DNA of 64,000 nucleotides, taken from Limnochordia bacterium. GTDB taxonomy: Bacteria; Bacillota; Limnochordia; DTU080. Location of the stretch: contig JBMNJG010000005.1 in the NCBI GenBank assembly GCA_050951545.1, positions 195,742 to 259,741 of the forward strand, in the 5' to 3' direction. Positions 1-64,000 of this stretch are shown here, one piece after another. Under the pieces are notes generated by a model that saw nothing but the letters and a program-made list of their open reading frames with translations, searched no databases and had not been told where the DNA came from. How positions within the stretch are numbered: position 1 is the stretch's first letter; each line of letters starts with the position of its first letter. A program made the translations under genes and the position numbers.

Positions 1-23
1 AACATCAGTGTGTGGCCTTCGCC

Positions 24-1595
24 TTACGTATCGACCAGTATCACTGGTACCTGCGCCGCGGTCAGCACCTGACGCGTCACACCACTTAAATCGTTCTCCT
101 TTTTGCCTCTGCCCATGACAATCAGGTCAGCGCCCACCACCCCAGCCATCTGCACTATTTTCTCTGCAGGGTCACCATCCTTGACGCTCACAGTATGCTC
201 TAAGTCCTGCATGCTAGCATGTCTGCTCATCGCCTCGTGGACAAGCTGAGGATGATCACTGATGTGGACCACGTGCAGCGTGGCATCTAGCTGACGAGCG
301 ATCGCGATACTTTCGTCCAGCACACGGGACGCGCTAGGGGAGTTGCTCAGGGCAACCAGAAGGCAATACTGCCTACGCACACTGACAGTAGTGGGGTCAA
401 CATGCCCGCGGGTCAGCATCCGGGGGGCTGCATAGGAAGTGGCCGCCGCACCCAACGGCGCCGTCACCAAGATCGACAGTACAGCGACGGCCAATGTCGC
501 TTCCCCGTTTGGCAATCCTAAGGCCATCGGGACAGCACCGATTGCCGCCTGAACCGTAGCCTTCGGTGTGTAGGCGATGGCCATAAACAGACGCTCGTTC
601 CTGCTAAGCGCAGCGCCAACGGTGGACAACCAGATCCCTGCCCACCGGCCCATGAACAGCCCCCACAAAAGGATGAGAATCCCCACCGAACCAGCCCGTG
701 ACACGTCCGTGACGTTCACTGCGGCTCCTACCAACACAAAGAGCAAGAGCTCTGCGATAACCCACGCCCTATCCAGTTCCGCTCGCACGCGGCGGGCCAT
801 CACTCGGTTGCCCTCAAGAAGCAGAAAGCCCAACACCATCGTCGCTAGATATCCAGAGAACCCAAAACGGTCACCTCCAACCACCAGGCAGGCGGCTGCT
901 CCTCCCACCACAAGAGCCATCCGAGTAGGCTCCTCACATCGTGTCCTCTGTGTTGCTAACAGGCACACTCTACTCGCTACGTAGCCAGCGACGGCGCCGC
1001 CGAGGACCTGCACAGGTAGCCTCAATGCCTGGACCCCCAAAGTGCCCCCCATCACTGACGCGCCTGTACGTCCCAAATCCAGCACAATGCCAAAAAGAGT
1101 GATGGCCACCACATCACTCAGTGCCCCACCAGCTAGCATGAGGTCAGGCACACCATGGTCGGCACCCCACCCCTCCTGCTTGAGGCGTAGCATGCCGGGC
1201 ACGATGACCGCAGGAGACTCTGCACACACAATCCATCCGAGAAGCCAGGCGCTGTACCAATCCCACCGGAGAACCATGCGAGCCGCCACTGCTACCGCAG
1301 TGGCCTCCAGTGTAGCTGGTAGCACTCCGAGCCGCAAAGCAACCGAGCCTTGGGACTTAAGCTGCTGACGATCCAGACCCAGACCCGCCTTTAGCAGAAT
1401 GACGATAAGCGCACCCACACGAATCGTGTCGCTGAGATCAAGAACATGGGGAGACAGCAGGCCGAGTCCATGAGGCCCAACCAGCACGCCAGCGAGCAGC
1501 ATCCCCACCAAACGAGGCAGACCCGCCCGCCTGGCTAGCGCTCCTGCGACTAGGCCACTACCTGCAACCACCACCACGTCCCATATCAATTCCAT
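24..1595 (-). CDS. Monovalent cation:proton antiporter (CPA1/Kef-type) fused to a C-terminal universal stress protein (UspA) domain
   Basis: 523 aa. N-terminal two thirds is polytopic membrane protein with Na+/H+ exchanger-like glycine-rich helices. C-terminal about 140 aa (LHVVHISDHP...IVMGRGKK...VPVILVDT) matches the UspA fold. Confidence 0.75.
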   Translation of the reverse strand: MELIWDVVVVAGSGLVAGALARRAGLPRLVGMLLAGVLVGPHGLGLLSPHVLDLSDTIRVGALIVILLKAGLGLDRQQLKSQGSVALRLGVLPATLEATAVAVAARMVLRWDWYSAWLLGWIVCAESPAVIVPGMLRLKQEGWGADHGVPDLMLAGGALSDVVAITLFGIVLDLGRTGASVMGGTLGVQALRLPVQVLGGAVAGYVASRVCLLATQRTRCEEPTRMALVVGGAAACLVVGGDRFGFSGYLATMVLGFLLLEGNRVMARRVRAELDRAWVIAELLLFVLVGAAVNVTDVSRAGSVGILILLWGLFMGRWAGIWLSTVGAALSRNERLFMAIAYTPKATVQAAIGAVPMALGLPNGEATLAVAVLSILVTAPLGAAATSYAAPRMLTRGHVDPTTVSVRRQYCLLVALSNSPSASRVLDESIAIARQLDATLHVVHISDHPQLVHEAMSRHASMQDLEHTVSVKDGDPAEKIVQMAGVVGADLIVMGRGKKENDLSGVTRQVLTAAQVPVILVDT

Positions 1596-1908
1596 GTGTG
1601 GACGAGCCCCCTTGCTTAGCGATTTCGAAACAGAAAAGCCCCTACCTCTGATACAGAAGTAGGAGCCATTAGCCTAGGCGGTCTGCTGGGAATAGCCCCA
1701 GCCAGCAAGCCCCATTGCTGCGAGTTGATCATATCACGTCCCCCGGGGCGAGGCCAGCCTCTTCGCCTCATCCTCCAGCAACTTCTTTTGGGGGGAGCGT
1801 GTGTCGGCGGCCAACCACGCGCGGAGGTCGAGGCAGCTGCGGCAGGTGTTCGCCGCAGCGTACACCATCGGTAGGGGGCTTTCGTCACAAAAGGCGAACA
1901 CGGAGAGC

Positions 1909-1955
1909 AGCCGCCGACATGCCCGCACAGCGCGACACGATTTTCTGAAGGACGC
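1909..1955 (+). promoter_or_regulatory. Conserved 5'-leader motif, copy 1 (GACATGCCCGCACAGCG-N3-CACGATTT)
   Basis: Near-identical about 40-nt motif shared with 2801..2856 and 33536..33591. Lies about 90 nt upstream of the ABC-2 ATPase start and is followed by a strong hairpin at 1962..1982. Confidence 0.5.
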
Positions 1956-2043
1956 GTGTGGAGGGATCATACTACGCCCGGCGTAGTAATATGTGTTCAG
2001 CCCTATGGTTGGGCATCATTCCTCTGATGGGAGGTGGCCCCAC

Positions 2044-2787
2044 ATGCTAAAGATCAACGGCGTCAGCAAAAGCTACGACCGAGGTGCCACATGGGCAGTG
2101 AAAGACCTGACACTTCATGTACCAAGCGGTGAGATCTTTGGGTTTCTCGGACCCAATGGCGCAGGCAAGACCACCACGTTGCGGATGGTCGTCGGCCTTC
2201 TTCCTATCGATCAGGGAGAGATCCAGGTTGACGGCTTCGACGTATCCCGAGATCCATTGCAGGCGAAGCGCCGCATCGGTTTTCTGCCAGACAACCCCGA
2301 TGTCTACGATCGACTCAGCGGCTTGGAGTATATCCGCTTCATCGCTGATATCTACGAAGTGCCCGAGCAGGAACGCATTCAGCGCACCGAGCGCCTGCTG
2401 CGGATGTTCGAGATGACCGAGGCAGCGCCAGACCTTATCAAGAGCTACAGCCACGGCATGCGACAGAAGATCGCTTTGACCGCTGCCTTGGTGCACCAGC
2501 CGCCGCTTCTGATCCTCGATGAACCGATGGTGGGCCTGGACCCCCGTTCGGCTGCTCTGTTCAGACGGACGATGCGGGAGCACTGCGACGAAGGCGGAAC
2601 AGTGCTTTTTTCTACACACGTCTTGGAAGTAGCCGAGCGAGTATGCGACAGAGTGGGCATCATCAACAAGGGGTCTCTGATAGCCCAAGGCAGCATGGCT
2701 GATCTGAAGAAGGGTCAGGACGCCAACGCTACCCTTGAAGCTCTTTTCTTTCAGCTCACTGAGGCGAACCTCACCGAGATCACCTGA
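2044..2787 (+). CDS. ABC transporter ATP-binding protein (ABC-2 / DrrA-like exporter subfamily)
   Basis: Walker A GPNGAGKTT, signature/LSGG-like region and Walker B LLILDEP. ATG at 2044 preceded by GGGAGG; the ORF track start at 1993 is probably an upstream alternative start. Confidence 0.9.
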   Translation: MLKINGVSKSYDRGATWAVKDLTLHVPSGEIFGFLGPNGAGKTTTLRMVVGLLPIDQGEIQVDGFDVSRDPLQAKRRIGFLPDNPDVYDRLSGLEYIRFIADIYEVPEQERIQRTERLLRMFEMTEAAPDLIKSYSHGMRQKIALTAALVHQPPLLILDEPMVGLDPRSAALFRRTMREHCDEGGTVLFSTHVLEVAERVCDRVGIINKGSLIAQGSMADLKKGQDANATLEALFFQLTEANLTEIT

Positions 2788-2800
2788 CGAATCACGCGTG

Positions 2801-2856
2801 TCTGCGGCTTCAGCCGCAGACATGCCCGCACAGCGTACCACGATTTGCTAGGAGGG
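2801..2856 (+). promoter_or_regulatory. Conserved 5'-leader motif, copy 2, with preceding 8-bp hairpin; contains the SD of the permease gene
   Basis: Hairpin tctgcggc-ttca-gccgcaga, then GACATGCCCGCACAGCGTACCACGATTTGCTAGGAGGG, then ATG at 2866. Confidence 0.5.
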
Positions 2857-2865
2857 CTGAGTGAG

Positions 2866-4944
2866 ATGACTGGCTTTCTCGTGCTACTGCGAACCATGCT
2901 CAGACACTACTTCAGCCTCTCTGTAATGCGAGAGGTATACATAAAACGAAAACAAGAACTGTGGAAGCCCGCCCTGGTGCTGTTGGCGATCGTCGCTGGT
3001 GTGCTACCGACGCTCTATGCCTATGTGCGTTTTCTACAAACGGCATACGCGGCAGCTGGCCAACTGCAACAGCCTGGCTTAGTGATCGTCCTCGGCCTCG
3101 TTAGTGCCCAATTGGTCATCCTGTTTTTTGGTCTGTCCTATCTGATGTCAGTCTTTTACTTCAGCGCAGACCTGGAGCACCTGGTGCCCTTGCCTATCAA
3201 GCCTGAAACCATCTTAGCAGCCAAGTTCAGCATAGTACTCATCAGTGAATACATCACCGCACTGCCCATGGCCGTGCCTCCAATTGTTATCTACGGTCTC
3301 GGTCAAGGTGTCGGGCTTCTCTATTGGCTGAGGGCTGCGTTCGTCGTCATCCTCCTACCCCTGTTGCCCCTAGCCTTGGCGTCCATACTGGTGGTAGGGA
3401 TCATGCGCTTCACAGGCCTTGCTCGCAACCGGGAGCGCTTTACGGTAATCCTGGGCCTAGTCACACTGACCCTGGTGTTAGTAGTGCAATGGCAACTGGG
3501 GCGGCTTGGCAGTGACCAGCTAGATCCCACCGAAATGCTCATCCAACTGATGAGCACGCCAAACAGCCTCCTAAACCTGCTGGGCAGACGCTTTCCTCCC
3601 GCCCTATGGGGATCCCTGGCACTCAGCAGCCAAGGCTCGGTAGCCTGGCGCTACCTGCTATTCTACCTTGGTAGCACGTTGGCGAGTCTAGCTCTCCTTT
3701 GGGGACTGGCCCGCAAGTTCTTCTTCGACAGCCTGCTACACGGTTCACCCGTGAAACGTCATCACCGCCACCCTTCAGCCAGCCTTGCCACTGACCTGGG
3801 CGTGCGCTCGCCTCTGGCTGCCTTGATCCACAGGGAATGGCATATTCTGGTCCGCAATCCCATTTTCGCGATGAACGCCGGGGCCAATGTGCTCCTGCCC
3901 CCCATCCTTGTCGCACTGCCGATTTTGGGCGGTGGTGAGCAGTTTCTTGATCTGCGGGCGGCTCTGGCCAACCCCCGCTTAGCGCTCTGGGGCAGCCTTG
4001 TGGTGGCCGCTTTTTTCGCCGTGTCTGCACCTATGTCCGCAATTCCCGCTACTGCCATCTCACGGGAAGGCCGACTCTTCTGGATCTCTCGCTCCATGCC
4101 AGTCGCGCCTCGTAGGCAACTGCTAGCCAAGCTGGCGTTCTCTGTAGCATTGCTTTCTGCGAGCTCGCTTCTGCTGGTGCTGGTTCTTGTGGCCCTATTG
4201 AGACTGCCGCTAGACTTTCTCTTCACGGGCTGCATGTTAGGCGTCTTGGGGTTGCTGGGTACCTCTGCCATCAGCCTCGCCATTGACACTTTGTGGCCTC
4301 GACTTGACTGGGACAACCCACAGCAGGCCATGAAGGGCAATTTCAACGTCGTGGTAACGCTGGTTATCGTAGGTGCAGTCGGTTACGGCCTGGCCCGTCT
4401 TGTCATCCGCTGGGTTGGACAAGGGTGGTCCGATCAAGCTGTTGTGTGGGCAACGACCGCAGTGCTGGCTGTATTGAGCGTATTGAGCATTCGCCTGCTG
4501 CTGTATGTGGGCCCCGCCGTATACACTCAGTATCGCAGATACGAGCCGAGATCTGGCCGTCGTCTCACCGCTCGTTCTGTGATCACGATTGCCTTGGTCC
4601 TTGTCGGCGTCCTGTTTCTTGGGCGGGAGTTGCTCACGATGACTACCCTCGATTACACCTTTGGACCAGAGGACATCCGCTTCGGTTCGGTCCGAATCGC
4701 CTACGACGAGATCACTGAAGTGCAGTACCTGGAGCGTATTCCCTCACTCAGCAATCGAGTGGGTACCAGTATCGGCGTGTACAAGGCTGGCACCTTTACC
4801 GTGGCTGGCATCGGCAGAGGCAAAGTGTTCGCCACCGACTCCACAGGACCAGCGCTGCTTCTGCGCACACAGACTACATTCTACGTTATTACGCCAGATG
4901 ACGCACGCCAGCGTTTTCTTGAGCTACAGTCAGACCTGGAGTGA
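2866..4944 (+). CDS. ABC-2 type exporter permease, large polytopic membrane protein with a C-terminal bacterial PH-like (bPH_2) domain
   Basis: About 690 aa with many hydrophobic helices. C-terminus (TTLDYTFGPEDIRFGSV...GVYKAGTFTVAGIGRGKVFAT...FYVITPDD) resembles the YdbS/YdbT-type bPH domain. Directly follows the ABC ATPase; SD GGAGGG 9 nt upstream. Confidence 0.7.
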   Translation: MTGFLVLLRTMLRHYFSLSVMREVYIKRKQELWKPALVLLAIVAGVLPTLYAYVRFLQTAYAAAGQLQQPGLVIVLGLVSAQLVILFFGLSYLMSVFYFSADLEHLVPLPIKPETILAAKFSIVLISEYITALPMAVPPIVIYGLGQGVGLLYWLRAAFVVILLPLLPLALASILVVGIMRFTGLARNRERFTVILGLVTLTLVLVVQWQLGRLGSDQLDPTEMLIQLMSTPNSLLNLLGRRFPPALWGSLALSSQGSVAWRYLLFYLGSTLASLALLWGLARKFFFDSLLHGSPVKRHHRHPSASLATDLGVRSPLAALIHREWHILVRNPIFAMNAGANVLLPPILVALPILGGGEQFLDLRAALANPRLALWGSLVVAAFFAVSAPMSAIPATAISREGRLFWISRSMPVAPRRQLLAKLAFSVALLSASSLLLVLVLVALLRLPLDFLFTGCMLGVLGLLGTSAISLAIDTLWPRLDWDNPQQAMKGNFNVVVTLVIVGAVGYGLARLVIRWVGQGWSDQAVVWATTAVLAVLSVLSIRLLLYVGPAVYTQYRRYEPRSGRRLTARSVITIALVLVGVLFLGRELLTMTTLDYTFGPEDIRFGSVRIAYDEITEVQYLERIPSLSNRVGTSIGVYKAGTFTVAGIGRGKVFATDSTGPALLLRTQTTFYVITPDDARQRFLELQSDLE

Positions 4945-5056
4945 GCGCACCCTGCCCAGGCGCTCATGTCGGTCGATGATGCAGCGTGGAGGAAGTGCTC
5001 GGACAGCAGCAGGAAGATGCAAAAGGCAAGCATAATTGGAAAGGAGCAACGTGTCA

Positions 5057-8000
5057 ATGCATTCCAGTCGGGTCACGTTGGTGGTTCTCCTGCTGTTAGC
5101 AATCAGTCTCACTACCGCGAAAGCAGCCTCCTTGGTGTCCAACGGGAGTTTCGAGGAGCTCGATGTCAGTGACAGGCCCGTTGGGTTTAGCACTTGGGTG
5201 GGTCAGGGCAGTCCTGGGTTTGGTGTCGAGATTGGCGAAGCACACAGTGGCCAAAACTCCTTTCGCATTTCAGGCGATGGTGCAGCCCGAGGCAGTATCA
5301 ACTGTACACTGCCCTTTGAGGGCGGTACCTACAAGATGAGTCTGTGGTACCGAGTCAGTGCAAGCATGCCCAAAGACGGCGTGGTACTGCGGCTTATGGC
5401 TTTCCACAGCCATGGATCCAGCGAAAATGACAAAGTTCAGTGGAGCATGTCTGAGGTCGCTCCCGCCCCCGGTACGCGCGTGCAGCTAAATGGGAACAAT
5501 CTGCATGTCATTGCTGATCAGTCGCTTGTAGCTGGTGAGTGGTACCCTCTGAGCATCACCTTTTCCCTACCAGACGAAGTGCAGCGGCTACAAGCCAACA
5601 TCTTTAACTGGTTAGGCAACGGTACTGTCTGGTTTGATGATGTGCACTTAGAGGCCACCACCTTTGACTGGATCGCGTACCAAGAGACCGCCATGCGGGA
5701 GCTGGAAGCACGCGAATTGGAGGGTCCATCTATGCTGACCACCCTGCAAGACCAGCATCCGCGACTTCTTGTTTCGTCATCCGATCTCGCGCACCTGAGG
5801 CAGCTCATTGAGAACGAACCCCAGGCCCGAGAATGGTACACTGCCCTTAAGATCAGTGCGACCAACGTACTGCTTCAGCCAGTATCGCAGTACGAGATAC
5901 CTGATGGCAAGCGTCTGTTGGCCACGAGCCGTCGAGTACTGGACCGTGTGCTTCTCCTGGCCTTTGTCTATCACATGGAGGAGGATGTGCGCTTCGCTGA
6001 GCGGGCTTGGAAGGAACTGGAGGCCGCAGCCCACTTCCCAGACTGGAATCCGAGCCACTTCCTTGATACCGCTGAGATGACCCATGCCTTTGCCATAGGC
6101 TATGACTGGCTCTACCATGTGTGGACGCCAGAGCAGCGAGATGTGCTACGCAACGCCATCGCCCACATGGGTCTCGAGCCTGGTCTCCATGCGTACAGAG
6201 GCACCGCACCCTACGGTTGGTGGGTAAATGTAACACACAACTGGAACCTGGTGTGCAACGGTGGCCTGGCCATGGGGGCACTAGCTATCGCTGACGAAGA
6301 ACCAAGACTGGCTGAGCTCATCTTGCGTGCTGGTATCAAGAGCGCACCGGCAGCCATTGCCCAATTCGCACCGGATGGTGGTTGGGACGAGGGTGTCGGC
6401 TACTGGCACTACTCAATTCGCTATTTGATCCCCTACATCGCCGCCCTTGAGAGCGCACTCGGCAGCAGCTTTGGTCTGGCCGAAGTGCTGGGCCTAGGGC
6501 TAGCGGGGACGTTTCCGATGTACCTCACTTCTCCCGCGGGGGTGACCTTCAACTTTGCCGACGGCGGCACTGGTGTGGTCAACGCGCCTGAACTATTCTG
6601 GATGGCCAGACGTTTTGAGCAGCCCAGCTATGCCTGGTGGCACAGCCAGGTATCTGGAGGCAAAGCAAGCGTTCTGGCCCTTGTGTGGTATGCCCAAGAT
6701 CTTCTAGAAGGTTTCGCACCGTCCGATCTGCCACTGGACAAGCACTTTGGTCATATAGAAGTGGCCAGCATGCGTAGCTCGTGGGAAGAGAAAGACGCCC
6801 TCTTTGTCGGCTGGAAAGCTGGCGATCTGAAAGCCAACCACGGCGATCTCGATATGGGCTCTTTCGTGCTCGATGCCCTCGGAGTACGCTGGGCAGCTGA
6901 TCTGGGCTCTGATGACTACAACATGCCCGGCTACTTCGGGTCACAGCGCTGGTCATACTACCGCAAGCGGGCGGAAGGACATAACACACTGGTGCTAGAC
7001 CCCTCTGCCGCAGCTGATCAAGATCCAGCTGCCGTAGCCCGTATCGTCTTCCAGGGAGCCAGTGATGGCGAGGCGGTCTCCATCGCGGACCTCACACCAG
7101 GCTATCGTCGTCATGCCAGCTCTGTAAAGCGCGGTATCGCCCTGATCGATGGACGCAGTCAAGTCCTGGTGCAAGATGAAATCGAGGCACCACATCCCTC
7201 GGAGATCTGGTGGTTTATGCATACGCGGGCCAACGTCTCTTTGGATGGCGACGGGTCGACAGCGATCCTTGAGCAAGGGGGGAAGCGCTTGGCTGTGCGT
7301 GTTCTTTCCCCAGAAGGTGCGGCTTTCACTGTCATGCCTGCCGCGCCCTTACCCACCTCTCCCAATCCTTCGGTGCAGGCTGTGAACCATGACGTGCGTA
7401 AACTGGCCATCCAACTGCACGACGTCACCAGCACCTGTATCGCAGTGCAATTGGTGCCACTGACAGAGAATGAAGCGGCATCCGTAGCGCCCGTGATCAA
7501 ACCACTGCATGTCTGGCAAGAGACAGTCCAGGCGAGTGAGCGCCTGTGGCCAGCCTTGGGACGGATCACGGTCGACGTAAGTTCACCGCCGGAGCGGGGA
7601 CAGACGGTGCGAGGTGTGATTCCTGTTGACATTGAGTTGGGCGTGCCTACCTCTGGCACACTGGAGAAAGTGTCTGTCCTGGTCGATGGTGAGCCGCTCT
7701 TCAGCGGTCCGATGCTACCGGAAGAGCTTCTGCTCAACACCTACACTCTGACCGATGGTATACATCGCCTCCTAATCGAAGCCACAGTGAATGGCACCCT
7801 AGCGACACGTGCCTTCTCATTTAGAGTGGAGAACTGGTGGAATACCACCGATCGCATGGAACCGCCCCTCGAGACAGGCTGGTTTGGCACGCTGGTACGC
7901 TCACAGACTAGCTCAGAGAGTGACGGTTGGAGATATACCACTGGCATCTCACGAACTCAACTGGGCGGTGCAGATCGCCGTATTCGCGAGCATGACACAG

Positions 8001-8305
8001 AAGAGCACCTAACTTGGGAAACACCGAACCTGCGGAGCGTCAAGATCATGGTACAGGCTCCCCGGACTGCCGTTGAGTCTGCACTGGAGCTGTTGGTCTC
8101 CCAGAATGGCCAGAAATGGGACAGTCTTGCCTACACGGTGCAAGAGCTGGAGTTGTCACCAGAGGGACTTCATGAGCTAGCGCTAGTCGCCGAACTACCT
8201 GCAGGAACCCCTGCCCACTGGTGCAGACTGCGCGTGCTCCCAGGGCACTTTGCCCCAGACGAGCTGCAGATTGCACAAGCCGAACTTACAGGTCTGCACA
8301 AGTAA
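5057..8305 (+). CDS. Secreted heparinase II/III-like polysaccharide lyase family protein with an N-terminal CBM4/9-like carbohydrate-binding module
   Basis: Signal peptide MHSSRVTLVVLLLLAISLTTAKA. N-terminal SNGSFEE...GW...FRISGDG beta-sandwich. Central alpha/alpha-toroid region with DWNPSHFLDTAEM...NWNLVCNGG typical of the heparinase II/III (alginate lyase-like) family. SD AAGGAG upstream of ATG at 5057. Confidence 0.7.
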   Translation: MHSSRVTLVVLLLLAISLTTAKAASLVSNGSFEELDVSDRPVGFSTWVGQGSPGFGVEIGEAHSGQNSFRISGDGAARGSINCTLPFEGGTYKMSLWYRVSASMPKDGVVLRLMAFHSHGSSENDKVQWSMSEVAPAPGTRVQLNGNNLHVIADQSLVAGEWYPLSITFSLPDEVQRLQANIFNWLGNGTVWFDDVHLEATTFDWIAYQETAMRELEARELEGPSMLTTLQDQHPRLLVSSSDLAHLRQLIENEPQAREWYTALKISATNVLLQPVSQYEIPDGKRLLATSRRVLDRVLLLAFVYHMEEDVRFAERAWKELEAAAHFPDWNPSHFLDTAEMTHAFAIGYDWLYHVWTPEQRDVLRNAIAHMGLEPGLHAYRGTAPYGWWVNVTHNWNLVCNGGLAMGALAIADEEPRLAELILRAGIKSAPAAIAQFAPDGGWDEGVGYWHYSIRYLIPYIAALESALGSSFGLAEVLGLGLAGTFPMYLTSPAGVTFNFADGGTGVVNAPELFWMARRFEQPSYAWWHSQVSGGKASVLALVWYAQDLLEGFAPSDLPLDKHFGHIEVASMRSSWEEKDALFVGWKAGDLKANHGDLDMGSFVLDALGVRWAADLGSDDYNMPGYFGSQRWSYYRKRAEGHNTLVLDPSAAADQDPAAVARIVFQGASDGEAVSIADLTPGYRRHASSVKRGIALIDGRSQVLVQDEIEAPHPSEIWWFMHTRANVSLDGDGSTAILEQGGKRLAVRVLSPEGAAFTVMPAAPLPTSPNPSVQAVNHDVRKLAIQLHDVTSTCIAVQLVPLTENEAASVAPVIKPLHVWQETVQASERLWPALGRITVDVSSPPERGQTVRGVIPVDIELGVPTSGTLEKVSVLVDGEPLFSGPMLPEELLLNTYTLTDGIHRLLIEATVNGTLATRAFSFRVENWWNTTDRMEPPLETGWFGTLVRSQTSSESDGWRYTTGISRTQLGGADRRIREHDTEEHLTWETPNLRSVKIMVQAPRTAVESALELLVSQNGQKWDSLAYTVQELELSPEGLHELALVAELPAGTPAHWCRLRVLPGHFAPDELQIAQAELTGLHK

Positions 8306-8345
8306 GTCCTGTTGACAGATCGAACTGAGATAGACGGACCCACAC

Positions 8346-8378
8346 AAAAACCCCAACGTCAAGGCGTGGGGGTTTTTG
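8346..8378. terminator. Bidirectional intrinsic terminator (A-run, GC hairpin, T-run) between convergent genes
   Basis: aaaaa-CCCCAACG-tcaagg-CGTGGGGG-ttttt. Confidence 0.75.
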
Positions 8379-8409
8379 TGTGTCGAAGGGTTATCATCAG
8401 GTTCAGACC

Positions 8410-9771
8410 TTACTCTCTCTGCGAGGCCACGTGTGCCAGAACCGCAGCCCGCATACGCCGTGTGGCCTCAGGCGTGTTGACATGACCTGCTGCGATGTCG
8501 TGGTAGATCGCTGTCCCCGTGTTCACGTTGTTGTAGGCAGCGTAGACAGTTGCTGGTGGGCAGGCGGTGTCGACAAACCCGACGGTGAAAAAACCGTCCG
8601 CCTTGATACGCGTAGCGAAGTTCATCCCATCAAAGTAGCGCACGGTCTCCAAGACGTCTTTCACCTTGCTCACATTGCTATAGACACCCATGCCAGGCCA
8701 CCCCATGGGTCGGTGTGCTGCTATTCCGGTCAGGTCAGCCATGGCAGGTACACCTGCCACGAAAAAGGTGACGCGAGGGTCGAGTGCGGAGCCAGCCAGC
8801 GACTGAGCTGCGCCCTGGCTGGTGCCGTAGAGAATGAGAGTCTTGCCATCCCATTCTGGCTGTGACGCAAGAAAATCGATGGCTCGGACCACCCGCAGAA
8901 ACATGCCCAAGAAGTAATATGTGTCGCGTGAGTCGCGTCCACGCATACTATATCTGCTGAGAGAACCCGTAACCAGCCCATCATAGTAGGCTGCGGGTTT
9001 GCCGTTGGGCACCCCGTGGGCGTTGATATCCATCGCCAGCATGCCCTCTTTTGCCCAACCCGTAGGGATGCCAGCACTGCGTACTCCCGCCCCATGCAAG
9101 GTCAGGATGGCTGGCAGGCTCCCCGGCTCCGCATCGGCAGGCCGCACAAAGTAGCCAGATACCGGCACTCCACCGATACTATCCGCTTGAACGTCGAAGA
9201 TCTCAAAGCCCTTAGCGCTTGGGCTGACGGGTACCATCCGCGGATTCATCGGTATCTCAGCCAGCAGTGCCTTCTTAGAAGCCCAGAAGGCATCGAAATC
9301 GTCAGGAACAGGCAGGCTGGGAGCGATGTCTTGCGGATCGACTCCCGCGCCCGCCAATGCGACAGTTTCGGCGCCACCAGCTTGAAAGGCAACTCGGCAC
9401 TGCAAGAACCCGGGTTCGCTCAGGCTAGCCGATACGCGGGCCTCACCGTTCTCTAAGCGGATACTTCCCTGTTCGATGGTTGTCTCACCATTCTTGCTGA
9501 TCCGCCATTGCACGTCGGCTTCGCCTAGAGGTTGCCCATGGTGAAGCACCCGGATAACAAACGTTGCGGTTTCACCCACATGATACAGCGCATCGGTACG
9601 GTCGGTAACCACCGAGACCGTATACGCAGGCGCCATTTCCTCGGCAGCTACCAGACCGGGCGACAGTGTAGCTACCGAACCAAGAATGAGGCAGGACCTC
9701 CAGACCAGCTTCTTCAGACCCTTAACACCCAATCGACTCTCCACCTCCGCATGGCATAGATGAATTGGCAC
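8410..9771 (-). CDS. Acetyl xylan esterase / cephalosporin-C deacetylase family (CE7) with N-terminal signal peptide and Ig-like extension
   Basis: GTSQGAA (GxSQG nucleophile elbow) and a HxxxP region typical of AXE1/CE7; signal peptide and about 120-aa N-terminal beta domain. Confidence 0.8.
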   Translation of the reverse strand: MPIHLCHAEVESRLGVKGLKKLVWRSCLILGSVATLSPGLVAAEEMAPAYTVSVVTDRTDALYHVGETATFVIRVLHHGQPLGEADVQWRISKNGETTIEQGSIRLENGEARVSASLSEPGFLQCRVAFQAGGAETVALAGAGVDPQDIAPSLPVPDDFDAFWASKKALLAEIPMNPRMVPVSPSAKGFEIFDVQADSIGGVPVSGYFVRPADAEPGSLPAILTLHGAGVRSAGIPTGWAKEGMLAMDINAHGVPNGKPAAYYDGLVTGSLSRYSMRGRDSRDTYYFLGMFLRVVRAIDFLASQPEWDGKTLILYGTSQGAAQSLAGSALDPRVTFFVAGVPAMADLTGIAAHRPMGWPGMGVYSNVSKVKDVLETVRYFDGMNFATRIKADGFFTVGFVDTACPPATVYAAYNNVNTGTAIYHDIAAGHVNTPEATRRMRAAVLAHVASQRE

Positions 9772-9806
9772 AGATAAATGCGGAACGGCACCAGCCCCAG
9801 GATGCC

Positions 9807-11345
9807 TCAGTCAAGAAAAAGCTGCTCACACAGATCATCGTACTCGCCCCCGAGCTCACCGAGGTTCTCGTAGAGCTCAAGACGCTCCACGATGAAACGG
9901 CGCAGTCGGTAGACGAGTTCTGCAAAGCGAGCGTCCGTAATACGTCCTTGTGCTTCCTGATAGCGATAGAAGTCCCGCAGGTCTAGGGGGAATGACTTGG
10001 CGTCTGACTTCGAGTTGGGGAAACGTCGAATGTAGGTCCAGAAGAAAAAGGACTCCAACGCCCCCTCATCCACGTCCAGAAGATGCCCGGGCACCTCAGG
10101 CTCATGGCTTTGACTCTGCAGGTAACTAGCGAAGAGCAAAAGGTGGTTGATCTTCCTACGGTGAAGGGTATCGCTGATGCCTTGCTTTTCCAGCTCGGCG
10201 TCCCATTCCGCAATGAGCTCCTCATGCGTTGGCTTGAAAAGCAGTCGAACCACACCGCGTCTCTCGCTCGGAAGCACTGTCCCGTCCTCTCGCAAGCCCA
10301 GTCGTCCTGCCTCTTTAGCCCGCGCCTGCCGCAATCTCTCGGGATGCTCCATGATCGCCTCGTACTGCTGGCGCTCCCATGCGCCAGACCTAGCGACTAC
10401 CTCGTCGTGCCGTCGCGTGCGCTTGGTGTACGCAGGTCCATCAGGGTGGGCAATCGCCCACCCTTCAAAGAGTGATTCCTCATCTCTGATGAGTCTCATG
10501 CGAGTGTCTGACCATACGACTCTAGAGAGTTCCGAGCCAGGAGTCTGACCCAACTCGGGACACTGAGCGTATGCCTCCAGATACAATGACGACAGCGGTA
10601 CAGCGTATGCCATAGGTAGACGGGAGACGAAGAAATCGGCCAGGATCCTGTCCTCGGCCTCCATGCTTGCCGGATCATCGCTCCCCGGAAGGCGGAGAGA
10701 AACCACCAGTGCACCGCCCTGTTGATCCCACCGGACGATAAGGTCACCGATGTAGCCCGATTCACTCACAGGAAGCTTGTCAAGGTCTAGAGGAGTAAGG
10801 TCAATCACTCCCATGTCAAACCTGTCGAGGTCATGCATCGACAAAATGTCCTCATCCGAGAGGCGTGCGACCAACCGTTGGCTTAGCCGGCTCTGCTCAT
10901 GCAAGGTAGCCCTTAGGCTGCCTGCAAGAGAGCGATCGTCTTCGGGAGTGCTCACGTCTGACCAGAAGAGCGTCCTAAGCGGATCCCCCTCTTCGGTCTG
11001 CAGGGGAGGGTAGTTAAGAGCTTGGTAGAACGGCTCCAGACGGGTCTTCTTCAAGGCAGCCCGGTCGATGTCCATATGATAGATGACGCCATCGCTGATG
11101 GTCACACGAAAAGCCTTACCATCTAGGACAACGCGGGCAGGACCATAGACTTCTTCGCCACACCGTATGATCCCCGGCTCTTGCGCCAAGACCTCGCTCA
11201 CAAACCGAGGTGTATTCTTGGTAATCGGCCTGCCGGTTCGACTGGCCACCTCCTGGACAATAGTCCTAAGCGAAAGGGGCCTCGTCATCCCTAGTGCAAT
11301 CCCTGAAGCAGCTGCGTGTATGGTGGGTCTTCCCATGTCAAACAC
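9807..11345 (-). CDS. Hypothetical protein (512 aa), no recognisable domain; co-operonic with the FAD oxidoreductase and CE7 esterase
   Basis: Long ORF with coding-like composition, 35-nt and 90-nt gaps to flanking same-strand genes. Acidic, coiled-coil-rich, no TM segments. Confidence 0.55.
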   Translation of the reverse strand: MFDMGRPTIHAAASGIALGMTRPLSLRTIVQEVASRTGRPITKNTPRFVSEVLAQEPGIIRCGEEVYGPARVVLDGKAFRVTISDGVIYHMDIDRAALKKTRLEPFYQALNYPPLQTEEGDPLRTLFWSDVSTPEDDRSLAGSLRATLHEQSRLSQRLVARLSDEDILSMHDLDRFDMGVIDLTPLDLDKLPVSESGYIGDLIVRWDQQGGALVVSLRLPGSDDPASMEAEDRILADFFVSRLPMAYAVPLSSLYLEAYAQCPELGQTPGSELSRVVWSDTRMRLIRDEESLFEGWAIAHPDGPAYTKRTRRHDEVVARSGAWERQQYEAIMEHPERLRQARAKEAGRLGLREDGTVLPSERRGVVRLLFKPTHEELIAEWDAELEKQGISDTLHRRKINHLLLFASYLQSQSHEPEVPGHLLDVDEGALESFFFWTYIRRFPNSKSDAKSFPLDLRDFYRYQEAQGRITDARFAELVYRLRRFIVERLELYENLGELGGEYDDLCEQLFLD

Positions 11346-11435
11346 CCCTTGTCAGCAACCCGTTGCCACCACGGCAGGGCCACCCCGGCCGCATAGCAAC
11401 GCTGAAACGCCTTTGATCCCTGCCCTGCAGCGTGT

Positions 11436-12668
11436 TCACTGCTCTTTGTGCTTGGACCACTGCACGTTATGTGGCTCAACCTCCAGGCGGGCCTGCACCG
11501 CCGCCACATCAGTCTCCCGGGGCATGCGGTTGGTTGCGGCCGCCTGGGCAGCAGCTATACCTGCTGCCTGGCCTATCGAGCTCACCGTAACCATGACACG
11601 AAAACCCGACATGGCAATATGCGTTGCGGACAGACAGCGGCCAGCGACCAAGAGCCCATCTATACTGATCGGTACCAAGGCCCGGTAGGGAATATCGTAC
11701 ATCGGTGAACGGCCGTAGAAGATCTTCTTGCGATCCGGCTCCCAGCTATCAAGACCGCGGGACGACGAACTGATGGCATCTGCAAAGCGCCGCCCTTCAT
11801 TGCAGTCGTTCTCGGTGACGATTACCTCACCGACAATGCGGCGAGATTCCCTAATACCTAGCCTGGGCGCCACCCAGGTCACGGCGAAGCCATTCTCCTC
11901 CAAAGTGGCCCAGTTGGGCAGCATTGCTTCCCAAGCTGCTTTTTCTGCTCGGGCTAGAGCTTCGGCATCGGTCGTGTCTTCACACTCTACCTTGCATCCC
12001 CAATGCAGGTATTCGCCGAAGCCAATATCTCGATTGTAGTCAAAATCGGGAACGTAAGTCGAACAGGGATCGAGCCGACGGCTCCTATACATCCAGGTAC
12101 ATTGCTGCACCCTGGAATCTGCCACCTCGGGAGCGTGCGGTTCATTGAACTCCGACCGCGCTTCGCGTCCATAGCGACACTCTGCGCCTGATGCAACTGC
12201 GATGTCAGCATCGCCCGAACAGTCGATAACGACATGAGCCTTGATCTTGCGTTGGACGTAGCCATGATCTCGCCCCGCGCGGGTCTGAGCGACCACCCCT
12301 GTCACCCTATCGCCCGCTTGGATCACATCGATACCCGTCGTGTGGGGCAAGACAGTCAGATTAGCCTCATGGGCAGCTATCATGCTGCAAGCATGGGCAT
12401 ACCAGTGGCTTGAAAACTCCGAACGCTTGTGCCTAAACGTGTAGTCTTTCCGTGTAAGGATGTTACGTATCTCTTGGTTGACGCCGCAGACGATCCCTGG
12501 GCTGAAGCCCTGCACCCCATAGTCGACAGCCGCACCGCCCAACACGGCATCCTCTTCGAGCAAGAGGACGCGAGCACCCTCGCGCGCCGCTGAAATTGCG
12601 GCACCAAAACCACTGGGCCCTCCGCCTACGACAACAACATCGGCGCGCAACGTATCCATTGCATCCAC
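11436..12668 (-). CDS. FAD-dependent oxidoreductase (FAD_oxidored / HI0933-like family)
   Basis: N-terminal Rossmann dinucleotide motif VVVVGGGPSGFGAAISAAREGARVLLLEE. Confidence 0.75.
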   Translation of the reverse strand: MDAMDTLRADVVVVGGGPSGFGAAISAAREGARVLLLEEDAVLGGAAVDYGVQGFSPGIVCGVNQEIRNILTRKDYTFRHKRSEFSSHWYAHACSMIAAHEANLTVLPHTTGIDVIQAGDRVTGVVAQTRAGRDHGYVQRKIKAHVVIDCSGDADIAVASGAECRYGREARSEFNEPHAPEVADSRVQQCTWMYRSRRLDPCSTYVPDFDYNRDIGFGEYLHWGCKVECEDTTDAEALARAEKAAWEAMLPNWATLEENGFAVTWVAPRLGIRESRRIVGEVIVTENDCNEGRRFADAISSSSRGLDSWEPDRKKIFYGRSPMYDIPYRALVPISIDGLLVAGRCLSATHIAMSGFRVMVTVSSIGQAAGIAAAQAAATNRMPRETDVAAVQARLEVEPHNVQWSKHKEQ

Positions 12669-12799
12669 TCCTGACTATAGCGCAAGTCACAAATGGTCTT
12701 GCCGAGGGTCACTATAGCTATCATAAATTGCCTTTGCTGGAAAGGCAAGCCTTCTCACCGCGCCAGAGACGGGGGAAGGGGGCGGGTTGCCCCCCCGCC

Positions 12800-14146
12800 C
12801 TACACACCCTCAGCGAGCAACGCCTGCGCCTGTTCGTGAATCCGCTGAACTGCTGCTTCGGGAGATAACTGCCCTTTCCACACCTGACCAGTGACGCTAC
12901 TCACCAGAGACTCTAGACGCGCATCCTGGTACACATACGGAGCATAGCTTGCTGGATCAAACCCCGTGTCAACAAAGGCCATCCAGTTTTCGGGCAGTAA
13001 GTCCATGACCTTCGGGTACTGCAGCATGGCTTGGCGAAGGGAGGGCATCCGACCCGTGACCTTCGTGAACTCTAGCTGGCTATTCACGTTTCCCGCGATG
13101 AACTTAACCCACCCCCAAGCCGCTTCGCGATGCTTACTGCTAGCCAAGACCTGGAAGCCATCGGGATTCACGCGCGCAGCTCTGCTGGCCTCACCCTTCG
13201 GTTGAGAGGCGATGTCCCAGTTGAAGCTGACGTTGCGAAGGTAGGTGTTGATAACCCCGGGACCATAGGCGAGTGTCATGGCGGCTTTCTCATTCCACAC
13301 CGTGTAGGAGCCACCCAGCGAGTCCACCTTATTCACGGCCATGAGGTCGTGCAACCAAGTCATTGCCTTGAGAACCTCGGGTGTGTTAAAGAAGCTCTTC
13401 GTTGGGAAGACCAAGCGATCCCAGATCTTGCCGCCTGCCTGATGTACGTGCATCTCCCAGCGCCAGTTCTGGCGATAGGTGCCGTAGATATCAGTCACTC
13501 CATCCCCGTTCGTGTCCGTAGTCAATCGCTTTGCGCTCCTGGAAAACGCATCCCAATCCCATTTCTCGCCTAACTGGGAAGGCGTAAGCAACCCCATCTG
13601 AGAGAACATGTCTGCATTAAAGAAGGTGACCATGGGGTAGATGCTGATGGGAAAACCCCACATCATCCCGTTGGGAGCCTTCACTCCCTCCACTGCGGCA
13701 GGGGGCATCTGATTGACCGGAATGTTGTCGCGCTCAATGTAGGGCCGCAGATCCACAAATACGCCCTGCGAGGCAAACGGCCCGGCGATAGCGGGATGGC
13801 CGTCTGTCACGTCTGGCGCCACCCCCCCTGCTAGCATCGATGTCAACTTAGGTTTCCATTCCGCATTGCTACCAGTGACCAGAAAGCTGACCTTGACTCC
13901 TGTCTCTGCCTCGAATCTGGGAGCCATCGTCTCCAGGTACTCAAGCCACTCCCGGCCATGCCCACTGTAGGTAAAGTGCGTGATCTCTACGCTCGCAGCG
14001 ACAGCCATCGCTAGCCCACCTATCGTGACCAGCAACACCCCTACACAAACGATCCATCGTCTTGCCAATACGTGAGCGCTGCCCATGCTTGCGACCTCCT
14101 GTTCGCACCTCGGATGAGGCACAGATATAGTCTGATCCTTCAGCAT
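12800..14146 (-). CDS. ABC transporter extracellular solute-binding protein, family 1 (sugar)
   Basis: Signal/TM anchor followed by SBP_bac_1-like fold (periplasmic sugar-binding); orphan, with no permease genes adjacent. Confidence 0.7.
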   Translation of the reverse strand: MLKDQTISVPHPRCEQEVASMGSAHVLARRWIVCVGVLLVTIGGLAMAVAASVEITHFTYSGHGREWLEYLETMAPRFEAETGVKVSFLVTGSNAEWKPKLTSMLAGGVAPDVTDGHPAIAGPFASQGVFVDLRPYIERDNIPVNQMPPAAVEGVKAPNGMMWGFPISIYPMVTFFNADMFSQMGLLTPSQLGEKWDWDAFSRSAKRLTTDTNGDGVTDIYGTYRQNWRWEMHVHQAGGKIWDRLVFPTKSFFNTPEVLKAMTWLHDLMAVNKVDSLGGSYTVWNEKAAMTLAYGPGVINTYLRNVSFNWDIASQPKGEASRAARVNPDGFQVLASSKHREAAWGWVKFIAGNVNSQLEFTKVTGRMPSLRQAMLQYPKVMDLLPENWMAFVDTGFDPASYAPYVYQDARLESLVSSVTGQVWKGQLSPEAAVQRIHEQAQALLAEGV

Positions 14147-14207
14147 GTGCGGCGGGCTATCCTCCCCATGTGGGTTGCCATCGCGTGCGGATAAGCCCCC
14201 AGCCAGC

Positions 14208-17200
14208 CTACCGCACAGTGAAGTAGACGCACTGTGGATGATGGAAAACGATCGCGCTGATCGAAGCTGCGGGATCCATCATTAGGGTCTCCGTGAGCTC
14301 AACCCCGATCTCTTCTGGCTGAAGTAGACGAAAGAGGTCCTTCTGCAAAGCGAGATCTGGACAGGCGGCATGGCCAAAGGAGTACCTACGTCCCCGGTAA
14401 TGCCCCTGCAAGATCCGCTGTGTGGGTAGTGCCGGGTCATCTGGAAATCCCCACCAGCCGCGCATTCGGGCGTGTAGCCACTCCGCCGCTGCCTCTGCGG
14501 TCTCGATGGCCAGCGCCTGAAGTACATGACTGCGAAGGTAGTCCCCCTGCTCTTTGAGCCTCTCCGCCTCACGGGCGATCCCATGGCCGGCGGTAACCAC
14601 GAAAAGGCACACACTGTCGCGGCTGTCACTCGTAACTGGTAGGGTGTAATCAGCCAAACACAAGCCCCGCTTGGCGTGCTGACGGGGAAACACCCACTCT
14701 GCGAGTACATCCCCGTTTTCAGGATGATACAGAATCAGGCAATCGCCTCTGCTAGCAGCGGGGAAATACTGCCAGACCGCACTGGCCCGCATCAACCCCT
14801 GGCGGCACTCGGCCTGCACCTCCTCAACCAACGCCCGCAGCATGTGGGCCCGCTCATCTTGGGCAGCCCAAGCCCGGTGCACTGGTGTCTTCAGCCCTAA
14901 GTGATGATTGTAGAGACTAATTGGATTCATGTAACCCCAGACACTATCCAGGTCGATGGCGGTCAACACATGTCTGTCGAAATCGGCCGGCTCGGGCACC
15001 GCGCTCGGCATGGATACTGCAGAAAGCTGCTGTGGTGCCGCGGCTGTGAACTCCCTACTCCCTAATGGCGACAGCTGAGCCGCCTCTTGCACCAACTGAT
15101 CCACCAACACCTGGCGCTGGTCAGAATCCATAATCTGGTTGGCCAGCGCCAAACCATGCATCACATCGCTGGCGTAGGCAACCAGACCCCCATAGGCAGG
15201 AGCGATCCTCTTGTGGGTAAAGCTCTGAGTGAGCGCCGCTCCGCCAACCAGCATCGGCGGACACAGGCCTGCTCGTGTGAGCTCCTCTGCGGTCACTACC
15301 ATCTGTTGCGCCGATCGCACTAAGAGCCCCGACAGGCCTATAAGGTCCGGTTGGTGCTCCCGAACCGCTTTGACGAGCTCCGCTGGTGCCACCTTCGTCC
15401 CGAGATCGATGATGCGGTAGCCACTGTTTCCGAGAACCATTTCCACCAGATTCTTGCCGATATCATGCACGTCTCCCTGTACGGTAGCCAGGATCACGGT
15501 TCCCTTGGTCATCAGAGCCGTCTGATCGATGCGAGACTCCAGATAGGCGACGGCGGCCTTCATGACCTCCGCGCTCTGCAACACCTCGGTAACGATCAGC
15601 TCATTGCGGTTAAACAACCGCCCGACTTCATTCATGCCCTCCATCAAAGGTCCGTTGACGATCTCAAGGGGCGATGCCTCCTCAAGCTTCAGAGCCAGAT
15701 CATCAACCAGCCCATTCTTGCTACCCTCAACGACATGCCTGGTCAGTCGCTCATCAAGGCTGAGTTGTGGGGTCGGAGGCGCCGTGCTCCTGACGTCCCG
15801 ATAGTGCGCAGCAAACGTGCCGATTGTCTCGTCATCCGGACAAAAGAGCACCTTGAGTGCCAGGTCTCTCTCACGGGCGGAAAGACTTGCATAGCGCCTC
15901 AGTCGTTCGGTGTTCACAATGGCCAGGTCAAGACCCGCTTCCGTACACTCGTAGAGGAACACAGAGTTCAGCACTTCACGCGCTCCAGGGGGTAGACCAA
16001 ACGACACGTTACTTATCCCGAGCAGCGTCTTGCATGTCGGCAGAGCCTTCTTGATCAGGCGTAGCCCCTCAATTGTTTCCCGTACCGAGCCGACGTACTC
16101 CTTATCACCGGTGGCACACGGGAACACCAAGGGGTCCATAATGATGTCCGTGGGCCGCATGCCGTACTTCACCACTAAGATCTCGTAGGCGCGCAGAGCG
16201 ATCTCCAACTTGCGCTGCCGAGATACGGCCATGCCGCCTTCGTCAATCAGCCCCACGACCAGGGCAGCCCCGTAGCGCCGGACAAGCGGAACCACCTCGT
16301 CAATGCGACGCTCGCCGGCCTCCAGATTCACCGAGTTGATAATTGCTTTCCCCTGACAGAACGTCAATGCAGGCTCAATCACCCGAGGGTCCGTGGAGTC
16401 GATCATGAGGGGCGCCCTCACCTGGCGAATGACATTGGAGAGAAGAGCCTCCATATCCTGACGCTCATCGCGGTCAGGATCACTCACGCAGATATCGAGG
16501 ATCTGGGCTCCGCTGCGCTCCTGCCGCCGCGCCACTTCAGCTGCTTCCTCGTACTGGGCCTCGTGAATCAGACGGCGGAACTGACGCGAACCGATTACAT
16601 TGGCCCGCTCACCAACCAGCACGGGCCGGTTACTCTCGCCGATCTCCAGATTGTCGATCCCGGAGACGAAAGTTGCAGTGATAGCCTTTGGGGTGCGTGG
16701 CGAGTAACCACTCACTGTCTCGACCAGAGCCCGAATGTGCTCCGAAGTCGTGCCGCAGCACCCGCCCACGACGTTGAGCCAGCCTTGCTGAGCAAAGCGT
16801 TCAACCGCTCTCGCCATATGATGAGGCGTCTCGCCATAGTGTCCGTCCTCATCAGGCATTCCCGCATTGGGCACACACGCCACCGCCACCGCGGCCCGCT
16901 CAGCCATCACTCGCAAGTGATCTGCCATCTGCTCCGGCCCGGTGGCGCAGTTGAGCCCGAGATACAGCAGATCTACATGCTCGAGACTTGTGATCAAGGC
17001 CTCCATATCTTGGCCAGCCAGCATGGTCCCCCCAGGCTCGATGGTGACCGAGACGGCTACCGGAATAGGCCTGCCCCACTCCTGGGAGAGCTGCTCGATG
17101 CCCACCAACCCCGCCTTTATATTCCGCGTGTCTTGGCATGTCTCTAATAGAAGATAGTCAACGCCCCCATCAACCAGAGCTCGTGCCTGTTCCCGGAAAG

Positions 17201-17648
17201 CACGAACAAGCTGATCGAAACGAACCCCCCCTGTTACGGAGATAGCCTTGGTGGTTGGCCCCATAGACCCTGCTACAAAGCGAAGCTTGCCCGATGTGCT
17301 GTAGCGATCAGCCGCTTTTCGAGCGAGCCTGGCTGCTTCATAGGTAAGGGCGTAGGCTTGATCTGCGAGCTCGTACTCCGCCAAGACGAGGGAGCTGGAT
17401 CCGAAGCTGTTGGTCTCGATGATATCAGCGCCTGCCCGCAGATAGCCCTCATGGATGGCCAGGATCACATCGGAGCGAGTTCTGACCAAGTGCTCGTGGC
17501 ACCCCTCGTAGCGAGGGTCTCCAAAATCAGCGGCAGACAGGCCTCGTTGCTGAATCGCAGTGCCCATGGCCCCGTCGAGAACCAAGATCCGTTCCTGCAG
17601 CGCCCGACGAAAACGCTCGACCCGGTGATCCTGACTCGCCATGCTCAT
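14208..17648 (-). CDS. metH: Cobalamin-dependent methionine synthase
   Basis: 1146 aa with homocysteine S-methyltransferase barrel, pterin-binding, B12-binding (DxHxxG) and AdoMet activation domains. Start overlaps the upstream gene by 4 nt. Confidence 0.9.
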   Translation of the reverse strand: MSMASQDHRVERFRRALQERILVLDGAMGTAIQQRGLSAADFGDPRYEGCHEHLVRTRSDVILAIHEGYLRAGADIIETNSFGSSSLVLAEYELADQAYALTYEAARLARKAADRYSTSGKLRFVAGSMGPTTKAISVTGGVRFDQLVRAFREQARALVDGGVDYLLLETCQDTRNIKAGLVGIEQLSQEWGRPIPVAVSVTIEPGGTMLAGQDMEALITSLEHVDLLYLGLNCATGPEQMADHLRVMAERAAVAVACVPNAGMPDEDGHYGETPHHMARAVERFAQQGWLNVVGGCCGTTSEHIRALVETVSGYSPRTPKAITATFVSGIDNLEIGESNRPVLVGERANVIGSRQFRRLIHEAQYEEAAEVARRQERSGAQILDICVSDPDRDERQDMEALLSNVIRQVRAPLMIDSTDPRVIEPALTFCQGKAIINSVNLEAGERRIDEVVPLVRRYGAALVVGLIDEGGMAVSRQRKLEIALRAYEILVVKYGMRPTDIIMDPLVFPCATGDKEYVGSVRETIEGLRLIKKALPTCKTLLGISNVSFGLPPGAREVLNSVFLYECTEAGLDLAIVNTERLRRYASLSARERDLALKVLFCPDDETIGTFAAHYRDVRSTAPPTPQLSLDERLTRHVVEGSKNGLVDDLALKLEEASPLEIVNGPLMEGMNEVGRLFNRNELIVTEVLQSAEVMKAAVAYLESRIDQTALMTKGTVILATVQGDVHDIGKNLVEMVLGNSGYRIIDLGTKVAPAELVKAVREHQPDLIGLSGLLVRSAQQMVVTAEELTRAGLCPPMLVGGAALTQSFTHKRIAPAYGGLVAYASDVMHGLALANQIMDSDQRQVLVDQLVQEAAQLSPLGSREFTAAAPQQLSAVSMPSAVPEPADFDRHVLTAIDLDSVWGYMNPISLYNHHLGLKTPVHRAWAAQDERAHMLRALVEEVQAECRQGLMRASAVWQYFPAASRGDCLILYHPENGDVLAEWVFPRQHAKRGLCLADYTLPVTSDSRDSVCLFVVTAGHGIAREAERLKEQGDYLRSHVLQALAIETAEAAAEWLHARMRGWWGFPDDPALPTQRILQGHYRGRRYSFGHAACPDLALQKDLFRLLQPEEIGVELTETLMMDPAASISAIVFHHPQCVYFTVR

Positions 17649-19696
17649 TTGCCCACCTCATCGCCTGATGACCGTACGTGCTGACGAACCTGCTCCACGA
17701 ACGTGCAGATAGGCTCATGCTTGCCAAAAGAGAGCACCACGTAGATCCCGGCAATAAGCGAGCTGGCCTGCGTCACGAGTTCAGCGGCTTGCGTGAGGCC
17801 GACCCTGAGTCCATCGTCCCCGGCGAGTTCAAGCTCGCGGCGGATGGCCTCCGGCACAGTGATCCCGGGGACCTCATTGTGAAGGTAGACCGCATGCCTG
17901 TAGCTGTGGAGAGGCATCACTCCCAGCAAGATAGGCACATCGCAGCCCCCAATCTCATCCAAGACCCGATGCAACGGGGCCAGATCATAGACGGGTTGCG
18001 TCATCACAAACTGAGCCCCGGCTGCCAACTTCCGGCGAAAACGATCTGTCTCACGCGCCAGATCGTCAGCGTTCGGGTTCAGAGCACAGCCTACTGCGAA
18101 GTCCGTGGCCTGCCCAGTCGGGTTGCTAAGCAGGTCACGTCCAGCGTTGAGTTCGGTAAGCACACGGATAAGACCGATGGCGTCCACATCATATACCGGC
18201 GTTGCCTGCGTGACATTGCCCAACGATGGCGGATCGCCAGTCAACGCCAGTATATTGCGCAACCCCAAAGCATGGGCGCCCAGCAAATCGGATTGCAGCC
18301 CCATCAGATTGCGGTCCCGCGTTGTCAGATGCACAATGGTTTCCACGCCAACTCCATGCTCAATGAGATGCGCACTGGCCATGGCGCCCATCCGCACCCG
18401 GGCCATCGGACTATCTGCCACATTGATGCAGTCAACACTAGCAGCCTTGAGCGCTGTGGCAGCTTCGAGGAACTTCTTGGTCACCGAACCCTTGGGAGGA
18501 TCCAACTCGACACTGATGACAAACTCACGGCCTAGGTTGGCCCGCAACCCTCGATCAGCTGCCCGGGGAGTAGCTTCCGTAACCTCCTCCACAGGACGAA
18601 CCCGCGGGCGAAGAGGGCTCGTACCCTGACCAGCGGGGGCTGCCATCTTCCTCTCCAACTTGACGCTTGGCGATACGGCCTTCGACGCCCCGACTGCGTC
18701 GCCGTTGGTGCTGTTGGTTTGCCGCGCGTCGAGATACTCTCTCATGGCTGCGATGTGCTCCGGTGTCGTGCCGCAGCAGCCGCCAATCAAGCGTACACCC
18801 CGACTGATGAACCCCTCCATCATCGCTGCGAAGTACTCCGGTGTGGCTGAGTAGAGCACGCGGCCGTCTACGTATGCTGGCAGACCAGCGTTGGGCATGG
18901 CAGACCACATGACAGGGAACGTGATGCTTTCCTGCAGCGTCTCCAATGCCTCCACCACGTGGACAGGACCGCTGCTGCAGTTGACACCGATCACATCAGG
19001 GTAGGCCGCAGGATCCAAGTCGTTTAGGGCGGCCGCCACGCCCTGCGGCGTATACCCAGCGGCGGTGGCCTGCCTCACACCATTACCCAGACCCGGCAGA
19101 TTACGGGGAGCACCATCTGGCCAGAAGGCGAATTGCACAACGATGGGCAGTTTGGAGATCTCACGAGCAGCTCGAATGGCCTCACTCGCCTCCACGGGAT
19201 CTGCCATAGTCTCGATAACGAAAAGATCGACACCACCGGCAAGCAAAGCCTCCATCTGTTCTCGGAAAAGAGCGCGCATCTCTCGCCGTCCCATTGTGCC
19301 CGCTACGCCAATTGGTAAACCTAGAGAGCCCACTGATCCCGCCACCAGGGCGGCCTCACCAGCTATCTCGCGCGCTGCTCGAGCAATCTTAGCACCCCAC
19401 ACATTGATATCCCACACCCGCTCCTCCTGACCGCATTTCTGCAGTCTGATCCGGTTAGCACCATAGGTGTTGGTCTCAATCAAGGATGCTCCGGCCTGCA
19501 GATAGTCCAGATGCGCCTTCTGGACTATCTCCCGATCTGATAGATTCAGACACTCAAAGGATCTCGCCGCCCGGTCACCTCGCTCGTGAAGCAAGGAACC
19601 CATGCCGCCATCAGCCAACAAGACCTCCCCCTGCAGACGTGAGAGGAATGCGCGCACAGCGGAAGGGACATCCGCTCTGCCAGTAAGTGGAGCCAT
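17645..19696 (-). CDS. yitJ: Bifunctional homocysteine S-methyltransferase / 5,10-methylenetetrahydrofolate reductase (YitJ-like)
   Basis: N-terminal half is an Hcy S-methyltransferase barrel (GGCCGTTPEHI). C-terminal half is an MTHFR TIM barrel (FVISVELDPPKG...HLTTRD...ALTGDPP). Confidence 0.85.
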   Translation of the reverse strand: MAPLTGRADVPSAVRAFLSRLQGEVLLADGGMGSLLHERGDRAARSFECLNLSDREIVQKAHLDYLQAGASLIETNTYGANRIRLQKCGQEERVWDINVWGAKIARAAREIAGEAALVAGSVGSLGLPIGVAGTMGRREMRALFREQMEALLAGGVDLFVIETMADPVEASEAIRAAREISKLPIVVQFAFWPDGAPRNLPGLGNGVRQATAAGYTPQGVAAALNDLDPAAYPDVIGVNCSSGPVHVVEALETLQESITFPVMWSAMPNAGLPAYVDGRVLYSATPEYFAAMMEGFISRGVRLIGGCCGTTPEHIAAMREYLDARQTNSTNGDAVGASKAVSPSVKLERKMAAPAGQGTSPLRPRVRPVEEVTEATPRAADRGLRANLGREFVISVELDPPKGSVTKKFLEAATALKAASVDCINVADSPMARVRMGAMASAHLIEHGVGVETIVHLTTRDRNLMGLQSDLLGAHALGLRNILALTGDPPSLGNVTQATPVYDVDAIGLIRVLTELNAGRDLLSNPTGQATDFAVGCALNPNADDLARETDRFRRKLAAGAQFVMTQPVYDLAPLHRVLDEIGGCDVPILLGVMPLHSYRHAVYLHNEVPGITVPEAIRRELELAGDDGLRVGLTQAAELVTQASSLIAGIYVVLSFGKHEPICTFVEQVRQHVRSSGDEVGK

Positions 19697-19964
19697 CTCG
19701 CCAAATCCCTTCTAGTCTTACGGCTTCGTTCACAATGGAATCAGCCTGCGGATAATGATAATGATCAGCCAACTTCAACACCACAGCGGCGATCACCTTT
19801 TCCAGAGCACAGTAGCATCACCAAGAACGAACGTGACCATTCCATGGTGCCCCACAAGAGGCGCAGGGGGTGACCGACACCCGCAATGAGTGGGTTGACT
19901 GCTTCGGGAAGCTGGCCGAGCAGTCGGCTGCCAGCGAAACGCAGGTCTGAAGATCCGGGCAGAC

Positions 19965-20008
19965 AGAACCAGTGAGCATCGACCGCTTCTTACCGAATTG
20001 GGTGATGT
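19965..20008 (+). repeat. Single copy of the about 40-nt core (GCATCG..CTTCTT.CCGAATTGGGTGATGTAACCG) shared with the tandem repeats at 21558..21830
   Basis: Direct comparison with 21569..21608, 21677..21716 and 21781..21820. A downstream GGGCTAGCGC.G.CCTACCC block is also shared with 21860..21885. Confidence 0.6.
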
Positions 20009-20205
20009 AACCGGTGTGTGCACGGGTCTGCTTTGGCAGGACGGCACTGGTCACCGCTGCGGGCTAGCGCTGTCCTACCCAGATGCGCCCATCACGACCG
20101 GAAAACGTGCCATCGCGCCTCGCTTGGAAGAGCTCGGTGCACGCCGCCTCTGGTTTTGTCTGAATCGACCTTTTGGTGAAGGAACCCTACCGGAGAGTGT
20201 CGAAC

Positions 20206-21279
20206 ATGTATTCGGGACCCGAACAGACATTCTGGCTGGAGGTGGCACCCTTGGATATCGAAGAGGTTCGCGTGCCGATCTCGTTGCTGCTCACTAGCCA
20301 GTTAAGAGCGACGGATAAGGTAGTTTGGCTGGCTCTCACACTCGACGCTGAATTGGGGCAGCGAGCCCGTCTGTCGCCCACTCGCCTCGCTGCTCGTACC
20401 GGTTTGTCCCGACCCACCATCCGCAAGGCTACGGCAAAGCTAACCACTGAGGGCTGGTACAATCTGCCCACAGGCGTCAACCGGGCCCCAGCAAAAGGGC
20501 TGTCGGGGCCAAGGGTGGTCATGCCTACTGAGCTGATCATCGCCACGGAGGTCAGTGCTCAGGCCAAGGTGGTCTATGGTGCACTGCAGGCCACGCCGGA
20601 TTACCGTAATTTGCAGGGCGTGTTCACATATGCATCTGTGGCCCGGATGATGAGTCTAGACGCCAAGACGGTCAAGCGGGCCGCTCGACAGCTGGCCAAG
20701 CTGGGCTGGCTGGAGACGCAGCAGGAGCACAAGCAAGCTCCCATTTGCTTCAGCCTCTGCAACCCGGTCGCCCGCAGGTACATGGATGAACTGCTAGCGG
20801 CGCAGCAGCGACTCGACGAGGCTGAGTTCTTCGGACAGACCTTGATGCAGGAATACCTATCGGCTATTTTCGACTCCGATGACCATAAGGACAACGCGTC
20901 TCCCCGTTTTCTAGTCAACCCGGCTACTGGCATGTTACTGGAGCTCGACCGCCACTATGACCTCGAGGCCGTGGCCTTTGAGTTTAACGGGCCACAACAC
21001 TACACCCCTACCAAACGGTTCTCGGCTGACGTGGTCGCCAAGCAGATGGAACGTGACAAGACCAAGCGTGAATTGTGTGAGGAGAACAAAGTCACGTTGG
21101 TTGTGATCCATGCCAAGGACCTGTCCTGGCTCACCATGAAGTTCAAGGCTGGCCAACTGCTGCCGTTGCGAAGCGACCTTAACAAGAAACTCCTCAGGTA
21201 CCTCGATCTGAGGAGTCGCTTCTACCGCGAGACGGCTAAGGGTGGCTGGGCGCCCACCAGTGACGCCGCCAACGAATAG
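20206..21279 (+). CDS. Protein with two winged-helix DNA-binding domains and a C-terminal DUF559 (Vsr/PD-(D/E)XK endonuclease-like) domain
   Basis: C-terminal LELD...AFEFNGPQHY...ERDKTKRELCEENKVTLVVIHAKDL matches the DUF559 pattern (vEyDGeqH...rD.rr...L...GW.VvRv). Two wHTH blocks upstream. ATG at 20206 with GGAGAG SD; the ORF track starts at TTG 20173. Confidence 0.65.
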   Translation: MYSGPEQTFWLEVAPLDIEEVRVPISLLLTSQLRATDKVVWLALTLDAELGQRARLSPTRLAARTGLSRPTIRKATAKLTTEGWYNLPTGVNRAPAKGLSGPRVVMPTELIIATEVSAQAKVVYGALQATPDYRNLQGVFTYASVARMMSLDAKTVKRAARQLAKLGWLETQQEHKQAPICFSLCNPVARRYMDELLAAQQRLDEAEFFGQTLMQEYLSAIFDSDDHKDNASPRFLVNPATGMLLELDRHYDLEAVAFEFNGPQHYTPTKRFSADVVAKQMERDKTKRELCEENKVTLVVIHAKDLSWLTMKFKAGQLLPLRSDLNKKLLRYLDLRSRFYRETAKGGWAPTSDAANE

Positions 21280-21557
21280 CCAACGACGGCCAAGAGTGCG
21301 CTATAGCCTCGAATCATCTCTCCCCCTTCACCAAAAGGGGTCTCAGCAACCTCTCGCTGCCGCTCGCTGAAGCGGGTGCCCCTATGCCCTCGCCCAGGTG
21401 CCCTCGCGACGAGTCGTGACAATAGCAGACCCGTGGTGCGCCAACGGGCGCTGCGCTTCCTGCTGTAACCGCCTCGAAATCACAATGTTGCGCCCAATAG
21501 CCATCTTGCCTTGCCCAGAACCCGCCTCGTCGCCTGGTCCACTTCCTGTGATCGAAG

Positions 21558-21830
21558 ATGAAACTGGAGCATCGCCCTCTTCTTGCCGATTTGGGCAATG
21601 TAACCGACCCCGGGCCCCGACCCGGGCCCCGACTCACCAGCCGGGTCCGGGACTGACGGAAGTGAAACTGGAGCATCGCCCTCTTCTTGCCGATTTGGGC
21701 AATGTAACCGACCCCGGGCCCCGACCCGGGCCCCGACTCACCAGCCGGGTCCGCGACTGACGGAAGTGAAACCGAGTGGGCATCGCCCCCTTCTTGCCAA
21801 ATCAGGCGATGTAACCGACCTGTGTATCGC
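21558..21830. repeat. Tandem direct repeat, about 106-bp unit x 2.5 copies, containing GC palindromes (CCCCGGGCCCCGACCCGGGCCCC)
   Basis: Units 21558..21663 and 21664..21768 are nearly identical. A partial, diverged third unit at 21769..21830 continues into sequence similar to 20009..20100. Confidence 0.8.
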
Positions 21831-22009
21831 CCACGACGAGCCTGGGCATCGACACACGACGGGCTAGCGCGGCCCTACCCCGACCCAACTGATCACAGTC
21901 GGTGCAAACCCTAGCATGGAGGAAGACCACAGTCAGAATCCTAGTCATACTTGAAATGAACTGGTGGGGCCTTTCCAAAGGCGGCGCAACAGCGATACGC
22001 GAATTCTCG

Positions 22010-22060
22010 TCACCGTATTCGCCCGTATTCCCCCGTGTTCACGCCGACGAGTATTCGCGG
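22010..22060 (+). promoter_or_regulatory. Four direct GTATTCGC-like repeats immediately upstream of the tRNA-Arg promoter (possible upstream activating or factor-binding sites)
   Basis: cgtattcgc / cgtattccc / cgtgttcac / gtattcgcg spaced about 10 bp apart. Confidence 0.3.
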
Positions 22061-22090
22061 TTGCGTGGCTCGAGGGATAGTGCTATAATG
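22061..22090 (+). promoter_or_regulatory. Sigma-70-type promoter of tRNA-Arg (TTGCGT-17bp-TATAAT, extended -10 TGcTATAAT)
   Basis: Consensus hexamers at correct spacing about 12 nt upstream of the tRNA 5' end. Confidence 0.7.
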
Positions 22091-22102
22091 TGAAAGCGGT
22101 AG

Positions 22103-22179
22103 GCGCTCGTAGCTCAGCTGGATAGAGTGCTTGACTACGAATCAAGAGGCCAGAGGTTCGAGTCCTCTCGGGCGCACCA
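22103..22179 (+). tRNA. tRNA-Arg (anticodon ACG)
   Basis: Cloverleaf with 7-bp acceptor GCGCUCG/CGGGCGC, D-arm, anticodon loop CUACGAA, T-loop GGUUCGAGUCC and 3' CCA encoded. Followed by a hairpin at 22181..22226. Confidence 0.9.
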
Positions 22180-22180
22180 G

Positions 22181-22226
22181 CAAGAAACACCTCCACGAAG
22201 CGGTTTTCGGGAGGTGTTTCTTGTTT
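22181..22226 (+). terminator. Hairpin terminator after tRNA-Arg
   Basis: aagaaacacctcc-...-gggaggtgtttctt followed by gtttgtt. Confidence 0.6.
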
Positions 22227-22576
22227 GTTGGGGGTTGGGGAAGGGCGGTTTTGTAGCCAATGTGTAGCCAACAGGTTCTGCCACGAAGGCTAGGGTATGT
22301 ACCAAGGCGGTTGTCGAGCAGTCGGGTCGACGCGTCGAACCCGAACCTAGATGCAGCCGCACACTAATCTATCTGTAGCTTGCGTAATAAGGGACGCTTT
22401 GGTGAATATCCATAAAAAGAAACAGGAAAATCCTTCTAGGGTGTGGTAATACTATCCGGACATTGAAGCCGCCTACTCGGATGTCCCAGTTACCCGCGGA
22501 GATGTGCGCTTGGTCGCGCTAAGCAACAAGAGGTATCCATGTCGATGATGCCACGCCTTGAATATCAGGGAGGTCC

Positions 22577-23605
22577 TTGATCATGAAAGAGAAAGCTGAC
22601 CTCGTTCTAGAAGGAGGCGGGGTCAAAGCCATCGCCTTAGTAGGAGCCCTCAACTACGCCGAATCACAGGGGTACCACTGGAACAACATAGCCGGTACCT
22701 CAGCCGGGGCTCTCGTCGGTGCACTCCTAGTAGCTGGGTACTCAGGTAACGCCCTGAAAGACATGGTGCTCAATATGGATTTCACCGCCCTGTGCGACAA
22801 GCGCCTTATCCAACGTCTGCCTGTCGTAGGTCCGGCGGCTGCTGTGGGTCTCTACATGGGCCTGTGTCGCGGGCAAGCGCTCGAGACGTGGATCCGTGAC
22901 ATACTACTCAACAAGGGCGTGCGTACGTTCGGGGATCTAAAGGTGTATGATGAGCACAATCCGCGCTACCGCTATCGCCTGCAAGTCATCGCCTCAGATC
23001 TCACACGCGGCCGCATGCTGGTACTGCCCGACGACATGAGGGCCTACGGGCTTAATCCCGACCAAATGGAGGTGGCCCAAGCCATACGCATGAGCACAAG
23101 TATCCCTTTCTTCTACGAGCCCGTTGTGCTGCGTTACGGCAGACTACACAACAAGAGCAGCTACGTCGTTGACGGCGGCGTACTCAGCAACTACCCTGTC
23201 TGGCTCTTCGACTGCCCCCAGTACCGGGCGCCTCGCTGGCCTACCATCGGACTGCGACTCGTCGACCCGCGAGCAGCACACCCCAACAAAATCAGAGGGC
23301 CGTTATCCTTGCTTACGGCCCTGTTCTCAACCATGCTAGAAGCGCATGACGCCCGCCACGTCAAAGAGGCCAACTTCGTGCGCACTGTTGCGATAAATAC
23401 CCTCGGTGTGCGAACCGTCGATTTCGGCATTCCGACAGCCACCCGTCTGCGACTGTATGATTCCGGCGTCTCGGCAGCACGAACCTTCCTCAAGACTTGG
23501 GACTTCGAGACCTACAAGAACCGCTACAGGCTTCCCCAAACACTAACTACTTTCTCTCGGGCAGAACGTACTCCGACAACGAGAACAGCGCACCTGCTGC
23601 CCTAG
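22577..23605 (+). CDS. Patatin-like phospholipase
   Basis: Oxyanion GGGVKA, nucleophile GTSAG (GxSxG), catalytic Asp in VVDGGV. Confidence 0.85.
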   Translation: MIMKEKADLVLEGGGVKAIALVGALNYAESQGYHWNNIAGTSAGALVGALLVAGYSGNALKDMVLNMDFTALCDKRLIQRLPVVGPAAAVGLYMGLCRGQALETWIRDILLNKGVRTFGDLKVYDEHNPRYRYRLQVIASDLTRGRMLVLPDDMRAYGLNPDQMEVAQAIRMSTSIPFFYEPVVLRYGRLHNKSSYVVDGGVLSNYPVWLFDCPQYRAPRWPTIGLRLVDPRAAHPNKIRGPLSLLTALFSTMLEAHDARHVKEANFVRTVAINTLGVRTVDFGIPTATRLRLYDSGVSAARTFLKTWDFETYKNRYRLPQTLTTFSRAERTPTTRTAHLLP

Positions 23606-24307
23606 TAGATCCTCCGGCACATCATACTCCTGCTGACAATGAGGACAGACGCTCTTTTTGGGTGACAAGCCAGGCGAGTACTTGCGCCCAGGATACAACA
23701 CGACGGTCGACCGCGGTGCCACAAAAGAGGCCCGGACCAGTCCTACCTCGGCCACTGGTTCTTCCTGGCTCTCCTTGCCCAACACCGTCTCAGCCAACCG
23801 CCGCCCTTCACTGAGCGCCAGTGACCATATTTTCTTGACCTCTTCGACTAGAATAGGTCGCCCAGCCCGTTTCTGGTCAAAGTAGTACTCCGCAATACGT
23901 CCTATAGCATAGCTAGACGCAAACACCAGGGGGGCCGCCATGAGCCCTCCCGCGGTTGGAAGACCCAGCTTATAGAGACTAGCCATCCCATGTTGGGCAA
24001 GTAACCCCAAACCGACCATGCCACCGAGTTCCTTCAGGATATCTTCCGCTTGCTTCTTGCTGATAGGGAATCCCTTTATTTCGCCTATTTTGGCGGCCAT
24101 GAATACCTGTACAGGGGTGTGTACCAGCACGTCAACAAAAGGGAGCGGCTGAATGGCAAGCCCCGCGCATACTGCTGCCGTAAGAAAGATCACCCTTTGC
24201 ACCCGTGCAGCCTCAGCCAAACGAGGGTCATCACTCTCACGCAGTTGGGCTTCAAAGGTTCTTCGCAGCTCGTCGGCCCGTCGCATTGAATTCTGCCCTC
24301 CCCGCAA
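23543..24307 (-). CDS. DUF697-like membrane-associated protein with C-terminal CxxC...CxxC zinc ribbon
   Basis: Hydrophobic and amphipathic core (RVIFLTAAVCAGL...ASSYAIGRIAEYYF) resembling YcjF/DUF697; CPHC...CSRC at the C-terminus. The 3' end convergently overlaps the patatin ORF by about 60 nt. Confidence 0.5.
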   Translation of the reverse strand: MRGGQNSMRRADELRRTFEAQLRESDDPRLAEAARVQRVIFLTAAVCAGLAIQPLPFVDVLVHTPVQVFMAAKIGEIKGFPISKKQAEDILKELGGMVGLGLLAQHGMASLYKLGLPTAGGLMAAPLVFASSYAIGRIAEYYFDQKRAGRPILVEEVKKIWSLALSEGRRLAETVLGKESQEEPVAEVGLVRASFVAPRSTVVLYPGRKYSPGLSPKKSVCPHCQQEYDVPEDLLGQQVRCSRCRSTFCPRESS

Positions 24308-24418
24308 CTCGAGCGACGCTCAGAAAACCTGTCCACGTTCCTCTTCAACTACATTCTACCTGTTACAGGAGTACCCTGGTAGACCACATGACCCGATAAG
24401 GTAAAAAGAGTTGCCATC

Positions 24419-26389
24419 TTAGGGATTAGCTGTCTCTGGAGTCGCCTGCTTCTCTTGGTCCACAAGTATGTCTGCGAGGTGGTTAGGCCAACTGGTGATG
24501 ATCCCATCTGCATCTGCCTGAATCAGTTGCTTCATCGCCTGCTTGTTATCGGCAATCCCGACATGAACCTGCATGCCCACACGATGTGCAAGTCGAATGA
24601 GCGCCGGGCTTGCCAGTTGCAGAACACCCAGGCGTTGCGGTATCCGCAAGTAACGAGCTGGTGGCCTGTAAAACACGCCTACCCCTAGACGAGCCATGAC
24701 GACGAAACGCTTCACTTCTTCTCGGGACAGTGCAGTCGGAATCTCAGGAGCCAGGGTTCGGAAATACTGTATGGTGGGACCATCTTCTGAGGTCACGATG
24801 ACGCGGTGACGGGCGCTTGCAGCGTCGAGTACGCCGAGCAGGTTGCGAGCGATATCCTCACCACTATCCCTGATATCCACACTGAAGCGAGCTGAGGGAT
24901 AAGCCAGAAGCACCGCCTCCAACGTGGGTATTCGTACATTGCGACCGCGGTAGGGATAGCTATTACCATCCAGAGTAAAGCGGTACCCTGCATCGAGCTC
25001 TCGTAACTCGGCTACTGGCATGTCGCCCACGGCACCGCTGACCTCAGTAACACCATCGAGACGCTCCTCGGCAAAAACCACGAGAACACCGTCCATACTG
25101 CGGCGAACATCAAGCCCCAATAGGTTTGCTCCGGCCTGCAGCCCTTGTCCAAATGCAGCGATAGTATTGCCTGGCGCCAAACCCGCAGCACCCTGATGTC
25201 CAATCACTACCGGATCCTGCTCAAATTCGAGTCCTGGAAGAAATTGAGTCGAGCGGGGCAGCTCCGTTACGGTGGACATCCTATCCGGGAGGTGTTCTGC
25301 GGTCTCGAGCGTCATAAGTGAGATTCCGATGGCTAGCAGGCCACAGAGGGCCGCTGCCATAGCAGAGGAGATTGTCGGCTGAGGCCACTTACTGGGGAGT
25401 GGCACGTCAGCGGGAATGGGGTACCCCTTGCCGGGATCCTCCTCATCGGTTGACGGGGGCTGGGCTGGGCCCAGACCCACATAGCGAAAGAGCGCTGGTG
25501 CACCAACCGTGACCCACATCGTCAGCGCACAGTAGGCGAGCATAGAGGCAATGCCGGGTGCGACAAACCTCCTGCTGACAAGCCAATGGCCCAGCATCAG
25601 GCTAGGCCAGCCGAGTGCTAGCCGACCGAGGACTACTCCTGGCGATGGGCGTGCTTCACTGTCATCAGGCACATGCCGTGTAACCCCAGTGAGCAACACC
25701 CCCATAGCCACACCAGCTATACGAAAGGCATCGTCAGATTGCACCAGAAAAGCCGCCACATACGGCAGCAAGACGCTGTACAGCCAGTCACGCAACCTCG
25801 GCTGAGATGGCACTGTAGCCCGATGGACTCGCCGCACAAAGAAGACAGCAATAGCTACGCCGATAATGATCCCCGCGCAGACCTGATACAGATAGTGCAC
25901 GCCCAGGTACAAACGAGACAAAGAGATCATGAAAACAACCAACAGGGCACCTGTCGTCATGATCGTGCTCCGAGCGTAGAGGGCTAGAAAGCCCCACACG
26001 GTGGCAGCCAGCTGAGCGTGGCCTGACGGGAAGCCCGAGCTCCACTCGTAAACCATCACACGTAGCAGTTCGTCCGACGGCCTGGGAATTCCGAGAGCGT
26101 CTTTGAGTACACTGCTTACCCACACAGACGTAAGGAGGGCAAGCAACAAACTCCTTCCAACGTGTCGGTTCACACACCACAAGACAAACGTAACCAGCAA
26201 CAGATAGGCAAACTCATTGCCCAAGGCTGATGCCGAGCGGAAAAACCAATCAAGGCTAGGGATGGAGAATCGCTGTAGCCAGATATTTACGGCCTCGGAG
26301 AACAAGTTTCTCCCCTCCCGCGACGCTCTCGCCCTCAGCTGGGCTCGTCTACGGGCCCAGCAAGACCCGAGCGTGCTGGTCCAAGGCAT
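24419..26389 (-). CDS. Fusion protein: PAP2-family lipid phosphatase (N-terminal, membrane) plus glycerophosphodiester phosphodiesterase-like domain (C-terminal)
   Basis: PAP2 motifs KDALGIPRP, FPSGHA, SRLYLGVHY. C-terminal GDPD-like VIGHQGAAGLAPGNT...DVRRSMDGVLVVFAE (HRG/PENT variants). Confidence 0.75.
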   Translation of the reverse strand: MPWTSTLGSCWARRRAQLRARASREGRNLFSEAVNIWLQRFSIPSLDWFFRSASALGNEFAYLLLVTFVLWCVNRHVGRSLLLALLTSVWVSSVLKDALGIPRPSDELLRVMVYEWSSGFPSGHAQLAATVWGFLALYARSTIMTTGALLVVFMISLSRLYLGVHYLYQVCAGIIIGVAIAVFFVRRVHRATVPSQPRLRDWLYSVLLPYVAAFLVQSDDAFRIAGVAMGVLLTGVTRHVPDDSEARPSPGVVLGRLALGWPSLMLGHWLVSRRFVAPGIASMLAYCALTMWVTVGAPALFRYVGLGPAQPPSTDEEDPGKGYPIPADVPLPSKWPQPTISSAMAAALCGLLAIGISLMTLETAEHLPDRMSTVTELPRSTQFLPGLEFEQDPVVIGHQGAAGLAPGNTIAAFGQGLQAGANLLGLDVRRSMDGVLVVFAEERLDGVTEVSGAVGDMPVAELRELDAGYRFTLDGNSYPYRGRNVRIPTLEAVLLAYPSARFSVDIRDSGEDIARNLLGVLDAASARHRVIVTSEDGPTIQYFRTLAPEIPTALSREEVKRFVVMARLGVGVFYRPPARYLRIPQRLGVLQLASPALIRLAHRVGMQVHVGIADNKQAMKQLIQADADGIITSWPNHLADILVDQEKQATPETANP

Positions 26390-27182
26390 CCTTTACATAG
26401 GTATCCCAGTAGTCCCAGCTGTGGACGCCTGTATGCTCCCGATAGGTGTGAGCAATGCCTACCTGCTTGAGATGATCACGGAATCTGCGATTCTGTTCTA
26501 TAAGGAAATCTTCAGTGCCGCAATCAAAACCGATCACTGGCAGTTCCTTGTCCACAGCCGCCACGGCCAGAGCATAGATATCGCCTTCCGCGCTCGCAGG
26601 GAAGACATGCCCTCTGGCCGCCATCTCGTCCTCAGTCCATACCGCTGAGGAGTGCGCCCATACAGAAGCAAATCGTTCGGGGTATTTGAGGGCCAGGCGT
26701 AGGCTGCCAAAACCACCCATCGACAGACCTCCGATGGCAGCCTTGCCTGCTCGGACGTTGTATGTACTACTCAGATGCTGAGCTAGATCCTGCATAATGA
26801 AGTCCTCATAGCGATCCCGAGCGCCTACGTTCATCCAGAAACTCAGGGCCCCATCCGGCATGACTACCAGGAACGGCAGCTTCGCCACGTGCCGGGCGAG
26901 GTTGCTCCGGTTGAGCCAGGCGGCGTGATCGTCGGAGGCTCCGTGGAGCTGATACAAGACAGGATACGGGCCGGGCCCAACCTCTTGAGCATCGGGCAAT
27001 ATGGCACTGTAGGTCACATGACGCCCCAACGAGCGGCTTCTCATCTGTACCGTAGCGATATTCATCAGTGCTGGCCTCCCATAGCTAGTCATCTCAGTTC
27101 TGGTCAGACCCGAAATTGTGAAGATCCCCATCGGATCACGCATGTCTACATAAGTAATAAGCCCCGAGGCGTGTACACACAA
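26349..27182 (-). CDS. Esterase D / S-formylglutathione hydrolase-like alpha/beta hydrolase (putative esterase family, CE1-like)
   Basis: PVLYQLHGASDDHAAW and GGLSMGGFGSL (GxSxG). The true start is probably an internal Met (MTSYGRP or MNIATVQ). Confidence 0.75.
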   Translation of the reverse strand: MCVHASGLITYVDMRDPMGIFTISGLTRTEMTSYGRPALMNIATVQMRSRSLGRHVTYSAILPDAQEVGPGPYPVLYQLHGASDDHAAWLNRSNLARHVAKLPFLVVMPDGALSFWMNVGARDRYEDFIMQDLAQHLSSTYNVRAGKAAIGGLSMGGFGSLRLALKYPERFASVWAHSSAVWTEDEMAARGHVFPASAEGDIYALAVAAVDKELPVIGFDCGTEDFLIEQNRRFRDHLKQVGIAHTYREHTGVHSWDYWDTYVKDALDQHARVLLGP

Positions 27183-27201
27183 CCGCGGGGCTCATTTTCT
27201 A

Positions 27202-27296
27202 TGGCGGAAGGGGAGGGATTCGAACCCTCGGTAGGAGTTTATGCCCCTACTACAGTTTAGCAAACTGCCGCCTTCGACCAGCTCGGCCACCCTTCC
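27202..27296 (-). tRNA. tRNA-Ser (anticodon GCU), long variable arm
   Basis: Reverse complement reads GGAAGGGUGGCCGAGCUGGUCGAAGGCGGCAGUUUGCUAAACUGU-[variable arm]-CGAGGGUUCGAAUCCCUCCCCUUCCGCCA, with anticodon loop UUGCUAA and discriminator G followed by CCA. Confidence 0.9.
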
Positions 27297-27493
27297 GCAT
27301 GATACAGCCACAGTGTAGCACATCGGCTTCGGATCAGTCAACGCCTCTTTTGCCGGTACCGCAGACTTTATGGGGCAATACCCGCCATCCATGGCAGGAA
27401 CTGTGCCCATAGAGGCTAAACGTTCTGTATAGACGCGCCCCCTGTCTGAAGGGTACCACGTCAGAAATGCCGCGTAAAGAGATACGCTAAGGA

Positions 27494-27859
27494 GTGAGCG
27501 CATTGGCAACACCGCCCCCCGGACTCGCAGTTTTCGCGCGTCCGCAGATCGATTGGTCCGACTTGGGCAAGGAAGTGGGTCTAGGTGCCATCTTCGGTTT
27601 TGCCGTAGGCTATGCCGCAAAAAAAGCTATGAAGGTGGTTCTTGTCGTTGCGGGCGTGCTCCTGCTTTTGGCAGTGCTTTTCGAGCAAAAGGGGATCATC
27701 GCTGTCAAATGGGACGTACTTGAGGCCACCTATGCTCGCACAGTGAAGCCACGCGCTGTGACAGGCGCACTAACCCAGTTTGCCCAACGCCTTGGCCGCC
27801 TTATCCCCGTGTCAGGCGGGTTCGTCGCGGGATTCGTGCTTGGGTTCCGCAGCGGATAA
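27494..27859 (+). CDS. FUN14 family small membrane protein
   Basis: GAIFGFAVGYAAKKAMK followed by a TM helix. Confidence 0.55.
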   Translation: MSALATPPPGLAVFARPQIDWSDLGKEVGLGAIFGFAVGYAAKKAMKVVLVVAGVLLLLAVLFEQKGIIAVKWDVLEATYARTVKPRAVTGALTQFAQRLGRLIPVSGGFVAGFVLGFRSG

Positions 27860-27866
27860 GCCAGTG

Positions 27867-28631
27867 CTAGATTCGCCTGGCCACATACACATGCCGCGTG
27901 TCCGTCTCCTGCGCCGGAGATCCATCGGTTCGAACCACCTCCAACACCTTGAATTCTGCCTGCTCTAACAGATGGATGACCTCGGGCATGTAGTAGCCGC
28001 ACTCAACATGGACTTCAGTGAAACGTTCGTATAGATCTCCACATTGGACAAAAAACGTTGCAGTGAGGGTCCCTGTATGCGTCACTGGCTCGTACGCATT
28101 TTGCCAGATATATACCACGTCGCCGTGATCCTCAACAAATGCATTGTTGCCCCACAGATGGCCCAGAGCATAAACGCTATTCATGTCGAAGACAAAAAGG
28201 CCACCGCTCTCAAGACAGGCCGCTGTACAGCGAAAGGTGGCCAAGAGATCCTCTTCACGCAGGTTGTAATTCATGGCATCAAACCAACAGGTGACCATCT
28301 GCACGGGTTCAGCCAGCTGAAAAGAACGCATGTCGCCGTGGACAAACGAAACAGGCAGACCCGCCTCTAGGGCCAGCTTGGCTCGGGCTTGGGCGAGCAT
28401 CTGCTCCGAAAGGTCCAAGCCCGTCACCTTGATCCCCTTTTTGGCCAGGGCCAGGGCTACCGAACCTGTGCCACAAGCAAGATCAAGAGCAGCACGAGGC
28501 TGGCAACCATGCTTCTCGAGTGTGTTCGTCAGCAGACGCAAGAGCTTCAGTCCAAACTCATCGCTGCCCATCCTATCATAGATCTCCGCGTATCGTTCAT
28601 AGGGGCCTGCGGTGGCACCCCAGGTCTTCAC
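27867..28631 (-). CDS. Class I SAM-dependent methyltransferase
   Basis: Motif I LDLACGTGSVALALA, motif II and post I acidic residue. Confidence 0.8.
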   Translation of the reverse strand: MKTWGATAGPYERYAEIYDRMGSDEFGLKLLRLLTNTLEKHGCQPRAALDLACGTGSVALALAKKGIKVTGLDLSEQMLAQARAKLALEAGLPVSFVHGDMRSFQLAEPVQMVTCWFDAMNYNLREEDLLATFRCTAACLESGGLFVFDMNSVYALGHLWGNNAFVEDHGDVVYIWQNAYEPVTHTGTLTATFFVQCGDLYERFTEVHVECGYYMPEVIHLLEQAEFKVLEVVRTDGSPAQETDTRHVYVARRI

Positions 28632-28642
28632 ACGCCTACCTC

Positions 28643-29926
28643 CTACGCCAAGTCACCATAGTACGCCTGGGCCACCTTGCGTATCGCAGCGGCCACATCG
28701 TCCGCATCTTCTTCAGTCCATCTTTGACTGAGGCTGATGGTCAGCACCCGACCTAGGTAATCCAGGCTACGCGGACACATGTCGGGGCTGTACTCGACAT
28801 TCCCCTTGTAAAACTCAGGAGCCCACGGATAACCCGTGCGATCAGCACTCCATTTGTTCATCACGTAATCCCAGTAGCTGTAAATGTGGCGATCCGGGAT
28901 CTCCTTATTGTAGATCGTGCCGTTGCCCACGCCTTCAGCAGCCAGGGCACGAGAAAAACGTTGTGCCTCCTGTGCGGAGGACAGATACAGACCCAGCACA
29001 ATGCCACAATCGCCTTCGGCATCTGCCGAACGTACTGGCCGGATTCCCGGTACATCAATGATCTGAGATAGAATCCGCTTCTTTGTCGCCCGAGTGCGCG
29101 CCAGTATCCCAGCCAGACGCTGGAACTGCACGTAACCTACGGCGGCCCTCAGCTCACACATCCGGGCATTCTCGCCTGCGAACGGCTCCCACGCATCTTC
29201 CTTTTTCCAGAAAGACATCGCGGAGTCGTGTTTGCAGGCAGCTCGTCTGAACACCCGTTCATCATCCGTAATCACCATACCGCCTTCACCACTAGTGATT
29301 ACCTTATAGTGTTGGAAGCTGAATATCCCGGCGTGCCCTAGGGAGCCGAGTTTGCGCCCATGATACTCGCCACCCACCGCTTGGGCCACATCCTCCAACA
29401 CCAATATGTTGTGCCGTTGGGCAACATCCATTATCTCATCCATCTGCGCTGGCCAACCCCGCATGTGCACCGGGATCACGCAGCGAGTCAACGGCGTGAT
29501 CTTGCGCTCGACATCATGCGGGTCAAGCGTCAGCGTATCGTCAACATCCGCGATGACGGGAATGGCTCCGACGCTGAGCACTGCTGCAGCCGTGGCGATA
29601 TAGGTGTAGGCGGGCACAATCACTTCGTCCCCAGTACTGATCCCTAGTCCCACTAGGGCAGTGATCAAGGCCGTTGTGCCTCCGGTGACAGACAGCGCAT
29701 ACTGGCTATTCGTGAACTCTCTAAACGCTGCCTCAAGACGGAAAGCATACGAGTCCTCGTCTGTCAGCAGGAAACGAAACATCTTCTTGCGGCGGAGAAC
29801 CTCTGTTACCGCCGCTATCTCTTCGTCACCCACCTCTTGAATGCCATGCAGACTGGATGGCAAAGGCCTAGTGCGAACCTTGTCACCACCATCTATCGCT
29901 AAGCGACCGCCGCGCCCACATGCCAC
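28643..29926 (-). CDS. DegT/DnrJ/EryC1/StrS family PLP-dependent aminotransferase
   Basis: Fold-type I aminotransferase with conserved lysine region FSFQHYKVITSGEGG. Confidence 0.8.
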   Translation of the reverse strand: MACGRGGRLAIDGGDKVRTRPLPSSLHGIQEVGDEEIAAVTEVLRRKKMFRFLLTDEDSYAFRLEAAFREFTNSQYALSVTGGTTALITALVGLGISTGDEVIVPAYTYIATAAAVLSVGAIPVIADVDDTLTLDPHDVERKITPLTRCVIPVHMRGWPAQMDEIMDVAQRHNILVLEDVAQAVGGEYHGRKLGSLGHAGIFSFQHYKVITSGEGGMVITDDERVFRRAACKHDSAMSFWKKEDAWEPFAGENARMCELRAAVGYVQFQRLAGILARTRATKKRILSQIIDVPGIRPVRSADAEGDCGIVLGLYLSSAQEAQRFSRALAAEGVGNGTIYNKEIPDRHIYSYWDYVMNKWSADRTGYPWAPEFYKGNVEYSPDMCPRSLDYLGRVLTISLSQRWTEEDADDVAAAIRKVAQAYYGDLA

Positions 29927-30010
29927 TGCTGGCCACCTCCAGGTTAACCTCTTTCTTATCAGCTAAGAATCTTCGGGACCGGCACCGCAGCTCCTGCAAG
30001 AACCCCGGCG

Positions 30011-30844
30011 TCAGTGCGCCGTTGTTGTCAGCAACAGGCTATCATCCACAACTTGTGCACCGCGTACCCGCCGAAACTCCTGAAGCAAATCGTCCACTCC
30101 CATCCTCGCCCGCTCAGGACCTGAGATGCTAAGCACGATCTGGCCCTCGTGCATCATGATGGTCCGATCGCCCAGACGAAGCGCCTGCTCCAAGTTGTGG
30201 GTTATCATTAGGGTGGTCAGCCCCTCTTGAGCGACTAAACGCTCAGTAAGCAGGATAATCTGCTCGGCGGTAGTGGGATCAAGAGCAGCCGTATGCTCAT
30301 CAAGCAGCAGCAGACTGGGGCGGGCCAAGGTCGCCATCACCAATGCCAATGCTTGGCGCTGGCCGCCAGACAAGAGACCTACGGCACTATGCAGTCGATC
30401 TTCCAGACCTAGTCCCAGCACACATAGGCTCTGCTTGATCCGTTCCCTTCCCTGTCGAGTAAGCCCTCTGTTGAGACCCCGTCTCTGACCTCTGCGCCTG
30501 GCCATGGCCAGGTTTTCCTCAACGCTCATAGAAGCCGCGGTCCCCTGTAGGGGATTCTGAAACACTCGCCCAATGCGTGCAGCCCGTTCGTGCTCGGGCT
30601 GCAGAGTGATATCCTCTTTGTCCAACAGAATGATTCCTCGGTCCACGGGGAAAACACCTGCGATAGCATTCAACAGCGTCGATTTCCCGGCCCCGTTGCT
30701 CCCTATGATGGTGACAAACTGCCCAGGACACACCTTGAGATCAACGCCGGACAAGGCCCCTTTCGGAGCGACACCTCCCACCATGAAGATCTTATGCAGA
30801 TTGGCTATCTCTAACACTGCTGGTGCCTCCTCCTTGCCCGACAT
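30011..30844 (-). CDS. ABC transporter ATP-binding protein of the DUF534-type uptake system
   Basis: Walker A GSNGAGKST, LSGGQRQ, LLLLDEHTAALD. Confidence 0.85.
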   Translation of the reverse strand: MSGKEEAPAVLEIANLHKIFMVGGVAPKGALSGVDLKVCPGQFVTIIGSNGAGKSTLLNAIAGVFPVDRGIILLDKEDITLQPEHERAARIGRVFQNPLQGTAASMSVEENLAMARRRGQRRGLNRGLTRQGRERIKQSLCVLGLGLEDRLHSAVGLLSGGQRQALALVMATLARPSLLLLDEHTAALDPTTAEQIILLTERLVAQEGLTTLMITHNLEQALRLGDRTIMMHEGQIVLSISGPERARMGVDDLLQEFRRVRGAQVVDDSLLLTTTAH

Positions 30845-31769
30845 ATCCCTCTGTCAGCAAGCGAGCATTCTCGATGGCCACCTGCCTGGAAAGGCTGCGC
30901 TCTTGCCAGCTAGTTCTCAAGGTGGGCAATGCCAAAGCTGCGATAACGAGGACGGCTGTCATGATACGCAGATCAGTAGGCTCCAACCCCATGCGCAATG
31001 CGAAGAAGATGGCAAGGCGATAGATGATCGCTCCCATCAACACGCCAAAGGTGGCGCGAAAAATGGAGTGCGAACGGATTACCCCCGTGCCAATGATCAC
31101 GGACGCCAATCCCACCACCACGGTACCAATACCCATGCCTACGTCAGCAAAACCTTGATACTGGGCCACTAATGCCCCAGACAAAGCGACCAAACCATTG
31201 GCCAGACTGAGCCCGACGATGGTCATCGCCTGGGTATCAACGCCCAAGCTTCGGATCATCTCCGGGCTATCACCTGTAGCCCGCATGGCCAAGCCGATAT
31301 CTGTGCTTAAGAAGCCATCCAGAAGCAGCTTGATACCGACAGCCAGGAACAACAGCAACAACAAGGCCAGATAAGGAACACCTGGCAGCAACTCCTCGAG
31401 CAAAGTGAACACAGTCGCCTGGCGCAACAAGGGGATATTGGCTCTGCCCATGATGCGCAGATTGACAGAGTACAGCCCTGTCATTGTCAGAATACCGGCC
31501 AACAGCCCTGCTATCTTCAGTTTCGTGTGCAGCACACCAGTCAACGCCCCACCCAACATTCCAGCGAACAACGCCGCAAGACACGCCAGAAATGGAGAGA
31601 CACCTGCCGTTATCAATGAGGCGGCTACTGCTGCGCCGAGTGGAAATGTGCCATCCACCGTAAGGTCAGCAACCTGCAAAACCCTATAGGTGATAAAGAC
31701 TCCCAGGGCCATGATGGCGTAGGCCAGCCCTTGCTCGATCGAGCTACTGATCAGCTCAAAGCTCAACAT
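30792..31769 (-). CDS. ABC transporter permease (DUF534-type system)
   Basis: Polytopic membrane protein overlapping the ATPase gene. Confidence 0.75.
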   Translation of the reverse strand: MLSFELISSSIEQGLAYAIMALGVFITYRVLQVADLTVDGTFPLGAAVAASLITAGVSPFLACLAALFAGMLGGALTGVLHTKLKIAGLLAGILTMTGLYSVNLRIMGRANIPLLRQATVFTLLEELLPGVPYLALLLLLFLAVGIKLLLDGFLSTDIGLAMRATGDSPEMIRSLGVDTQAMTIVGLSLANGLVALSGALVAQYQGFADVGMGIGTVVVGLASVIIGTGVIRSHSIFRATFGVLMGAIIYRLAIFFALRMGLEPTDLRIMTAVLVIAALALPTLRTSWQERSLSRQVAIENARLLTEGYVGQGGGTSSVRDSQSA

Positions 31770-31802
31770 GGCGGCCCCCCTTGGTAACCTTCCTTCGTTC
31801 CA

Positions 31803-32804
31803 CTAGCGAATAACCTCGTCTGCCTTGGCGATGAGTGCTTGAGGCACCGTAACGCCCATTCGCTCTGCAGCCCGCAAATTGACAACCACCCGCAATTCCT
31901 GCTGATACTGGATCGGCATCTTGGCAGGATCGGTCCCGTTGAGCACCTTGACCGCCATGTCTGCCGTCTGCTGCCCCAGACGGTAGTAATCTAAGCCCAA
32001 GGTAGCGAGGGCACCACGCCGCACACTGTCACCCTCGCCCGCGATCAAGGGGATTTTCGCTCGCTCGGCCACCATGATCACTGACTCCAGGGCAGAGACC
32101 ACAGTGTTGTCAGTAGGCACGTAGATAGCATCCACGCGACCGACCAAAGACTGCGCAGCCTGCAAGACCTCACTGGTGTTTCCCGCCGTTGCCTCGACAA
32201 GTGCCAGGCCTTCTTCCTTGGCGACCTGTTTGGCCAGCTCCACCTGTACTACTGAGTTTGTCTCGCCCGCGTTGTAGACCACACCCAAACGGCGGGCCTG
32301 CGGCCGGAGGCTCTTGACCAGGGCTATCTGCTGAGCCACGGGGTTGAGATCCGACGTACCAGTCACATTGGTCCCAGGGGTTTGGTTTGATCGTACGAGC
32401 CCTGCAGCCTGCGGATCGGTCACGGCGGTGATCAGGATCGGAATCTTGCTCGTCACATTCGCCGCTGCCTGAGCCGTGGGTGTCGCGATAGCTAGGATCA
32501 AATCCACACCATCACCCACGAACTTGCGCGCGATGGTCTGCGCCGTGGCCATGTCACCTTGCGCGTTGCGCATGTCATAGATAACCTGCTTACCCTCCTG
32601 ATAGCCTAGCTGCTTCATTCGATCGACAAACCCCTGTCGAGCAGAATCCAGAGCCGGGTGTTCAGCGATCTGCGCGATGCCGATAGTGACGGTCTTTGCC
32701 GCTCCAGTTGCTGCTGCAGCAAGAATAATCAGACACACGACGAAAAGGGAGACGCGTGATCTCATGAAGACACACTCCTCTGGCCTAAGGCCCTTCCCAT
32801 TCAT
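31803..32804 (-). CDS. ABC transporter substrate-binding protein (ABC_sub_bind/DUF534 family)
   Basis: N-terminal signal anchor then periplasmic-binding-protein type I-like fold; first gene of a three-gene importer operon. Confidence 0.7.
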   Translation of the reverse strand: MNGKGLRPEECVFMRSRVSLFVVCLIILAAAATGAAKTVTIGIAQIAEHPALDSARQGFVDRMKQLGYQEGKQVIYDMRNAQGDMATAQTIARKFVGDGVDLILAIATPTAQAAANVTSKIPILITAVTDPQAAGLVRSNQTPGTNVTGTSDLNPVAQQIALVKSLRPQARRLGVVYNAGETNSVVQVELAKQVAKEEGLALVEATAGNTSEVLQAAQSLVGRVDAIYVPTDNTVVSALESVIMVAERAKIPLIAGEGDSVRRGALATLGLDYYRLGQQTADMAVKVLNGTDPAKMPIQYQQELRVVVNLRAAERMGVTVPQALIAKADEVIR

Positions 32805-33252
32805 GGCTGTGTTTGCCCACTTTCATAACCAAGGACGTGTCGCTGCTACTTACTCCAGGAATGGCGCGCAACGTCTTGGTCAAAAAAGCATACAAATCCT
32901 CCATGTTGCTGACCACCACCTCCATGATCACGTCGTAGGCTCCAGTACATATAGCCATGTATCTCACCTCTGGCAGCATCTCTAGCTGAGCCACCACCTC
33001 CTCCACCTCAGCACCCGTTAGCTTCACTCCCACGATGGCCAGCGTCTGGACGCCAACCTTGCTGGGATCTAGCACCCCGGTGATCTTGAGAACGCCCTCG
33101 TCAATGAGTCGGTTGACGCGCTTGCGCACCGTTCCCTCTGCGAGATTCAAAGCAGTAGCGATGGCAGTGAAAGGCATTCGCCCATCTTGCTGCAGATAAC
33201 GCAAAATCTTGCGGTCGAGGTCATCCAAACCGGGTTGTGGGAACGAACGCAT
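32785..33252 (-). CDS. Lrp/AsnC family transcriptional regulator
   Basis: HTH DLDRKILRYLQQDGRMPFTAIA plus RAM domain. Start set at Met of MRSFPQ; the ORF track extends further upstream to 33330. Confidence 0.8.
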   Translation of the reverse strand: MRSFPQPGLDDLDRKILRYLQQDGRMPFTAIATALNLAEGTVRKRVNRLIDEGVLKITGVLDPSKVGVQTLAIVGVKLTGAEVEEVVAQLEMLPEVRYMAICTGAYDVIMEVVVSNMEDLYAFLTKTLRAIPGVSSSDTSLVMKVGKHSHEWEGP

Positions 33253-33535
33253 GCAATCTGTCGCCTCCCTCGAGCGATATCCACATCGACAGTTACGTAT
33301 TACGTAATTATGACTGCAACGCCGCAACAAGGTGTTTGAACCGCATTATATCACCTACCAAGTGACGAATCAAGCACCTTTTGGCCCTATTAGTACCGAA
33401 AGACGTGCCCGCATCAGTCCATGGCCGCTGGCTCGCCCAGTGCCTTGGGCATTCCCGCCAGGAATATGGCGCCCCAAGGACGAAGCCCGCTGGTGTCATC
33501 CGAACAGCATCGTCGAACGGTTCTTTTTGGAGTAG

Positions 33536-33591
33536 GCATGTCCGAAGCCTCCGACATGCCCGCACAGCATCACATCATTTCCTTAGGGAGG
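33536..33591 (+). promoter_or_regulatory. Conserved 5'-leader motif, copy 3, with preceding hairpin; ends in AGGGAGG SD
   Basis: gcatgtccg-aagcctc-cgacatgc hairpin then GACATGCCCGCACAGCATCACATCATTTCCTTAGGGAGG. Confidence 0.5.
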
Positions 33592-33606
33592 ATTCGCGCA
33601 TTGCAG

Positions 33607-35565
33607 ATGCTTGGCTCGTCAGCTGCACGAGATTTCACAAAGTGGTTACGGGCACAGGTGGCACAGCCGGATGCACTGCCCCCTGATCCCCAAAGGGCTG
33701 AAGAGGTACCAGCCTACCAGGCCGCTGTCCGCAACATCCTTGCCACCGCGGCCGGAGAGGTACCTGAGTATGATAAGCTTGATCCCGTGGTACACCAAGT
33801 GATAGAGCGTGAGGGTTACCGCATCGAGGCTGTCTCGTTCGCTACATTCGCTGGGCTACGCATGACCGCCAATGCCTACGTACCGCAGAGCTCCGGCCGC
33901 GTACCAGGCGTGCTGATAGTGCATGGCCATTGGCCCCACGGTCGGCGCGACCCGCAGGTGCAGTTCCGCTGCTTAGCCCTTGTGAAATCAGGATACTTCG
34001 TCCTCGCCGTCGACTGCATCGGTGCTGGTGAGCGAGCGGTCACGTTGCCCGGTGCTTACCACGGGGGCGTAGATGGTGCCGCTCTCTGGCTCCACGGTTA
34101 CTCCCTGTTTGGTATTCAGATCCACGAGAACGTCCGTGCATGCGATTATCTCGTGTCACGACCCGAAGTCGATTCTGCAAGGCTAGCCATCACGGGGGCG
34201 TCCGGCGGTGGTAACCAGTCCTTTTACACGGGCGCCTGGGATACGCGTTTTAGCGCAGTGATTCCCGTCTGCTCAACCGGAGCGTATCGGCACATGGTGG
34301 GCAACAGCAACTGTGTCTGCGAAACGCCTCGCGCCTTGCCAGCAGCTATGGAACAGGGAGCTCTCTTCTCTTTGATCGCTCCCCGCGCCTTGCTGGTCAT
34401 GAATGCCCTGAACGATTCTATCAGCTTCTGGCATGAAGATGCCCGCCAGCAGATCGCCACAGCAAGTCGCGCTTGGGAGCTGTTGGGCTGTCGAGAAAAG
34501 GTAGCCTTTAGGGCCCTGCCCACCACACATGGGTACTGGCCTCCCTACCGTGAAGCGTTGCTCGGCTGGCTCGCTCGTTGGCTCAAGGACGAATCCGAGG
34601 CAACACCGCGCCCGGAACCTGCTGTAGAGATCGAAGACTTCCAGAGACTGTCTTGCTACCCCGAAGCGGAAGCTCCCCAGGTGATGACTGTGCGCGACCT
34701 CTACGGCAGGCTGTCACAGTCTGAGACCCCAAAGGAACAGCCGACTCTGCCTGCCCTGCAAGAGTTACTGCAGGTACCATCCTCGGCTCTGAGCCTGCGC
34801 GTCGAACGCGTGACTCGAGCTGGTTCTCCCATGGGACTGGGAATCGCCCTGCACACAGACGATGGCCTGGTGCTGCCTACCATAGCCCTGTGGCAGGGCT
34901 ATGAGCGTCCTCACGCGGATGTCTTGATCTGGATAGGCAATGACAAAGGCGAGGCAGCAAAGTGCCCCATGGTGCGCACCGCTTTGGAGAAGGGCCAGCT
35001 TGTGTGGGCTGTTGACCTACCTGGCCTTGGGGAAGCCACGCTGAACAGCGACCTGAGCGGAGGCGACCAGCGTATTCGCCATAATGCCACCCGGGCTTGC
35101 CATATGCTGGGCTTTGACCTCGCTGGCCTGTGGCTTCACCTGCTACGCAGGGTGGTTACTACGGCCCGCGAAAACGGTGCCGGATCCGTGGCACTAGCGG
35201 CGCAAGGTGGACCAGGAACCGTGGTTCTTCTCGGCGCAGGCCTCCTAGACGGTGTCGACCGCCTCTTGGTAAGAGCGCCTTTGGCGTCGTATTGCATAGG
35301 CGACACCTTCGAACACCAACCCATGGAGATCTTCATATCTAACCTTGCGCGCCTGGGAGACATCCCCCAGCTTGCTGGCTTACGCGCTCCTGGCAGACTC
35401 ACTGTCGCCGCGCCATTGGGGCCGCGCAACGAACAGTTGTCGCTGTCGCAGCGAGAGGAGATCTTCGCGTCAACCCGCAGCTGCTATGCCCAAACTGGTC
35501 ACCCTGGCAACTTCCGCCTGATTGGACTTGCCGAAGTGCAAAGCGGCCTGGGCCGATGGCTGTAG
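33607..35565 (+). CDS. Alpha/beta hydrolase with N-terminal acetyl-xylan-esterase/dienelactone-hydrolase-like domain and long C-terminal extension
   Basis: ITGASGGGNQS (GxSxG) with VLIVHGHW upstream. Start placed at the ATG after the leader motif; the ORF track start 33421 lies inside the divergent Lrp promoter region. Confidence 0.65.
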   Translation: MLGSSAARDFTKWLRAQVAQPDALPPDPQRAEEVPAYQAAVRNILATAAGEVPEYDKLDPVVHQVIEREGYRIEAVSFATFAGLRMTANAYVPQSSGRVPGVLIVHGHWPHGRRDPQVQFRCLALVKSGYFVLAVDCIGAGERAVTLPGAYHGGVDGAALWLHGYSLFGIQIHENVRACDYLVSRPEVDSARLAITGASGGGNQSFYTGAWDTRFSAVIPVCSTGAYRHMVGNSNCVCETPRALPAAMEQGALFSLIAPRALLVMNALNDSISFWHEDARQQIATASRAWELLGCREKVAFRALPTTHGYWPPYREALLGWLARWLKDESEATPRPEPAVEIEDFQRLSCYPEAEAPQVMTVRDLYGRLSQSETPKEQPTLPALQELLQVPSSALSLRVERVTRAGSPMGLGIALHTDDGLVLPTIALWQGYERPHADVLIWIGNDKGEAAKCPMVRTALEKGQLVWAVDLPGLGEATLNSDLSGGDQRIRHNATRACHMLGFDLAGLWLHLLRRVVTTARENGAGSVALAAQGGPGTVVLLGAGLLDGVDRLLVRAPLASYCIGDTFEHQPMEIFISNLARLGDIPQLAGLRAPGRLTVAAPLGPRNEQLSLSQREEIFASTRSCYAQTGHPGNFRLIGLAEVQSGLGRWL

Positions 35566-35594
35566 ATGAGAAAGAGCCCCAGTCGAAGGGCTGC

Positions 35595-36755
35595 CTACTG
35601 GCGGCCCTTCTCAACTCGTAGCAGACGCCAGGCTATCCACAGCAGGGGCAGAATCAACAGATAGTTCATTCCGACAGCCACTTTGAAGCTCCATCTGTCC
35701 GCTATGATACCAGTCCACCATGGTGGAATCATGGTACCCAGTGTCATAGCCAATGACATCGTGGCCGCGACCGTACCAGCCAATGCAGGAAACAGATTGT
35801 TCGCATAGGCCAGTGCAGTGGGATAAAGGCCCGAAAAAAAGAGCCCGCTCAAAGCTACGCTGAAGGTGATCACCAGTGGGTGCCTGCCAAGGATGACAAG
35901 AGGGAAGCTCACCACTGCACCTATCGACAGGATCAGTATGGTTTTTGCGTACCCTACCCGATCCGCCACCGACGCACACACAAAGCGCCCTAGAGTCAGT
36001 CCGACATAAAACAAAGAGATCATGCTGGTCGCCAAGAACGCAGGGACTCCCCCACTCTCCTGCAGATACATGTTCACCCACCCCAATAGCACCCAGGCGA
36101 CGCCGTTATAGATGAAAGCTACAGCGAATAGGGAGAGAGCCACGCTATTCTTGAGGAATTCCACGCTTAGAAGCTGCCTCTTGGCAACGGTTGCGCCCTT
36201 CTTGGGGTAGTTGAAAAGGAGCGCAGCCAGCCCAAAGGCAAGCCAAACAAGCGCCGAGCCAGCGAATATCACCCGCCAGTCTCGGCCCAATCCCAGCACC
36301 AGAGCTATCAGCAATGGCGACAGTGCTGCACCAGTGCTGTAGATGCCGTGCAGTAGGTTCAGTGCCTTTGCCCGGTTTTCCTGGTGAAGGTCTGACATCA
36401 AAGCGTTGATGGTCGTCGAGACCGCTCCCTGCGAGGCACCCATGATCGCAAACCCCAACAGAAAAACAGGCCAGCTGCCAGCGAGGGCAGCTAGGCCCAA
36501 TCCCGCCGCCTGTAACAGAGCGCTGGTCACCAGCAACGGTTTGCGGCCCAGCAAATCTGAGGAGACCCCCGAAAACATGCTCCCAATAAATGAACCGAGC
36601 GCCTTGGCCGGGAAGGCTAAGCCCGCCGAAGCCAGCGAAAGACCGAAATGGGCGATGATATTGGGCATCAATGGCGGGAAGATGATCACGATGGTACCGA
36701 CAATGAAGTAACCAACCTGACAGAAACGAACAAGGCCTTTGCTTGAGGCGCGCAT
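35595..36755 (-). CDS. MFS transporter
   Basis: 12 predicted TM helices and MFS signature GRKPLL. Confidence 0.8.
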   Translation of the reverse strand: MRASSKGLVRFCQVGYFIVGTIVIIFPPLMPNIIAHFGLSLASAGLAFPAKALGSFIGSMFSGVSSDLLGRKPLLVTSALLQAAGLGLAALAGSWPVFLLGFAIMGASQGAVSTTINALMSDLHQENRAKALNLLHGIYSTGAALSPLLIALVLGLGRDWRVIFAGSALVWLAFGLAALLFNYPKKGATVAKRQLLSVEFLKNSVALSLFAVAFIYNGVAWVLLGWVNMYLQESGGVPAFLATSMISLFYVGLTLGRFVCASVADRVGYAKTILILSIGAVVSFPLVILGRHPLVITFSVALSGLFFSGLYPTALAYANNLFPALAGTVAATMSLAMTLGTMIPPWWTGIIADRWSFKVAVGMNYLLILPLLWIAWRLLRVEKGRQ

Positions 36756-36827
36756 GACATCGGTCCTTTACATGAATTGGGTTGCTCCAGTATCTATTGG
36801 CAGCGAACTACCGCCACTCCTGCGGCA

Positions 36828-36876
36828 AGGGAACGAAAAGGGGCGGTCGTGAGCCCAGAAGACTCTTACCGCCCCT
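36828..36876 (-). terminator. Intrinsic terminator downstream of the MMPL/DUF1329/DUF1302 operon
   Basis: On the - strand, 9-bp GC stem AGGGGCGGU/ACCGCCCCU followed by UUUU. Confidence 0.6.
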
Positions 36877-36905
36877 CTGTTTCAACTACTATATGGAAGC
36901 TGTAT

Positions 36906-38141
36906 CTAAAAGCTCACCGTCAGTCCCGCAAGAACGCCTTGAGCAGCTTCTTTCAGATCCGCTAACTCGCTTTTTTCACTACCAGTCACCCATACTGCCC
37001 CAAGCGTGAGCTTGGTAGCCTCCGCCAGCTCGTAGGTATACTGTGGTAACAGCAAAGCCCCGCTGTCCGTCGCATTGAAGAGAGCAACCAGCTCGAGATC
37101 GTGCTTGTCTCTGGGCGAGTACTGCCCTCTAGCGACTACGTAGGTCTGCGCCTCACCGCCCACCATCGGATCAAAATAGGGGACAAGTAGGGAGCCTCCC
37201 TGATGATACACGACCTGTGCTGATGCATAGAGCCCGTTGTCGAAGGAGTAGTCTGCGCCCACCACACACTGCATATAGGGGTCGTTTGATGACATAGCCA
37301 GGCTCATCGGGGCGTCAAGCTCATCCAGGTGGTCAGGTACCTTGTAGGCTCCCTCAAACCAAAGAGACGCACCTCGGAAGTCAAAGGCTGTCGCTACGCC
37401 AGCACTCTGCACGCGACGATACTGAGTGCGAGGGACCGGAGGCGGGGCGAGTGGGTCGGCAAAGGTCAGCCACGCCGCTGGCAGGTCATCCCAACCGTTG
37501 AAATAAGTCACATAAACTGGCCACCCGCCGACGGGCAGCTCTCCTCGTACGGCAAATTCCAACTGATCGCCATTGCCAGCAGGCCCCCCCGACGCAGGAG
37601 GCAGCTTCAGCTCGCTGGGCAGATCTCCAGGGACAAAATCCAGCACGCACACACCAGTAATCCCTGCGCCGCCAGGCAGATAGTAGGCCGCCATAACCGC
37701 AGGCACTGGCTTCCCTTTGAGCTGCAGTGCGCTCAGGGAGCCATAGTCCCTGGGGTTGATATCACTCGTGGGGTTAAGACCGTCTGCCGTTCCCCAGTTG
37801 ATCACCTGGCGGCCCACTCGAATATCCACCTGCGACAGGTAGGCATCAGCATATGCTTCGTCAAGCTCCCACCAAGTTCTGGATACAGGCCGATATCCCG
37901 CACCGCCCTTAAACGACAAGCGGTAAACGGTGGCCAAACCTACCTCTCCATCTAGGCTCAGGCTGTAGCGCAGCTGGCTGTTTCCAAAGGACTGCGCTTC
38001 AGTCAGGTAGTGCAGATCATAGCCAAGCTCACCACTAACCTCCGCCGTGGCAGCCCATCCGGGTATGGTGAACATGATGAGCCCCACAAGCACGAACAGA
38101 AACCATCGATCTGCCAATGTACGAACCGCCAACAACAACAC
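36906..38141 (-). CDS. DUF1302-like putative outer-membrane (beta-barrel) protein associated with RND/MMPL exporters
   Basis: Signal/TM N-terminus; motif IRVGRQVINWGTADG resembles the DUF1302 GRQvvnWGe block. Sits downstream of the DUF1329 and MMPL genes. Confidence 0.55.
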   Translation of the reverse strand: MLLLAVRTLADRWFLFVLVGLIMFTIPGWAATAEVSGELGYDLHYLTEAQSFGNSQLRYSLSLDGEVGLATVYRLSFKGGAGYRPVSRTWWELDEAYADAYLSQVDIRVGRQVINWGTADGLNPTSDINPRDYGSLSALQLKGKPVPAVMAAYYLPGGAGITGVCVLDFVPGDLPSELKLPPASGGPAGNGDQLEFAVRGELPVGGWPVYVTYFNGWDDLPAAWLTFADPLAPPPVPRTQYRRVQSAGVATAFDFRGASLWFEGAYKVPDHLDELDAPMSLAMSSNDPYMQCVVGADYSFDNGLYASAQVVYHQGGSLLVPYFDPMVGGEAQTYVVARGQYSPRDKHDLELVALFNATDSGALLLPQYTYELAEATKLTLGAVWVTGSEKSELADLKEAAQGVLAGLTVSF

Positions 38142-38168
38142 GTCCTTTCTGTCAGTGGTGAGGTCCTC

Positions 38169-38957
38169 TTACCGCCTTAGGTAGCGCAGTGTGAACACAT
38201 CCTCAGAGACCGGCTTCTCGCTTGAACTGAGTATGCGTAGAACCGTCGTGCTCCCGGTGTTCAGATCAGCCAGAGTGACCTCATGGGGCTGCCACTCACC
38301 CTTGCTGTTGCGGCGCAGATCCTTGCTATCCAGTCGTTTGATGGGGCGCTTTCGCTTGTCGAAGAACTCCACAGACAGCGGTATCCGGGACTGTTTGTCT
38401 ACCGCCATTGTTAGCCGGCCGTAGCTGGCCTTTGTGGATTTCGGCGCCAACTCCAGCACATAGCAGTCTCGGCCGTCTATGCTCTTGTCACGCTGACGTA
38501 CAGGCTTGTATTCCTCCGAGAACGAGGAAGCCCCGCTAATCTCCTCAAAGGTGAAGTCTGTACCCATAAACTTCCCTTGGACCGCGCTTCCGGCAATAAC
38601 TCGCTCGCGCCCCACCGCTGGTAGATAGAGCCACATCTGGGTGCTTTGTCTGGGCGAGCTGATACTCAGGAACTTCGTGCCCTTAACATCAGCCGGAGCC
38701 ACGAACACAACAAGCTGCTTGGTTGTGCCTCGCCCGTCATCCGAGCGATACAGGTCAACTTGCTGCGTCTTTACCTGTCCCCGCCTACTTGTCACTGTCA
38801 TGTCGACTCTTGCCTCACCGCTGCCCGCAAACGCAGTCGAATCCGAGACGCTGTCAAGAATCTGCTGAGCCGTCGGTTCAGCAGCCTCTACCGCCCCCGA
38901 GAAGACCATGCCGCACAGCAGCGATACTACCACGAGTACACCGAGCCTTTCACGCAA
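38169..38957 (-). CDS. DUF1329 / LolA-like outer membrane lipoprotein-sorting family protein
   Basis: Signal peptide; WLYLPAVGRERVIAGSAVQGKFMGTDFTFEEI matches the DUF1329 core (P..rRv......f.GsDfsyeD). Confidence 0.65.
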   Translation of the reverse strand: MRERLGVLVVVSLLCGMVFSGAVEAAEPTAQQILDSVSDSTAFAGSGEARVDMTVTSRRGQVKTQQVDLYRSDDGRGTTKQLVVFVAPADVKGTKFLSISSPRQSTQMWLYLPAVGRERVIAGSAVQGKFMGTDFTFEEISGASSFSEEYKPVRQRDKSIDGRDCYVLELAPKSTKASYGRLTMAVDKQSRIPLSVEFFDKRKRPIKRLDSKDLRRNSKGEWQPHEVTLADLNTGSTTVLRILSSSEKPVSEDVFTLRYLRR

Positions 38958-38972
38958 TACGAACGCCCCCCA

Positions 38973-39584
38973 CTACTGAGTTTCTGCTGCGGGTGCTAGT
39001 GCCCCCACGCGGAATAGCTGATACACCTCTTGGGCCAGCGCCTCCGGGGATTCGTCGCCATTTGTGACAATCCAATCGAAGGCTACGGCGTGGATCATGC
39101 CCTGAAGAGCCTGAGCCAGAGTGTGCTCATAGACCGTTCGCAGCACACCTTCTCGTATGCCACGCTTCAGAACATCAGCTATCAGCTGACTCATATGCTC
39201 TGATCCACGCTTTGCTGGCCCCTCCATCCCCTCTGCTATCTGGCCAAGCTGACCATAGAGAATGGCGATAAACTCTCTCTCTTCGAAGTAGAAGACGAAA
39301 TGAGCACTGATGATCCCTCTGATCATGGCCGCGATATCGCGTCCCTCGGATATCTGGCCCTCAACCAAGTGAATTAGTCGACCCATTCGCTCCTCGACCA
39401 ACGCTCTGAGCAGCTCTTTCTTGCTCGGGAAGTACAGGTAAATGGTACCCTTTGCTATAGAAGCTCTCTCAGCAATGGTCTCAACCTTAGCCCTGTAGAA
39501 ACCATGTTCTGCAAAAACCTCCTGCGCGGCCGCCAGTATGGCGGCGCGCCGATCACCGCGTTCATAGGCTGACGAAGTACCCAC
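38973..39584 (-). CDS. TetR/AcrR family transcriptional regulator
   Basis: N-terminal HTH AAILAAAQEVFAEHGFYRAKVETIAERASIAKGTIYLYFPSKKEL. Confidence 0.85.
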   Translation of the reverse strand: MGTSSAYERGDRRAAILAAAQEVFAEHGFYRAKVETIAERASIAKGTIYLYFPSKKELLRALVEERMGRLIHLVEGQISEGRDIAAMIRGIISAHFVFYFEEREFIAILYGQLGQIAEGMEGPAKRGSEHMSQLIADVLKRGIREGVLRTVYEHTLAQALQGMIHAVAFDWIVTNGDESPEALAQEVYQLFRVGALAPAAETQ

Positions 39585-39597
39585 GGGCCAGACCCCC

Positions 39598-41886
39598 TCA
39601 TCTCGTGCTGTGAGCTGTCGCTGCAGCCCGTTTCTCGCTACGCGCCGCTCTTGTCACGAGCAGTGCGGGTAGCACGGTAATGGCACTAGTCGCTGACACA
39701 ACCATAGTAGCTGCGATCAAGGCTCCAAACTCACGCATCGGCTGAAAGGCTGACAGCACAAGCACCAAGAATCCAGCGGTTACGGCTCCCGCATTGAGTA
39801 GCACGGCATACCCCGTGGTTGCAGTAGCCTTGGCAATGGCCTCTGCCGAGTGGGCACCATTCGTCCTCTCCTCTTTGTGTCGCGTATACATGTGAATGCT
39901 GTAGTCGATACCCATCCCCACGGCCACGCTGGTCACCAAGGCTGTAACCACATTAAACGACAGCCCAAACCAGCCCATCACCCCAAAATTGACAATGATC
40001 GTGATGACGATGGGGACCAGACACAGCAGGCTAGCTGCCGCAGACCCAACCATCGGCCAAACCAGGAGAAAGACTGTGATAAGCGACAGTACGAGGCTTT
40101 GTACTTGGCCCTCAGTGATCAAGTCAGCCATGGACCGCCCCAGCAGAGGTGTCCCCGTAACCTGAACCTCGCTCACCTCAGGGACGGCGCCCAACTCGTC
40201 GCAGATCCGCTGCACCCGGTCCAACACAAGCCGTTGCTCCTTAGACGACGTCGCAGCCATAATGATCTCGATCTTGGCTTGCTCGTGATCGATCGTCAGC
40301 AGCTCAGACAATCCGGCATCACCTGACATCGACAGCAGTAGCAAATACTGAGCTATAGCCTCGCGTGTATCGGGAATGCGCTCGTAGGCAGGGTCATCTG
40401 CATGCAAAACTCGAGAGACCCGCTTCACCAAGTCTACTACAGACAGCGGAGTAGACAGATGCGGAATCGCCTTCAGCTGTTCTTGAGCCGTTTCCATCGC
40501 CCGCAGCACTTCCGGCTCGGTGATACTGCCATCCACAACGATCTGGATAGTACCCGTGCCCCCAAAATGCTCCTGAACCAGGTCAAACGCGTTACGCGTG
40601 GGGCTCCCCTTCTCGAAGAAGTTGATGAAGTCGGTCTCGACACTCAGGCGAGGCAAGCCTAAGGCCGCAACGACTACTATACCAAACGCTATTACGGCCA
40701 CAACACCCCGATGGCGGGCCACCCATCCGCCGAATCTGGCCAGAAAGGCCGCTTCACCCTGCTCGACACTGCGCGACCAACCCCGCTCACTGCGCTTGCC
40801 GACCAACAGAAGAATGCTGGGGATCATGACAGTGGAGACAACCAAGGCCACCAACACGCCAAAGGCTGTCAATAGCCCAAACTCGCGAATGCGGATAATG
40901 CTGCTAAAAGCATTTGACAGAAATCCAGCGGCCGTAGTAGCGCCAGCCATGAAGACTGCGGGGCCTACCTGTCGCACCACGCGCTCTACTCGCTCACGGT
41001 TATCTGTTACCTGAGTTACCTCTCCCCGGTAGCGATGTAACACGTGAATGCCGTAGGCACTGCCGACACTAGTGAAGACAGCTGGCAGGATGGCACTCAG
41101 TTGAGTGAGCGGCACGCCAGTGAAGCCCATCAGACCGAGGGTCCAGGTCATGCTGATTAACATGGTCAGTAGCGGCAGAAGCACGCCCTGCCAGTTGCGA
41201 AAACTGAGGAAGAGCATGGACAGAATGAGAATCACTACAAGCGGTGACAAACGCAGGAGGTCGCTACGCAAGGCCTCGTTCATCACCTGGTTTAGAACCG
41301 GACCACCCGTAAGATGCACCGTCATGTCACCGCACGCCTCACCAATCGCCGCCCGAATAGCGTTTACGGTTGCATCATTATCCGCCCATTCGTCTAGCGT
41401 AAGCAGGATAAGAGTGAAGGCTCCGTCTTCAGATACCAGCTTTCCAGCCAGCTGGTTGTCCTCCATCACTTGGCGCCGGAAGGCTTCAACCTCATCCTGA
41501 GTCGTCGGCAGCTCAGACAGCATGGGGCTCACTTCGATACCCCATTCCGAACCCCTGATGTTCTCGATGCTGGTCAGACTACGTACTGTGTCCACGCCTT
41601 CGACAGCACTGAGAGCCTCGGTCAGCCGATCCAGGTCAGCGATGCCGCTGAGAGAGAAAACCTCCTGGGCCTCTACCGCCAGCATGATGTATTCCGAACT
41701 GCCGAAGGTGTCTTGTGTCTCATTGAACAGCACCACACGGGGGTCATCTTCAGAGAAAAAGTTGGTCACATCGGTAGCCATGGTGACCCGCAAGGCACCA
41801 TAGCCAAACACCAGCGTCGCCAGCACAAAAAAGCTGACCACCCATCCTGGGTAACGCCGTATTAGCTTCTGAACGAGATCTCGCAC
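39598..41886 (-). CDS. MMPL family RND-type exporter
   Basis: 762 aa with two 6-TM bundles each followed by a large extracytoplasmic loop (SSD/MMPL topology). Confidence 0.85.
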   Translation of the reverse strand: MRDLVQKLIRRYPGWVVSFFVLATLVFGYGALRVTMATDVTNFFSEDDPRVVLFNETQDTFGSSEYIMLAVEAQEVFSLSGIADLDRLTEALSAVEGVDTVRSLTSIENIRGSEWGIEVSPMLSELPTTQDEVEAFRRQVMEDNQLAGKLVSEDGAFTLILLTLDEWADNDATVNAIRAAIGEACGDMTVHLTGGPVLNQVMNEALRSDLLRLSPLVVILILSMLFLSFRNWQGVLLPLLTMLISMTWTLGLMGFTGVPLTQLSAILPAVFTSVGSAYGIHVLHRYRGEVTQVTDNRERVERVVRQVGPAVFMAGATTAAGFLSNAFSSIIRIREFGLLTAFGVLVALVVSTVMIPSILLLVGKRSERGWSRSVEQGEAAFLARFGGWVARHRGVVAVIAFGIVVVAALGLPRLSVETDFINFFEKGSPTRNAFDLVQEHFGGTGTIQIVVDGSITEPEVLRAMETAQEQLKAIPHLSTPLSVVDLVKRVSRVLHADDPAYERIPDTREAIAQYLLLLSMSGDAGLSELLTIDHEQAKIEIIMAATSSKEQRLVLDRVQRICDELGAVPEVSEVQVTGTPLLGRSMADLITEGQVQSLVLSLITVFLLVWPMVGSAAASLLCLVPIVITIIVNFGVMGWFGLSFNVVTALVTSVAVGMGIDYSIHMYTRHKEERTNGAHSAEAIAKATATTGYAVLLNAGAVTAGFLVLVLSAFQPMREFGALIAATMVVSATSAITVLPALLVTRAARSEKRAAATAHSTR

Positions 41887-41964
41887 TCGCTGCCACGCCC
41901 CTTTACCATTCCTTCTGCGCCCATCGTGTCGAGAACTTGTGCGCCGTCCCTCTGCTAATCCACT

Positions 41965-41990
41965 TCACTGACTGGCCGGTCAGTCACTGG
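41965..41990. promoter_or_regulatory. Near-perfect 24-bp palindrome in the MMPL/sulfatase divergent promoter region (candidate TetR operator)
   Basis: TCACTGACTGGCC|GGTCAGTCACTGG. Confidence 0.45.
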
Positions 41991-42163
41991 TTTCCACTAT
42001 ATACCCCAAGAGAGTATTCGTCAACACCCACCATATGATACCCCTCCCCAGTAAATGATGCGATACTGTGCGAGCATGTCGGCCGCCAACCACGCGTACC
42101 CGAAGGACGATACCCACTGGAGCACGAACTCAGTCATAGAACAAGGGATGAGGGTGTAGCCAG

Positions 42164-43534
42164 ATGATGACACTTGATAGTCAACACGCGGACGGTCCCA
42201 ATGTCGTGCTTGTCGTCTCCGACGATCACGGCCGAGAGGCACTGGGCTGCTACGGCAATCCAGCTGTGAGTACGCCCTATCTTGATGAACTAGCGACTGA
42301 CGGCGTACGCTTCACGCATGCCTTCTGCACGACCGCATCGTGCGCAGCCAGTCGCTCCGTTATCTTGACTGGCCTATACAACCACGCCAATGGTACCTAT
42401 GGGCACACGCACGGTGCCCATCATTTCGCCTGTTTTGAGCATGTGCGCACTTTGCCCAGCCTTATCAAGGCGGCTGGGTATCGCACTGGACGCGTCGGCA
42501 AGATGCACTATGCCCCTGAACACCTCTTTCCCTTTGACTGGGGTGTGCCCGCAGGCAGATTTGGGCGCGACGATGTGCGCATGGCAGAGCATTGCCGTGA
42601 GTTTGTGAAGGGAGAACAGCCCTTCTTTTTGTACTGGTGCTCCCATAATCCCCACCGAGCAGGGCTAATCAGAGAGCACCCGCTTCGTGCCAACAGCTTC
42701 GGCAATCCACAACAGGCCTTTGCAGGAGATGAGGAGCTCCTATATGCGCCAGAGGACGTGATGGTGCCCCCGTTCCTGCCCGACATTCCCGAAGTGCGAG
42801 CAGAGTTGGCCCAGTACTACCAGTCCATCTCTCGCCTGGACCGAGGCATCGGACGCCTCCTCCAGATTCTCAAGGACGAGGGAAAGTACGACAACACGGT
42901 TGTTATCTACATCTCCGATAACGGGGCAGCCTTTCCGGAAGCAAAGACCACTCTGTATGATCCCGGCATGCGTCTTCCTTGCATTGTACGTAGCCCCTTG
43001 CACAAAAACCGCCACACCACCTGTGACGGGCTAATCACGTGGGCCGACATTACCCCCACGATCCTCGATTTTGCTGGGGCCTACCAGGATCCTGAGCAAT
43101 TTCACGGCCGTTCTTTCAAGGGGATCATCGATCAAGAGACCCCCTCACAATGGCGAGAGGAGATCTACGCAGCACACACCTTCCACGAGATCACCAACTA
43201 CTACCCGATGCGCGTAGTGCGCACAAAGAGACACAAGTTCATCTGGAACATAGCCTGCAACCTAGACTACTCTTTCGCCAGTGACCTGTGGAGCTCAGCC
43301 TCTTGGCAAGGCGCTCTTCAACGAGGACTGAACGCTTTTGGTGCCCGAAGCATAGAGGCCTACATCCACCGACCACGCTTTGAGCTCTATGATCTCGACA
43401 TCGATCCCTATGAAACCAACAACCTCGCCGAGCGAGAAGAGTACCAGCAGATGATACAAACGTTTGCAGGCAAGCTGCAGGCTTTCCAGGAGAAAACCGG
43501 GGACCCTTGGCTACACAAGTGGACGTATGAATGA
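42164..43534 (+). CDS. Sulfatase (N-sulfoglucosamine sulfohydrolase-like) with C-A-A-S-R active-site motif
   Basis: VVLVVSDDHG metal-binding start, CTTASCAASRSVILTG, and later conserved His/Lys blocks typical of the alkaline phosphatase-like sulfatases. Confidence 0.8.
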   Translation: MMTLDSQHADGPNVVLVVSDDHGREALGCYGNPAVSTPYLDELATDGVRFTHAFCTTASCAASRSVILTGLYNHANGTYGHTHGAHHFACFEHVRTLPSLIKAAGYRTGRVGKMHYAPEHLFPFDWGVPAGRFGRDDVRMAEHCREFVKGEQPFFLYWCSHNPHRAGLIREHPLRANSFGNPQQAFAGDEELLYAPEDVMVPPFLPDIPEVRAELAQYYQSISRLDRGIGRLLQILKDEGKYDNTVVIYISDNGAAFPEAKTTLYDPGMRLPCIVRSPLHKNRHTTCDGLITWADITPTILDFAGAYQDPEQFHGRSFKGIIDQETPSQWREEIYAAHTFHEITNYYPMRVVRTKRHKFIWNIACNLDYSFASDLWSSASWQGALQRGLNAFGARSIEAYIHRPRFELYDLDIDPYETNNLAEREEYQQMIQTFAGKLQAFQEKTGDPWLHKWTYE

Positions 43535-43539
43535 GCTGT

Positions 43540-43575
43540 GTGACGATGAGGCCGGAAACCCGGCCTCATCGTGTT
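43540..43575. terminator. Perfect hairpin terminator between the sulfatase gene and the tRNA
   Basis: gatgaggccgg-aaac-ccggcctcatc. Confidence 0.65.
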
Positions 43576-43581
43576 CTCCTT

Positions 43582-43657
43582 TGGTGCGCGCGAGAGGATT
43601 TGAACCCCTGGCCCTCTGATCCGAAGTCAGATGCTCTATCCACTGAGCTACGCGCGC
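43582..43657 (-). tRNA. tRNA-Arg (anticodon UCG)
   Basis: Reverse complement reads GCGCGCGUAGCUCAGUGGAUAGAGCAUCUGACUUCGGAUCAGAGGGCCAGGGGUUCAAAUCCUCUCGCGCGCACCA with anticodon loop CUUCGGA. Confidence 0.9.
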
Positions 43658-43743
43658 TCAAGATCAACCCGCTTTCTTATACTACCACAGTGGCCCCGCC
43701 CGCTCAATAGCCAGCGGAGCCACTAACCTAACGCATGGTTACC

Positions 43744-44532
43744 TTACTTAATCGTCAGCTTCGCGTACTCCCACTTGGGGCCTGGGCTAAACAGTCCGCC
43801 CCAGACACCGCCAGCATATGAGACCGAAGAGATGGCAACAGCATACTCGCCGTCCTTCTTGAAGGCGCTGAGTCCAGCAAACTTCGCCTTGGGAATGGCT
43901 GCCTCCAAGCGGTAACCAGTGGCGGTGCGCACCGTAGCCAGCTTCACATCACCGCTGTCGCCGATGCCATGACTAAAGCACCAAGCAGTCGGCGTCTCTT
44001 TTCCACCACTCATTACAGCCAAGTCAATCTGGAAGTCGGTCGTCTCATAGCTTTCTGCGCCTGCGACGGCGCTCGGAATGTTGATGTTTCCGCCATTCAG
44101 CCACAGCTCAATGCCTGTGTTATTCCAGATACCAGACCCAATGCCGCTGCCTTGGATGTTGATATCTGCTACGTCAGCAGCCACGTAAAGGTACACATCG
44201 TCGTAACCCAGATAGACCTTCGCAGAATGGTCCTTGGCCTGAATCTGGGGGCCACGCACAAAAGAGACGGATGGATCAAGGATAAATGTGGGCGTGGAGT
44301 AGTCGGTGAGATTCCAGTCATCAAAACTACCGTCAATGCTCAGAGGCTTGGCGATAGGAAGGGCCGTGAAGCTCCCGGTTGGGCCGGCCATAGCCGCGCC
44401 AGCCATCAACATGACGACAGACAGTACCAGACAGACTATCGCGACGCATCTCTTCAATTGAATCCCCCTCTTTCTCACATTGTGCTGTGCGAGAACACCG
44501 CAGTAGTTAGTTCGCCATGCACTGTTACACAC
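43744..44532 (-). CDS. Secreted protein with CBM9/DOMON-like carbohydrate-binding beta-sandwich
   Basis: Signal peptide; LSIDGSFDDW...VYLGYDDVYLYVAADV pattern typical of CBM9-like modules. Start is probably the internal MLMAGAAMAG. Confidence 0.5.
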   Translation of the reverse strand: MCNSAWRTNYCGVLAQHNVRKRGIQLKRCVAIVCLVLSVVMLMAGAAMAGPTGSFTALPIAKPLSIDGSFDDWNLTDYSTPTFILDPSVSFVRGPQIQAKDHSAKVYLGYDDVYLYVAADVADINIQGSGIGSGIWNNTGIELWLNGGNINIPSAVAGAESYETTDFQIDLAVMSGGKETPTAWCFSHGIGDSGDVKLATVRTATGYRLEAAIPKAKFAGLSAFKKDGEYAVAISSVSYAGGVWGGLFSPGPKWEYAKLTIK

Positions 44533-44585
44533 CTTTGAGAACGGCTCTCCTCGTCAAAAAGGGGCATATACTAGCTGCATGCTTA

Positions 44586-44631
44586 TTGACATATGCTCAC
44601 ATACTCCGTATCCTGGCATTGAGCATATGCC
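44586..44631 (+). promoter_or_regulatory. Promoter (TTGACA-17-TATCCT) overlapped by two CATATGCTC-type palindromic half-operators (GACATATGCTCA ... TGAGCATATGCC)
   Basis: Inverted 10-mer CATATGCTCA separated by 20 nt; identical TTATTGACATATGCTC start shared with site 2 at 47251. Confidence 0.55.
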
Positions 44632-44706
44632 CTGTTTGTGCTGAGACTGCACATACTAGATTTGCTAATTGCCAGGCAACGTTACGCAAAAGAGAGGGGT
44701 TTGACA

Positions 44707-45450
44707 GTGAAGATAGCCATCACAGCGCAGGGAAAATCACCTGACGCCACTCTGGATCGCCGCTTTGGTCGAGCACCCTTCGTTTTCGTTGGAGATAGCG
44801 AAAGTGGTGTGCTCCATCCCTATGAAAATGAAGCCCGTCTGCACCAGAGTGGCGCTGGCATTGCAGCGGCTCAGTCGCTGGTCGATCAAGGCGTTGAAGT
44901 TCTCATCACAGGGGAGGTCGGTCCAAAGGCCGCGCAAGTACTACAAGCTGCGGGAATCAAGGTACATCGCACGACAGCAAATACCGTACCGGAAGCCCTG
45001 GCCGAGTTCCAGCAGGCATTCACCAAACCAGCAACTCCGTTGACTCTCTCGCCTGCTGGCTCAAGAAGTGCCACGACGCAAGACACACCTGTACAGCAGA
45101 AGCGCCAGCCTGTCTCCGAAGCCGTTGTGGCCGTAGCCACTGATGGAGACAGTGTGGCACAGCACTTCGGCAGATGCGAAGAGTATACGTTAGCAACCAT
45201 CAAGGGCGGAGCGGTAGTCAGCCGCCGCGTGGTCACCAATCCGGGCCATGAACCTGATTTCCTACCGGGCTTCTTGGCGGAACGCGGGGTGACAGCGATC
45301 ATTGCCGGGGGCATGGGTCCAAGAGCGATAGAGCTGTTTAAGTCCAAGGAAATCGACATCATCGTGGGTGTCTCGGGACTTGTCTCTGAGGCCATCAATG
45401 GCTATAGAGACGGATGCCTGCTAGACGGCGAGAGCTCTTGTACGCACTAG
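44707..45450 (+). CDS. Tandem NifX/NifB-like dinitrogenase FeMo-cofactor-binding domain protein (two Nitro_FeMo-Co domains)
   Basis: Two repeats of the KIAI..G........FGR...F.......GV..II.G..G fold. GTG start at 44707. Confidence 0.7.
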   Translation: MKIAITAQGKSPDATLDRRFGRAPFVFVGDSESGVLHPYENEARLHQSGAGIAAAQSLVDQGVEVLITGEVGPKAAQVLQAAGIKVHRTTANTVPEALAEFQQAFTKPATPLTLSPAGSRSATTQDTPVQQKRQPVSEAVVAVATDGDSVAQHFGRCEEYTLATIKGGAVVSRRVVTNPGHEPDFLPGFLAERGVTAIIAGGMGPRAIELFKSKEIDIIVGVSGLVSEAINGYRDGCLLDGESSCTH

Positions 45451-45478
45451 ACCTAACACCCGTGGATGGTGAGGATGT

Positions 45479-46342
45479 ATGAAACTGGCGATCGCCAGTG
45501 GCAAGGGTGGCACCGGAAAAACCACCATTGCCACCAACTTAGCTGTCACTTTGGCTGAGACCAATGGACAAGTGCAGCTGCTAGATTGCGATGCAGAGGA
45601 ACCGAACGCGCACCTCTTCCTGAATCCTGTAGGGACCGCCAGCCGTACCGTAGAATCACTGGTCCCTCAGATTGATGCTGAAAAATGTAACCTGTGTGCA
45701 AAGTGCGTTGAGGTCTGCGCCTACAGCGCTCTTGCTACAGCTGGCGGCCAAGTGCTGCTCTTTCCTGAGATGTGCCATGGTTGCGGCGGGTGTGCTCGCT
45801 TTTGCCCTAAACAGGCCATTGAAGAGGTCACGCGCCCTATTGGCGCTGTCCTCAACGCCCAAGTCTCCGAACTTGAACTTGTCTGGGGCAAGGCGCACAT
45901 TGGCTTACCACTGGTACCAGCGGTCATCGCAGAAGTGAAAAAGATGGCCAGACCTGAAGCAACAGTGATCATTGATGCGCCCCCTGGCACCTCCTGTGCA
46001 GCAGTGGCGGCGATCACAGATTGCGACCTGTGCCTTCTCGTAACGGAACCTACTGCCTTTGGCCTGCACGACCTGATGCTCGCCACAGAGATGGCTCGCG
46101 AGCTCAATCTGCCTTCTGCAGTCATCATCAACCGTTCTGATCTCGGTGATGAAAGGGTTCGCGCCTACTGCCAGGACAACTCGCTACCGATCCTGCTGGA
46201 GATTCCTTTCTCCCGCAAGCTTGCAGCGTGCTATGCACGCGGACAGCTATGGGTTAGGGAGTACCCTGAATGGCGAGCCGCATTCACAGGCCTGTGGAAG
46301 CGAATAGAGGAGTACGCACATGAAAGAGCTATTGGTAATTAG
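45479..46342 (+). CDS. MinD/ParA-superfamily P-loop ATPase with inserted 2x[4Fe-4S] ferredoxin domain
   Basis: Deviant Walker A GKGGTGKTT; CNLCAKCVEVC and CHGCGGCARFC cluster motifs. Confidence 0.8.
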   Translation: MKLAIASGKGGTGKTTIATNLAVTLAETNGQVQLLDCDAEEPNAHLFLNPVGTASRTVESLVPQIDAEKCNLCAKCVEVCAYSALATAGGQVLLFPEMCHGCGGCARFCPKQAIEEVTRPIGAVLNAQVSELELVWGKAHIGLPLVPAVIAEVKKMARPEATVIIDAPPGTSCAAVAAITDCDLCLLVTEPTAFGLHDLMLATEMARELNLPSAVIINRSDLGDERVRAYCQDNSLPILLEIPFSRKLAACYARGQLWVREYPEWRAAFTGLWKRIEEYAHERAIGN

Positions 46343-47222
46343 CGGTAAGGGTGGTACAGGCAAGACCTCGGTGGTGGGGGCCTTCGCCACATTGGCCCGC
46401 AACGCAGTCCTGGCTGACTGTGATGTTGACGCGGCAAACCTGCACTTACTGCTCGATCCGGAGATCCAACATGAGCATGTTTTCCACGGACTACCGCGAG
46501 CTCAGATCGATCAAGCCACCTGCGCCTCCTGTGGCCTATGTCGGGAAGTCTGCCGCTTTGACGCTATCAGTAGCGACTACGTTGTCGATCCCATGGCCTG
46601 TGAAGGCTGTGGCATCTGTCTTCGTGTCTGCCCGGTAGATGCGATTACCGCCCAAGAACGCGTAGCCGGACACTGGTTCGTCTCCACGACTCCCCACGGC
46701 CCCCTCGTACACGCTCGCCTCAATACGGCGGAAGATAACTCAGGCAAGCTTGTGGCTGAGGTTCGCAGAGAAGCACGAGAACTTGCTGAAGAGCGGCAAC
46801 TCGACCTGATCATTGTGGATGGACCACCGGGCATCGGTTGCCCAGTGATCTCCGCTCTGACTGGCACCGACCTCGCCTTGTTAGTGACCGAACCGAGTGT
46901 GTCGGGCTGGCATGACTTGGCCCGAGCGCTAGAGCTTACAGAGCATTTCGAGGTCCGAACCGTCGTCTGCATCAACAAGGCTGATCTGCATGAGCCCATG
47001 AGCAAACAGATCGAGTGGCACTGTTACGACCGGGGCGTCGACGTGATAGGCAGAATTCCCTTCGACAAGCAATTGGCTCAAGCTGCAGTTAGGGGTACTG
47101 CTCCTGTCTTGGGCGATACCCCGGCCTCCACTGCATTACGTAAGCTCTGGGAAAAAACACATGCTCTACTCATGCAGGATTCATCGAGGAATCCACGTCC
47201 CCTTCGTCTCGACACCCGTTGA
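46320..47222 (+). CDS. Second MinD/ParA-superfamily P-loop ATPase with inserted 4Fe-4S ferredoxin domain
   Basis: GKGGTGKTS; CASCGLCREVC and CEGCGICLRVC. Confidence 0.8.
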   Translation: MKELLVISGKGGTGKTSVVGAFATLARNAVLADCDVDAANLHLLLDPEIQHEHVFHGLPRAQIDQATCASCGLCREVCRFDAISSDYVVDPMACEGCGICLRVCPVDAITAQERVAGHWFVSTTPHGPLVHARLNTAEDNSGKLVAEVRREARELAEERQLDLIIVDGPPGIGCPVISALTGTDLALLVTEPSVSGWHDLARALELTEHFEVRTVVCINKADLHEPMSKQIEWHCYDRGVDVIGRIPFDKQLAQAAVRGTAPVLGDTPASTALRKLWEKTHALLMQDSSRNPRPLRLDTR

Positions 47223-47253
47223 ACCGCCGATCGCGATCTCGGTCGAATTGTTA

Positions 47254-47300
47254 TTGACATATGCTCGCCACGATGTTACGCTTTTAATGAGCATATGCTC
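47254..47300 (+). promoter_or_regulatory. Second promoter (TTGACA-17-TACGCT) with the same paired palindromic operator, including a perfect GAGCATATGCTC
   Basis: GACATATGCTC - 22 nt - TGAGCATATGCTC, upstream of the DUF5320 gene. Confidence 0.55.
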
Positions 47301-47333
47301 TTTAGCGTGTGCTAAGGGAAGGAGGCGAATGGG

Positions 47334-47672
47334 ATGCCACGCGGTGATGGAACTGGCCCACAGGGCTTCGGTCCCATGACAGGACGCGGCGCTGGTTTCT
47401 GTGCAGGATTCCCCGTACCAGGTTACCAGAACACGCCCGGATGGGGCGCTGGTCGTAGCGGTGGATGGGGCGGCGGCGGAGGGCGAAGACGTTGGTGTTA
47501 CCGAATGCCTATGCCGTACCCTGCCGCATACGACCCAGGGTATGCGCCTGCAGCGACCTCCAGTGAGGCGGAGTTAGGTCTCCTAAAAGGTGAGGTTTCG
47601 CGTCTAAAGGGTCTGCTGTCTGAGATCAACGCCCGCATCAGGGAACTCTCGCCGAAAGAAGAGGCCGAGTAG
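47334..47672 (+). CDS. DUF5320 family glycine-rich protein with C-terminal coiled coil
   Basis: MPRGDGTGPQGFGPMTGRGAGFCAGF start and GWGGGGGRRRWC block; the family is typically found beside NifX-like/Fe-S ATPase genes in anaerobes. Confidence 0.65.
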   Translation: MPRGDGTGPQGFGPMTGRGAGFCAGFPVPGYQNTPGWGAGRSGGWGGGGGRRRWCYRMPMPYPAAYDPGYAPAATSSEAELGLLKGEVSRLKGLLSEINARIRELSPKEEAE

Positions 47673-47696
47673 ACTCTGTTTGACGGGGATCGGGTA

Positions 47697-47730
47697 GGAT
47701 GACGCCCGCCCATCAGCGGGCGTCATCCCT
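47697..47730. terminator. Perfect 13-bp hairpin, bidirectional terminator
   Basis: ggatgacgcccgc-ccatca-gcgggcgtcatcc. Confidence 0.65.
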
Positions 47731-47769
47731 CTTACAGAACCATGCTGCGAGCTTTCGCTAGCGACTCGT

Positions 47770-48315
47770 CTAGTAGAGAGCCCCGGCTCTTGACCAGTTA
47801 TATCCGTAGAAGGAGCGCCTTTCATCTATGAACTCCCTAGCGTACGCAAGAACCACGAGTAGCAGTGGCAACCTATGCGCATCGAAGTCATAGATAGTGG
47901 TCTGATCGCAGTCAGCTGACACGACCTTCTTCTTTTCGAGACCGTATCTGGCGAGGGCATCCACGACCCGCATGCACTGCTCCTCATCAAGGGCGCATGT
48001 TCTCTCTATCGCTGAAGGTGCGAAACTGAAATGCTGTTTCTCAGCGAGGAACGCCAGCACCCTTAGGAAACCAGGTGTAGAGATGTCGCCAAAGAGACCT
48101 GTAACAGCACTGGTCGCATCTAGGACCGATCTCCACCCGTCAGGGGGATCTGACATCACGACAAAACCGAAACCAGTGCGGATGTTGGTAAAGCCCCCAG
48201 TCACGATGATCCGTGATGAGTGCTGCTCTTCCTGCTTGGCCCTGTTCCGTTCAGCCTCGCTCGTCTCCGACAAGAGGTCAAAGGAGTCTAGCTGCATGTC
48301 CCAACATCGATCCAT
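47770..48315 (-). CDS. Hypothetical protein (181 aa), possible winged-helix fold
   Basis: ORF with coding composition, convergent with the DUF5320 gene; no clear motif. Confidence 0.4.
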   Translation of the reverse strand: MDRCWDMQLDSFDLLSETSEAERNRAKQEEQHSSRIIVTGGFTNIRTGFGFVVMSDPPDGWRSVLDATSAVTGLFGDISTPGFLRVLAFLAEKQHFSFAPSAIERTCALDEEQCMRVVDALARYGLEKKKVVSADCDQTTIYDFDAHRLPLLLVVLAYAREFIDERRSFYGYNWSRAGALY

Positions 48316-48636
48316 GAAGGCCCCAATGATGTCGCCGCCAGGCCCGGTCGGGTGACTCCCTTCTTCTTTCTCAGGCCAGCAATCTCCTCACCGATGCCTA
48401 CATCGCTCATATGCTGATCACCTCCGTGATTCTGAGGCTGGGCCCCGCAGCCGTGATGCCAGCATACTATCGGAGCGCAGTCGATAGCAACAGAGCGGGC
48501 ATTGATTGCGGCGAAGGTCATTCGATACGCGCATACACGATCAACCAGCGGTTGAGCATCTCGCATCGTCACTCAGATCCCCAAAGCCTCACGCATCCCC
48601 GCTAAGAGGTCGCATAATAGCCCTGACAAAGCCTGA

Positions 48637-48661
48637 GCGCCCCCTGCGGGGCGCCCTTTGT
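48637..48661 (-). terminator. Terminator hairpin downstream of the V-ATPase operon
   Basis: gcgcccc-ctgc-ggggcgc with flanking T/A-runs. Confidence 0.55.
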
Positions 48662-48674
48662 TAGCGACCTAGGC

Positions 48675-49304
48675 CTACTGACCCATCTGTTTCACTTTCA
48701 TCAGCCGCGTGATGTTCGCTCGTTCAGCTTCATCGAGCTTCATGGTGATGTACCTTATCGATTCCTGCAGCTGCGGGATCAGCACATACTCCAAGGCATT
48801 CACTCGCCTACGGGTTCTCTGCAGCTCTACCGCCAGCAGCTCTGCGGCCTTCTCCAGCTCTGCCAAACGCAACAAATCCGGCATGGCAACACTCAGCGCC
48901 TTGATTGCCGCATCCAAGTCTGCTGGTGTGTGTGCTGGGCCGTAGGGATAGTGATCTGCTTCTCCCCCAACGCTCTCCCACGAGTGATCAAAGCGAGCAA
49001 TCGGCACACCAACCAGCGCGTCCTCTCGCACGTGCACGTCAAGCTTCTGCTTCGGGAAAAGAAGCGCCTCCTCAATGACTGCAGGAGAAGCCGTCGCAGT
49101 GGCCATCACCATCGAGGTACTGACCTTCTCCAGCTGCGCTTCAACCTTCACACGCAGATCTCGGCTCTCCCACACCAGCTCGAGAAAGCGCCGCATCAAC
49201 TCATCATGCTTATCCTTTAGCAGCTTGTGCCCCCGCTCGGCTGTCTTCAGACGAGATCTGAGGCGCAGTAGCTGCATCCGGTTAGGGTTGACCCGCGTCT
49301 GCAT
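48675..49304 (-). CDS. atpD: V-type ATP synthase subunit D
   Basis: Coiled-coil rotor-stalk protein with typical NtpD N-terminus (MQLLRLRSRLKTAERGHKLLKDK). Confidence 0.85.
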   Translation of the reverse strand: MQTRVNPNRMQLLRLRSRLKTAERGHKLLKDKHDELMRRFLELVWESRDLRVKVEAQLEKVSTSMVMATATASPAVIEEALLFPKQKLDVHVREDALVGVPIARFDHSWESVGGEADHYPYGPAHTPADLDAAIKALSVAMPDLLRLAELEKAAELLAVELQRTRRRVNALEYVLIPQLQESIRYITMKLDEAERANITRLMKVKQMGQ

Positions 49305-49308
49305 CGGT

Positions 49309-50697
49309 CTACTCTTCCTTTGACTCAGCCTGTGTGGGCAGATACTTATCTAAGAATGCATCTCGGATTCTCTTCAGTTCTTGTCGCGGCAACATGCTTA
49401 GCAGCTCCCAACCCAAATCCAATGTCGCCTCAATGGACCGATTCTCGCCTAGTCCCTGGCTGACGTAGCGCGCCTCAAAGGCATCGGCAAACTTAGCTAG
49501 CAGCTTGTCTGTGTCCGTCAAAGCCGCTTCGCCTAAAATCACCGCCAACTCCTTTGCCTCCTTGCCTGTAGCATAGGCGGCATAGAGTTGGTTCATCGTA
49601 TCCGCATGGTCCTCGCGCGTCTTGCCTGCGCCAATCCCCTTGTCTTTCAGACGCGACAGAGACGGCAGCACATCCACGGGTGGATAGATCCCTTTCCGGT
49701 GCAGCTCACGGCTGAGGATTATCTGACCCTCCGTAATGTACCCAGTAAGGTCGGGTATCGGATGTGTCTTGTCGTCCTCAGGCATTGTGAGGATGGGTAT
49801 CTGTGTGATCGAGCCTTGGCGACCTTTCACTCGGCCAGCCCGCTCGTACAGAGTCGCTAGGTCTGTATACAGATAGCCCGGATAGCCCCGCCGACCAGGA
49901 ACCTCGCGCCGAGCAGCGGATACCTCACGCAGGGCCTCGCAGTAGTTGGTCATGTCCGTCAGGATCACCAAGACATGCATGTCGAGCTCAAAAGCCAAGT
50001 ACTCCGCACAGGTCAAAGCTACCCGTGGCGTGGCGATACGTTCGATCGCCGGGTCGTCCGCCAGGTTCAGAAAGACCACAGAGCGTTCCAGCGAGCCTGC
50101 AGCCCGGAAATCCTCAACAAAGAAGCTCGCCTCTTCAAACGTGATGCCCATCGCCCCAAAGACCACAGCAAAGCGCTCATCAGTACCTAACACCCGCGCC
50201 TGCCTGGCAATCTGAGCCGCCAGCTGAGCATGTGGCAGGCCCGAGGCCGAGAAGATTGGCAGCTTCTGCCCCCGTACCAGCGTGTTTAACCCGTCAATCG
50301 TCGAGATCCCGGTCTGGATAAACTCATCGGGGTAATCTCGTGCATAGGGATTGAGTGGCAGACCATTGATATCAAGCCGCTTAACTGCTACGGGACGTGG
50401 GGTGTCCCCGCGTGGTTGTCCCAGCCCAGTATAGACGCCGCCCAGCATCTCTGGCGATACCGCCAACTCGATTCCCCTGCCCAGAAAGCGCACGCGGGTA
50501 GCCTTGGGGTTGATCCCAGACGACCCCTCGAAAAGCTGGACTAAGGCTGTCGTGTCTTCCACCTCGAGCACACGGCCACGCCGCACTTCCCCATTGGTGT
50601 CAATCTCCACCAGCTCTTCAAATGTGACACCGTCAACCCCCTCCACCAGCATCAGGGGCCCAGCGACTTCACGCACATTTCGATACTCTCTAAGCAA
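49309..50697 (-). CDS. atpB: V-type ATP synthase subunit B
   Basis: Non-catalytic nucleotide-binding subunit; [20 protein letters not shown]-type blocks. Confidence 0.9.
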
Positions 50698-52459
50698 CCT
50701 CTCCGCCTTCTCCCTTCACGGCTGCCACCTGCTTTGTGATGTCGGTATGAAGGGTGGCAAAGGCAGCCTCATCGTTTTCCTCTAGGTACTTCGCCCTGGC
50801 AATGGCCTCTCGCACTGGTAGATGCAACAGCTTCTCCAGGCGCACCCCTTGAGCCAGCGCTTCCCGCGCCTCGTGATACCAGGCCAAGATCACTTTGAGC
50901 ATCCGTATCTGTTTCTCTAAGGACGTGTAGGTATCAACCTCATGAAAGGCGTTCTGGTGCAGGAAGTCCTCGCGAATGGACTTGGCTGCCTCTAGCACGA
51001 GTCGATCCTCGGCAGAAAGGGCATCAATGCCGATCAATCGCACAATCTCATCAAGCGAAGATTCCTCTTGCAGAAGGGCCATGCCCTGCTGACGCATGGT
51101 CACTGGCTCTTCCCCGTAGTGCTCCCTTAGGTACGTATCGATACGATCCAGATACAGTGAATAGCTGTTCAACCAGTTGATGGCCGGAAAGTGGCGCCTC
51201 GCAGCAAGTTTGTCATCGAGACCCCAGAACACCTTGACCACTCGTAGCGTGTTCTGAGTAACTGGCTCAGAAAGGTCACCGCCGGGCGGAGACACAGCAC
51301 CAACCACTGTCAGGGTGCCAGTGCGGTCTCCTACGATGCGAGCTCTGCCCGCTCGTTCGTAGAAGTCGGCGAGACGTGAGCCCAGGTAGGCCGGGTAACC
51401 CTCTTCTCCCGGCATCTCCTCGAGGCGACCTGACATCTCACGTAAGGCTTCTGCCCACCGTGATGTGGAGTCGGCCATAAGGGCCACAGAGTAGCCCATA
51501 TCCCGATAGTACTCGGCAATGGTAATGCCAGTGTACACAGACGCCTCGCGGGCTGCCACTGGCATGTCCGAGGTGTTGGCGATAAGTACAGTGCGCCTCA
51601 TCAGTGGTTCGCCAGACTTCGGGTCTTCCAGCTGCGGAAACTCCACCAAGACATCCGTCATCTCGTTGCCGCGTTCGCCACAGCCTACATACACGACGAT
51701 GTCGGCGTCCGCCCACTTGGCCAGCTGATGCTGCACGACGGTCTTGCCAGAGCCGAAAGGACCCGGCACGCACGCAGCCCCCCCCTTGGCCACAGGAAAG
51801 AAAGTGTCGATGATGCGTTGACCAGTGACCAGTGGCTCCGACGGGGCCAGCTTCTCAGCCACTGGCCGGCTTCGGCGCACAGGCCAGCGCTGCAACATCA
51901 CGATCGGCTCCCTTTCGCCGTTGGGGCGCTCCAACTCAGCGATGGGCTCGGTAATGGTGAAATCGCCTTCCTTGATTGCGGCAATCTTGCCCTGCATGCC
52001 TTGTGGGACCATGACCCGATGCTCCACAATACTGGTCTCTTGCACAGTGCCCAGGATGTCGCCTGAGGCCACCTCATCGCCCGGTTTCACGCAAGGAGTA
52101 AACCCCCAGCGGCGTTCGCGATCGAGTTGTACAACAGAAATGCCCCTGTGGATACGATCGCCGAAGTGATCACGCAGAGCTGACAACGGGCGTTGGATAC
52201 CGTCAAAGATAGACTCCATAAGTCCCGGACCCAGCTCTGCCGAAAGAGGCTCTCCAGTGGTGATCACTAGCTCACCGGGCCCCAAACCCGCCGTCTCTTC
52301 ATACACCTGAATACTCACGCGCTCGCCGCGAATCTCAATAACCTCTCCGATCAGGCCCGCCTCGCTGACACGGCACACGTCGTACATCCTTGCCTCGGGA
52401 AGGCCTTCGGCAACTACCAGAGGTCCGGAGACTTTAACAATCCTGCCACCCATGTTCAT
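50690..52459 (-). CDS. atpA: V-type ATP synthase catalytic subunit A
   Basis: Walker A GPFGSGKT, non-homologous region, and the V/A-type specific insert. Confidence 0.9.
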
Positions 52460-52791
52460 TCCCCACTCCCAGGCAAAATGTCGACGCCCACAGCCTTCTC
52501 TGCCGCCCGGCGCATCTTTTCCATACCAATACCCAGACTGCCCTGGCTTCCCGGGATCAGCACAATGGCTGGCGAGGGCTGATCAGCATACTCATTGATG
52601 GTGTCGAGGATGTTGACAGCAGTCGCTTCAGCCACATACACAATAGCGTAATCCTTCTGCACGAGCCGCCGCAAAGCAGCGCGCGCCGCCTCCGAGTCCG
52701 AAACAGCTACTGCCTCACAGCCTAGCACCTTAAAACCCATCACGGAGGCCTTATCGCCAAGGACGGCGATCTTCTGTCTAGACATAATCAA
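52456..52791 (-). CDS. atpF: V-type ATP synthase subunit F
   Basis: 111-aa protein with KIAVLGD start typical of subunit F. Confidence 0.8.
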
Positions 52792-53887
52792 TGCGCTCCC
52801 TCAGCTGCTCCTCGCTCAATCCTGCAGATTTTCCTACGAGGATGAGCCGGATGAGGCGTACCTCGCGCTCTTTGGCCATGAGATAGGCCCAGACAGCTCC
52901 CAGACCAAACGGCTGGAACCGCGCCAAGTCGAGGTGCCTCTGGAGAAACCGATCCATCAAACGCTCCATGCCGTAGAGGAGCCCCTCTTTCTGATAGGCT
53001 TGCCAGCCTTCCGCCAATAGTGGAGCATATGCCGTACCTACCAGCACCTGAGAAAGCGACTCATAGCGCTCCTGCGGTTCCTCAGCTTCGACGTAGGCCT
53101 TAAGAATGTGCTGCGAAGCAATAATGCCCCCTGGAAGCAGGGCGCGAGCAAGGCTATCCTCTGAGCGCCCCGCCACCGCGAAACGGACGTAAGTGCTGAG
53201 ATTTGTTACATCCGCAAAGCGCACGACCCAACCCCGAAGAAACACTGATTGGGGATGGTCAGTTAGGCTCATGAGGTACTGCTGGTAAAGCGCATCCACT
53301 GCATGGTCTATCTCCTCTGGAGCCTCGTAGAGCCGATAGGCACTTACCGCCGCCCGTGCTGCTCGAAGCAGGTGCGCCTTGAGCTCCTTGGAGTCAGTGA
53401 CATCGTCAGCATCCGTCTCGAGCTCTTCTTCTATGGCCCGACGTGCAGTCTCTTGCAGCCATGCGCGTTCCACGGATGTCCATAGTGGCAGAAGCCTGTC
53501 GTCAACAGTCTCCTGCTGAAAACCTGCCTTCAGCAGCATCTTGAGCGCCAGAAAGGCATACCGCGCCACCCACATCCTCAGAAGTTCTGACTGCGGAGCA
53601 AAGGACGTAACCGAGGCGTAAACCCGCTGCAACTCAGCGGAGAGCATCAGCTCATAGTCGTCAGTTTCCTCCATGGTAGCCATAGCCGAGGCATACTCTG
53701 TATCGGCAAGGACACGCAAACCCGCATGTACGCTTGGCGCAGTGAGCAAGCGCTCAACATCGCCTCTACTGAGCATGCGTTGCTCGAGCATGCGCACCCT
53801 AGCGCTTGCATAGGCAAAAGGCACATCCGCCGTATTGCTCATCTGTATAGCTTGAGAGCCAGCAAGCACAAACCTGCCCCCTAGCAC
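52778..53887 (-). CDS. atpC: V-type ATP synthase subunit C (d)
   Basis: About 370-aa all-helical protein in canonical position between E and F. Confidence 0.75.
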   Translation of the reverse strand: MLGGRFVLAGSQAIQMSNTADVPFAYASARVRMLEQRMLSRGDVERLLTAPSVHAGLRVLADTEYASAMATMEETDDYELMLSAELQRVYASVTSFAPQSELLRMWVARYAFLALKMLLKAGFQQETVDDRLLPLWTSVERAWLQETARRAIEEELETDADDVTDSKELKAHLLRAARAAVSAYRLYEAPEEIDHAVDALYQQYLMSLTDHPQSVFLRGWVVRFADVTNLSTYVRFAVAGRSEDSLARALLPGGIIASQHILKAYVEAEEPQERYESLSQVLVGTAYAPLLAEGWQAYQKEGLLYGMERLMDRFLQRHLDLARFQPFGLGAVWAYLMAKEREVRLIRLILVGKSAGLSEEQLRERIDYV

Positions 53888-53905
53888 GTACTGGAAAAGC
53901 CTACC

Positions 53906-54517
53906 CTAACGGTCGTTCTCAAAGAGAACCCGCGCTATCTCCGGCTCGAGCAGTTCACCTGCGTTAGCCAGCAAGCGCTCCAGCGAGGCATCTACCTCGA
54001 AGTCGGCTCCAATAAGCCTGAAGCCCCCCGACATGAAGCCCGCATCAGGTGCTATACGAAGCCGAATGTGATAGCCTTTGGCTATCAACGCCGTTTCTAC
54101 CTTGCGCAAGAGGTCGTCTCCAAAACGGGAGCGATCTCTCTCGTTGAGTACCACATGGGCCTCGCCTTGATGAGGTACAGCTTCCTGCAAGAGTTTAACC
54201 AAGAAGTCCCGATAGCGCTCTTCGGGCAACTCCTCTAGCATGACACCAGCTCTACGCATCGCCTCATCAGCAAGTTCGGCCTTAGCGCTCACACTGATGC
54301 GTCGCCGCATCAGTCTCGCCTCAGCTTCCGTGCGGCGGTGAAGCTCCTCAATCTCCTGATCTACACCAGCGAGAATCTCTGCCTTGACTTCCTCAGCCTT
54401 GTTCCGGGCAGCAGCCTCGATGGCAGCCACCTTGCCCTCCGTGTCGGTCCGGATGACCTCGATCTCGGCAGTGGCTTCCTCCTGCAGCGTCTCTCTCAGT
54501 CTCTTCAGGCTGAACAT
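53906..54517 (-). CDS. atpE: V-type ATP synthase subunit E
   Basis: About 200 aa, N-terminal long charged coiled coil. Confidence 0.75.
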   Translation of the reverse strand: MFSLKRLRETLQEEATAEIEVIRTDTEGKVAAIEAAARNKAEEVKAEILAGVDQEIEELHRRTEAEARLMRRRISVSAKAELADEAMRRAGVMLEELPEERYRDFLVKLLQEAVPHQGEAHVVLNERDRSRFGDDLLRKVETALIAKGYHIRLRIAPDAGFMSGGFRLIGADFEVDASLERLLANAGELLEPEIARVLFENDR

Positions 54518-54537
54518 AAACCTATCCTCTCACAGCT

Positions 54538-55029
<492 letters not shown>

Positions 55030-55066
55030 TTATGGTCGGGCGCCCATGCGTGTGCTCCCCGATGAC

Positions 55067-57068
55067 CTACTTTTTCGAAGGTGTTGCTACATCTGGTTGT
55101 ACGACCAAGAAACGATGTCGCTCCGACAGCGGCTTGAATGGCTTTCCCCCTGCCTCCAAGAATTTGGTGAAAAACTCCACATACTGCAACCTGCTGGAGT
55201 GCACATAAGCACTGATCAGGTTAATGAGCAGATTCAGGAGATGTCCCACTACCAACAGGGCAATGGTGAGGATCCAGCCGAGAAACGGTATGGCGAACAA
55301 CCGGCGACCCATGTCGTTGATGACCATGCCAATAACTCCACCTGCCATTCCCAGTGCCAACAGGCGGGAGTACGACAAGGCATCGGACATATAGCCACTC
55401 ACCCCGTACAGAGAGAGCAAGCCAGACAACAGACGCTTGATCGGGTTCCTCTCACGTCGCCCTTGCGTCAGGACCAAACCTGCCGCCCCTCCAATCGCCA
55501 GATAACGAGCGACAAGGCCAGCATGCGGCCACTGGGGCAGGTAGCCAGCCACCAGGAGTAGCACCAGTCCTGTAAGAAAGACGAGCCACAAACCCTGATC
55601 GCAGATAGCGTCGAACAGATGACCCTTTCGAATTGAGTCATAGCCCTTAATGGCCAAGCCCGCGAAGATCTGAATCACACCCAAGCCAATGGAGAGGACC
55701 AGCAGGGGAAGAGGATTCTCCATGGGGCTAAACCAAAGAGGCGGTATACCCAGCAGGTCACCAAACCAAGACCCCGTAAGCGCTCCGGCGACCACAGTGG
55801 AGATACCGCAGATAGCGAGCATGTGCATCAGCTGCAACCCTAGACCCACCGCATTGGCCCGCTCTGGCCAACCAGAGGCTCAGTATGCTAAGCACGATGC
55901 CATAGCCTGCGTCCCCGAGAGCCAAGCCAAAAAAGATGAAGAAAAACGGCGCCAAAAAGGGTGTCGGATCCAGAGCGCCTGGCTGGGGCAGACCAGCCAC
56001 GCGCGTTACCACCTCAAAGGGCCGAATAACGCGTGGGTTCTCAATATCCACGGGATGCGGCTCATCAGGGCCAGGCGGCTCATCTTCCACCACAATTGCC
56101 GGAGACACCTCAGACATAGCCAAGCGCAGGCTCTCGATATCACGAAGGCGCGCCCAGCCACGCATCACGAATAGGCGTGAAGTGTAGCCCAAAAGGCTTT
56201 TCGTCTCCTCGCGCTCAATATGGTTGCGCAGTTCATCTTCTCTGGCATAAAGAGCCAACCGCTCTTCCACCAGCGTGCTGACAGCGCTAATAGCCTCTTC
56301 CTGCTCTGCGGCGATCGTCTGTAACCGCTTCTCGAGCGAAACGATCGTCTCCGCTACTGTTGAAGTGGTGGACGGCAGCACCGCAGGTGTCCAATTCACG
56401 TCTCGCAGTGACGCCTGCAGCTGTTCTTCATACTTTCGTGGATAGTACAAGAGTATGGAGATGCCATCGCGCGATTCGGCGATCACCTCATAGCCTGCCG
56501 CAGGAGTAACCGCCTCTAGTTCCTGAGCAAACTCCTGTGCATTGTTTACTGCTATCTCACCCAGCTGCACGCGAAACAGTTGGGTATCCGAGACCTCAGC
56601 AACAGCAACATCCAAAGCCTGCCAAGGGCTTAACGCCTCGAGATCCTCAAGTATGGTGCTGTATTTCACCTGGAGCCTTCGGAGTCTCTCTTTGAGCTCT
56701 TGCGCCTGGGACACAGAGGTCGCGGTATGCTCGCCTGACCCCGCCCAGCGCCGGTACTCGTTTTCCTCAACCGCATAGCGGACGCCTGCAAAAGTCTCAA
56801 TGACTCCCCTAGGCGCTCGGAAATGCTGATCCAGCAAGTCGAGTGCTGAGCGCACCCGCGCCGCTTGCTCCTCCAATTGCACAAAGGAGTTGCCGCTTGG
56901 TGGGGAATCCGTGAACAGTGTAGTGCCCTCGGGCGAAAGGGTCTCCGCAACGTCATCAACCTGCAGCACCTCGAGGCGCTGCAGCGTAGACATGACCGAA
57001 TCCAGCAGCGATTGGTGACCGACAATGGTCACCCGGCGCATCTCAGCTACTGCCATTGTCGCCAACAA
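55067..57068 (-). pseudogene. atpI: V-type ATP synthase subunit I (a), split into two overlapping frames (55758..57068 and 55067..55849), an apparent single-base frameshift
   Basis: N-terminal cytoplasmic half and C-terminal membrane half are in different frames and overlap by about 90 nt. A single-G indel model restores one continuous protein (...WLARA|ANAVGLGLQLMHML...). Confidence 0.7.
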
Positions 57069-57369
57069 CCCTCTCTACAACCAGTCTAGCCGCCTGTAGT
57101 ACTCGCGCTTCTGCCTGCTGTTTCATGGTGTGTGCCTGCTCTTGGGCTTGGGCTTGCGCCTCAGCCAGGCGTGTCTGTGCCTCTGCCTGTGCAGCCGCCA
57201 GCCGTCGCTTACCTTCGGCCTGAGCCTCACCGCGAGCGGCAGCCACGTGGGCAGCAGCCTCTTCTTCGGCCTTTGCCAGCGCCTCAGCTGCCTGGCGCTT
57301 GGCCTCCGCCACCTTTTCGAGCATCTCAGCCTCGGCTGCGCGAATGATTTGTAGAGTCTCCAGAGCCAT
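57043..57369 (-). CDS. V-type ATP synthase subunit G/H (peripheral stalk)
   Basis: Ala/Glu-rich coiled coil; GGAGG SD 9 nt upstream of the MALETLQ start; first gene of the operon. Confidence 0.7.
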   Translation of the reverse strand: MALETLQIIRAAEAEMLEKVAEAKRQAAEALAKAEEEAAAHVAAARGEAQAEGKRRLAAAQAEAQTRLAEAQAQAQEQAHTMKQQAEARVLQAARLVVERVVGDNGSS

Positions 57370-57499
57370 CCAGTAGTACCTCCGCACGGTAATTCCTCTG
57401 CCACTTCGAGGAGGATAAGTGATATCCTCCCTTGAGACCGGGATTTCTCAGGTGATCTCCCACCCTCAGTCACACTGTATAGCAGGAGGCCTGCTGCGC

Positions 57500-58639
57500 T
57501 CACACGTAGGATCCCAGCCTCTTGCCCAGCTCCACAAAGTGCCGGAACTGCTCCAGACTCACACTCTGCGGCACGGAGTGATCAGAGCCTAACACGTAAC
57601 CGCCTCCCACTTTCATAGCCGGGATCACCTGCTCCATCTGCTTCCAAAGCACTTCTGGTTGGTCAAACAAGGCCGCGTTCAACCCTCCGTGAAAGGCTAG
57701 GCGGTCACCATACTGCCTCTTGAGAAGCAACGGGTCCATACCAGCCTTTACCTCTATCGGATTTAGCATGTCGATGCCAATCTCAATCAATTCAGGCACC
57801 AGCGGGTTGATGTTGCCACAAGAGTGCAGCTGGACTTTCACGCCACGGGCGTGCGCCCAATCAGCTGCCTTGCGGTGCACCGGTTTGAGTAGGTCACGAT
57901 ACATGGCCAGGGAGAAAAACTGCGTACCTTTATAACCCATATCATCGGGCCAGCGAATCTCGTCGAAGTGATACCCGGCCTCCCATACCATTTCGTAGAG
58001 GGCCAGATCCAGGTCCAGCTGATGGTTGAAGATATCCGTAAGCCACTCCGGATCAGATACCATGGAGAGAAGGACCCGCTCTGTACCCACCACCCAGGAG
58101 TGCGTAACATCAAAACCAAACCACAGATTCGCTGTAATCCAGTGGCCTTCTTTGCGCCACTGGCTGTAATACCGACGAAGCCGTTCCCAGTTCACACGAT
58201 CCCGGGTGGGTGTCATGCGTGCCTTGGCCTGCTCCCACGACGGGCGATCCATTATAGTGAAGTCAAGAAACTCGGGAACTCCCCCAGCATGAACCCAGTT
58301 ACGCATGGTGGCGCCCCACGCTGTTGTGTGCACCCGGTAGGCATCAGTCTGCTCAAGCGTTCTAACCTCGTAGCGAGGGCTATTGTCCACTCCAATGCTT
58401 GCGAACTTATCAAGACCAAAGTAGTCTGCAAAAGCCACGCGCTCTGGCATGCCTTCCCTGCGCCAGCGCTCGAGCGTAGCGTCCCAGGGAACGTCGGTGA
58501 TAGGCACCCGGTCAGCCTCCTGATGAGCATACATGCGACTCATCCGCTCATACGTCGACAACTCGCCCACTGTGTAGCCTCCCTCCCCAAAACTGAGGCT
58601 GCTAAGTGATCGCCAGCCACTGGTACACATACCCGGCAA
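57500..58639 (-). CDS. Uroporphyrinogen decarboxylase (URO-D)-like family protein (MtaA/CmuA-like methyltransferase fold)
   Basis: TIM-barrel URO-D-like blocks (HSCGNINPL...MLNPIE...FHGGLN). Confidence 0.55.
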   Translation of the reverse strand: MPGMCTSGWRSLSSLSFGEGGYTVGELSTYERMSRMYAHQEADRVPITDVPWDATLERWRREGMPERVAFADYFGLDKFASIGVDNSPRYEVRTLEQTDAYRVHTTAWGATMRNWVHAGGVPEFLDFTIMDRPSWEQAKARMTPTRDRVNWERLRRYYSQWRKEGHWITANLWFGFDVTHSWVVGTERVLLSMVSDPEWLTDIFNHQLDLDLALYEMVWEAGYHFDEIRWPDDMGYKGTQFFSLAMYRDLLKPVHRKAADWAHARGVKVQLHSCGNINPLVPELIEIGIDMLNPIEVKAGMDPLLLKRQYGDRLAFHGGLNAALFDQPEVLWKQMEQVIPAMKVGGGYVLGSDHSVPQSVSLEQFRHFVELGKRLGSYV

Positions 58640-59735
58640 TGATCGCCCCGCCCAGAGCTACGCTGTAGTAGAGAGTCAGGAAATTGGCCTGAAACAGCGT
58701 CCCCAAAATAAGCACTGTGGAGATGTTCGTCGCCGGACCCGTAAGGAAAAAGGCCAAAACTGCCCCGGGACTCATACCCATCTCAGCCAACACCTGCATC
58801 AAGGGGATGGCTGCTCCCCCACATGCGTACAGGGGGATCCCAGCTGCAGCAGCCAGCAGAATGGAAAAACGCGACGAAGCGCCGAAAACCCGCATGATCA
58901 GCGAGGGCGACATAAGCTCCCGCACAGCCGCCGAGACCACCAACGCCAGCAGAAAGTACCGACCAGCAAACTTGATCTGCATGCCGAAGTTGTACAACCA
59001 AGAGCGCGCGCTCTCTTTTCCCTGAAGTAATCCCTGGAATCTGCCGCTTCGTAGGCCGTCAAGTGACTTACGGTAGTGACGCAGAGGCACATCCACAGGC
59101 AATGCCTCCTGCTGCCGCAAATAGGCCGCAGGTTGACCCCACCGCTTCTCGCAGCGACCCGCTAGCCAGCCACCCACGATGGCCAGAGTGAAACTGGCCA
59201 CCATCCGCGCCACGGCCATCCCCAAGCCCATGCCACCTGCAGTCATCGCGAAGATGCCCGGATTAATCAAAGGTGAGCTGATCATAAAAGCAGCTACGGG
59301 CGCCAGAGGCGCTCCTTGACGCAACATGATCACCGCCAACGGGATTACGCTATAGGTGGCCAACGGTGAGATCACGCCAAGAATGGCTGCAAAGAGTACG
59401 CCGAGGCCCTGCATGCGCTGAAGGCTCTTGGCCAGCGAGGCTGGGGATAAAAACGTGGCAATGGCCGATGTGATGGCCAGCCCCATTACAAACCAGACCC
59501 AGAGTCGAGCCCCGAGCGTCCAGGCCCCGTACACAATCTGCCACGAACGCGTTTGCTCCACGATTCTGGCCCAGTACATCAACGACACTAATGCATCAGT
59601 CACCCATCTCATGACGGCCTTTTTCTCCTTTAACTGCGCCTGATCACACCGCCCCTGTTCGCCCTGAGTCCAGGCGGTTCCTCCGAGTATACGCCAGTGA
59701 TCTTGAGGAAACAGCTGGTAGATTGCCTTCGCCAA
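58602..59735 (-). CDS. Predicted permease (DUF318/ArsP-like family)
   Basis: Polytopic membrane protein with PLYACGGAAIP and TGPATNIST blocks typical of this family. Confidence 0.55.
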   Translation of the reverse strand: MAKAIYQLFPQDHWRILGGTAWTQGEQGRCDQAQLKEKKAVMRWVTDALVSLMYWARIVEQTRSWQIVYGAWTLGARLWVWFVMGLAITSAIATFLSPASLAKSLQRMQGLGVLFAAILGVISPLATYSVIPLAVIMLRQGAPLAPVAAFMISSPLINPGIFAMTAGGMGLGMAVARMVASFTLAIVGGWLAGRCEKRWGQPAAYLRQQEALPVDVPLRHYRKSLDGLRSGRFQGLLQGKESARSWLYNFGMQIKFAGRYFLLALVVSAAVRELMSPSLIMRVFGASSRFSILLAAAAGIPLYACGGAAIPLMQVLAEMGMSPGAVLAFFLTGPATNISTVLILGTLFQANFLTLYYSVALGGAIIAGYVYQWLAIT

Positions 59736-59815
59736 CAGAGCAGGTAGGCAGCCTTTTGCTGGCGTAATGTATGATGAAACCTGACAATAACAAGTGAAAG
59801 TGAGGCCAACCTAGC

Positions 59816-60676
59816 ATGTTGGATAGTCCTAGCCAGGCCTTCTCCATCTCCGACAAAATATGCCATAGCGGAGACGTGGTAGCAGACCTGACGGCGCTGC
59901 GCATAGCTGGTTTCGACTACATACATTTCAGCACCCGCTGGTTTCAGGCTGAGCCGATGGAGGCAGCGGAGCTAGAGACGTGGGAGCAGGCTCTTGCCCA
60001 AACTGGTACTAGAGTCCTCGATGTGCACGGCACCCTGACTCCCAAAGTGAACTTGTGGGCAGAAGATCCCGAGATACGCGCCTTAGCCCTGAAGCTGCTT
60101 TTCCATCGACTGGAAGTCACTTATAGGCTGGGTGGCGATGCCATGGTCTACCATGCCCCCAATGGCATTGCCCCTTCAGAAGCGGTATATGAGCGTCTTG
60201 TCGACGGGCTGGCCCGCGCCGAAGAGAGGGCCCGCCATCTGGGGCTGCGCATCGCTTTGGAGAACCACTACGATGCGGAACTGACCAATCGCAGCCTGGA
60301 GATCTGTTTCGAGCGCTTCGACCCTGATTATGTCGGTTTTACGCTCGACCCAGGGCACGCCAACATGGCCGGCAATCTTGGGTGGCTGTGCCACAACTGC
60401 CGCGAACGCTTGACGGTGCTACACCTCAATGACAATGATGGTCACCGCGACTGGCATTGGTTGCCGCAAGATCCACGCGGCAGCGTCAATTGGGATCTCG
60501 TGGTGGAGTGCATCGCTGGCAGTCCGTACACGAAGCCACTCCAACTGGAAGTGAACCCTCCACCCAACAGCAATGCCCCTGATTCTGGATATCTCAAAGA
60601 AGCGCAGACAGCTGTAGCAGTTCTGAACAGACAGGTAGCTCAGGCACGAGAAAACAGTCCCTCCGCTGCAGTCTGA
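59816..60676 (+). CDS. Sugar phosphate isomerase/epimerase (xylose isomerase-like TIM barrel)
   Basis: LALENHYD...FTLDPGHANMAG metal-binding pattern. Confidence 0.8.
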   Translation: MLDSPSQAFSISDKICHSGDVVADLTALRIAGFDYIHFSTRWFQAEPMEAAELETWEQALAQTGTRVLDVHGTLTPKVNLWAEDPEIRALALKLLFHRLEVTYRLGGDAMVYHAPNGIAPSEAVYERLVDGLARAEERARHLGLRIALENHYDAELTNRSLEICFERFDPDYVGFTLDPGHANMAGNLGWLCHNCRERLTVLHLNDNDGHRDWHWLPQDPRGSVNWDLVVECIAGSPYTKPLQLEVNPPPNSNAPDSGYLKEAQTAVAVLNRQVAQARENSPSAAV

Positions 60677-60797
60677 GCGAGGTACGCGTGTCGGCGGCCA
60701 ACCACATCACCGGACGAGAATCGAAGGCCGCCGGCATGCCCATACCGCATTATGCGACTTTCAGAGGAACGACTGTCACTACTGCCTGCGCAGCGTA

Positions 60798-62465
60798 CTA
60801 GAGAAAGAACTTCAGGCCGCGCACGCGCGTGCCCGCATAGCGATCCGGATAGCGCGCATCAGGAATCCCTGCGGGTACAGGCTCTGCAATCGTCAGATTG
60901 AAGGTGCCTTTACGAGTCTCAACGAGCAGCTGATGATTACCCTCAGTTAAGTCAAACAGCAATATGTCATTTGGCATCACGTGACGCCTTGTCACACCCT
61001 GGAAATCGTAGACAAGCCTACCATCGATCCACACCCGCATAGGTGTGCTCGAGCCTACCCGCAGTTCTGCCTTCTGGTTTCTCGGGGCATAAAAGTGCGT
61101 GAAAGCGTAGTAGTAGCGACTTGAGCGATTCGCGAAAGCCTGACTAATATCGATAAAATCGTCGGATGCATAAAGCTCCTCGGTCCATCCCTCTTGACCC
61201 GGTGTAGGCACCGTCTTTGGATCTATCGGCTCTGCCGCCATGTTCAAAGTCCAGAAGCGTACGCTTTGGCCCTCTTTCGAGCGCCCCAACCAAGCTTGGT
61301 GCATGATGTTCTTCTGGAACAGGTAACTGGCAGATTCCAGACTCTCGCCTACGACGTCGATACGCTCGAGGTCATTGATGCCCATGCCGATTAGCGCTGC
61401 CATAGTCACGTGCGAGATATCGTCGGGGTTGAAGCCCATCAGTCGAGCACATACCGTATCAACGGCCACGCTATCACGCCCGGCGACGATCATGTTGCGG
61501 TACAAAGGAGAACCGTTAGCCCTCGTATATGCTCTCTCTAGGGCAGTGATCGCATCGACCACCACATAGTCGATATCCGCCACGGACGCCATGTCCACGA
61601 TCGTCTTATCCATCACGGCGGGGTTGTGATCAAGTCCGTTTTTCGCCCACCCATACCGTGCTCCAGGAGCGACGCCAATGTTGTTCTTGAGGCTTACTGT
61701 GATCCGTGTTCCGTGAATCTTCATCACGGGCACCGAGATCACTTTGTCGGCTTCTTCTACCAATCTGTGAGTCCAGTAAGTATCTTGATACCATCCACCG
61801 TCCGGCAGGTGCACCAAGACCGTATCCGATAGCGGCACGTTGAGGTCGCCCAGGCTGACCTTCAGCCCCGGAAGGGAAGGATCCTTTTTCAGCTCCTCCA
61901 CCATCTCGCGGTATCCGTTCCTACCTAGGCCATCACGCACCTGGGCTTTAGTAACCGAGTATTTGGCCGCAAGCTGTGGATCTATCCACTCACCTGAGCC
62001 ATCGGCCACGACGATCTCAGCGTCTGGATTTGCCTCATAGACCAGCTTGATGACCGCCCGCACCACACGATTGTCTGTGATAGAACCGCTGCCGGAAGCA
62101 GCATCTGTCACCCAGTTGGGCTTGATGAGCACTAACCTATCGTCCGGATCTACTACCTTTTTCATGCCACCTGTCTTCTCGACAGCCAAACGAACCATCT
62201 GCTCAATCTGCATCGTGGTGATCCGATTGCCCAAGGCATCCGGGTCCACAGGATTGGGCATGCCTGCAGTATTCGTCCGCACGACAGCCACCGTACTTCT
62301 CTCCCAAGGCACTGGCCGCTGCACTTCGGACACCTTGTGGAAAAGCTGGTAGCCTTTCGTCGCGTTATGGGCTACCGTCGAGTGTAGATCAAGCATGAAC
62401 AAGACGACTATGGCCGCAACAGCCACATAGCGCAGCCAACCTTTTCGCCTAACTGCTTGCCCCAT
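60798..62465 (-). CDS. DUF362 domain protein with N-terminal membrane anchor and C-terminal beta-sandwich extension
   Basis: LVLIKPNWV / VVADGSGE / PVMKIHG blocks characteristic of DUF362. Confidence 0.5.
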   Translation of the reverse strand: MGQAVRRKGWLRYVAVAAIVVLFMLDLHSTVAHNATKGYQLFHKVSEVQRPVPWERSTVAVVRTNTAGMPNPVDPDALGNRITTMQIEQMVRLAVEKTGGMKKVVDPDDRLVLIKPNWVTDAASGSGSITDNRVVRAVIKLVYEANPDAEIVVADGSGEWIDPQLAAKYSVTKAQVRDGLGRNGYREMVEELKKDPSLPGLKVSLGDLNVPLSDTVLVHLPDGGWYQDTYWTHRLVEEADKVISVPVMKIHGTRITVSLKNNIGVAPGARYGWAKNGLDHNPAVMDKTIVDMASVADIDYVVVDAITALERAYTRANGSPLYRNMIVAGRDSVAVDTVCARLMGFNPDDISHVTMAALIGMGINDLERIDVVGESLESASYLFQKNIMHQAWLGRSKEGQSVRFWTLNMAAEPIDPKTVPTPGQEGWTEELYASDDFIDISQAFANRSSRYYYAFTHFYAPRNQKAELRVGSSTPMRVWIDGRLVYDFQGVTRRHVMPNDILLFDLTEGNHQLLVETRKGTFNLTIAEPVPAGIPDARYPDRYAGTRVRGLKFFL

Positions 62466-62716
62466 CGTTTACCGCCCTCCTCTCGGCGCTCTGTTGTCTC
62501 TTTCGCCGACACGAACGCCCCTTCCTTTCATATCCCGTTCATCCAGAAAAAGGTGTGACTGACACGTTAGGCATACAACGTACTCGCATACGCCCACTCC
62601 ATCGCCAGGAAAAACGCCTACCATGTGGAAGAGTCTGCTACAGACAATCAGAACTGCATGGAGTTGCTAGATGGGCTTGCACGAATGGAAGGAGTAGGCA
62701 AAGGAGCGTGTTCCAA

Positions 62717-63991
62717 ATGAAGTTAAGCCCAAGGCACTGCGTATTGTGGATCCTGATGCTAATCTTCCTGCACTTGTCAGTCGCTGCTGTGGCTGGGGGA
62801 AATGCTGTCCAGTTCGTCATCTACGCCTCAGAAGACCGTGTACCGCTCTACCAGCAGTTTTTCCAGGCGTTTGAGTCCAGAACAGGCATTCCGGTGGAGC
62901 ATCAGCAAGTTCCTGGCTCCCAAGTGCAAAAATGGGAACAAGTCATCACCCGCATCGCCGGAGGCCTATCCCCAGACGTAGTGGGCGGTGTGAGCGTTGA
63001 ATTCCCGCAATACGCTGCCCAAGGCCTGATCGAGCCAGTTGATGCGTGGCTGAAACGAGACAAAGCCAACACAGGGGTGGTCATGCCTATCTTGATCAAC
63101 GCCCTGCAGTGGCGAGGGCAACAGTTCATGATGCCCTACGGTGCGTCTGGGGTCTGCATTGTCTATAACATGCAGCTTTTGGATGAAGCTGGTGTGCCGC
63201 ACCCACCGACTGAGTGGGGCACACCCCAATGGACCTGGGAGAGTTTCTTGGCTGCCCTGAAGAAATTGACCAAACGCGACGCCAGTGGCAACATCACGCA
63301 GTACGGGCTCGGAGGTCCACCCTGGGACAGTTGGATCACACTTCCCTACACCTGGGGTGGCGACTGGATCGACGCTGAACTGAAGCGTTTTACGGGTAAC
63401 CAGCCCGAGGCTCTTGCCTCACTGCAGGCCATGCAAGATATGCGCTGGACCTACCAGGTCATGGGCACCGGAGGTGGGCTGATCGAAGGGCGCTCGGCCA
63501 TCCTCGGCTGGGGCACCTGGAATCTCAAGGCCATGATGGATAGTCCGCTTCCCTTGCGTATGGCGCCCTGGTTTCGCGTGGGCACTCATGATCCCAAAGG
63601 TCCCGTTAACCCAAATGGGCTAGCGGTGTTAGCTTCCAGCAGCAACAAAGACGCCTCGTGGGAGTTTGTGAAATTCGCCACTCTCGATCCAGTCGGCAAC
63701 CATCTTTTTGCCACTGCTGCAGGTTCGGTACCTGGCACGGGGCAAGCCTACCGCCGCTGGCAAGAGGCGGTACAATCCCAGAAACCCAACCTGAACCCGA
63801 GCGCATTCGTCCAGCAAGTGGGCCAATATGGAGCCATCGTTAACATCCGAAAGGTGACCACGTTTAACGACATCAATGCGGTCATGATCCCCGCAGTCAA
63901 CGACGTGATCAACAACGTGAAGTCACCGACCCAGGCGATGGAAGAAGCAGCGCCTGTGGTCCAAGCCTTGATCGATCAAAGCGCTCACTGA
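62717..63991 (+). CDS. ABC transporter extracellular solute-binding protein, family 1 (sugar)
   Basis: Signal peptide MKLSPRHCVLWILMLIFLHLSVAAVAGG and SBP_bac_1-like fold; AAGGAG SD 10 nt upstream. Confidence 0.75.
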   Translation: MKLSPRHCVLWILMLIFLHLSVAAVAGGNAVQFVIYASEDRVPLYQQFFQAFESRTGIPVEHQQVPGSQVQKWEQVITRIAGGLSPDVVGGVSVEFPQYAAQGLIEPVDAWLKRDKANTGVVMPILINALQWRGQQFMMPYGASGVCIVYNMQLLDEAGVPHPPTEWGTPQWTWESFLAALKKLTKRDASGNITQYGLGGPPWDSWITLPYTWGGDWIDAELKRFTGNQPEALASLQAMQDMRWTYQVMGTGGGLIEGRSAILGWGTWNLKAMMDSPLPLRMAPWFRVGTHDPKGPVNPNGLAVLASSSNKDASWEFVKFATLDPVGNHLFATAAGSVPGTGQAYRRWQEAVQSQKPNLNPSAFVQQVGQYGAIVNIRKVTTFNDINAVMIPAVNDVINNVKSPTQAMEEAAPVVQALIDQSAH

Positions 63992-64000
63992 GCTGACACC

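Follow-up and report, generated by a model that had tools for sequence, protein, structure and literature searches.

What kind of genetic unit is formed by a gene for a protein with two winged helices and a nuclease-like domain, together with the direct repeats that lie on both sides of it, in the chromosome of an uncultured Limnochordia bacterium? We addressed this question for a locus within a 64,000-nucleotide stretch of contig JBMNJG010000005.1 (hereafter, the window), where the gene is indeed, as a preceding sequence-only reading had proposed, the sole one between the met genes and a tRNA-Arg(ACG) gene: there is one credible open reading frame, ending at 21279, and to its left, on the minus strand, lies a gene for an S-methyltransferase/MTHFR fusion (17645-19696). 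The anatomy of the locus is summarized in the table.

Table. Features of the repeat-flanked gene and its right-hand neighbourhood (window coordinates)
Feature	Coordinates	Strand	Remarks
L-copy, the upstream repeat: prefix AACCAGTGA and 38-nt core 19976-20013	19966..20013	+	left boundary of the unit common to contexts
L extension, ending in GGGCTAGCGCTGTCCTACCC (20061-20080)	20014..20085	+	potential GGG(C)TAG/CTACCC hairpin
GACCGGAAAACGTGCC	20096..20111	+	resembles the GTCCGAAAAGTGCC element in upstream repeats of other paralogs; resemblance only
Two tandem Cheo/LexA-box-like palindromes	20201..20233	.	CGAACATGTATTCG 20201-20214 and CGAACAGACATTCT 20220-20233
CDS: two winged helices, helical linker, Vsr-fold nuclease	20251..21279	+	likely start TTG 20251
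Non-coding spacer, belonging to the unit	21280..21553	+	90-98% identity between copies
Two tandem T units, 104 and 107 nt	21554..21764	+	cores 21569-21606 and 21673-21710, each with a GACCCGG...CCGGGTC hairpin-like tail
R-copy: core 21780-21817, 43-nt segment, GGGCTAGCGCGGCCCTACCC (21861-21880), through ...CAACTGATCAC	21765..21896	+	~97% identical to the L009 R-copy
Stretch alignable with L009	21897..21994	+	~65-70% identity only
tRNA-Arg(ACG)	22103..22179	+	neighbour gene

The 38-nt repeat core GCATCGNCCNCTTCTTNCCNANTNNGGNNATGTAACCG has 4 exact matches in the window, all on the plus strand, one upstream and three downstream of the gene. This arrangement had been recognized from the letters of the sequence, and the copies are real, with the earlier positions off by 1-11 nt; the number of matches expected by chance is 0, and 100 dinucleotide shuffles yielded none, even when up to 3 mismatches were tolerated. 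Each repeat unit begins ~10 nt 5′ of the core; downstream of the gene, 2.5 copies follow one another in tandem at a period of 104 (21554-21820). The conserved blocks of the 38-50-nt core are GAGCATCG.CC, TTCTTGCC and ATGTAACCG. The additional block attributed to the outer copies was found as well: GGGCTAGCGCNGNCCTACCC occurs at 20061-20080 and 21861-21880, i.e., twice against 0.13 expected. The repeats never occur apart from the gene in the 617 kb searched, where an Infernal sequence-only model built from 20 copies recovered only the 22 known ones and no solo copy. The core pattern has 0 matches in GTDB genomes, which places the host species outside the reference genomes; it also has 0 matches in IMG/VR and is present on 1 contig (L006) in JGI metagenomes.

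Could these repeats function as RNA, namely, as a structured cis-regulatory 5′ leader in front of the gene and an array of sRNAs, in tandem, behind it? Transcription direction would account for the presence of every copy on the strand of the gene, but the conserved box is reversed in orientation in other family members, and a promoter and terminator scan identified none that frames the repeat units. Two alternative hairpins can be drawn for the core, and in helix B pairing (Watson-Crick or G-U) survives every substitution on the plus strand only (99% of cells paired, with one double change); however, for neither core helix does covariation exceed that of shuffles. Likewise, other paralogs do possess upstream or flanking repeats that fold strongly (z -4.5 to -7.5), whereas the fold z-scores of the L, T and R units and of the whole array of the window lie between -0.05 and -1.5, whichever strand is folded. 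At E<=10, the Rfam search returned no credible family in 19700-22300, with only tRNAs reaching the gathering score, and no group I or II intron. Thus, the description of the element as structured found no confirmation, and a role of the repeats as RNA appears quite improbable.

The protein (MGI6609905.1; ACOX4G_05250) probably starts at the TTG codon given in the table, preceded by a ribosome-binding site, GGAGG, at 20238-20242; gene callers choose ATG 20206 (357 aa), and the longest open reading frame begins at TTG 20173 (368 aa). Pfam HTH_36 matches the protein twice (other Pfam matches are HTH_24, GntR, IclR and MarR), which, together with the AF2 model (pLDDT 88.7), bears out the two predicted winged-helix domains. 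They occupy the N-terminal half consecutively and superpose on Pi bound to its iteron. The more specific assignment of the N-terminal domain to the AbiEi_4 type was not upheld, with no AbiEi family among the Pfam matches at any threshold tried.

The C-terminal domain adopts a Vsr-type PD-(D/E)XK fold, with the Vsr-type alpha/beta core present. Hence, of the Vsr/DUF559-like assignment made earlier, the fold stands, whereas the DUF559 profile match, on which that reading had itself let its claim depend, was not obtained: Pfam DUF559 (PF04480) matched neither the window protein at E<=1, nor the 40 homologues, nor 21 isolated C-terminal domains at E<=10, and Pfam Vsr did not match the protein at any E-value tried. 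Pfam DUF2726 matches the C-terminal domain weakly (0.001-0.011), and a PDB sequence search with profiles at E<=10 yielded winged-helix proteins only and nothing for this domain. The C-terminal half is homologous to phage ‘homing nucleases’, its closest nuclease homologues. In lacking a Pfam DUF559 or Vsr match and in having N-terminal domains that are not AbiEi_4, the protein differs from Vsr, DUF559 (NGO0050, structure 3HRL) and RAP-domain proteins. Residues D259, E270, H276, R294, D295 and K298 do not vary among 40 sequences, and N272 is nearly invariant; the catalytic motif reads F-E-F-N-G-P-Q-H-Y in the window protein. The DUF559 consensus has Asp at the position of N272 (E-x-D-G motif), and the near-invariant Asn in its place makes nuclease activity less than certain.

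Tandem winged helices and direct repeats adjacent to the gene are shared with iteron-binding initiators (Pi, RepE, Rep_3 type; phage O-like proteins), and, as in those systems, the single upstream repeat could serve autoregulation. A conceivable origin of the locus is a small replicon, with a Rep-type initiator and its iterons (origin) captured in the chromosome. Yet, the units of the window are 92-107 nt long and the core 38-50 nt, compared with iterons of 17-22 bp, and the repeats are spaced by 92-107 nt rather than ~22. The protein carries an additional, fused nuclease domain and is encoded in several chromosomal copies; neither tblastn nor blastn produced a match among 72,556 plasmids, no plasmid or phage carrying the full-length gene was found, and viral contigs contain the nuclease domain only. 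Reading the sequence by eye disclosed no AT-rich unwinding region or DnaA boxes. We consider descent from such a replicon highly improbable.

Gene and repeats behave as one dispersed, multicopy unit, a conclusion supported by five different flanking contexts, by a single MAG with at least 4 copies and by the loss of synteny in a relative; the idea of a mobile or selfish element, suspected from the sequence, is to that extent supported. Across five unrelated contexts (window/L007, L001, L006, L008 and L009-L011), the unit, consisting of the upstream core, the gene, a spacer of ~290 nt and the tandem units, retains 92-98% identity. Same-MAG accession numbers indicate that the genome of the window encodes, in addition to the window protein, three members at >=90% identity, one of which is truncated. 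Proteins of this MAG (locus-tag prefix ACOX4G) include MGI6609905.1, MGI6609995.1, MGI6610145.1 and MGI6611754.1. The 90% cluster of the window protein comprises 45 sequences, and all contigs with an identical neighbouring gene end in or at the unit, where assemblies break. In the relative L172, whose met genes are 74% identical, MarR-ABC-BSH genes and tRNA-Arg(ACG) are found where the unit would sit, the tRNA gene being inverted relative to its flanks between the window and L172.

The left boundary of the unit is marked by the L-copy (19966), where homology with L001, L006, L008 and L009 begins; the flanks to the left of it are unrelated between contexts (29% identity), with no remnants of T units found there. 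The L extension is 90-98% identical in four contexts and gives way to unrelated DNA (40%) in L001, which keeps the upstream core despite the replacement of the adjoining 70 nt. Other copies contain 2 to 4 or more T units of 92-94 nt each. The right end differs between contexts and is not defined; the stretch 21897..21994 may be an earlier rightward portion of the unit, or else target sequence common to both loci. Neither terminal inverted repeats nor target-site duplications were seen at the five left and three right junctions. No transposase or recombinase domain was detected by Pfam, NCBIfam or PHROG matches, no integrase was found, and PADLOC reported nothing for the locus. In these respects, the unit differs from insertion sequences and transposons, which are defined by such enzymes and ends.

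Two of the five contexts end in a near-identical R-copy upstream of a tRNA-Arg gene (ACG in the window, CCG in L009), and the L and R copies have the GGGCTAGC...CCTACCC block in common, as if a site-specific insertion element targeted the region upstream of tRNA-Arg genes and the outer copies were its att-like junction repeats. However, three of the five contexts are without a tRNA, no tRNA is found near 66 other family loci, and R-like DNA is missing at the tRNA-Arg(ACG) of L172. Furthermore, in contrast to tRNA-targeting integrative elements, the unit is devoid of an integrase or transposase, and its repeats are neither derived from nor related to the tRNA and are not accompanied by a target-site duplication. 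The adjacency to a tRNA gene, initially taken as a trait of the element, is thus not a feature of the family, and we give hardly any credence to tRNA-directed insertion.

Codon positions of the gene are 98.0/98.2/94.7% identical between copies, and 41 of the 70 variable sites are third positions, indicating that the gene is under purifying selection; the spacer, with a divergence close to the third-codon-position rate and no 3-nt periodicity (14/12/11), appears to evolve near-neutrally. The divergence between copies (3-8%) exceeds that of typical active IS copies and so fits old paralogs subject to gene conversion. An empty site in a close relative was sought via the neighbouring gene and not found, the closest relatives (79% and 74%) being too short or rearranged, and neither a circular junction nor a solo repeat turned up, so that active mobility is something we infer rather than observe.

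The wider family consists of 388 clusters at 50% identity (E<=1e-30) from Limnochordia and Symbiobacteriaceae, with as many as 11 diverged loci per genome, truncated members, and a copy number that varies from 0-1 to >=11 between related genomes; the family copies in JAWLDA01 diverge by 17-35%. Among ~60 other paralog loci, only L030 has flanking direct repeats, and most members are without downstream repeats. Bracketing by direct repeats, as initially described, is accordingly a property of the window lineage and of L030, and not of the other loci examined. Boxes common to many members lie upstream of the genes. The TTACATCA box is enriched 22-fold there, and the 3′ part of the window core is the reverse complement of the TTACATCA(C) box; because the box occurs in either orientation, it is best viewed as a DNA site rather than RNA. 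Of the suggestion that the repeats are a cis-acting element recognised by the encoded protein, the DNA version is accordingly favoured by the inverted TTACATCA inside the core, and the RNA version, with no matching RNA family, is not. Given that the region upstream of the window gene aligns only weakly and locally with those of the JAWLDA01 paralogs (z <= 4.3), the shared box comes down to a 10-11-mer. At family gene starts, GAAC-N4-GTT[CT] is enriched 37-fold; both Cheo-like boxes of the window are conserved in all copies of the unit, and, by pattern, the gene start carries the Cheo box (GAAC-N4-GTTC) of the Firmicutes LexA regulon. It is also conceivable that the family protein, and not LexA, recognises the GAAC-N4-GTTC boxes.

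Taken together, these results lead us to propose, tentatively, that the locus at 19966-21896 (roughly 1.9 kb) belongs to a selfish unit, specific to this lineage and present in several copies, that resembles a homing endonuclease gene, is under SOS control and uses its repeats as DNA sites bound by its own protein. We infer the following course of events from fold, repeats and boxes. The winged helices, arranged as in iteron-binding initiators, would bind the 38-50-nt core as double-stranded DNA, such that the single upstream copy would be an operator and the downstream tandem array a multi-site platform. LexA, sitting at the pair of Cheo-like boxes immediately ahead of the start codon, would hold expression off until released by DNA damage. 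The nuclease would then nick or cut near its bound sites, and repair by recombination or gene conversion could copy the unit to new places, homogenise the copies and expand or contract the array. There are precedents for both regulatory components: I-TevI represses its own expression, and LexA controls nucleases such as colicins through double SOS boxes. Like I-TevI, the homing-type nuclease of the window could use a copy of its own site as an operator, and, like those of the colicins, its tandem LexA-like boxes, identified by pattern only, immediately precede the start of a nuclease that may be toxic.

The same data can be read differently, as a domesticated host gene family of SOS-inducible, sequence-directed nucleases or regulators, in which old paralogs arose by segmental duplication followed by gene conversion, and the repeats are ordinary operators plus a locally amplified minisatellite. 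The divergence of the copies in the window lineage and in JAWLDA01, the purifying selection on all copies, the conserved regulatory boxes, the ragged ends without terminal inverted repeats, target-site duplications or a recombinase, and the confinement of the full-length gene to sequences other than plasmids and phages all agree with such a family. Less easily accommodated are the fluctuation of copy number between related genomes, the truncated copies, the absence of the unit from the syntenic site in a relative and the phage homing nucleases as nearest nuclease homologues; moreover, a host use for 4-11 near-redundant nucleases is hard to picture. We regard domestication as possible but, on balance, doubtful.

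The closest known counterparts of the proposed selfish unit are the free-standing, Vsr-like (EDxHD-type) homing endonuclease genes of phages, i.e., I-Bth0305I, Hef and ORF194 of Bacillus phage 0305phi8-36 (PMC3239194, PMC2677866). Unlike these, the window gene is chromosomal (Limnochordia) and lies outside any phage, intron or intein; its product is predicted to bind DNA via two winged helices and has no NUMOD motifs; and its motif is E-x-N-G-x-Q-H instead of EDxHD. The gene is accompanied by direct repeats and a tandem array, with no split target site seen, and belongs to a family with up to 11 diverged copies per genome. No cleavable, unoccupied allele was found among the relatives and the contigs with the neighbouring gene. 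Classical homing splits its target and does not bracket the gene with direct repeats, which counts against the homing interpretation.

The RAYT/REP and IS200/IS605 systems offer another comparison. There, as here, a gene of the nuclease type is flanked by short, hairpin-capable repeats, its presumed substrate, on one strand and without terminal inverted repeats or target-site duplications. The enzyme of the window is, however, not of the HUH/Y1 type, and its repeats are not scattered over the genome (617 kb of sequence contained none elsewhere than at the gene) and are direct rather than inverted pairs, with hairpins that are unsupported.

A bolder version of the proposal, which we deem decidedly unlikely, holds that the locus represents an unrecognised class of chromosomal mobile element: an autonomous gene, triggered by the SOS response, whose product, a Vsr-type nuclease guided by winged helices, brings about its spread and homogenisation through recombination induced by cleavage. 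What is recognised and recombined would be its own iteron-like array or, in sister lineages, hairpin repeats. Such an element would be a ‘homing’ gene that brings its own target, and of which genomes of Limnochordia and Symbiobacteriaceae have come to contain 4-11 copies.

If the selfish unit proposed here is the right reading, homing-endonuclease-like genes would extend beyond phages, introns and inteins to free-living, multicopy chromosomal elements controlled by DNA damage, equipped with repeats of their own and with a DNA-binding module taken over from replication initiators. This would be a new route of intragenomic spread and genome rearrangement, which here coincides with the synteny break and the inverted tRNA gene. 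It would also assign a function to several hundred unannotated proteins whose nuclease domain is covered by no Pfam model, and might provide a source of new sequence-directed nucleases with long, bipartite sites. Finally, the upstream or flanking tandem repeats of the sister lineages, with their strong folding, are represented in no RNA database and merit a study of their own.

The unit formed by the upstream core, the nuclease gene, the spacer and the downstream tandem repeats is best explained as a selfish, SOS-controlled, homing-endonuclease-like gene whose product would bind the repeated core through its winged helices. Four exact matches to the 38-nt core are present in the 64-kb window, one upstream and three downstream of the gene, and no match was found in 100 shuffles with up to 3 mismatches allowed. 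The sequence-only reading had recognized these same-strand copies, with repeat coordinates off by 1–11 nt and the rest right; its claim that a single gene separates the met genes from tRNA-Arg(ACG) also holds, since apart from this ORF no credible gene lies between the S-methyltransferase/MTHFR fusion and the tRNA. Downstream, the three copies are arranged in tandem at a 104-nt period, and the true repeat start lies ~10 nt 5′ of the core, with the prefix AAC[C/T][A/G]GTGA. Conservation of the core is concentrated in the blocks GAGCATCG.CC, TTCTTGCC, GG and ATGTAACCG, with variable positions between them, a pattern that would be in keeping with two winged helices contacting the DNA.

Features of the unit, its surroundings and related loci, with positions in the window or in the locus named
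Feature	Locus	Position	Remarks
38-nt core GCATCGNCCNCTTCTTNCCNANTNNGGNNATGTAACCG	window	starts 19976, 21569, 21673, 21780	all + strand
Block GGGCTAGCGCNGNCCTACCC	window	20061, 21861	after first and last core copies
L-copy	window		outer, upstream of gene; core, ~47 nt, GGGCTAGC block
T units	window		downstream; core, GACCCGG...CCGGGTC tail
R-copy	window		terminal, downstream; core, 43 nt, GGGCTAGC block
Cheo/LexA-box-like palindromes	window	20201-20214 (CGAACATGTATTCG), 20220-20233 (CGAACAGACATTCT)	tandem, directly before RBS
ATG chosen by gene callers	window	20206	within first LexA-like box
RBS GGAGG	window	20238-20242
Predicted start, TTG	window	20251
End of ORF	window	21279
14-nt inverted repeat CCTTTTGGTGAAGG/CCTTCACCAAAAGG	window	20169-20182, 21325-21338	perfect; either side of CDS
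12-nt pair	window	20021-20032, 21424-21435	common to window and L006
Sigma-70-like match TTCACA-16-GATAAT	window	19729-19756	10/12; divergent region of met gene and unit, outside shared unit
GATAAT microrepeat	window	19751-19765	x2.5
10-nt tandem repeat CCGTATTCCC	window	22013-22040	x2.8; ~65 nt upstream of tRNA-Arg(ACG)
tRNA-Arg(ACG) and promoter ATAGTGCTATAATGTGAAAGCGGT	window; L172	22103-22179; 2891-2967	conserved
Two direct (A/T)TACATCATG boxes	L182	240-360	28 nt apart, upstream region
Direct repeats bracketing gene	L030	2815-2950, 4010-4145	Symbiobacteriaceae DASPIW01
Upstream units of Limnochordia JAWLDA01 paralogs	L047; L031	2049-2786; 2330-2800	1–3 tandem units, ~285 nt each
T-box leader	L015	1404-1714	108 bits, minus strand

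By a rough hand estimate, ~0.01 occurrences of the 14-nt inverted repeat would be expected by chance; only 10 of its 14 positions are found in the unit's other copies.

The closest relatives of the window gene are not syntenic orthologues. Instead, the unit recurs in five unrelated contexts with the core some 200 nt ahead of the gene, ~290 nt of conserved spacer after it, and then 2 to 4 or more tandem units. In the window and L007, met genes lie on one side and tRNA-Arg(ACG) and a patatin gene on the other; L006 adjoins a cysA-like ABC ATPase gene, L008 has DUF4304 genes and a nucleotidyltransferase/HepT pair on its two sides, L009–L011 are placed between DUF421 and tRNA-Arg(CCG), and L001 provides a further context. 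Across contexts, homology begins on the left at the same point within a few bases, beyond which the flanks are unrelated (29% identity) and hold no T-unit remnant. Right ends vary, falling within a T unit in L001 and within a fifth, broken core in L008. The R-copy is present in the window and L009, ~97% identical as far as ...CAACTGATCAC, and is followed by ~100 nt at 65–70% similarity and then by tRNA-Arg genes of different isoacceptors. Neither a target-site duplication at the outer boundaries, a check proposed from the sequence alone, nor shared terminal inverted repeats were found at the unit copies, and the unit further differs from IS elements in having no transposase.

MGI6609905.1 (ACOX4G_05250), from a Limnochordia MAG, has the same sequence as the window protein. 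Three more members at ≥90% identity, one of them on the same 390-kb contig and one truncated, have accession numbers from the same submission, a 48% homologue shares the locus-tag prefix ACOX4G, and the 90% cluster comprises 45 sequences. Contigs with the identical neighbouring gene all terminate within the unit or at its edge, the behaviour expected of a repeat collapsing in assembly; Logan contigs end ~326 nt from the met gene, the position of the L-copy.

A synteny break, which the sequence-only reading had made a test of mobility, is evident in L172, from a related Limnochordia (MTHFR-fusion protein 74% identical). The outer order of met genes, patatin, DUF697 and PAP2/GDPD is kept, a MarR-ABC-BSH efflux cluster takes the place of the unit, and tRNA-Arg(ACG) has the opposite orientation with respect to the patatin and met genes. 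No R-like DNA was found at this tRNA, and a tRNA-targeting element, for which the tRNA-Arg genes next to the window and L009 copies might speak, is a weak alternative. The main rival holds that the genes are domesticated paralogs whose dispersal is ancient and whose similarity has been maintained by gene conversion. The 3–8% divergence between copies, their ragged ends and the failure to find a clean empty site among the relatives compared keep it plausible; we regard it as less likely than the selfish-element reading.

Over five copies, identity at codon positions 1, 2 and 3 is 98.0, 98.2 and 94.7%, and third positions account for 41 of the 70 variable CDS columns. The spacer is ~94% identical without 3-nt periodicity and is hence non-coding and nearly neutral. 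Mosaicism is evident among the copies: the 5′ region of the window copy matches that of L006 at 100%, but the first half of the gene at 95.9%, and in L001 the L extension is replaced by unrelated DNA (40%) with the core still kept. These patterns speak for recombination between copies and for selection to retain an upstream core.

In the protein, Pfam recovers HTH_36 twice, along with many winged-helix families, and leaves the last ~150 residues without any match. The two predicted winged helices thus stand, but the proposed DUF559-like C-terminus found no profile match: neither DUF559 nor AbiEi_4 was hit by the window protein, 40 homologues or isolated C-terminal domains at E≤10. Residues D259, E270, G273, Q275, H276, Q291, R294, D295 and K298 are invariant. 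The putative catalytic motif, F-E-F-N-G-P-Q-H, resembles the DUF559 consensus E-x-D-G-x-x-H, but Asn replaces Asp. Residues 211–328 share 32% identity with a “homing nuclease”, the product of free-standing ORF194 in Bacillus phage 0305phi8-36 (BLASTP 1e-13; tblastn 8e-6 in 2.3 Gb), PHROG families labelled homing endonuclease or intron-encoded nuclease match at ~1e-7, and viral contigs carry the nuclease domain alone, without the rest of the protein. PHROG replication-initiator families match the winged helices (4e-9). An integrated replicon is a weak alternative, for the plasmids searched gave no match to the protein, and the unit differs from iteron replicons in lacking plasmid context and in repeat unit size. 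Homologue N-termini, the RBS and a low-confidence model N-terminus point to TTG as the probable real start.

The Cheo/LexA-box pattern of Firmicutes is GAAC-N4-GTT[CT]. It is 37-fold enriched at −350 to +30 of family gene starts (18/72 loci), or present at 22/72 loci when relaxed to GAAC-N4-[GA]TT[CT], the form that the window boxes fit. Within 400 nt upstream of family genes, a second box, TTACATCA(C), shows 22-fold enrichment: 11 loci hold 12 hits, all but one on the coding strand. It sits 47 nt ahead of the LexA-like box in JAWLDA01 and CAYRIY01 paralogs and is duplicated in L029 and L182. In L182 (P0005 lineage, protein 49% identical), the direct boxes are followed by a good promoter, TTCCAA-17-TACAAT, with CGAACATGTATACG between the hexamers, which is the classical LexA-repressed layout. 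Read as its reverse complement, the TTACATCA(C) box reappears in the window core as the 3′ block, GGTGATGTAAC. Because the box is tied to the gene family yet usable in either orientation, a duplex-DNA protein site seems a better fit than RNA. An RNA element is a weak alternative. The core can be drawn as either of two hairpins that exclude each other, with 89.9% (9-bp) and 99% (5-bp) of cells paired; the shorter shows one double change, and its G-U pairs work on the + strand only. The earlier description of the element as structured is nonetheless unproven for the window lineage, because Rfam gave no match, folding of the complete array gave a minimum-free-energy z-score of −1.5 on each strand, L, T and R units folded singly scored −0.05 to −1.5, and covariation of both hairpins does not exceed shuffled controls.

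Under the reading as a selfish, homing-endonuclease-like gene, the upstream core bound by the winged helices would serve as operator and the downstream array as platform. DNA damage would relieve the putative LexA control, and the expressed protein would nick or cleave DNA close to the sites it occupies; through recombinational repair, the unit would be copied and homogenized and its array resized. Observed are the anatomy, copy number, contexts and selection, the fold and homology of the protein and the boxes, whereas binding, LexA control, cleavage and the way the unit spreads are inferred. In its working, the unit would come closest to a free-standing Vsr-like homing endonuclease gene, differing from EDxHD homing endonucleases in motif, NUMOD region and location. 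The system would be categorically new only if a new mobility mechanism were found to act on the self-carried array as its substrate, which we consider improbable.

An exhaustive profile search yielded 388 clusters (50% identity) at E≤1e-30, and 139 family loci were confirmed in species-representative genomes, nearly all in Limnochordia, Symbiobacteriaceae, Thermaerobacter and unnamed Bacillota MAGs; full-text literature searches returned no description of the family. Among the 80 loci kept, Limnochordia 15dZY3.bin.78 has 11 diverged copies and several other genomes 4–6; some matches are truncated. The 15dZY3.bin.78 paralogs are 65–83% identical, with homology extending 0.4–1 kb upstream and ending at the stop codon. 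Members in MAGs labelled Mycobacterium leprae and Bacteroidota (L036, L059, L063, L087 in JBLNEM01, L089 in JBLNBY01) probably reflect mis-binning or contamination. Flanking direct repeats are not general in the family: outside the window lineage, they were seen in L030 only, where the ~130-nt copies, unrelated in sequence to the window core, fold to long hairpins (z −3.9 and −7.5) and differ by a G-C to A-U compensatory change. In the 1 kb upstream of family genes, tandem repeats are common. The JAWLDA01 units are closed by a 15-bp stem, GUCCGAAAAGUGCCCG/CGGGCAUUUUUCGGAC (z ~−4.5), with compensatory changes between paralogs; matching no Rfam family, they are a candidate new structured repeat linked to the gene family. 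In L015, the T-box leader adjoins a tandem repeat (211 nt, x3) that lies upstream of a family gene.

Follow-up and report, generated by a model that had tools for sequence, protein, structure and literature searches.

A tandem repeat array in a Limnochordia chromosome belongs to a repeat-bounded multicopy cassette with a homing-endonuclease-like gene

Introduction

Classical homing requires homologous flanks and, to our knowledge, homing endonuclease genes are thought to spread into cognate empty alleles only. A chromosomal, multicopy arrangement is represented by REP13E12 of Mycobacterium tuberculosis, a repeat of ~1.4 kb with a homing-endonuclease-like gene in each copy; the nuclease there is an HNH enzyme with DUF222, and we know of no terminal tandem arrays in REP13E12. 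I-Bth0305I, encoded in the recA intron of phage 0305phi8-36, acts as a homodimer, covers ~60 bp in footprints and has its highest specificity for a 14-bp pseudo-palindrome (PMC3239194). The SegB homing endonuclease drives unstable tandem segmental amplification beside its own gene, via double-strand breaks and recombination (PMC13096335).

Here we analyse a short tandem array in a 64-kb stretch of Limnochordia DNA, referred to throughout as the window. The array lies in a cassette of consistent anatomy, which occurs in multiple copies, in different genomic contexts and with polymorphic arrays, and which encloses a free-standing homing-endonuclease-like gene. We regard the array as probably, if with considerable reserve, a feature that operates at the level of DNA: a subterminal repeat that has multiplied within a selfish cassette, itself multicopy and of a kind undescribed before.

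Results

A tandem array was detected by TRF at 21554-21820, with a period of 104, 2.5 copies, 92% matches and a score of 435, in agreement with the sequence-only reading, which had also correctly noted the near-identity of units 1 and 2 (99%). The unit, given there as ~106 bp, measures 104 nt, and a solo hairpin placed at 19977-19992 actually lies ~13 nt away, at 19990-20005. The third copy, described as diverged, is not a short unit but a longer, 119-nt version of the repeat (21778-21896). The GC-rich block reported in the units is present and holds a 12-nt internal duplication, CCGACCCCGGGCC, which occurs in each window unit (21604-21633 and 21708-21737) and separates the 104-nt from the 94-nt unit type; the shorter type is found at the related loci L023, L035, L036 and L042, and the longer type in the window and again at L045. 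The core CTTCTTRCC-N6-GGYRATGTAACCG has four matches in the 64-kb window, starting at 19986, 21579, 21683 and 21790 and all on the + strand, compared with an expectation of 0 from shuffles. A second module, CGGGCTAGCGCNGNCCTACCC, is common to the third copy and the solo copy (20060 and 21860). Since neither 94 nor 104 is a multiple of 3, the array is non-coding, and a coding array was rejected on these periods. Exclusion of a CRISPR array was likewise correct, the units being head-to-tail, 92-99% identical and devoid of unique spacers.

The array is one part of a cassette of about 1.9 kb, extending in the window from ~19974 to ~21896 (Table 1), in which four repeat copies bracket a single gene (20206-21279). 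The layout starts with a ~120-nt terminal direct repeat, composed of an A box, a variable middle and a B module, and leads through a leader, the nuclease gene and a spacer into 2-4 shortened repeats, each made of an A box and an X module (94 or 104 nt), before a second full terminal repeat. In each context compared, the A box is the point at which homology starts. This A box occupies 19974-20014, with the hairpin TTACC-GAATTG-GGTGA at 19990-20005, and is followed by the variable middle, the B module CGGGCTAGCGCTGTCCTACCC (20060-20080) and an end in ...CATCAC; the ~20 nt upstream of the left repeat, from ~19950, show a weak likeness to an array-unit tail. The right terminal repeat contains an A box with the hairpin TTGCC-AAATCA-GGCGA (21794-21809), a middle, the B module (21860-21880) and the tail ...CTGATCAC. 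Its boundary at 21896 is sharp in two contexts, the window and L042 being 95% identical before this point and 57% identical beyond it. In the cassette alignment, flank columns are 100% variable, compared with 6.5% in the ORF. The middles of the left and right terminal repeats are very different, and the middle of long copies is swapped by indels between copies; 26 core positions are nevertheless common to both terminal repeats, as is the B module. A weak alignment also connects the short units with the long terminal repeat once the middle of the latter is left out.

Table 1. Positions of the cassette features and of the adjoining homology layer in the window
Feature	Coordinates	Strand	Remarks
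Left terminal direct repeat	19974..20095	+	the "solo copy" of the sequence-only reading; start of homology for five other cassette copies
Leader, left repeat to start codon	20096..20205	+	aligned in all copies; 20% variable columns
Gene, 357-aa protein	20206..21279	+	two winged-helix domains and a C-terminal Vsr/EDxHD-like nuclease domain
Non-coding spacer	21280..21566	+	90-93% identical among all cassette copies; 12.5% variable columns
Array unit 1	21567..21670	+	104 nt; A box, hairpin TTGCC-GATTTG-GGCAA (21583-21598), then GC-rich X module
Array unit 2	21671..21777	+	107 nt in this register; hairpin 21687-21702
Right terminal direct repeat	21778..21896	+	the "diverged third copy" of the sequence-only reading; 95% identical to the right end of L042
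Older diverged homology layer	21897..21993	+	past the sharp right boundary; element membership uncertain

The leader presumably has a promoter or 5' UTR role, and no consensus promoter was found in it (20096-20205). A sigma-70-like promoter, TTCACA-16-GATAAT (10/12), is located outside the cassette at 19729-19756 (+) and is directed into it. An alternative TTG start at 20173 would yield a protein of 368 aa. In the spacer, a stem-loop is present past the stop codon (~21322-21340) and at its 3' end the spacer runs into GATCGAAGATGAAACTG, part of a unit tail. A perfect 14-nt inverted repeat, CCTTTTGGTGAAGG / CCTTCACCAAAAGG, flanks the ORF at 20169-20182 and 21325-21338, in the window only; it was rejected as a terminal inverted repeat, as the other cassette copies carry CCCCCTTCACAGTAGGGG at the downstream position.

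The same layout of solo repeat, gene, spacer and array is observed, at 96-98% ORF identity, in six unrelated contexts, and ORF divergence between the copies is star-like. One of these loci, L023, was the single genuine match of a metagenome scan, and L024, L035, L036 and L042/L045 were obtained via protein-based look-ups. In the window the cassette lies between the metH operon, on the opposite strand, and tRNA-Arg(ACG), which has its own promoter and terminator. No Rfam riboswitch was detected, even at E<=10, in 19697-19970, the region upstream of the metH / MTHFR-fusion operon (17645-19696, minus). The left neighbour is an ABC ATPase in L023 and a Cys/Met-metabolism gene in L024, the cassette of L042/L045 stands between DUF421 and tRNA-Arg(CCG), and L035 and L036 provide further contexts. 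Across the six contexts the left flanks bear no relation to one another, and no duplication of the target was seen at the cassette junctions. A JGI contig, L017, contains the window locus at 99.8% identity with the array unchanged.

Array length and composition differ between copies of the cassette. The number of short units ranges from 2 to 4 per copy, their length is either 94 or 104 nt, and the right ends differ. L042 and L045 represent one locus in two samples, as their flanks are 98.9-99.8% identical and indel-free; their arrays are 119 gap columns apart, with the units of L045 belonging to the 104-nt type of the window.

The protein cluster at >=90% identity comprises 45 members, four of which have NCBI accessions in one block. 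Two of these four are on a 390-kb Limnochordia MAG contig which also carries the patatin gene of the window (100% identical), and at least four cassette copies appear to be present in one Limnochordia MAG. Probably, at least four of the six chromosomal sites belong to one genome, and all six to one population. Many metagenome contigs (L018-L022, L043, L044 and L046) end inside the cassette, at positions corresponding to window 20022, 20591, 20838 and 21018 or in the spacer, as would be expected of a repeat present in several copies, at which assemblies break. Metagenome contigs could also be chimeric across the 1.9-kb repeat, which counts against the reading preferred here.

A boxes are found only beside the cassette gene when a relaxed pattern, allowing <=7 substitutions, is applied to every related contig of the first set, and the strict core pattern revealed no additional cassette-type copies in the loci added afterwards. 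Across 185,579 species genomes the core motif gave 16 matches, all single, in coding sequence and with dissimilar flanks, which equals chance expectation. The two core-motif matches in viral contigs do not fit the stricter A-box pattern and were taken as chance.

A related species has no cassette, and no A or B module, at the orthologous site; MarR, ABC-transporter and RND-adaptor genes are found where the window has the cassette. A clean empty site is not seen in the nearest relative (patatin 79% identical), in which three other genes and an inverted tRNA are present. Relative to patatin, tRNA-Arg(ACG) and its promoter are inverted between the window (22053-22191) and the related loci L038 (9313-9450) and L037 (9672-9809). 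Two cassettes are positioned ~200 nt upstream of different tRNA-Arg genes, CCG in L042 (6987-7062) and ACG in the window (22103-22179). Between cassette and tRNA, both loci share an older stretch, window 21908-21993 and L042 6802-6887 being 72% similar over 87 nt (E 7e-6), and this layer is absent upstream of the orthologous tRNA in the related species. The proximity to tRNA-Arg and the older stretch may reflect a target preference or an older layer of insertion.

The encoded protein is homologous to phage nucleases in its C-terminal domain and its gene is under purifying selection. Pfam identifies HTH_36 and other helix-turn-helix domains only, and the AlphaFold model (pLDDT 90.8) consists of two winged helices and a C-terminal alpha/beta domain. 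In PHROGs, the N-terminal part matches families of replication initiators (phrog_8102 at 4e-9, phrog_391 and phrog_270), and the families matched by residues 256-307 bear annotations as homing, HNH or intron-encoded nucleases. A tblastn search against phages matched gp194, a "homing nuclease" of Bacillus phage 0305phi8-36, and hhalign of the nuclease domain with gp194 gave a probability of 98.7% and E 1.8e-16; the hhalign comparison with I-Bth0305I itself is weak (E 0.042, probability 1%). Invariant positions in 53 homologs are D248, E259, G262, H265, Q280, R283, D284 and K287; conservation of N261 is >=90%. D248, N261, H265 and D284 align with the I-Bth0305I active-site residues D196, N208, H213 and D222 (PMC3239194), and E259 aligns with a glutamate of that enzyme, E206 by alignment position. 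With the isolated domain, all Foldseek matches are weak (E > 0.4; TM 0.46-0.48 overall, including 1cw0_A at 0.48 and 3r3p_B at 0.47); the list includes Vsr, I-Bth0305I, PvuRts1I, TnsA and other restriction-fold nucleases. Sequence and profile searches of Pfam and PDB with the nuclease domain gave no match, nor did tblastn against 72,556 plasmids, and PADLOC gave no meaningful match. Variable sites of the ORF number 41 at the third codon position vs 16 and 13 at the other two, indicating purifying selection on the protein. A homolog that is 42% identical (P0007, contigs L025-L034) is found in one stable context with no flanking repeats, so that arrays do not accompany this gene family in general. 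A further homolog, P0005 (NCBI locus tag ACOX4G_04065), is 48% identical and shares the ACOX4G_ prefix, so that it apparently belongs to the same MAG as the multicopy family.

The A box consists of ~37 conserved bp centred on the pseudo-palindrome TTGCC-N6-GGCAA. Its non-pairing flanks (GCATCG, CTTCTT and ATGTAACC) are conserved at least as strongly as the stem and its loop varies freely, a pattern that fits sequence-specific recognition by a protein. The hairpin had been proposed to carry compensatory changes; this was not supported as evidence of selection. The third copy is altered on one arm only (U-A to U-G). Among 18 A-box copies from five loci (the window and four related ones), 98.9% of 90 cells are paired in the 5-bp stem TTGCC/GGCAA. 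TTGCC is retained as the left arm by 17/18 copies, the exception being the solo copy of the window, and the right arm drifts by transitions (GGCAA, GGCGA, GGTGA), with a double-sided change in one cell only, again in the solo copy of the window. Stem covariation is not significant, the observed score being reached by 232/500 shuffles, and an overlapping 8-bp stem, GCATCGCC/GGCGATGT, displays no covariation. RNAalifold folding of eight long copies returned an unfavourable covariation term of +0.56. Folding z-scores are -0.6 and -0.2 for the short units and -2.0 for the solo copy, and Rfam 15 detected only tRNAs, both over the whole window at the gathering threshold and locally at E<=10. A structured non-coding RNA, one of the options offered in the sequence-only reading, is thus without statistical support from covariation, Rfam or folding z-scores.

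Discussion

Of the options proposed for the array, protein-binding sites and the repeat of a mobile element came closest, and it is the notion of free-standing repeats that has to be abandoned, as these form the termini of a gene-bearing cassette and the array inside it. The A box most likely serves as the site that the cassette's own protein recognises, to bind it and perhaps to cut it, a proposal derived from the architecture of the box and from the way in which the related I-Bth0305I works. Repair of breaks or of stalled replication at A boxes would proceed through recombination, both among units and from one cassette copy to another, and such break-induced recombination could expand and contract the array. 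The same process would account for the changing number of units, for unit types shared between loci and for the high identity of the cassette interior. We infer that the protein acts on the A box and that this action drives array turnover, and likewise the route by which the cassette reaches new loci. The arrival of the cassette at unrelated sites does not fit classical homing, as the left flanks are not homologous; no target duplication was seen either, and this counts against the preferred reading. A more far-reaching reading, which we consider doubtful though worth entertaining, is that the cassette constitutes a new autonomous mobile element, in which the nuclease would serve as mobility enzyme on direct terminal repeats with the A-box array as the working end; as part of it, a homing-endonuclease lineage able to colonise unrelated chromosomal sites is equally tentative.

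The units might alternatively function as a structured RNA, in the 3' UTR or as a separate small RNA, acting as a stabiliser, a protein decoy or an antitoxin-like partner of the nuclease. Every copy is on the strand of the gene, a second GC-rich hairpin is possible in each unit, and the stem variants (GC, GU, AU, UA and UG) pair on the + strand only, at 98.9% vs ~77% on the other strand. This G-U compatibility, which would be predicted if the units act as RNA or single strands and which duplex binding does not require, is the sole hint for RNA or single-stranded DNA. The single double-sided change, a covariation score readily matched by shuffles, an 8-bp stem without covariation, the unfavourable RNAalifold term, ordinary folding energies of the short units and the lack of an Rfam match even at the permissive threshold all argue against an RNA, as do replacement of the long-copy middle by indels and the absence of a promoter or terminator signal around the array. 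In type III toxin-antitoxin systems of the ToxIN type, tandem RNA repeats lie upstream of an endoribonuclease toxin gene with a terminator between them, and the known repeats of this class are thus on the other side of the toxin gene from the array described here. We consider a role as RNA unlikely. A ToxIN-like system as such was rejected, the array being downstream of the gene, the protein being of a DNA-binding/nuclease type and PADLOC giving no match of note. As a practical caution, a hairpin that seems "compensated" among 3-4 copies does not, in a repeat this young, amount to evidence of an RNA gene.

At the level of DNA, a site-specific recombinase of the host, whether Xer/dif-like or of some other tyrosine type, could use the A boxes as core sites, the whole forming an integron-, IMEX- or pdif-like cassette array with the nuclease as cargo. 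Two 5-bp arms, inverted and set apart by a 6-bp spacer, recall such a core site, the sites are in direct orientation and part unequal "cassettes", namely X modules of 55-65 nt and a gene segment of 1.55 kb, and the left part of the left A box is more variable between contexts than its right part. ATGTAA also resembles what we take to be the XerD arm of Bacillus dif, at 7/11 matches, which is within chance. No recombinase gene adjoins any copy of the cassette, however, and spacers differ inside one array (GATTTG, AAATCA and AAATCG), which would block recombination between its A boxes; with the dif likeness at chance level and the integron attC signature absent, we find this reading rather improbable. 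An attC site is an imperfect palindrome bounded by paired R'' (RYYYAAC) and R' (GTTRRRY) core sites, and it was rejected here because ATGTAAC matches R'' at 6/7 positions but GTTRRRY, and indeed any GTT, is missing from the units. A MITE, which would have terminal inverted repeats, a target-site duplication, many dispersed copies and no coding capacity, was also rejected, as the repeats are direct, with no inverted termini, no target duplication and no copies seen away from the gene. That the array is a functionless minisatellite, produced by slippage or unequal crossing-over and flanking a duplicated gene, would agree with fast-changing arrays of near-identical units, but the A box is retained in old, diverged duplicates in which the 26 core positions and the B module are kept, and an array is present in every intact cassette; we hold this to be very unlikely. 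Iteron replicons have 17-22-bp iterons at a spacing of ~22 bp with an adjoining AT-rich region, in a plasmid or phage. The repeats could represent iterons of a small replicon or satellite integrated at several places, with the protein as replication initiator, given the similarity of the winged-helix domains to phage initiator families (phrog_8102, phrog_391 and phrog_270), their match to RepA_N-type initiator structures (4pql, 4pt7 and 5kbj) and the classical layout of tandem repeats adjoining an initiator gene with one copy upstream. Set against this are a spacing of 94-104 nt, where about 20-22 is usual for iterons, a region of 62-64% G+C with no AT-rich unwinding element, the failure to find a plasmid match by tblastn, all copies being chromosomal, and a nuclease domain left unexplained, and we regard such an origin as highly unlikely.

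The preferred reading, a selfish cassette whose subterminal repeat has multiplied, can be set beside the systems that it most resembles. The nuclease domain is homologous to gp194 and its catalytic residues align with those of I-Bth0305I, and the protein shares with EDxHD enzymes of this type an N-terminal helix-turn-helix DNA-binding region. In addition, the candidate site in the cassette is long and conserved and has a pseudo-palindrome at its centre, which is also the case for I-Bth0305I (PMC3239194). It differs from these enzymes in that its gene is in a bacterial chromosome, rather than in a phage, intron or intein, with no group I intron detected at the locus by Rfam, and in that its protein has two full winged-helix domains in place of NUMOD motifs. 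Moreover, the cassette is multicopy at unrelated loci, is bounded by direct repeats and includes a tandem array, and its cleavage activity is putative.

SegB of T-even phages offers a parallel in layout, as a free-standing homing endonuclease gene located by tRNA genes with unstable tandem repeats beside it (PMC13096335). However, SegB is a GIY-YIG enzyme of phages and its amplified unit includes the gene and a tRNA (PMC13096335), whereas the cassette has non-coding units of 94-104 nt in a bacterial chromosome and the role of the nuclease in their amplification is inferred. With an iteron module the cassette has in common an initiator-type winged-helix protein flanked by direct repeats, solo upstream and in an array on the other side; it departs from such a module in a unit that is five times longer, in the lack of an AT-rich region and plasmid context, and in the added nuclease domain. 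What is new is the setting of a free-standing homing-endonuclease-like gene inside an unusual, repeat-bounded multicopy cassette. A repeat-ended homing-endonuclease gene at six unrelated chromosomal sites would bridge homing and transposition, and the array would offer a natural system for nuclease-driven repeat expansion in bacteria.

Follow-up and report, generated by a model that had tools for sequence, protein, structure and literature searches.

Regulation of the ORP complex, a metalloprotein assembly peculiar to anaerobes, is, to our knowledge, known only in Desulfovibrio, where it proceeds via sigma-54 and OrpR. In Desulfovibrio vulgaris Hildenborough, the orp1 and orp2 operons are controlled by sigma-54, OrpR (DVU2106) and IHF (PMC3897727, PMC8359166, PMC6345978, PMC4641369). 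These operons share their gene content with a locus in the 64-kb stretch of DNA analysed here (the window), i.e., a NifX-like protein (Orp8), two MinD-like 2x[4Fe-4S] ATPases (Orp3/Orp4) and a small Cys-containing protein (Orp5; DVU2105), and also resemble it in having two units, with palindromic sites at both promoters, that are co-regulated (in our locus, by our reading) by one dedicated regulator. The two systems differ in that Orp9/Mrp is absent from the window, in that the family of the candidate regulator is DUF134, and in promoter type: whereas D. vulgaris orp uses sigma-54, the promoters P1 and P2 of our locus appear to be of the sigma-70 type (TTGACA-17-TATCCT at P1), with no upstream enhancer-binding sites. 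Sigma-54 control of P1 and P2 was rejected, as neither a -24/-12 element nor a TGGCAC-N5-TTGC-like match occurs at 44560-44640 or 47240-47310.

Two further systems invite comparison. The ORP-like clusters with Fur boxes in Aminicenantes and 'Eubacteriales' MAGs contain the same genes and likewise place the operator right after the -10 (ATTGAAAATGATTATCAAT), with the regulator gene as the first gene of the operon. However, theirs is a 7-1-7 Fur box and ours a gapless 10+10 palindrome, and the window locus has no Fur gene. Control by Fur was also rejected, since no Fur box (TGATAAT-N-ATTATCA-like, with at most 3 mismatches) lies near either promoter, the only matches being at 19750-19770 and 60430. 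Operators of the ArsR/SmtB family (e.g., those of CzrA and SmtB) are similar in being AT-rich palindromes with TGAAC/GTTCA-like arms over the promoters of metal genes, but the palindrome here is gapless with a CATATG centre, and there was no linked ArsR gene in 21 of 21 loci selected by the motif.

The first gene of the operon encodes a tandem NifX-like protein of the Orp8 type (44707..45450, + strand) with two Nitro_FeMo-Co domains (PF02579; Pfam E = 1.5e-39). Its GTG start at 44707, with AAAAGAGAGGGG just before it, is backed by the lengths of homologues (230-246 aa), and the protein partially matches the NCBIfam model of the MrpORP C-terminal domain. Two paralogous MinD/ParA-type P-loop ATPases resembling Orp3/Orp4 follow on the same strand (45479..46342, carrying a 2x[4Fe-4S] ferredoxin domain as an insert, and 46320..47222, also 2x[4Fe-4S]); both match Pfam CbiA/ParA and Fer4, each has two [4Fe-4S] motifs, and their genes overlap by 23 nt. 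The last gene, transcribed in the same direction from its own operator-bearing promoter (P2), encodes a DUF5320 protein (47334..47672, + strand; Pfam PF17253, 7.7e-24) with a Gly/Arg-rich, Cys-containing N-terminus and a C-terminal coiled coil. Pfam thus agrees with the gene assignments of the preliminary description of this locus, and the NifX-like protein and the paired ATPases mark it as an ORP-like cluster. A Mrp/NBP35-DiNase fusion (Orp9/MrpORP) was sought as well: a tblastn search of the 64-kb window turned up no separate Mrp feature, and NF041136 gave only partial, sub-threshold matches there, unlike most related loci, in which Mrp is found. By its position beside two MinD genes, which is equivalent to that of Orp5, DUF5320 is probably the counterpart of the Desulfovibrio protein. 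A 13-bp GC-rich hairpin downstream of it (47697..47728; GGATGACGCCCGC-CCATCA-GCGGGCGTCATCC), read from the sequence and missed by the scan, likely marks the end of the transcript, without a strong T tract.

P1 precedes the NifX-like/MinD-Fe-S operon and P2 precedes DUF5320, and at both promoters TTGACATATGCTC lies over the -35 and is followed by GAGCATATG. The preliminary description had both promoters opening with the same sequence, as indeed they do (the same 16-mer, TTATTGACATATGCTC, begins at both 44583 and 47251), and placed a second arm 20 to 22 nt downstream. This second arm exists, and the gap is exactly 22 nt at P1 and P2 alike, so that the 9-nt arms give a centre-to-centre distance of 34 bp at both (CATATG centres at 44590-95 and 44624-29, and at 47258-63 and 47292-97). 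Rather than covering the region from -35 to -10, as had been supposed, it lies downstream of the -10 (44609-14; 47277-82), at the predicted start. Because the inter-arm sequences of P1 and P2 are unlike, with only the functional blocks in common, the two are not a simple duplication.

On their sequence, both are sigma-70-type promoters, with predicted transcription starts at about 44621 (P1) and 47289 (P2). At P1, the operator-like upstream site, O1 (44583..44602; TTATTGACATATGCTCACAT), contains the -35 hexamer TTGACA (44586-44591) in its left half, and a 17-bp spacer separates this from the putative -10 hexamer TATCCT (44609..44614, + strand; 10/12 match in the promoter scan), whose TA...T is invariant in the alignment of relatives' promoters. 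The downstream site, O2 (44617..44636; CATTGAGCATATGCCCTGTT, core TGAGCATATGCCCT at 44620-44633), has its centre near +5, counted from the predicted start. At P2, O1 (47251..47270; TTATTGACATATGCTCGCCA) again includes TTGACA (47254-47259), and the candidate -10, TACGCT (47277..47282, + strand), has a 17-bp spacer, is weak and sub-threshold in the promoter scan, and aligns with TATGCT and TATGTT in two relatives (L011 and L016, respectively). The perfect 12-bp palindrome that had been reported for one arm is confirmed in O2 of P2 (47285..47304; TAATGAGCATATGCTCTTTA) as GAGCATATGCTC at 47289-47300, and its one-mismatch version at P1 is GAGCATATGCCC (44621-44632). Drawn from 40 distinct sites, the consensus of O2 is TWATGAGCATATGCTCATWA, a gapless 10+10 palindrome that begins 5 nt past the -10, and in O1 the left half is merged with the -35 hexamer (TTATTGACATATGCTCA). 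The window promoters thereby have the layout of the class that we propose: TWATGAGCATATGCTCATWA directly after the -10, with an optional second copy fused to the -35. Spacings of 34-35 bp between O1 and O2 correspond to a non-integral number of helical turns and therefore do not imply cooperative binding.

The expectation for CATATGCTC in the window is 0.48 occurrences; there are 7, a count attained in 0 of 100 shuffles, and bare CATATG occurs without enrichment (14 vs 12.8 expected). In an alignment of 8 promoters that represent 5 species (NifX identity 54-74%), the only invariant blocks are ATTGACA, TA...T and TG.GCATATG..C. O2 is the universally conserved site, unchanged in orthologous loci whose proteins are as little as 54% identical and kept even where no DUF5320 gene is adjacent (L012, L013). 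The -35-overlapping O1 is specific to some lineages: its hybrid form TTATTGACATATGCTCATAA is present in six of the numbered loci (L033, L066, L067, L106, L107, L116) and others, and absent from L011 and L016 in the promoter alignment. O2 recurs before the same ORP-like gene set in Bacillota, WOR-3 and other lineages, and the same architecture is found at the ORP-like clusters of unrelated MAGs (L016, L020, L026, L039, L040, L063, L066, L067). Because the strict palindrome scanner overlooked hybrid O1 and half-conserved sites, half-site counts were used instead. The degenerate 20-mer (at least 17/20) was found at 33 places in 1.1 Mb, compared to about 3 in shuffles, and 26 of these have a detected cluster gene within the next 500 bp downstream. 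The preliminary description had made its proposal depend on conservation in relatives, and the palindrome is conserved at orthologous clusters and recurs across phyla. Conserved at orthologous loci and found almost nowhere but at such clusters, the sites are a real cis-regulatory element, under selection and dedicated to an Fe-S/metal-cofactor module. What stands of the dedicated dimeric repressor originally envisaged is thus this module-dedicated element, whose placement over the -35 and +1 fits a repressor; the 181-aa regulator put forward with it does not stand.

An unbiased scan of public metagenome contigs with the query TTGACATATGCTC-N21-23-GAGCATATG returned 21 loci, 19 of which contain ORP-like genes and/or DUF134, mostly right downstream of the site. 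The next detected gene was DUF5320 or Mrp in 13 of them, and DUF5320 is the first gene downstream of the operator in many loci. Among regulator genes, DUF134 was present in 15/21 of these motif-selected loci, Fur in 1/21 and ArsR in 0/21; the search for a co-occurring regulator that had been suggested earlier (DUF134, Rrf2 or ArsR) therefore singles out DUF134. DUF134 also occurs in 26 of 80 loci selected by NifX, and in three of the metagenome loci (L100, L112, L115) the two-site promoter drives the DUF134 gene itself. The DUF134 proteins are assigned to PF02001, with a Sigma70_r4_2/ECF-like HTH and Zn_ribbon_8.

The recognition helix of DUF134 co-varies with the centre of the operator, SRPT with CATATG and AQST with TATATA. 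Loci with the helix [VI]SR[PSTAG]T have CATATG-type half-sites in 22/27 cases and TATATA-type in 4/27, compared to 0/8 and 8/8, respectively, for [VIL]AQST (TATATA-type variants were located separately from the strict type-A scan). The pattern holds in the subset that was not motif-selected (CATATG, 10/15 SR-type vs 0/8 AQST; TATATA, 3/15 vs 8/8) and with a strict operator call (Fisher p = 0.006), but the AQST class comprises about two related subgroups, so that few independent events underlie the covariation. A strict type-A operator is present in only 13/26 DUF134 loci, to which the degenerate scan adds slightly. Tblastn and HMM searches (window and L001 six-frame translation) yielded no DUF134 gene, either there or in the nearest relatives (L011-L016), so the regulator would have to act in trans here. 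There is precedent for this in two cultured Peptococcaceae, Desulfoscipio gibsoniae and Desulfofundulus thermocisternus, in which DUF134 is encoded among housekeeping genes; the D. gibsoniae protein (Desgi_0163), like that of L067, is of the SRPT type. The two Peptococcaceae genes have no clear operator upstream, and autoregulation is therefore not universal.

Searches of the literature for DUF134, UPF0251, COG1342, PF02001 and DUF5320 found nothing functional and no published DUF134 operator, and a PDB sequence search with DUF134 found no relative, so that only the fold search was informative. The HTH of an AF2-modelled DUF134 can be overlaid on region 4 of an ECF sigma factor in complex with -35 DNA (2h27) at 0.9 A and on the operator-bound DNA-binding domain of Bacillus subtilis DeoR (7bhy) at 0.7 A, the overlays with these folds spanning 0.7-1.0 A over 40-47 residues at 32-42% identity; its Pfam matches are Sigma70_r4_2 and Sigma70_ECF. 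ECF region 4 binds the -35, and O1 contains TTGACA. DUF134 differs from ECF sigma factors in having no sigma regions 2 and 3, and from both ECF sigma and DeoR in its conserved N-terminal basic arm (MPRPPKCRRV), its frequent Cys4 zinc ribbon and its proposed target, a palindrome, which implies a dimer.

We propose, with a probability of roughly 60%, that the paired palindromes are the operators of a dedicated repressor of the ORP-like module and that the protein binding them is most likely a member of DUF134/UPF0251 (PF02001), whose HTH resembles sigma-70 region 4 and in many cases precedes a Cys4 zinc ribbon. Its gene would lie beyond the 64-kb window, and the protein would act in trans. That the sites overlap the -35 and +1 implies repression and not activation as in D. 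vulgaris orp. P1 would drive the NifX-like gene and both MinD-Fe-S genes, and P2 would drive DUF5320. O2 would be the high-affinity site at each promoter, where a presumably dimeric HTH protein would block open-complex formation or promoter escape, and O1 an extra site in the window lineage, where the protein and sigma region 4 would compete over the -35; as a result, the two units would be switched together. The candidate target of the SRPT-type DUF134 is TGAGCATATGCTCA. Speculatively, the Cys4 module might relay the signal sensed, be it metal, Fe-S or redox.

It is possible, though unlikely, that the operator is real but bound by another trans-encoded factor, such as a Fur paralogue, an ArsR/SmtB-type sensor or a member of an unrecognised family, with DUF134 as a frequent passenger. 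The window clade has no DUF134 in cis, and a Fur-family gene adjoins the type-A operator in six loci (L039, L040, L063, L064, L077, L111), in three of which (L039, L040, L063) it stands directly beside the operator with no DUF134 seen; in L040, a two-site promoter drives the Fur-like gene. But L039 and L063 stop at a contig edge, a frequent place of DUF134, and 17 loci that contain DUF5320 and only Fur have classic Fur boxes and no type-A operator. As for ArsR, its gene flanks the type-A operator in L057 and L076, and the TGAACATATGTTCA variants of L024 and L064 resemble the 12-2-12 operators of the ArsR/SmtB family (TGAACA..TGTTCA). Against both families stand their counts in the motif-selected metagenome set, far below that of DUF134, and the helix-operator covariation, which only DUF134 shows.

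Improbable in our estimation is that DUF5320 itself, as a small coiled-coil dimer and possibly an Fe-S protein, binds DNA and regulates its own expression. This would explain its separate operator-bearing promoter: it is the gene most frequently found immediately 3' of the operator, no other small unassigned protein is present in cis in the window clade, and DUF5320 has conserved Cys residues in addition to the coiled coil. However, it has no recognisable DNA-binding fold and no family match beyond DUF5320, it is equally present in at least 17 loci controlled by Fur boxes without a type-A operator, and the loci that retain O2 without an adjacent DUF5320 gene run counter to autoregulation; moreover, Orp5, its probable counterpart, has been described as an ORP-complex subunit that binds [2Fe-2S] (PMC6345978). 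Least probable is that the element is no protein operator at all but a structure in the 5' leader RNA, a remnant of promoter duplication or a set of chance NdeI-like palindromes. O2 would be transcribed, and a hairpin can form in the P2 leader (z = -2.4), but its pairing partner is not conserved in L011 and L016, folding of the P1 leader is on a par with shuffles (z = 0.26), gapless palindromes are ill suited to hairpins, and O1 has the same sequence yet sits upstream of the predicted start. An RNA element was also rejected on the grounds that the leaders are not unusually structured and that an Rfam covariance-model search of the window matched only a tRNA (43585-43657) and neither leader. 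Duplication and chance fit poorly with promoters that share only functional blocks and with conservation that spans phyla.

Beyond this locus, DUF134/UPF0251, which is widespread in anaerobic Bacteria and Archaea, could be the dedicated repressor of ORP-type modules, a free-standing HTH of the sigma-region-4 kind that binds a 20-bp palindrome, competes directly with sigma through the palindrome form in which the -35 hexamer is embedded, and owes its specificity to the initial residues of the recognition helix (SRPT-CATATG, AQST-TATATA), while its Cys4 module may sense metal, Fe-S or redox state, a generalisation for and against which we see the chances as evenly balanced. If true, this would be the first function and DNA target for the family. 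A precise operator, TWATGAGCATATGCTCATWA, and a candidate cognate regulator would then be available for the ORP module in Bacillota and several other phyla, and one module would be wired to at least three regulators according to lineage: sigma-54 with OrpR, Fur acting at Fur boxes, and DUF134. The link to Fur suggests that the physiological cue is iron or metal status, and the covariation of helix and operator lends itself to a simple specificity swap.

The neighbouring 181-aa ORF, initially named as the candidate regulator, was rejected because it is missing in relatives that keep the operator: it is a species-specific insertion confined to the window species, and in L011 and L016 DUF5320 directly abuts V-ATPase subunit D with the operator retained. 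Alone or joined to the 40-codon ORF upstream of it, the 181-aa ORF has no Pfam, PHROG or NCBIfam match. The related half-site upstream of it, reported at 48400..48412, is GCTCATATGCTGA at 48405-48417, and consists of the start codon (ATG 48410-48408, minus strand) and Shine-Dalgarno sequence (GGAGGTG) of the 40-codon ORF, agreeing with the operator at only 3/6 flanking positions. Three extra matches to CATATGCTC (39192, 53023) and a related site at 37847 lie inside long ORFs, are non-palindromic and were set aside as chance. Among Archaea there are sites of the TTACGCATATGTGTAA type.

The promoters in front of the NifX-like/MinD-Fe-S operon (P1) and of DUF5320 (P2) open with the same 16-mer, TTATTGACATATGCTC (at 44583 and 47251), and in each an inverted GAGCATATG follows exactly 22 nt past the first arm, so that the CATATG centres lie 34 bp apart in both. 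The -35 hexamer TTGACA can be read at 44586-91 in P1 and 47254-59 in P2; a promoter scan pairs the former with TATCCT at 44609-14 (10/12, spacer 17 bp), and the weaker -10 of P2, TACGCT, is read at 47277-82. P2 carries the perfect palindrome GAGCATATGCTC (47289-47300) and P1 a version with one mismatch, GAGCATATGCCC (44621-32). The shared start, inverted arms and perfect palindrome of the preliminary description are thus all present on direct reading. Sequence between the arms is unrelated in the two promoters, limiting their likeness to functional blocks. The window holds seven copies of CATATGCTC where 0.48 would be expected, a count that no shuffle reached, and bare CATATG is not enriched there; the three remaining CATATGCTC matches fall within long ORFs and lack the palindrome. 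Pfam backs the identities of the genes: a tandem NifX-like protein (two Nitro_FeMo-Co domains), two MinD/ParA ATPases with two [4Fe-4S] motifs apiece, and DUF5320. JGI places the NifX-like gene at 44638-45450 (270 aa, GTG start), so that it begins 2 nt past the end of the 20-mer downstream site (44636); homologues of 230-246 aa, an MKIAI start and a ribosome-binding site, AAAAGAGAGGGG, support a start at 44707 (247 aa).

All JGI and Logan metagenome contigs matching the window represent a single species, and diverged orthologous loci, reached via NifX homologues, are 74% (L014), 66% (L011 and L016, the latter Clostridia bacterium DTU080) and 54% (L012) identical. In an alignment of five P1 with three P2 promoters, eight in all, invariant columns are limited to ATTGACA (-35), T-A...T (-10) and TG.GCATATG..C right after the -10, with all other columns diverged: the downstream site, O2, is therefore the universally conserved element. 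It begins 5 nt past the -10, and its centre falls at about +5 of the predicted transcript. O1, the upstream site overlapping the -35, occurs in the window species and in L014 but not in L011 or L016 (TTGACACGACCC), and L012 has a degenerate form, so that of the proposed pair O2 is kept in all aligned promoters but O1 only in some lineages. Depending on lineage, O1 and O2 lie 33 to 35 bp apart, which suggests that their distance tracks promoter geometry, not helical phasing. P1 also has, 25 bp ahead of O1, a possible third, degenerate site (GGGCATATACTA, 9/12 to GAGCATATGCTC; 44562-44573), with a counterpart in L014 (AGTCATATGTCC, 1004-1015) and none at P2.

Scanning GTDB species representatives with the NifX alignment returned 80 loci, across which DUF5320, NifX, NifX, Mrp, MinD-Fer and MinD-Fer form a recurrent cluster with the gene content of the orange-protein (ORP) complex operons of Desulfovibrio (PMC6345978, PMC3897727, PMC4641369). 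The same promoter architecture, in the order TTATTGACATATGCTCATAA, spacer, TATAcT, 5 nt, TGAGCATATGCTCA, occurs in unrelated MAGs (L016, twice; L020, L026, L039, L040, L063, L066, L067). At a threshold of at least 17/20, the degenerate 20-mer TTATKRKYATATRMYMATAA matches 33 places in 1.1 Mb versus about 3 in shuffles, and at 26 of the 33 a detected cluster gene follows within 500 bp; 40 distinct sites give the consensus TWATGAGCATATGCTCATWA. A scan of metagenome contigs independent of gene content (TTGACATATGCTC-N21-23-GAGCATATG, 22 specified bases) found 21 loci, 19 of them with ORP-like genes and/or a DUF134 gene, and in 13 of these 19 the next detected gene downstream is DUF5320 or Mrp; no gene was detected in the remaining two, contigs 1.3 and 2.5 kb long. 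The element is thus dedicated to the ORP-like module. Other genes recurring within these clusters encode a protein with a CGGC domain (PF08821), a Zn_ribbon_8/FmdB-like peptide whose tail is rich in Cys, a radical SAM protein and, between operator and DUF134 in WOR-3-type loci, a TrmO_N-like protein (L054, L059, L069, L071, L072, L081 and others; L053, L057, L076; L066, L028, L035).

The neighbouring 181-aa ORF (47770-48315, minus strand), initially put forward as a candidate regulator, is rejected: it and a 40-codon ORF upstream are restricted to the window species, and L011 and L016 keep the operators without it, with V-ATPase subunit D (89% identical) directly after DUF5320. Neither ORF matches a Pfam, PHROG or NCBIfam family. 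What was taken for a related half-site is a CATATG that includes the short ORF's start codon (ATG, 48410-48408), 7 nt past a GGAGGTG Shine-Dalgarno sequence, and it matches the flanking operator positions at only 3/6. Window 47770-48413 (minus strand) is a species-specific insertion in the interval between DUF5320 and the V-ATPase operon, identical among all strains sampled and missing in L011 and L016; the 40-codon ORF, whose Shine-Dalgarno sequence is good and whose N-terminus (MSDVGIGEEIAGLRKKKGVTRPGLA...) is XRE-like, overlaps the 181-aa ORF in another frame.

The suggested search for a co-occurring regulator (DUF134, Rrf2, ArsR) pointed to DUF134 (UPF0251), detected by HMM (E < 1e-26) in 26 of the 80 loci, alongside the Fur family (25), DtxR with Feo (9) and ArsR (5). 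Binding of the CATATG-centred (type-A) operator by a Fur-family or ArsR protein is a minority rival: a Bacillota-type Fur paralogue adjoins such operators in L039, L040, L063, L064, L077 and L111, and an ArsR gene in L057 and L076, but among the motif-selected loci Fur occurs in 1/21 and ArsR in 0/21, versus DUF134 in 15/21. The DUF134 gene is itself driven by a two-site promoter in L100, L112 and L115. Fur-only loci of Aminicenantes and 'Eubacteriales' MAGs have classic Fur boxes (ATTGAAAATGATTATCAAT) in the same spot after the -10 and lack the type-A operator, which shows that the regulator set over the module differs between lineages; DUF5320 occurs in at least 17 of these loci and is hence no predictor of this operator. 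Their ORP-like clusters begin with a Fur-family gene preceded by this box (L047, L054, L056, L059, L062, L065, L069, L071, L072, L078, L083, L085), which hints at iron control. P1 and P2 contain neither a Fur box nor a sigma-54 -24/-12 element, and Rfam matches no family in promoters or leaders. A leader RNA element was rejected: the P1 leader does not fold any better than its shuffled versions, and the hairpin of the P2 leader (z = -2.4) is conserved in neither L011 nor L016.

The linked DUF134 protein (PF02001, E = 7e-25) combines a Sigma70_r4_2/ECF-like HTH with a Zn_ribbon_8 Cys4 module. A PDB sequence search gave no relative; in an AlphaFold model (pLDDT 74) the HTH superposes on ECF sigma region 4 (for example SigR 5fgm, 0.7 Å; SigE bound to -35 DNA, 2h27, 0.9 Å; SigH 6kon, 1.0 Å) and likewise on the operator-bound DeoR DNA-binding domain (7bhy, 0.7 Å, 42% identity). 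The strongest argument for DUF134 as the binder is covariation between recognition helix and operator. Two main classes begin this helix with [VI]SR[PSTAG]T or [VIL]AQST. AQST loci lack GAGCATATGCTC, and seven of eight (the eighth being L032) have TATATA-centred palindromes in the same place past the -10: GGGTATATACCC in L060 (site TGGGTATATACCCG, 8928-8941), AGATATATACCCA in L029, L035 and L036, and TGATATATATCA-like forms in L058, L074 and L075 (L074 site TTATTGATATATACCAATAA, 8482-8501). This second operator class was found only where the linked helix is AQST, not SRPT. In a uniform count of upstream half-sites (CATATG[CTA][CT]C and TATATA[CT][CT][CAG]), 22 of 27 SRxT loci had the CATATG type and 4 the TATATA type, or 10 and 3 of the 15 not motif-selected; all eight AQST loci, none motif-selected, had the TATATA type and none the CATATG type. 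Strict operator calls gave 12/15 versus 1/8 (Fisher p = 0.006); as the AQST proteins fall into about two subgroups that are related, few independent events lie behind the covariation.

HMM and similarity searches found no DUF134 gene in the window, L001 or L011-L016, and we infer that the regulator of P1 and P2 acts in trans. There is precedent: in cultured Desulfoscipio gibsoniae and Desulfofundulus thermocisternus, model organisms suitable for testing, DUF134 genes lie amid housekeeping genes and not next to an ORP cluster. These SRPTY-type genes (Desgi_0163, L119 8001-8477; L120 8001-8486) share a conserved neighbourhood of SpoIIE, TilS, FtsH, NDK, FTHFS, HD and folate genes and have no clear operator upstream. 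A dimeric DUF134-family repressor on O2 (about +1 to +14) would keep the open complex from forming or block promoter escape; in this lineage it would also occupy O1, which has the -35 hexamer as its left half, and exclude sigma region 4 there, so that P1 and P2 would be switched together. We speculate, by analogy with Fur and OrpR and from the Cys4 ribbon, that the cue is metal, Fe-S or redox. Searchable literature yielded no function or target for DUF134/UPF0251, and describes orp regulation only as sigma-54/OrpR/IHF in Desulfovibrio. DUF134 and its operator would be a new candidate transcription factor-operator pair, of ordinary mechanism and with a specificity-swap test at hand, dedicated to an anaerobe-specific metalloprotein module that is poorly understood.

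The system may extend to Archaea: DUF134 genes with helix SRKTLW or SQPTF adjoin NifX/DUF5320 in Methanobacteriota (L086) and Methanoregula (L095), where CATATG-centred palindromes (L086 1738-1753; L095 about 9925-9945) have different flanks (TTACGCATATGTGTAA; TTATGCGCATATGAGTAA). Elsewhere in the window, overlapping Fur-box-like matches (GGATAATGATAATGATCAGCC) run through 19750-19770, in intergenic sequence between ORFs 17645-19696 (minus strand) and 20173-21279 (plus strand). A TetR-family regulator (38973-39584), whose gene contains one of the chance CATATGCTC matches, adjoins an MMPL/RND-type transporter (39598-41886) and DUF1329/DUF1302-like genes in an unrelated efflux or lipid-transport module (36906-41886, minus strand). 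A tRNA gene (43585-43657, minus strand; Rfam, 71.8 bits) lies between a sulfatase gene and a CBM9-like gene, a place it keeps in L011.
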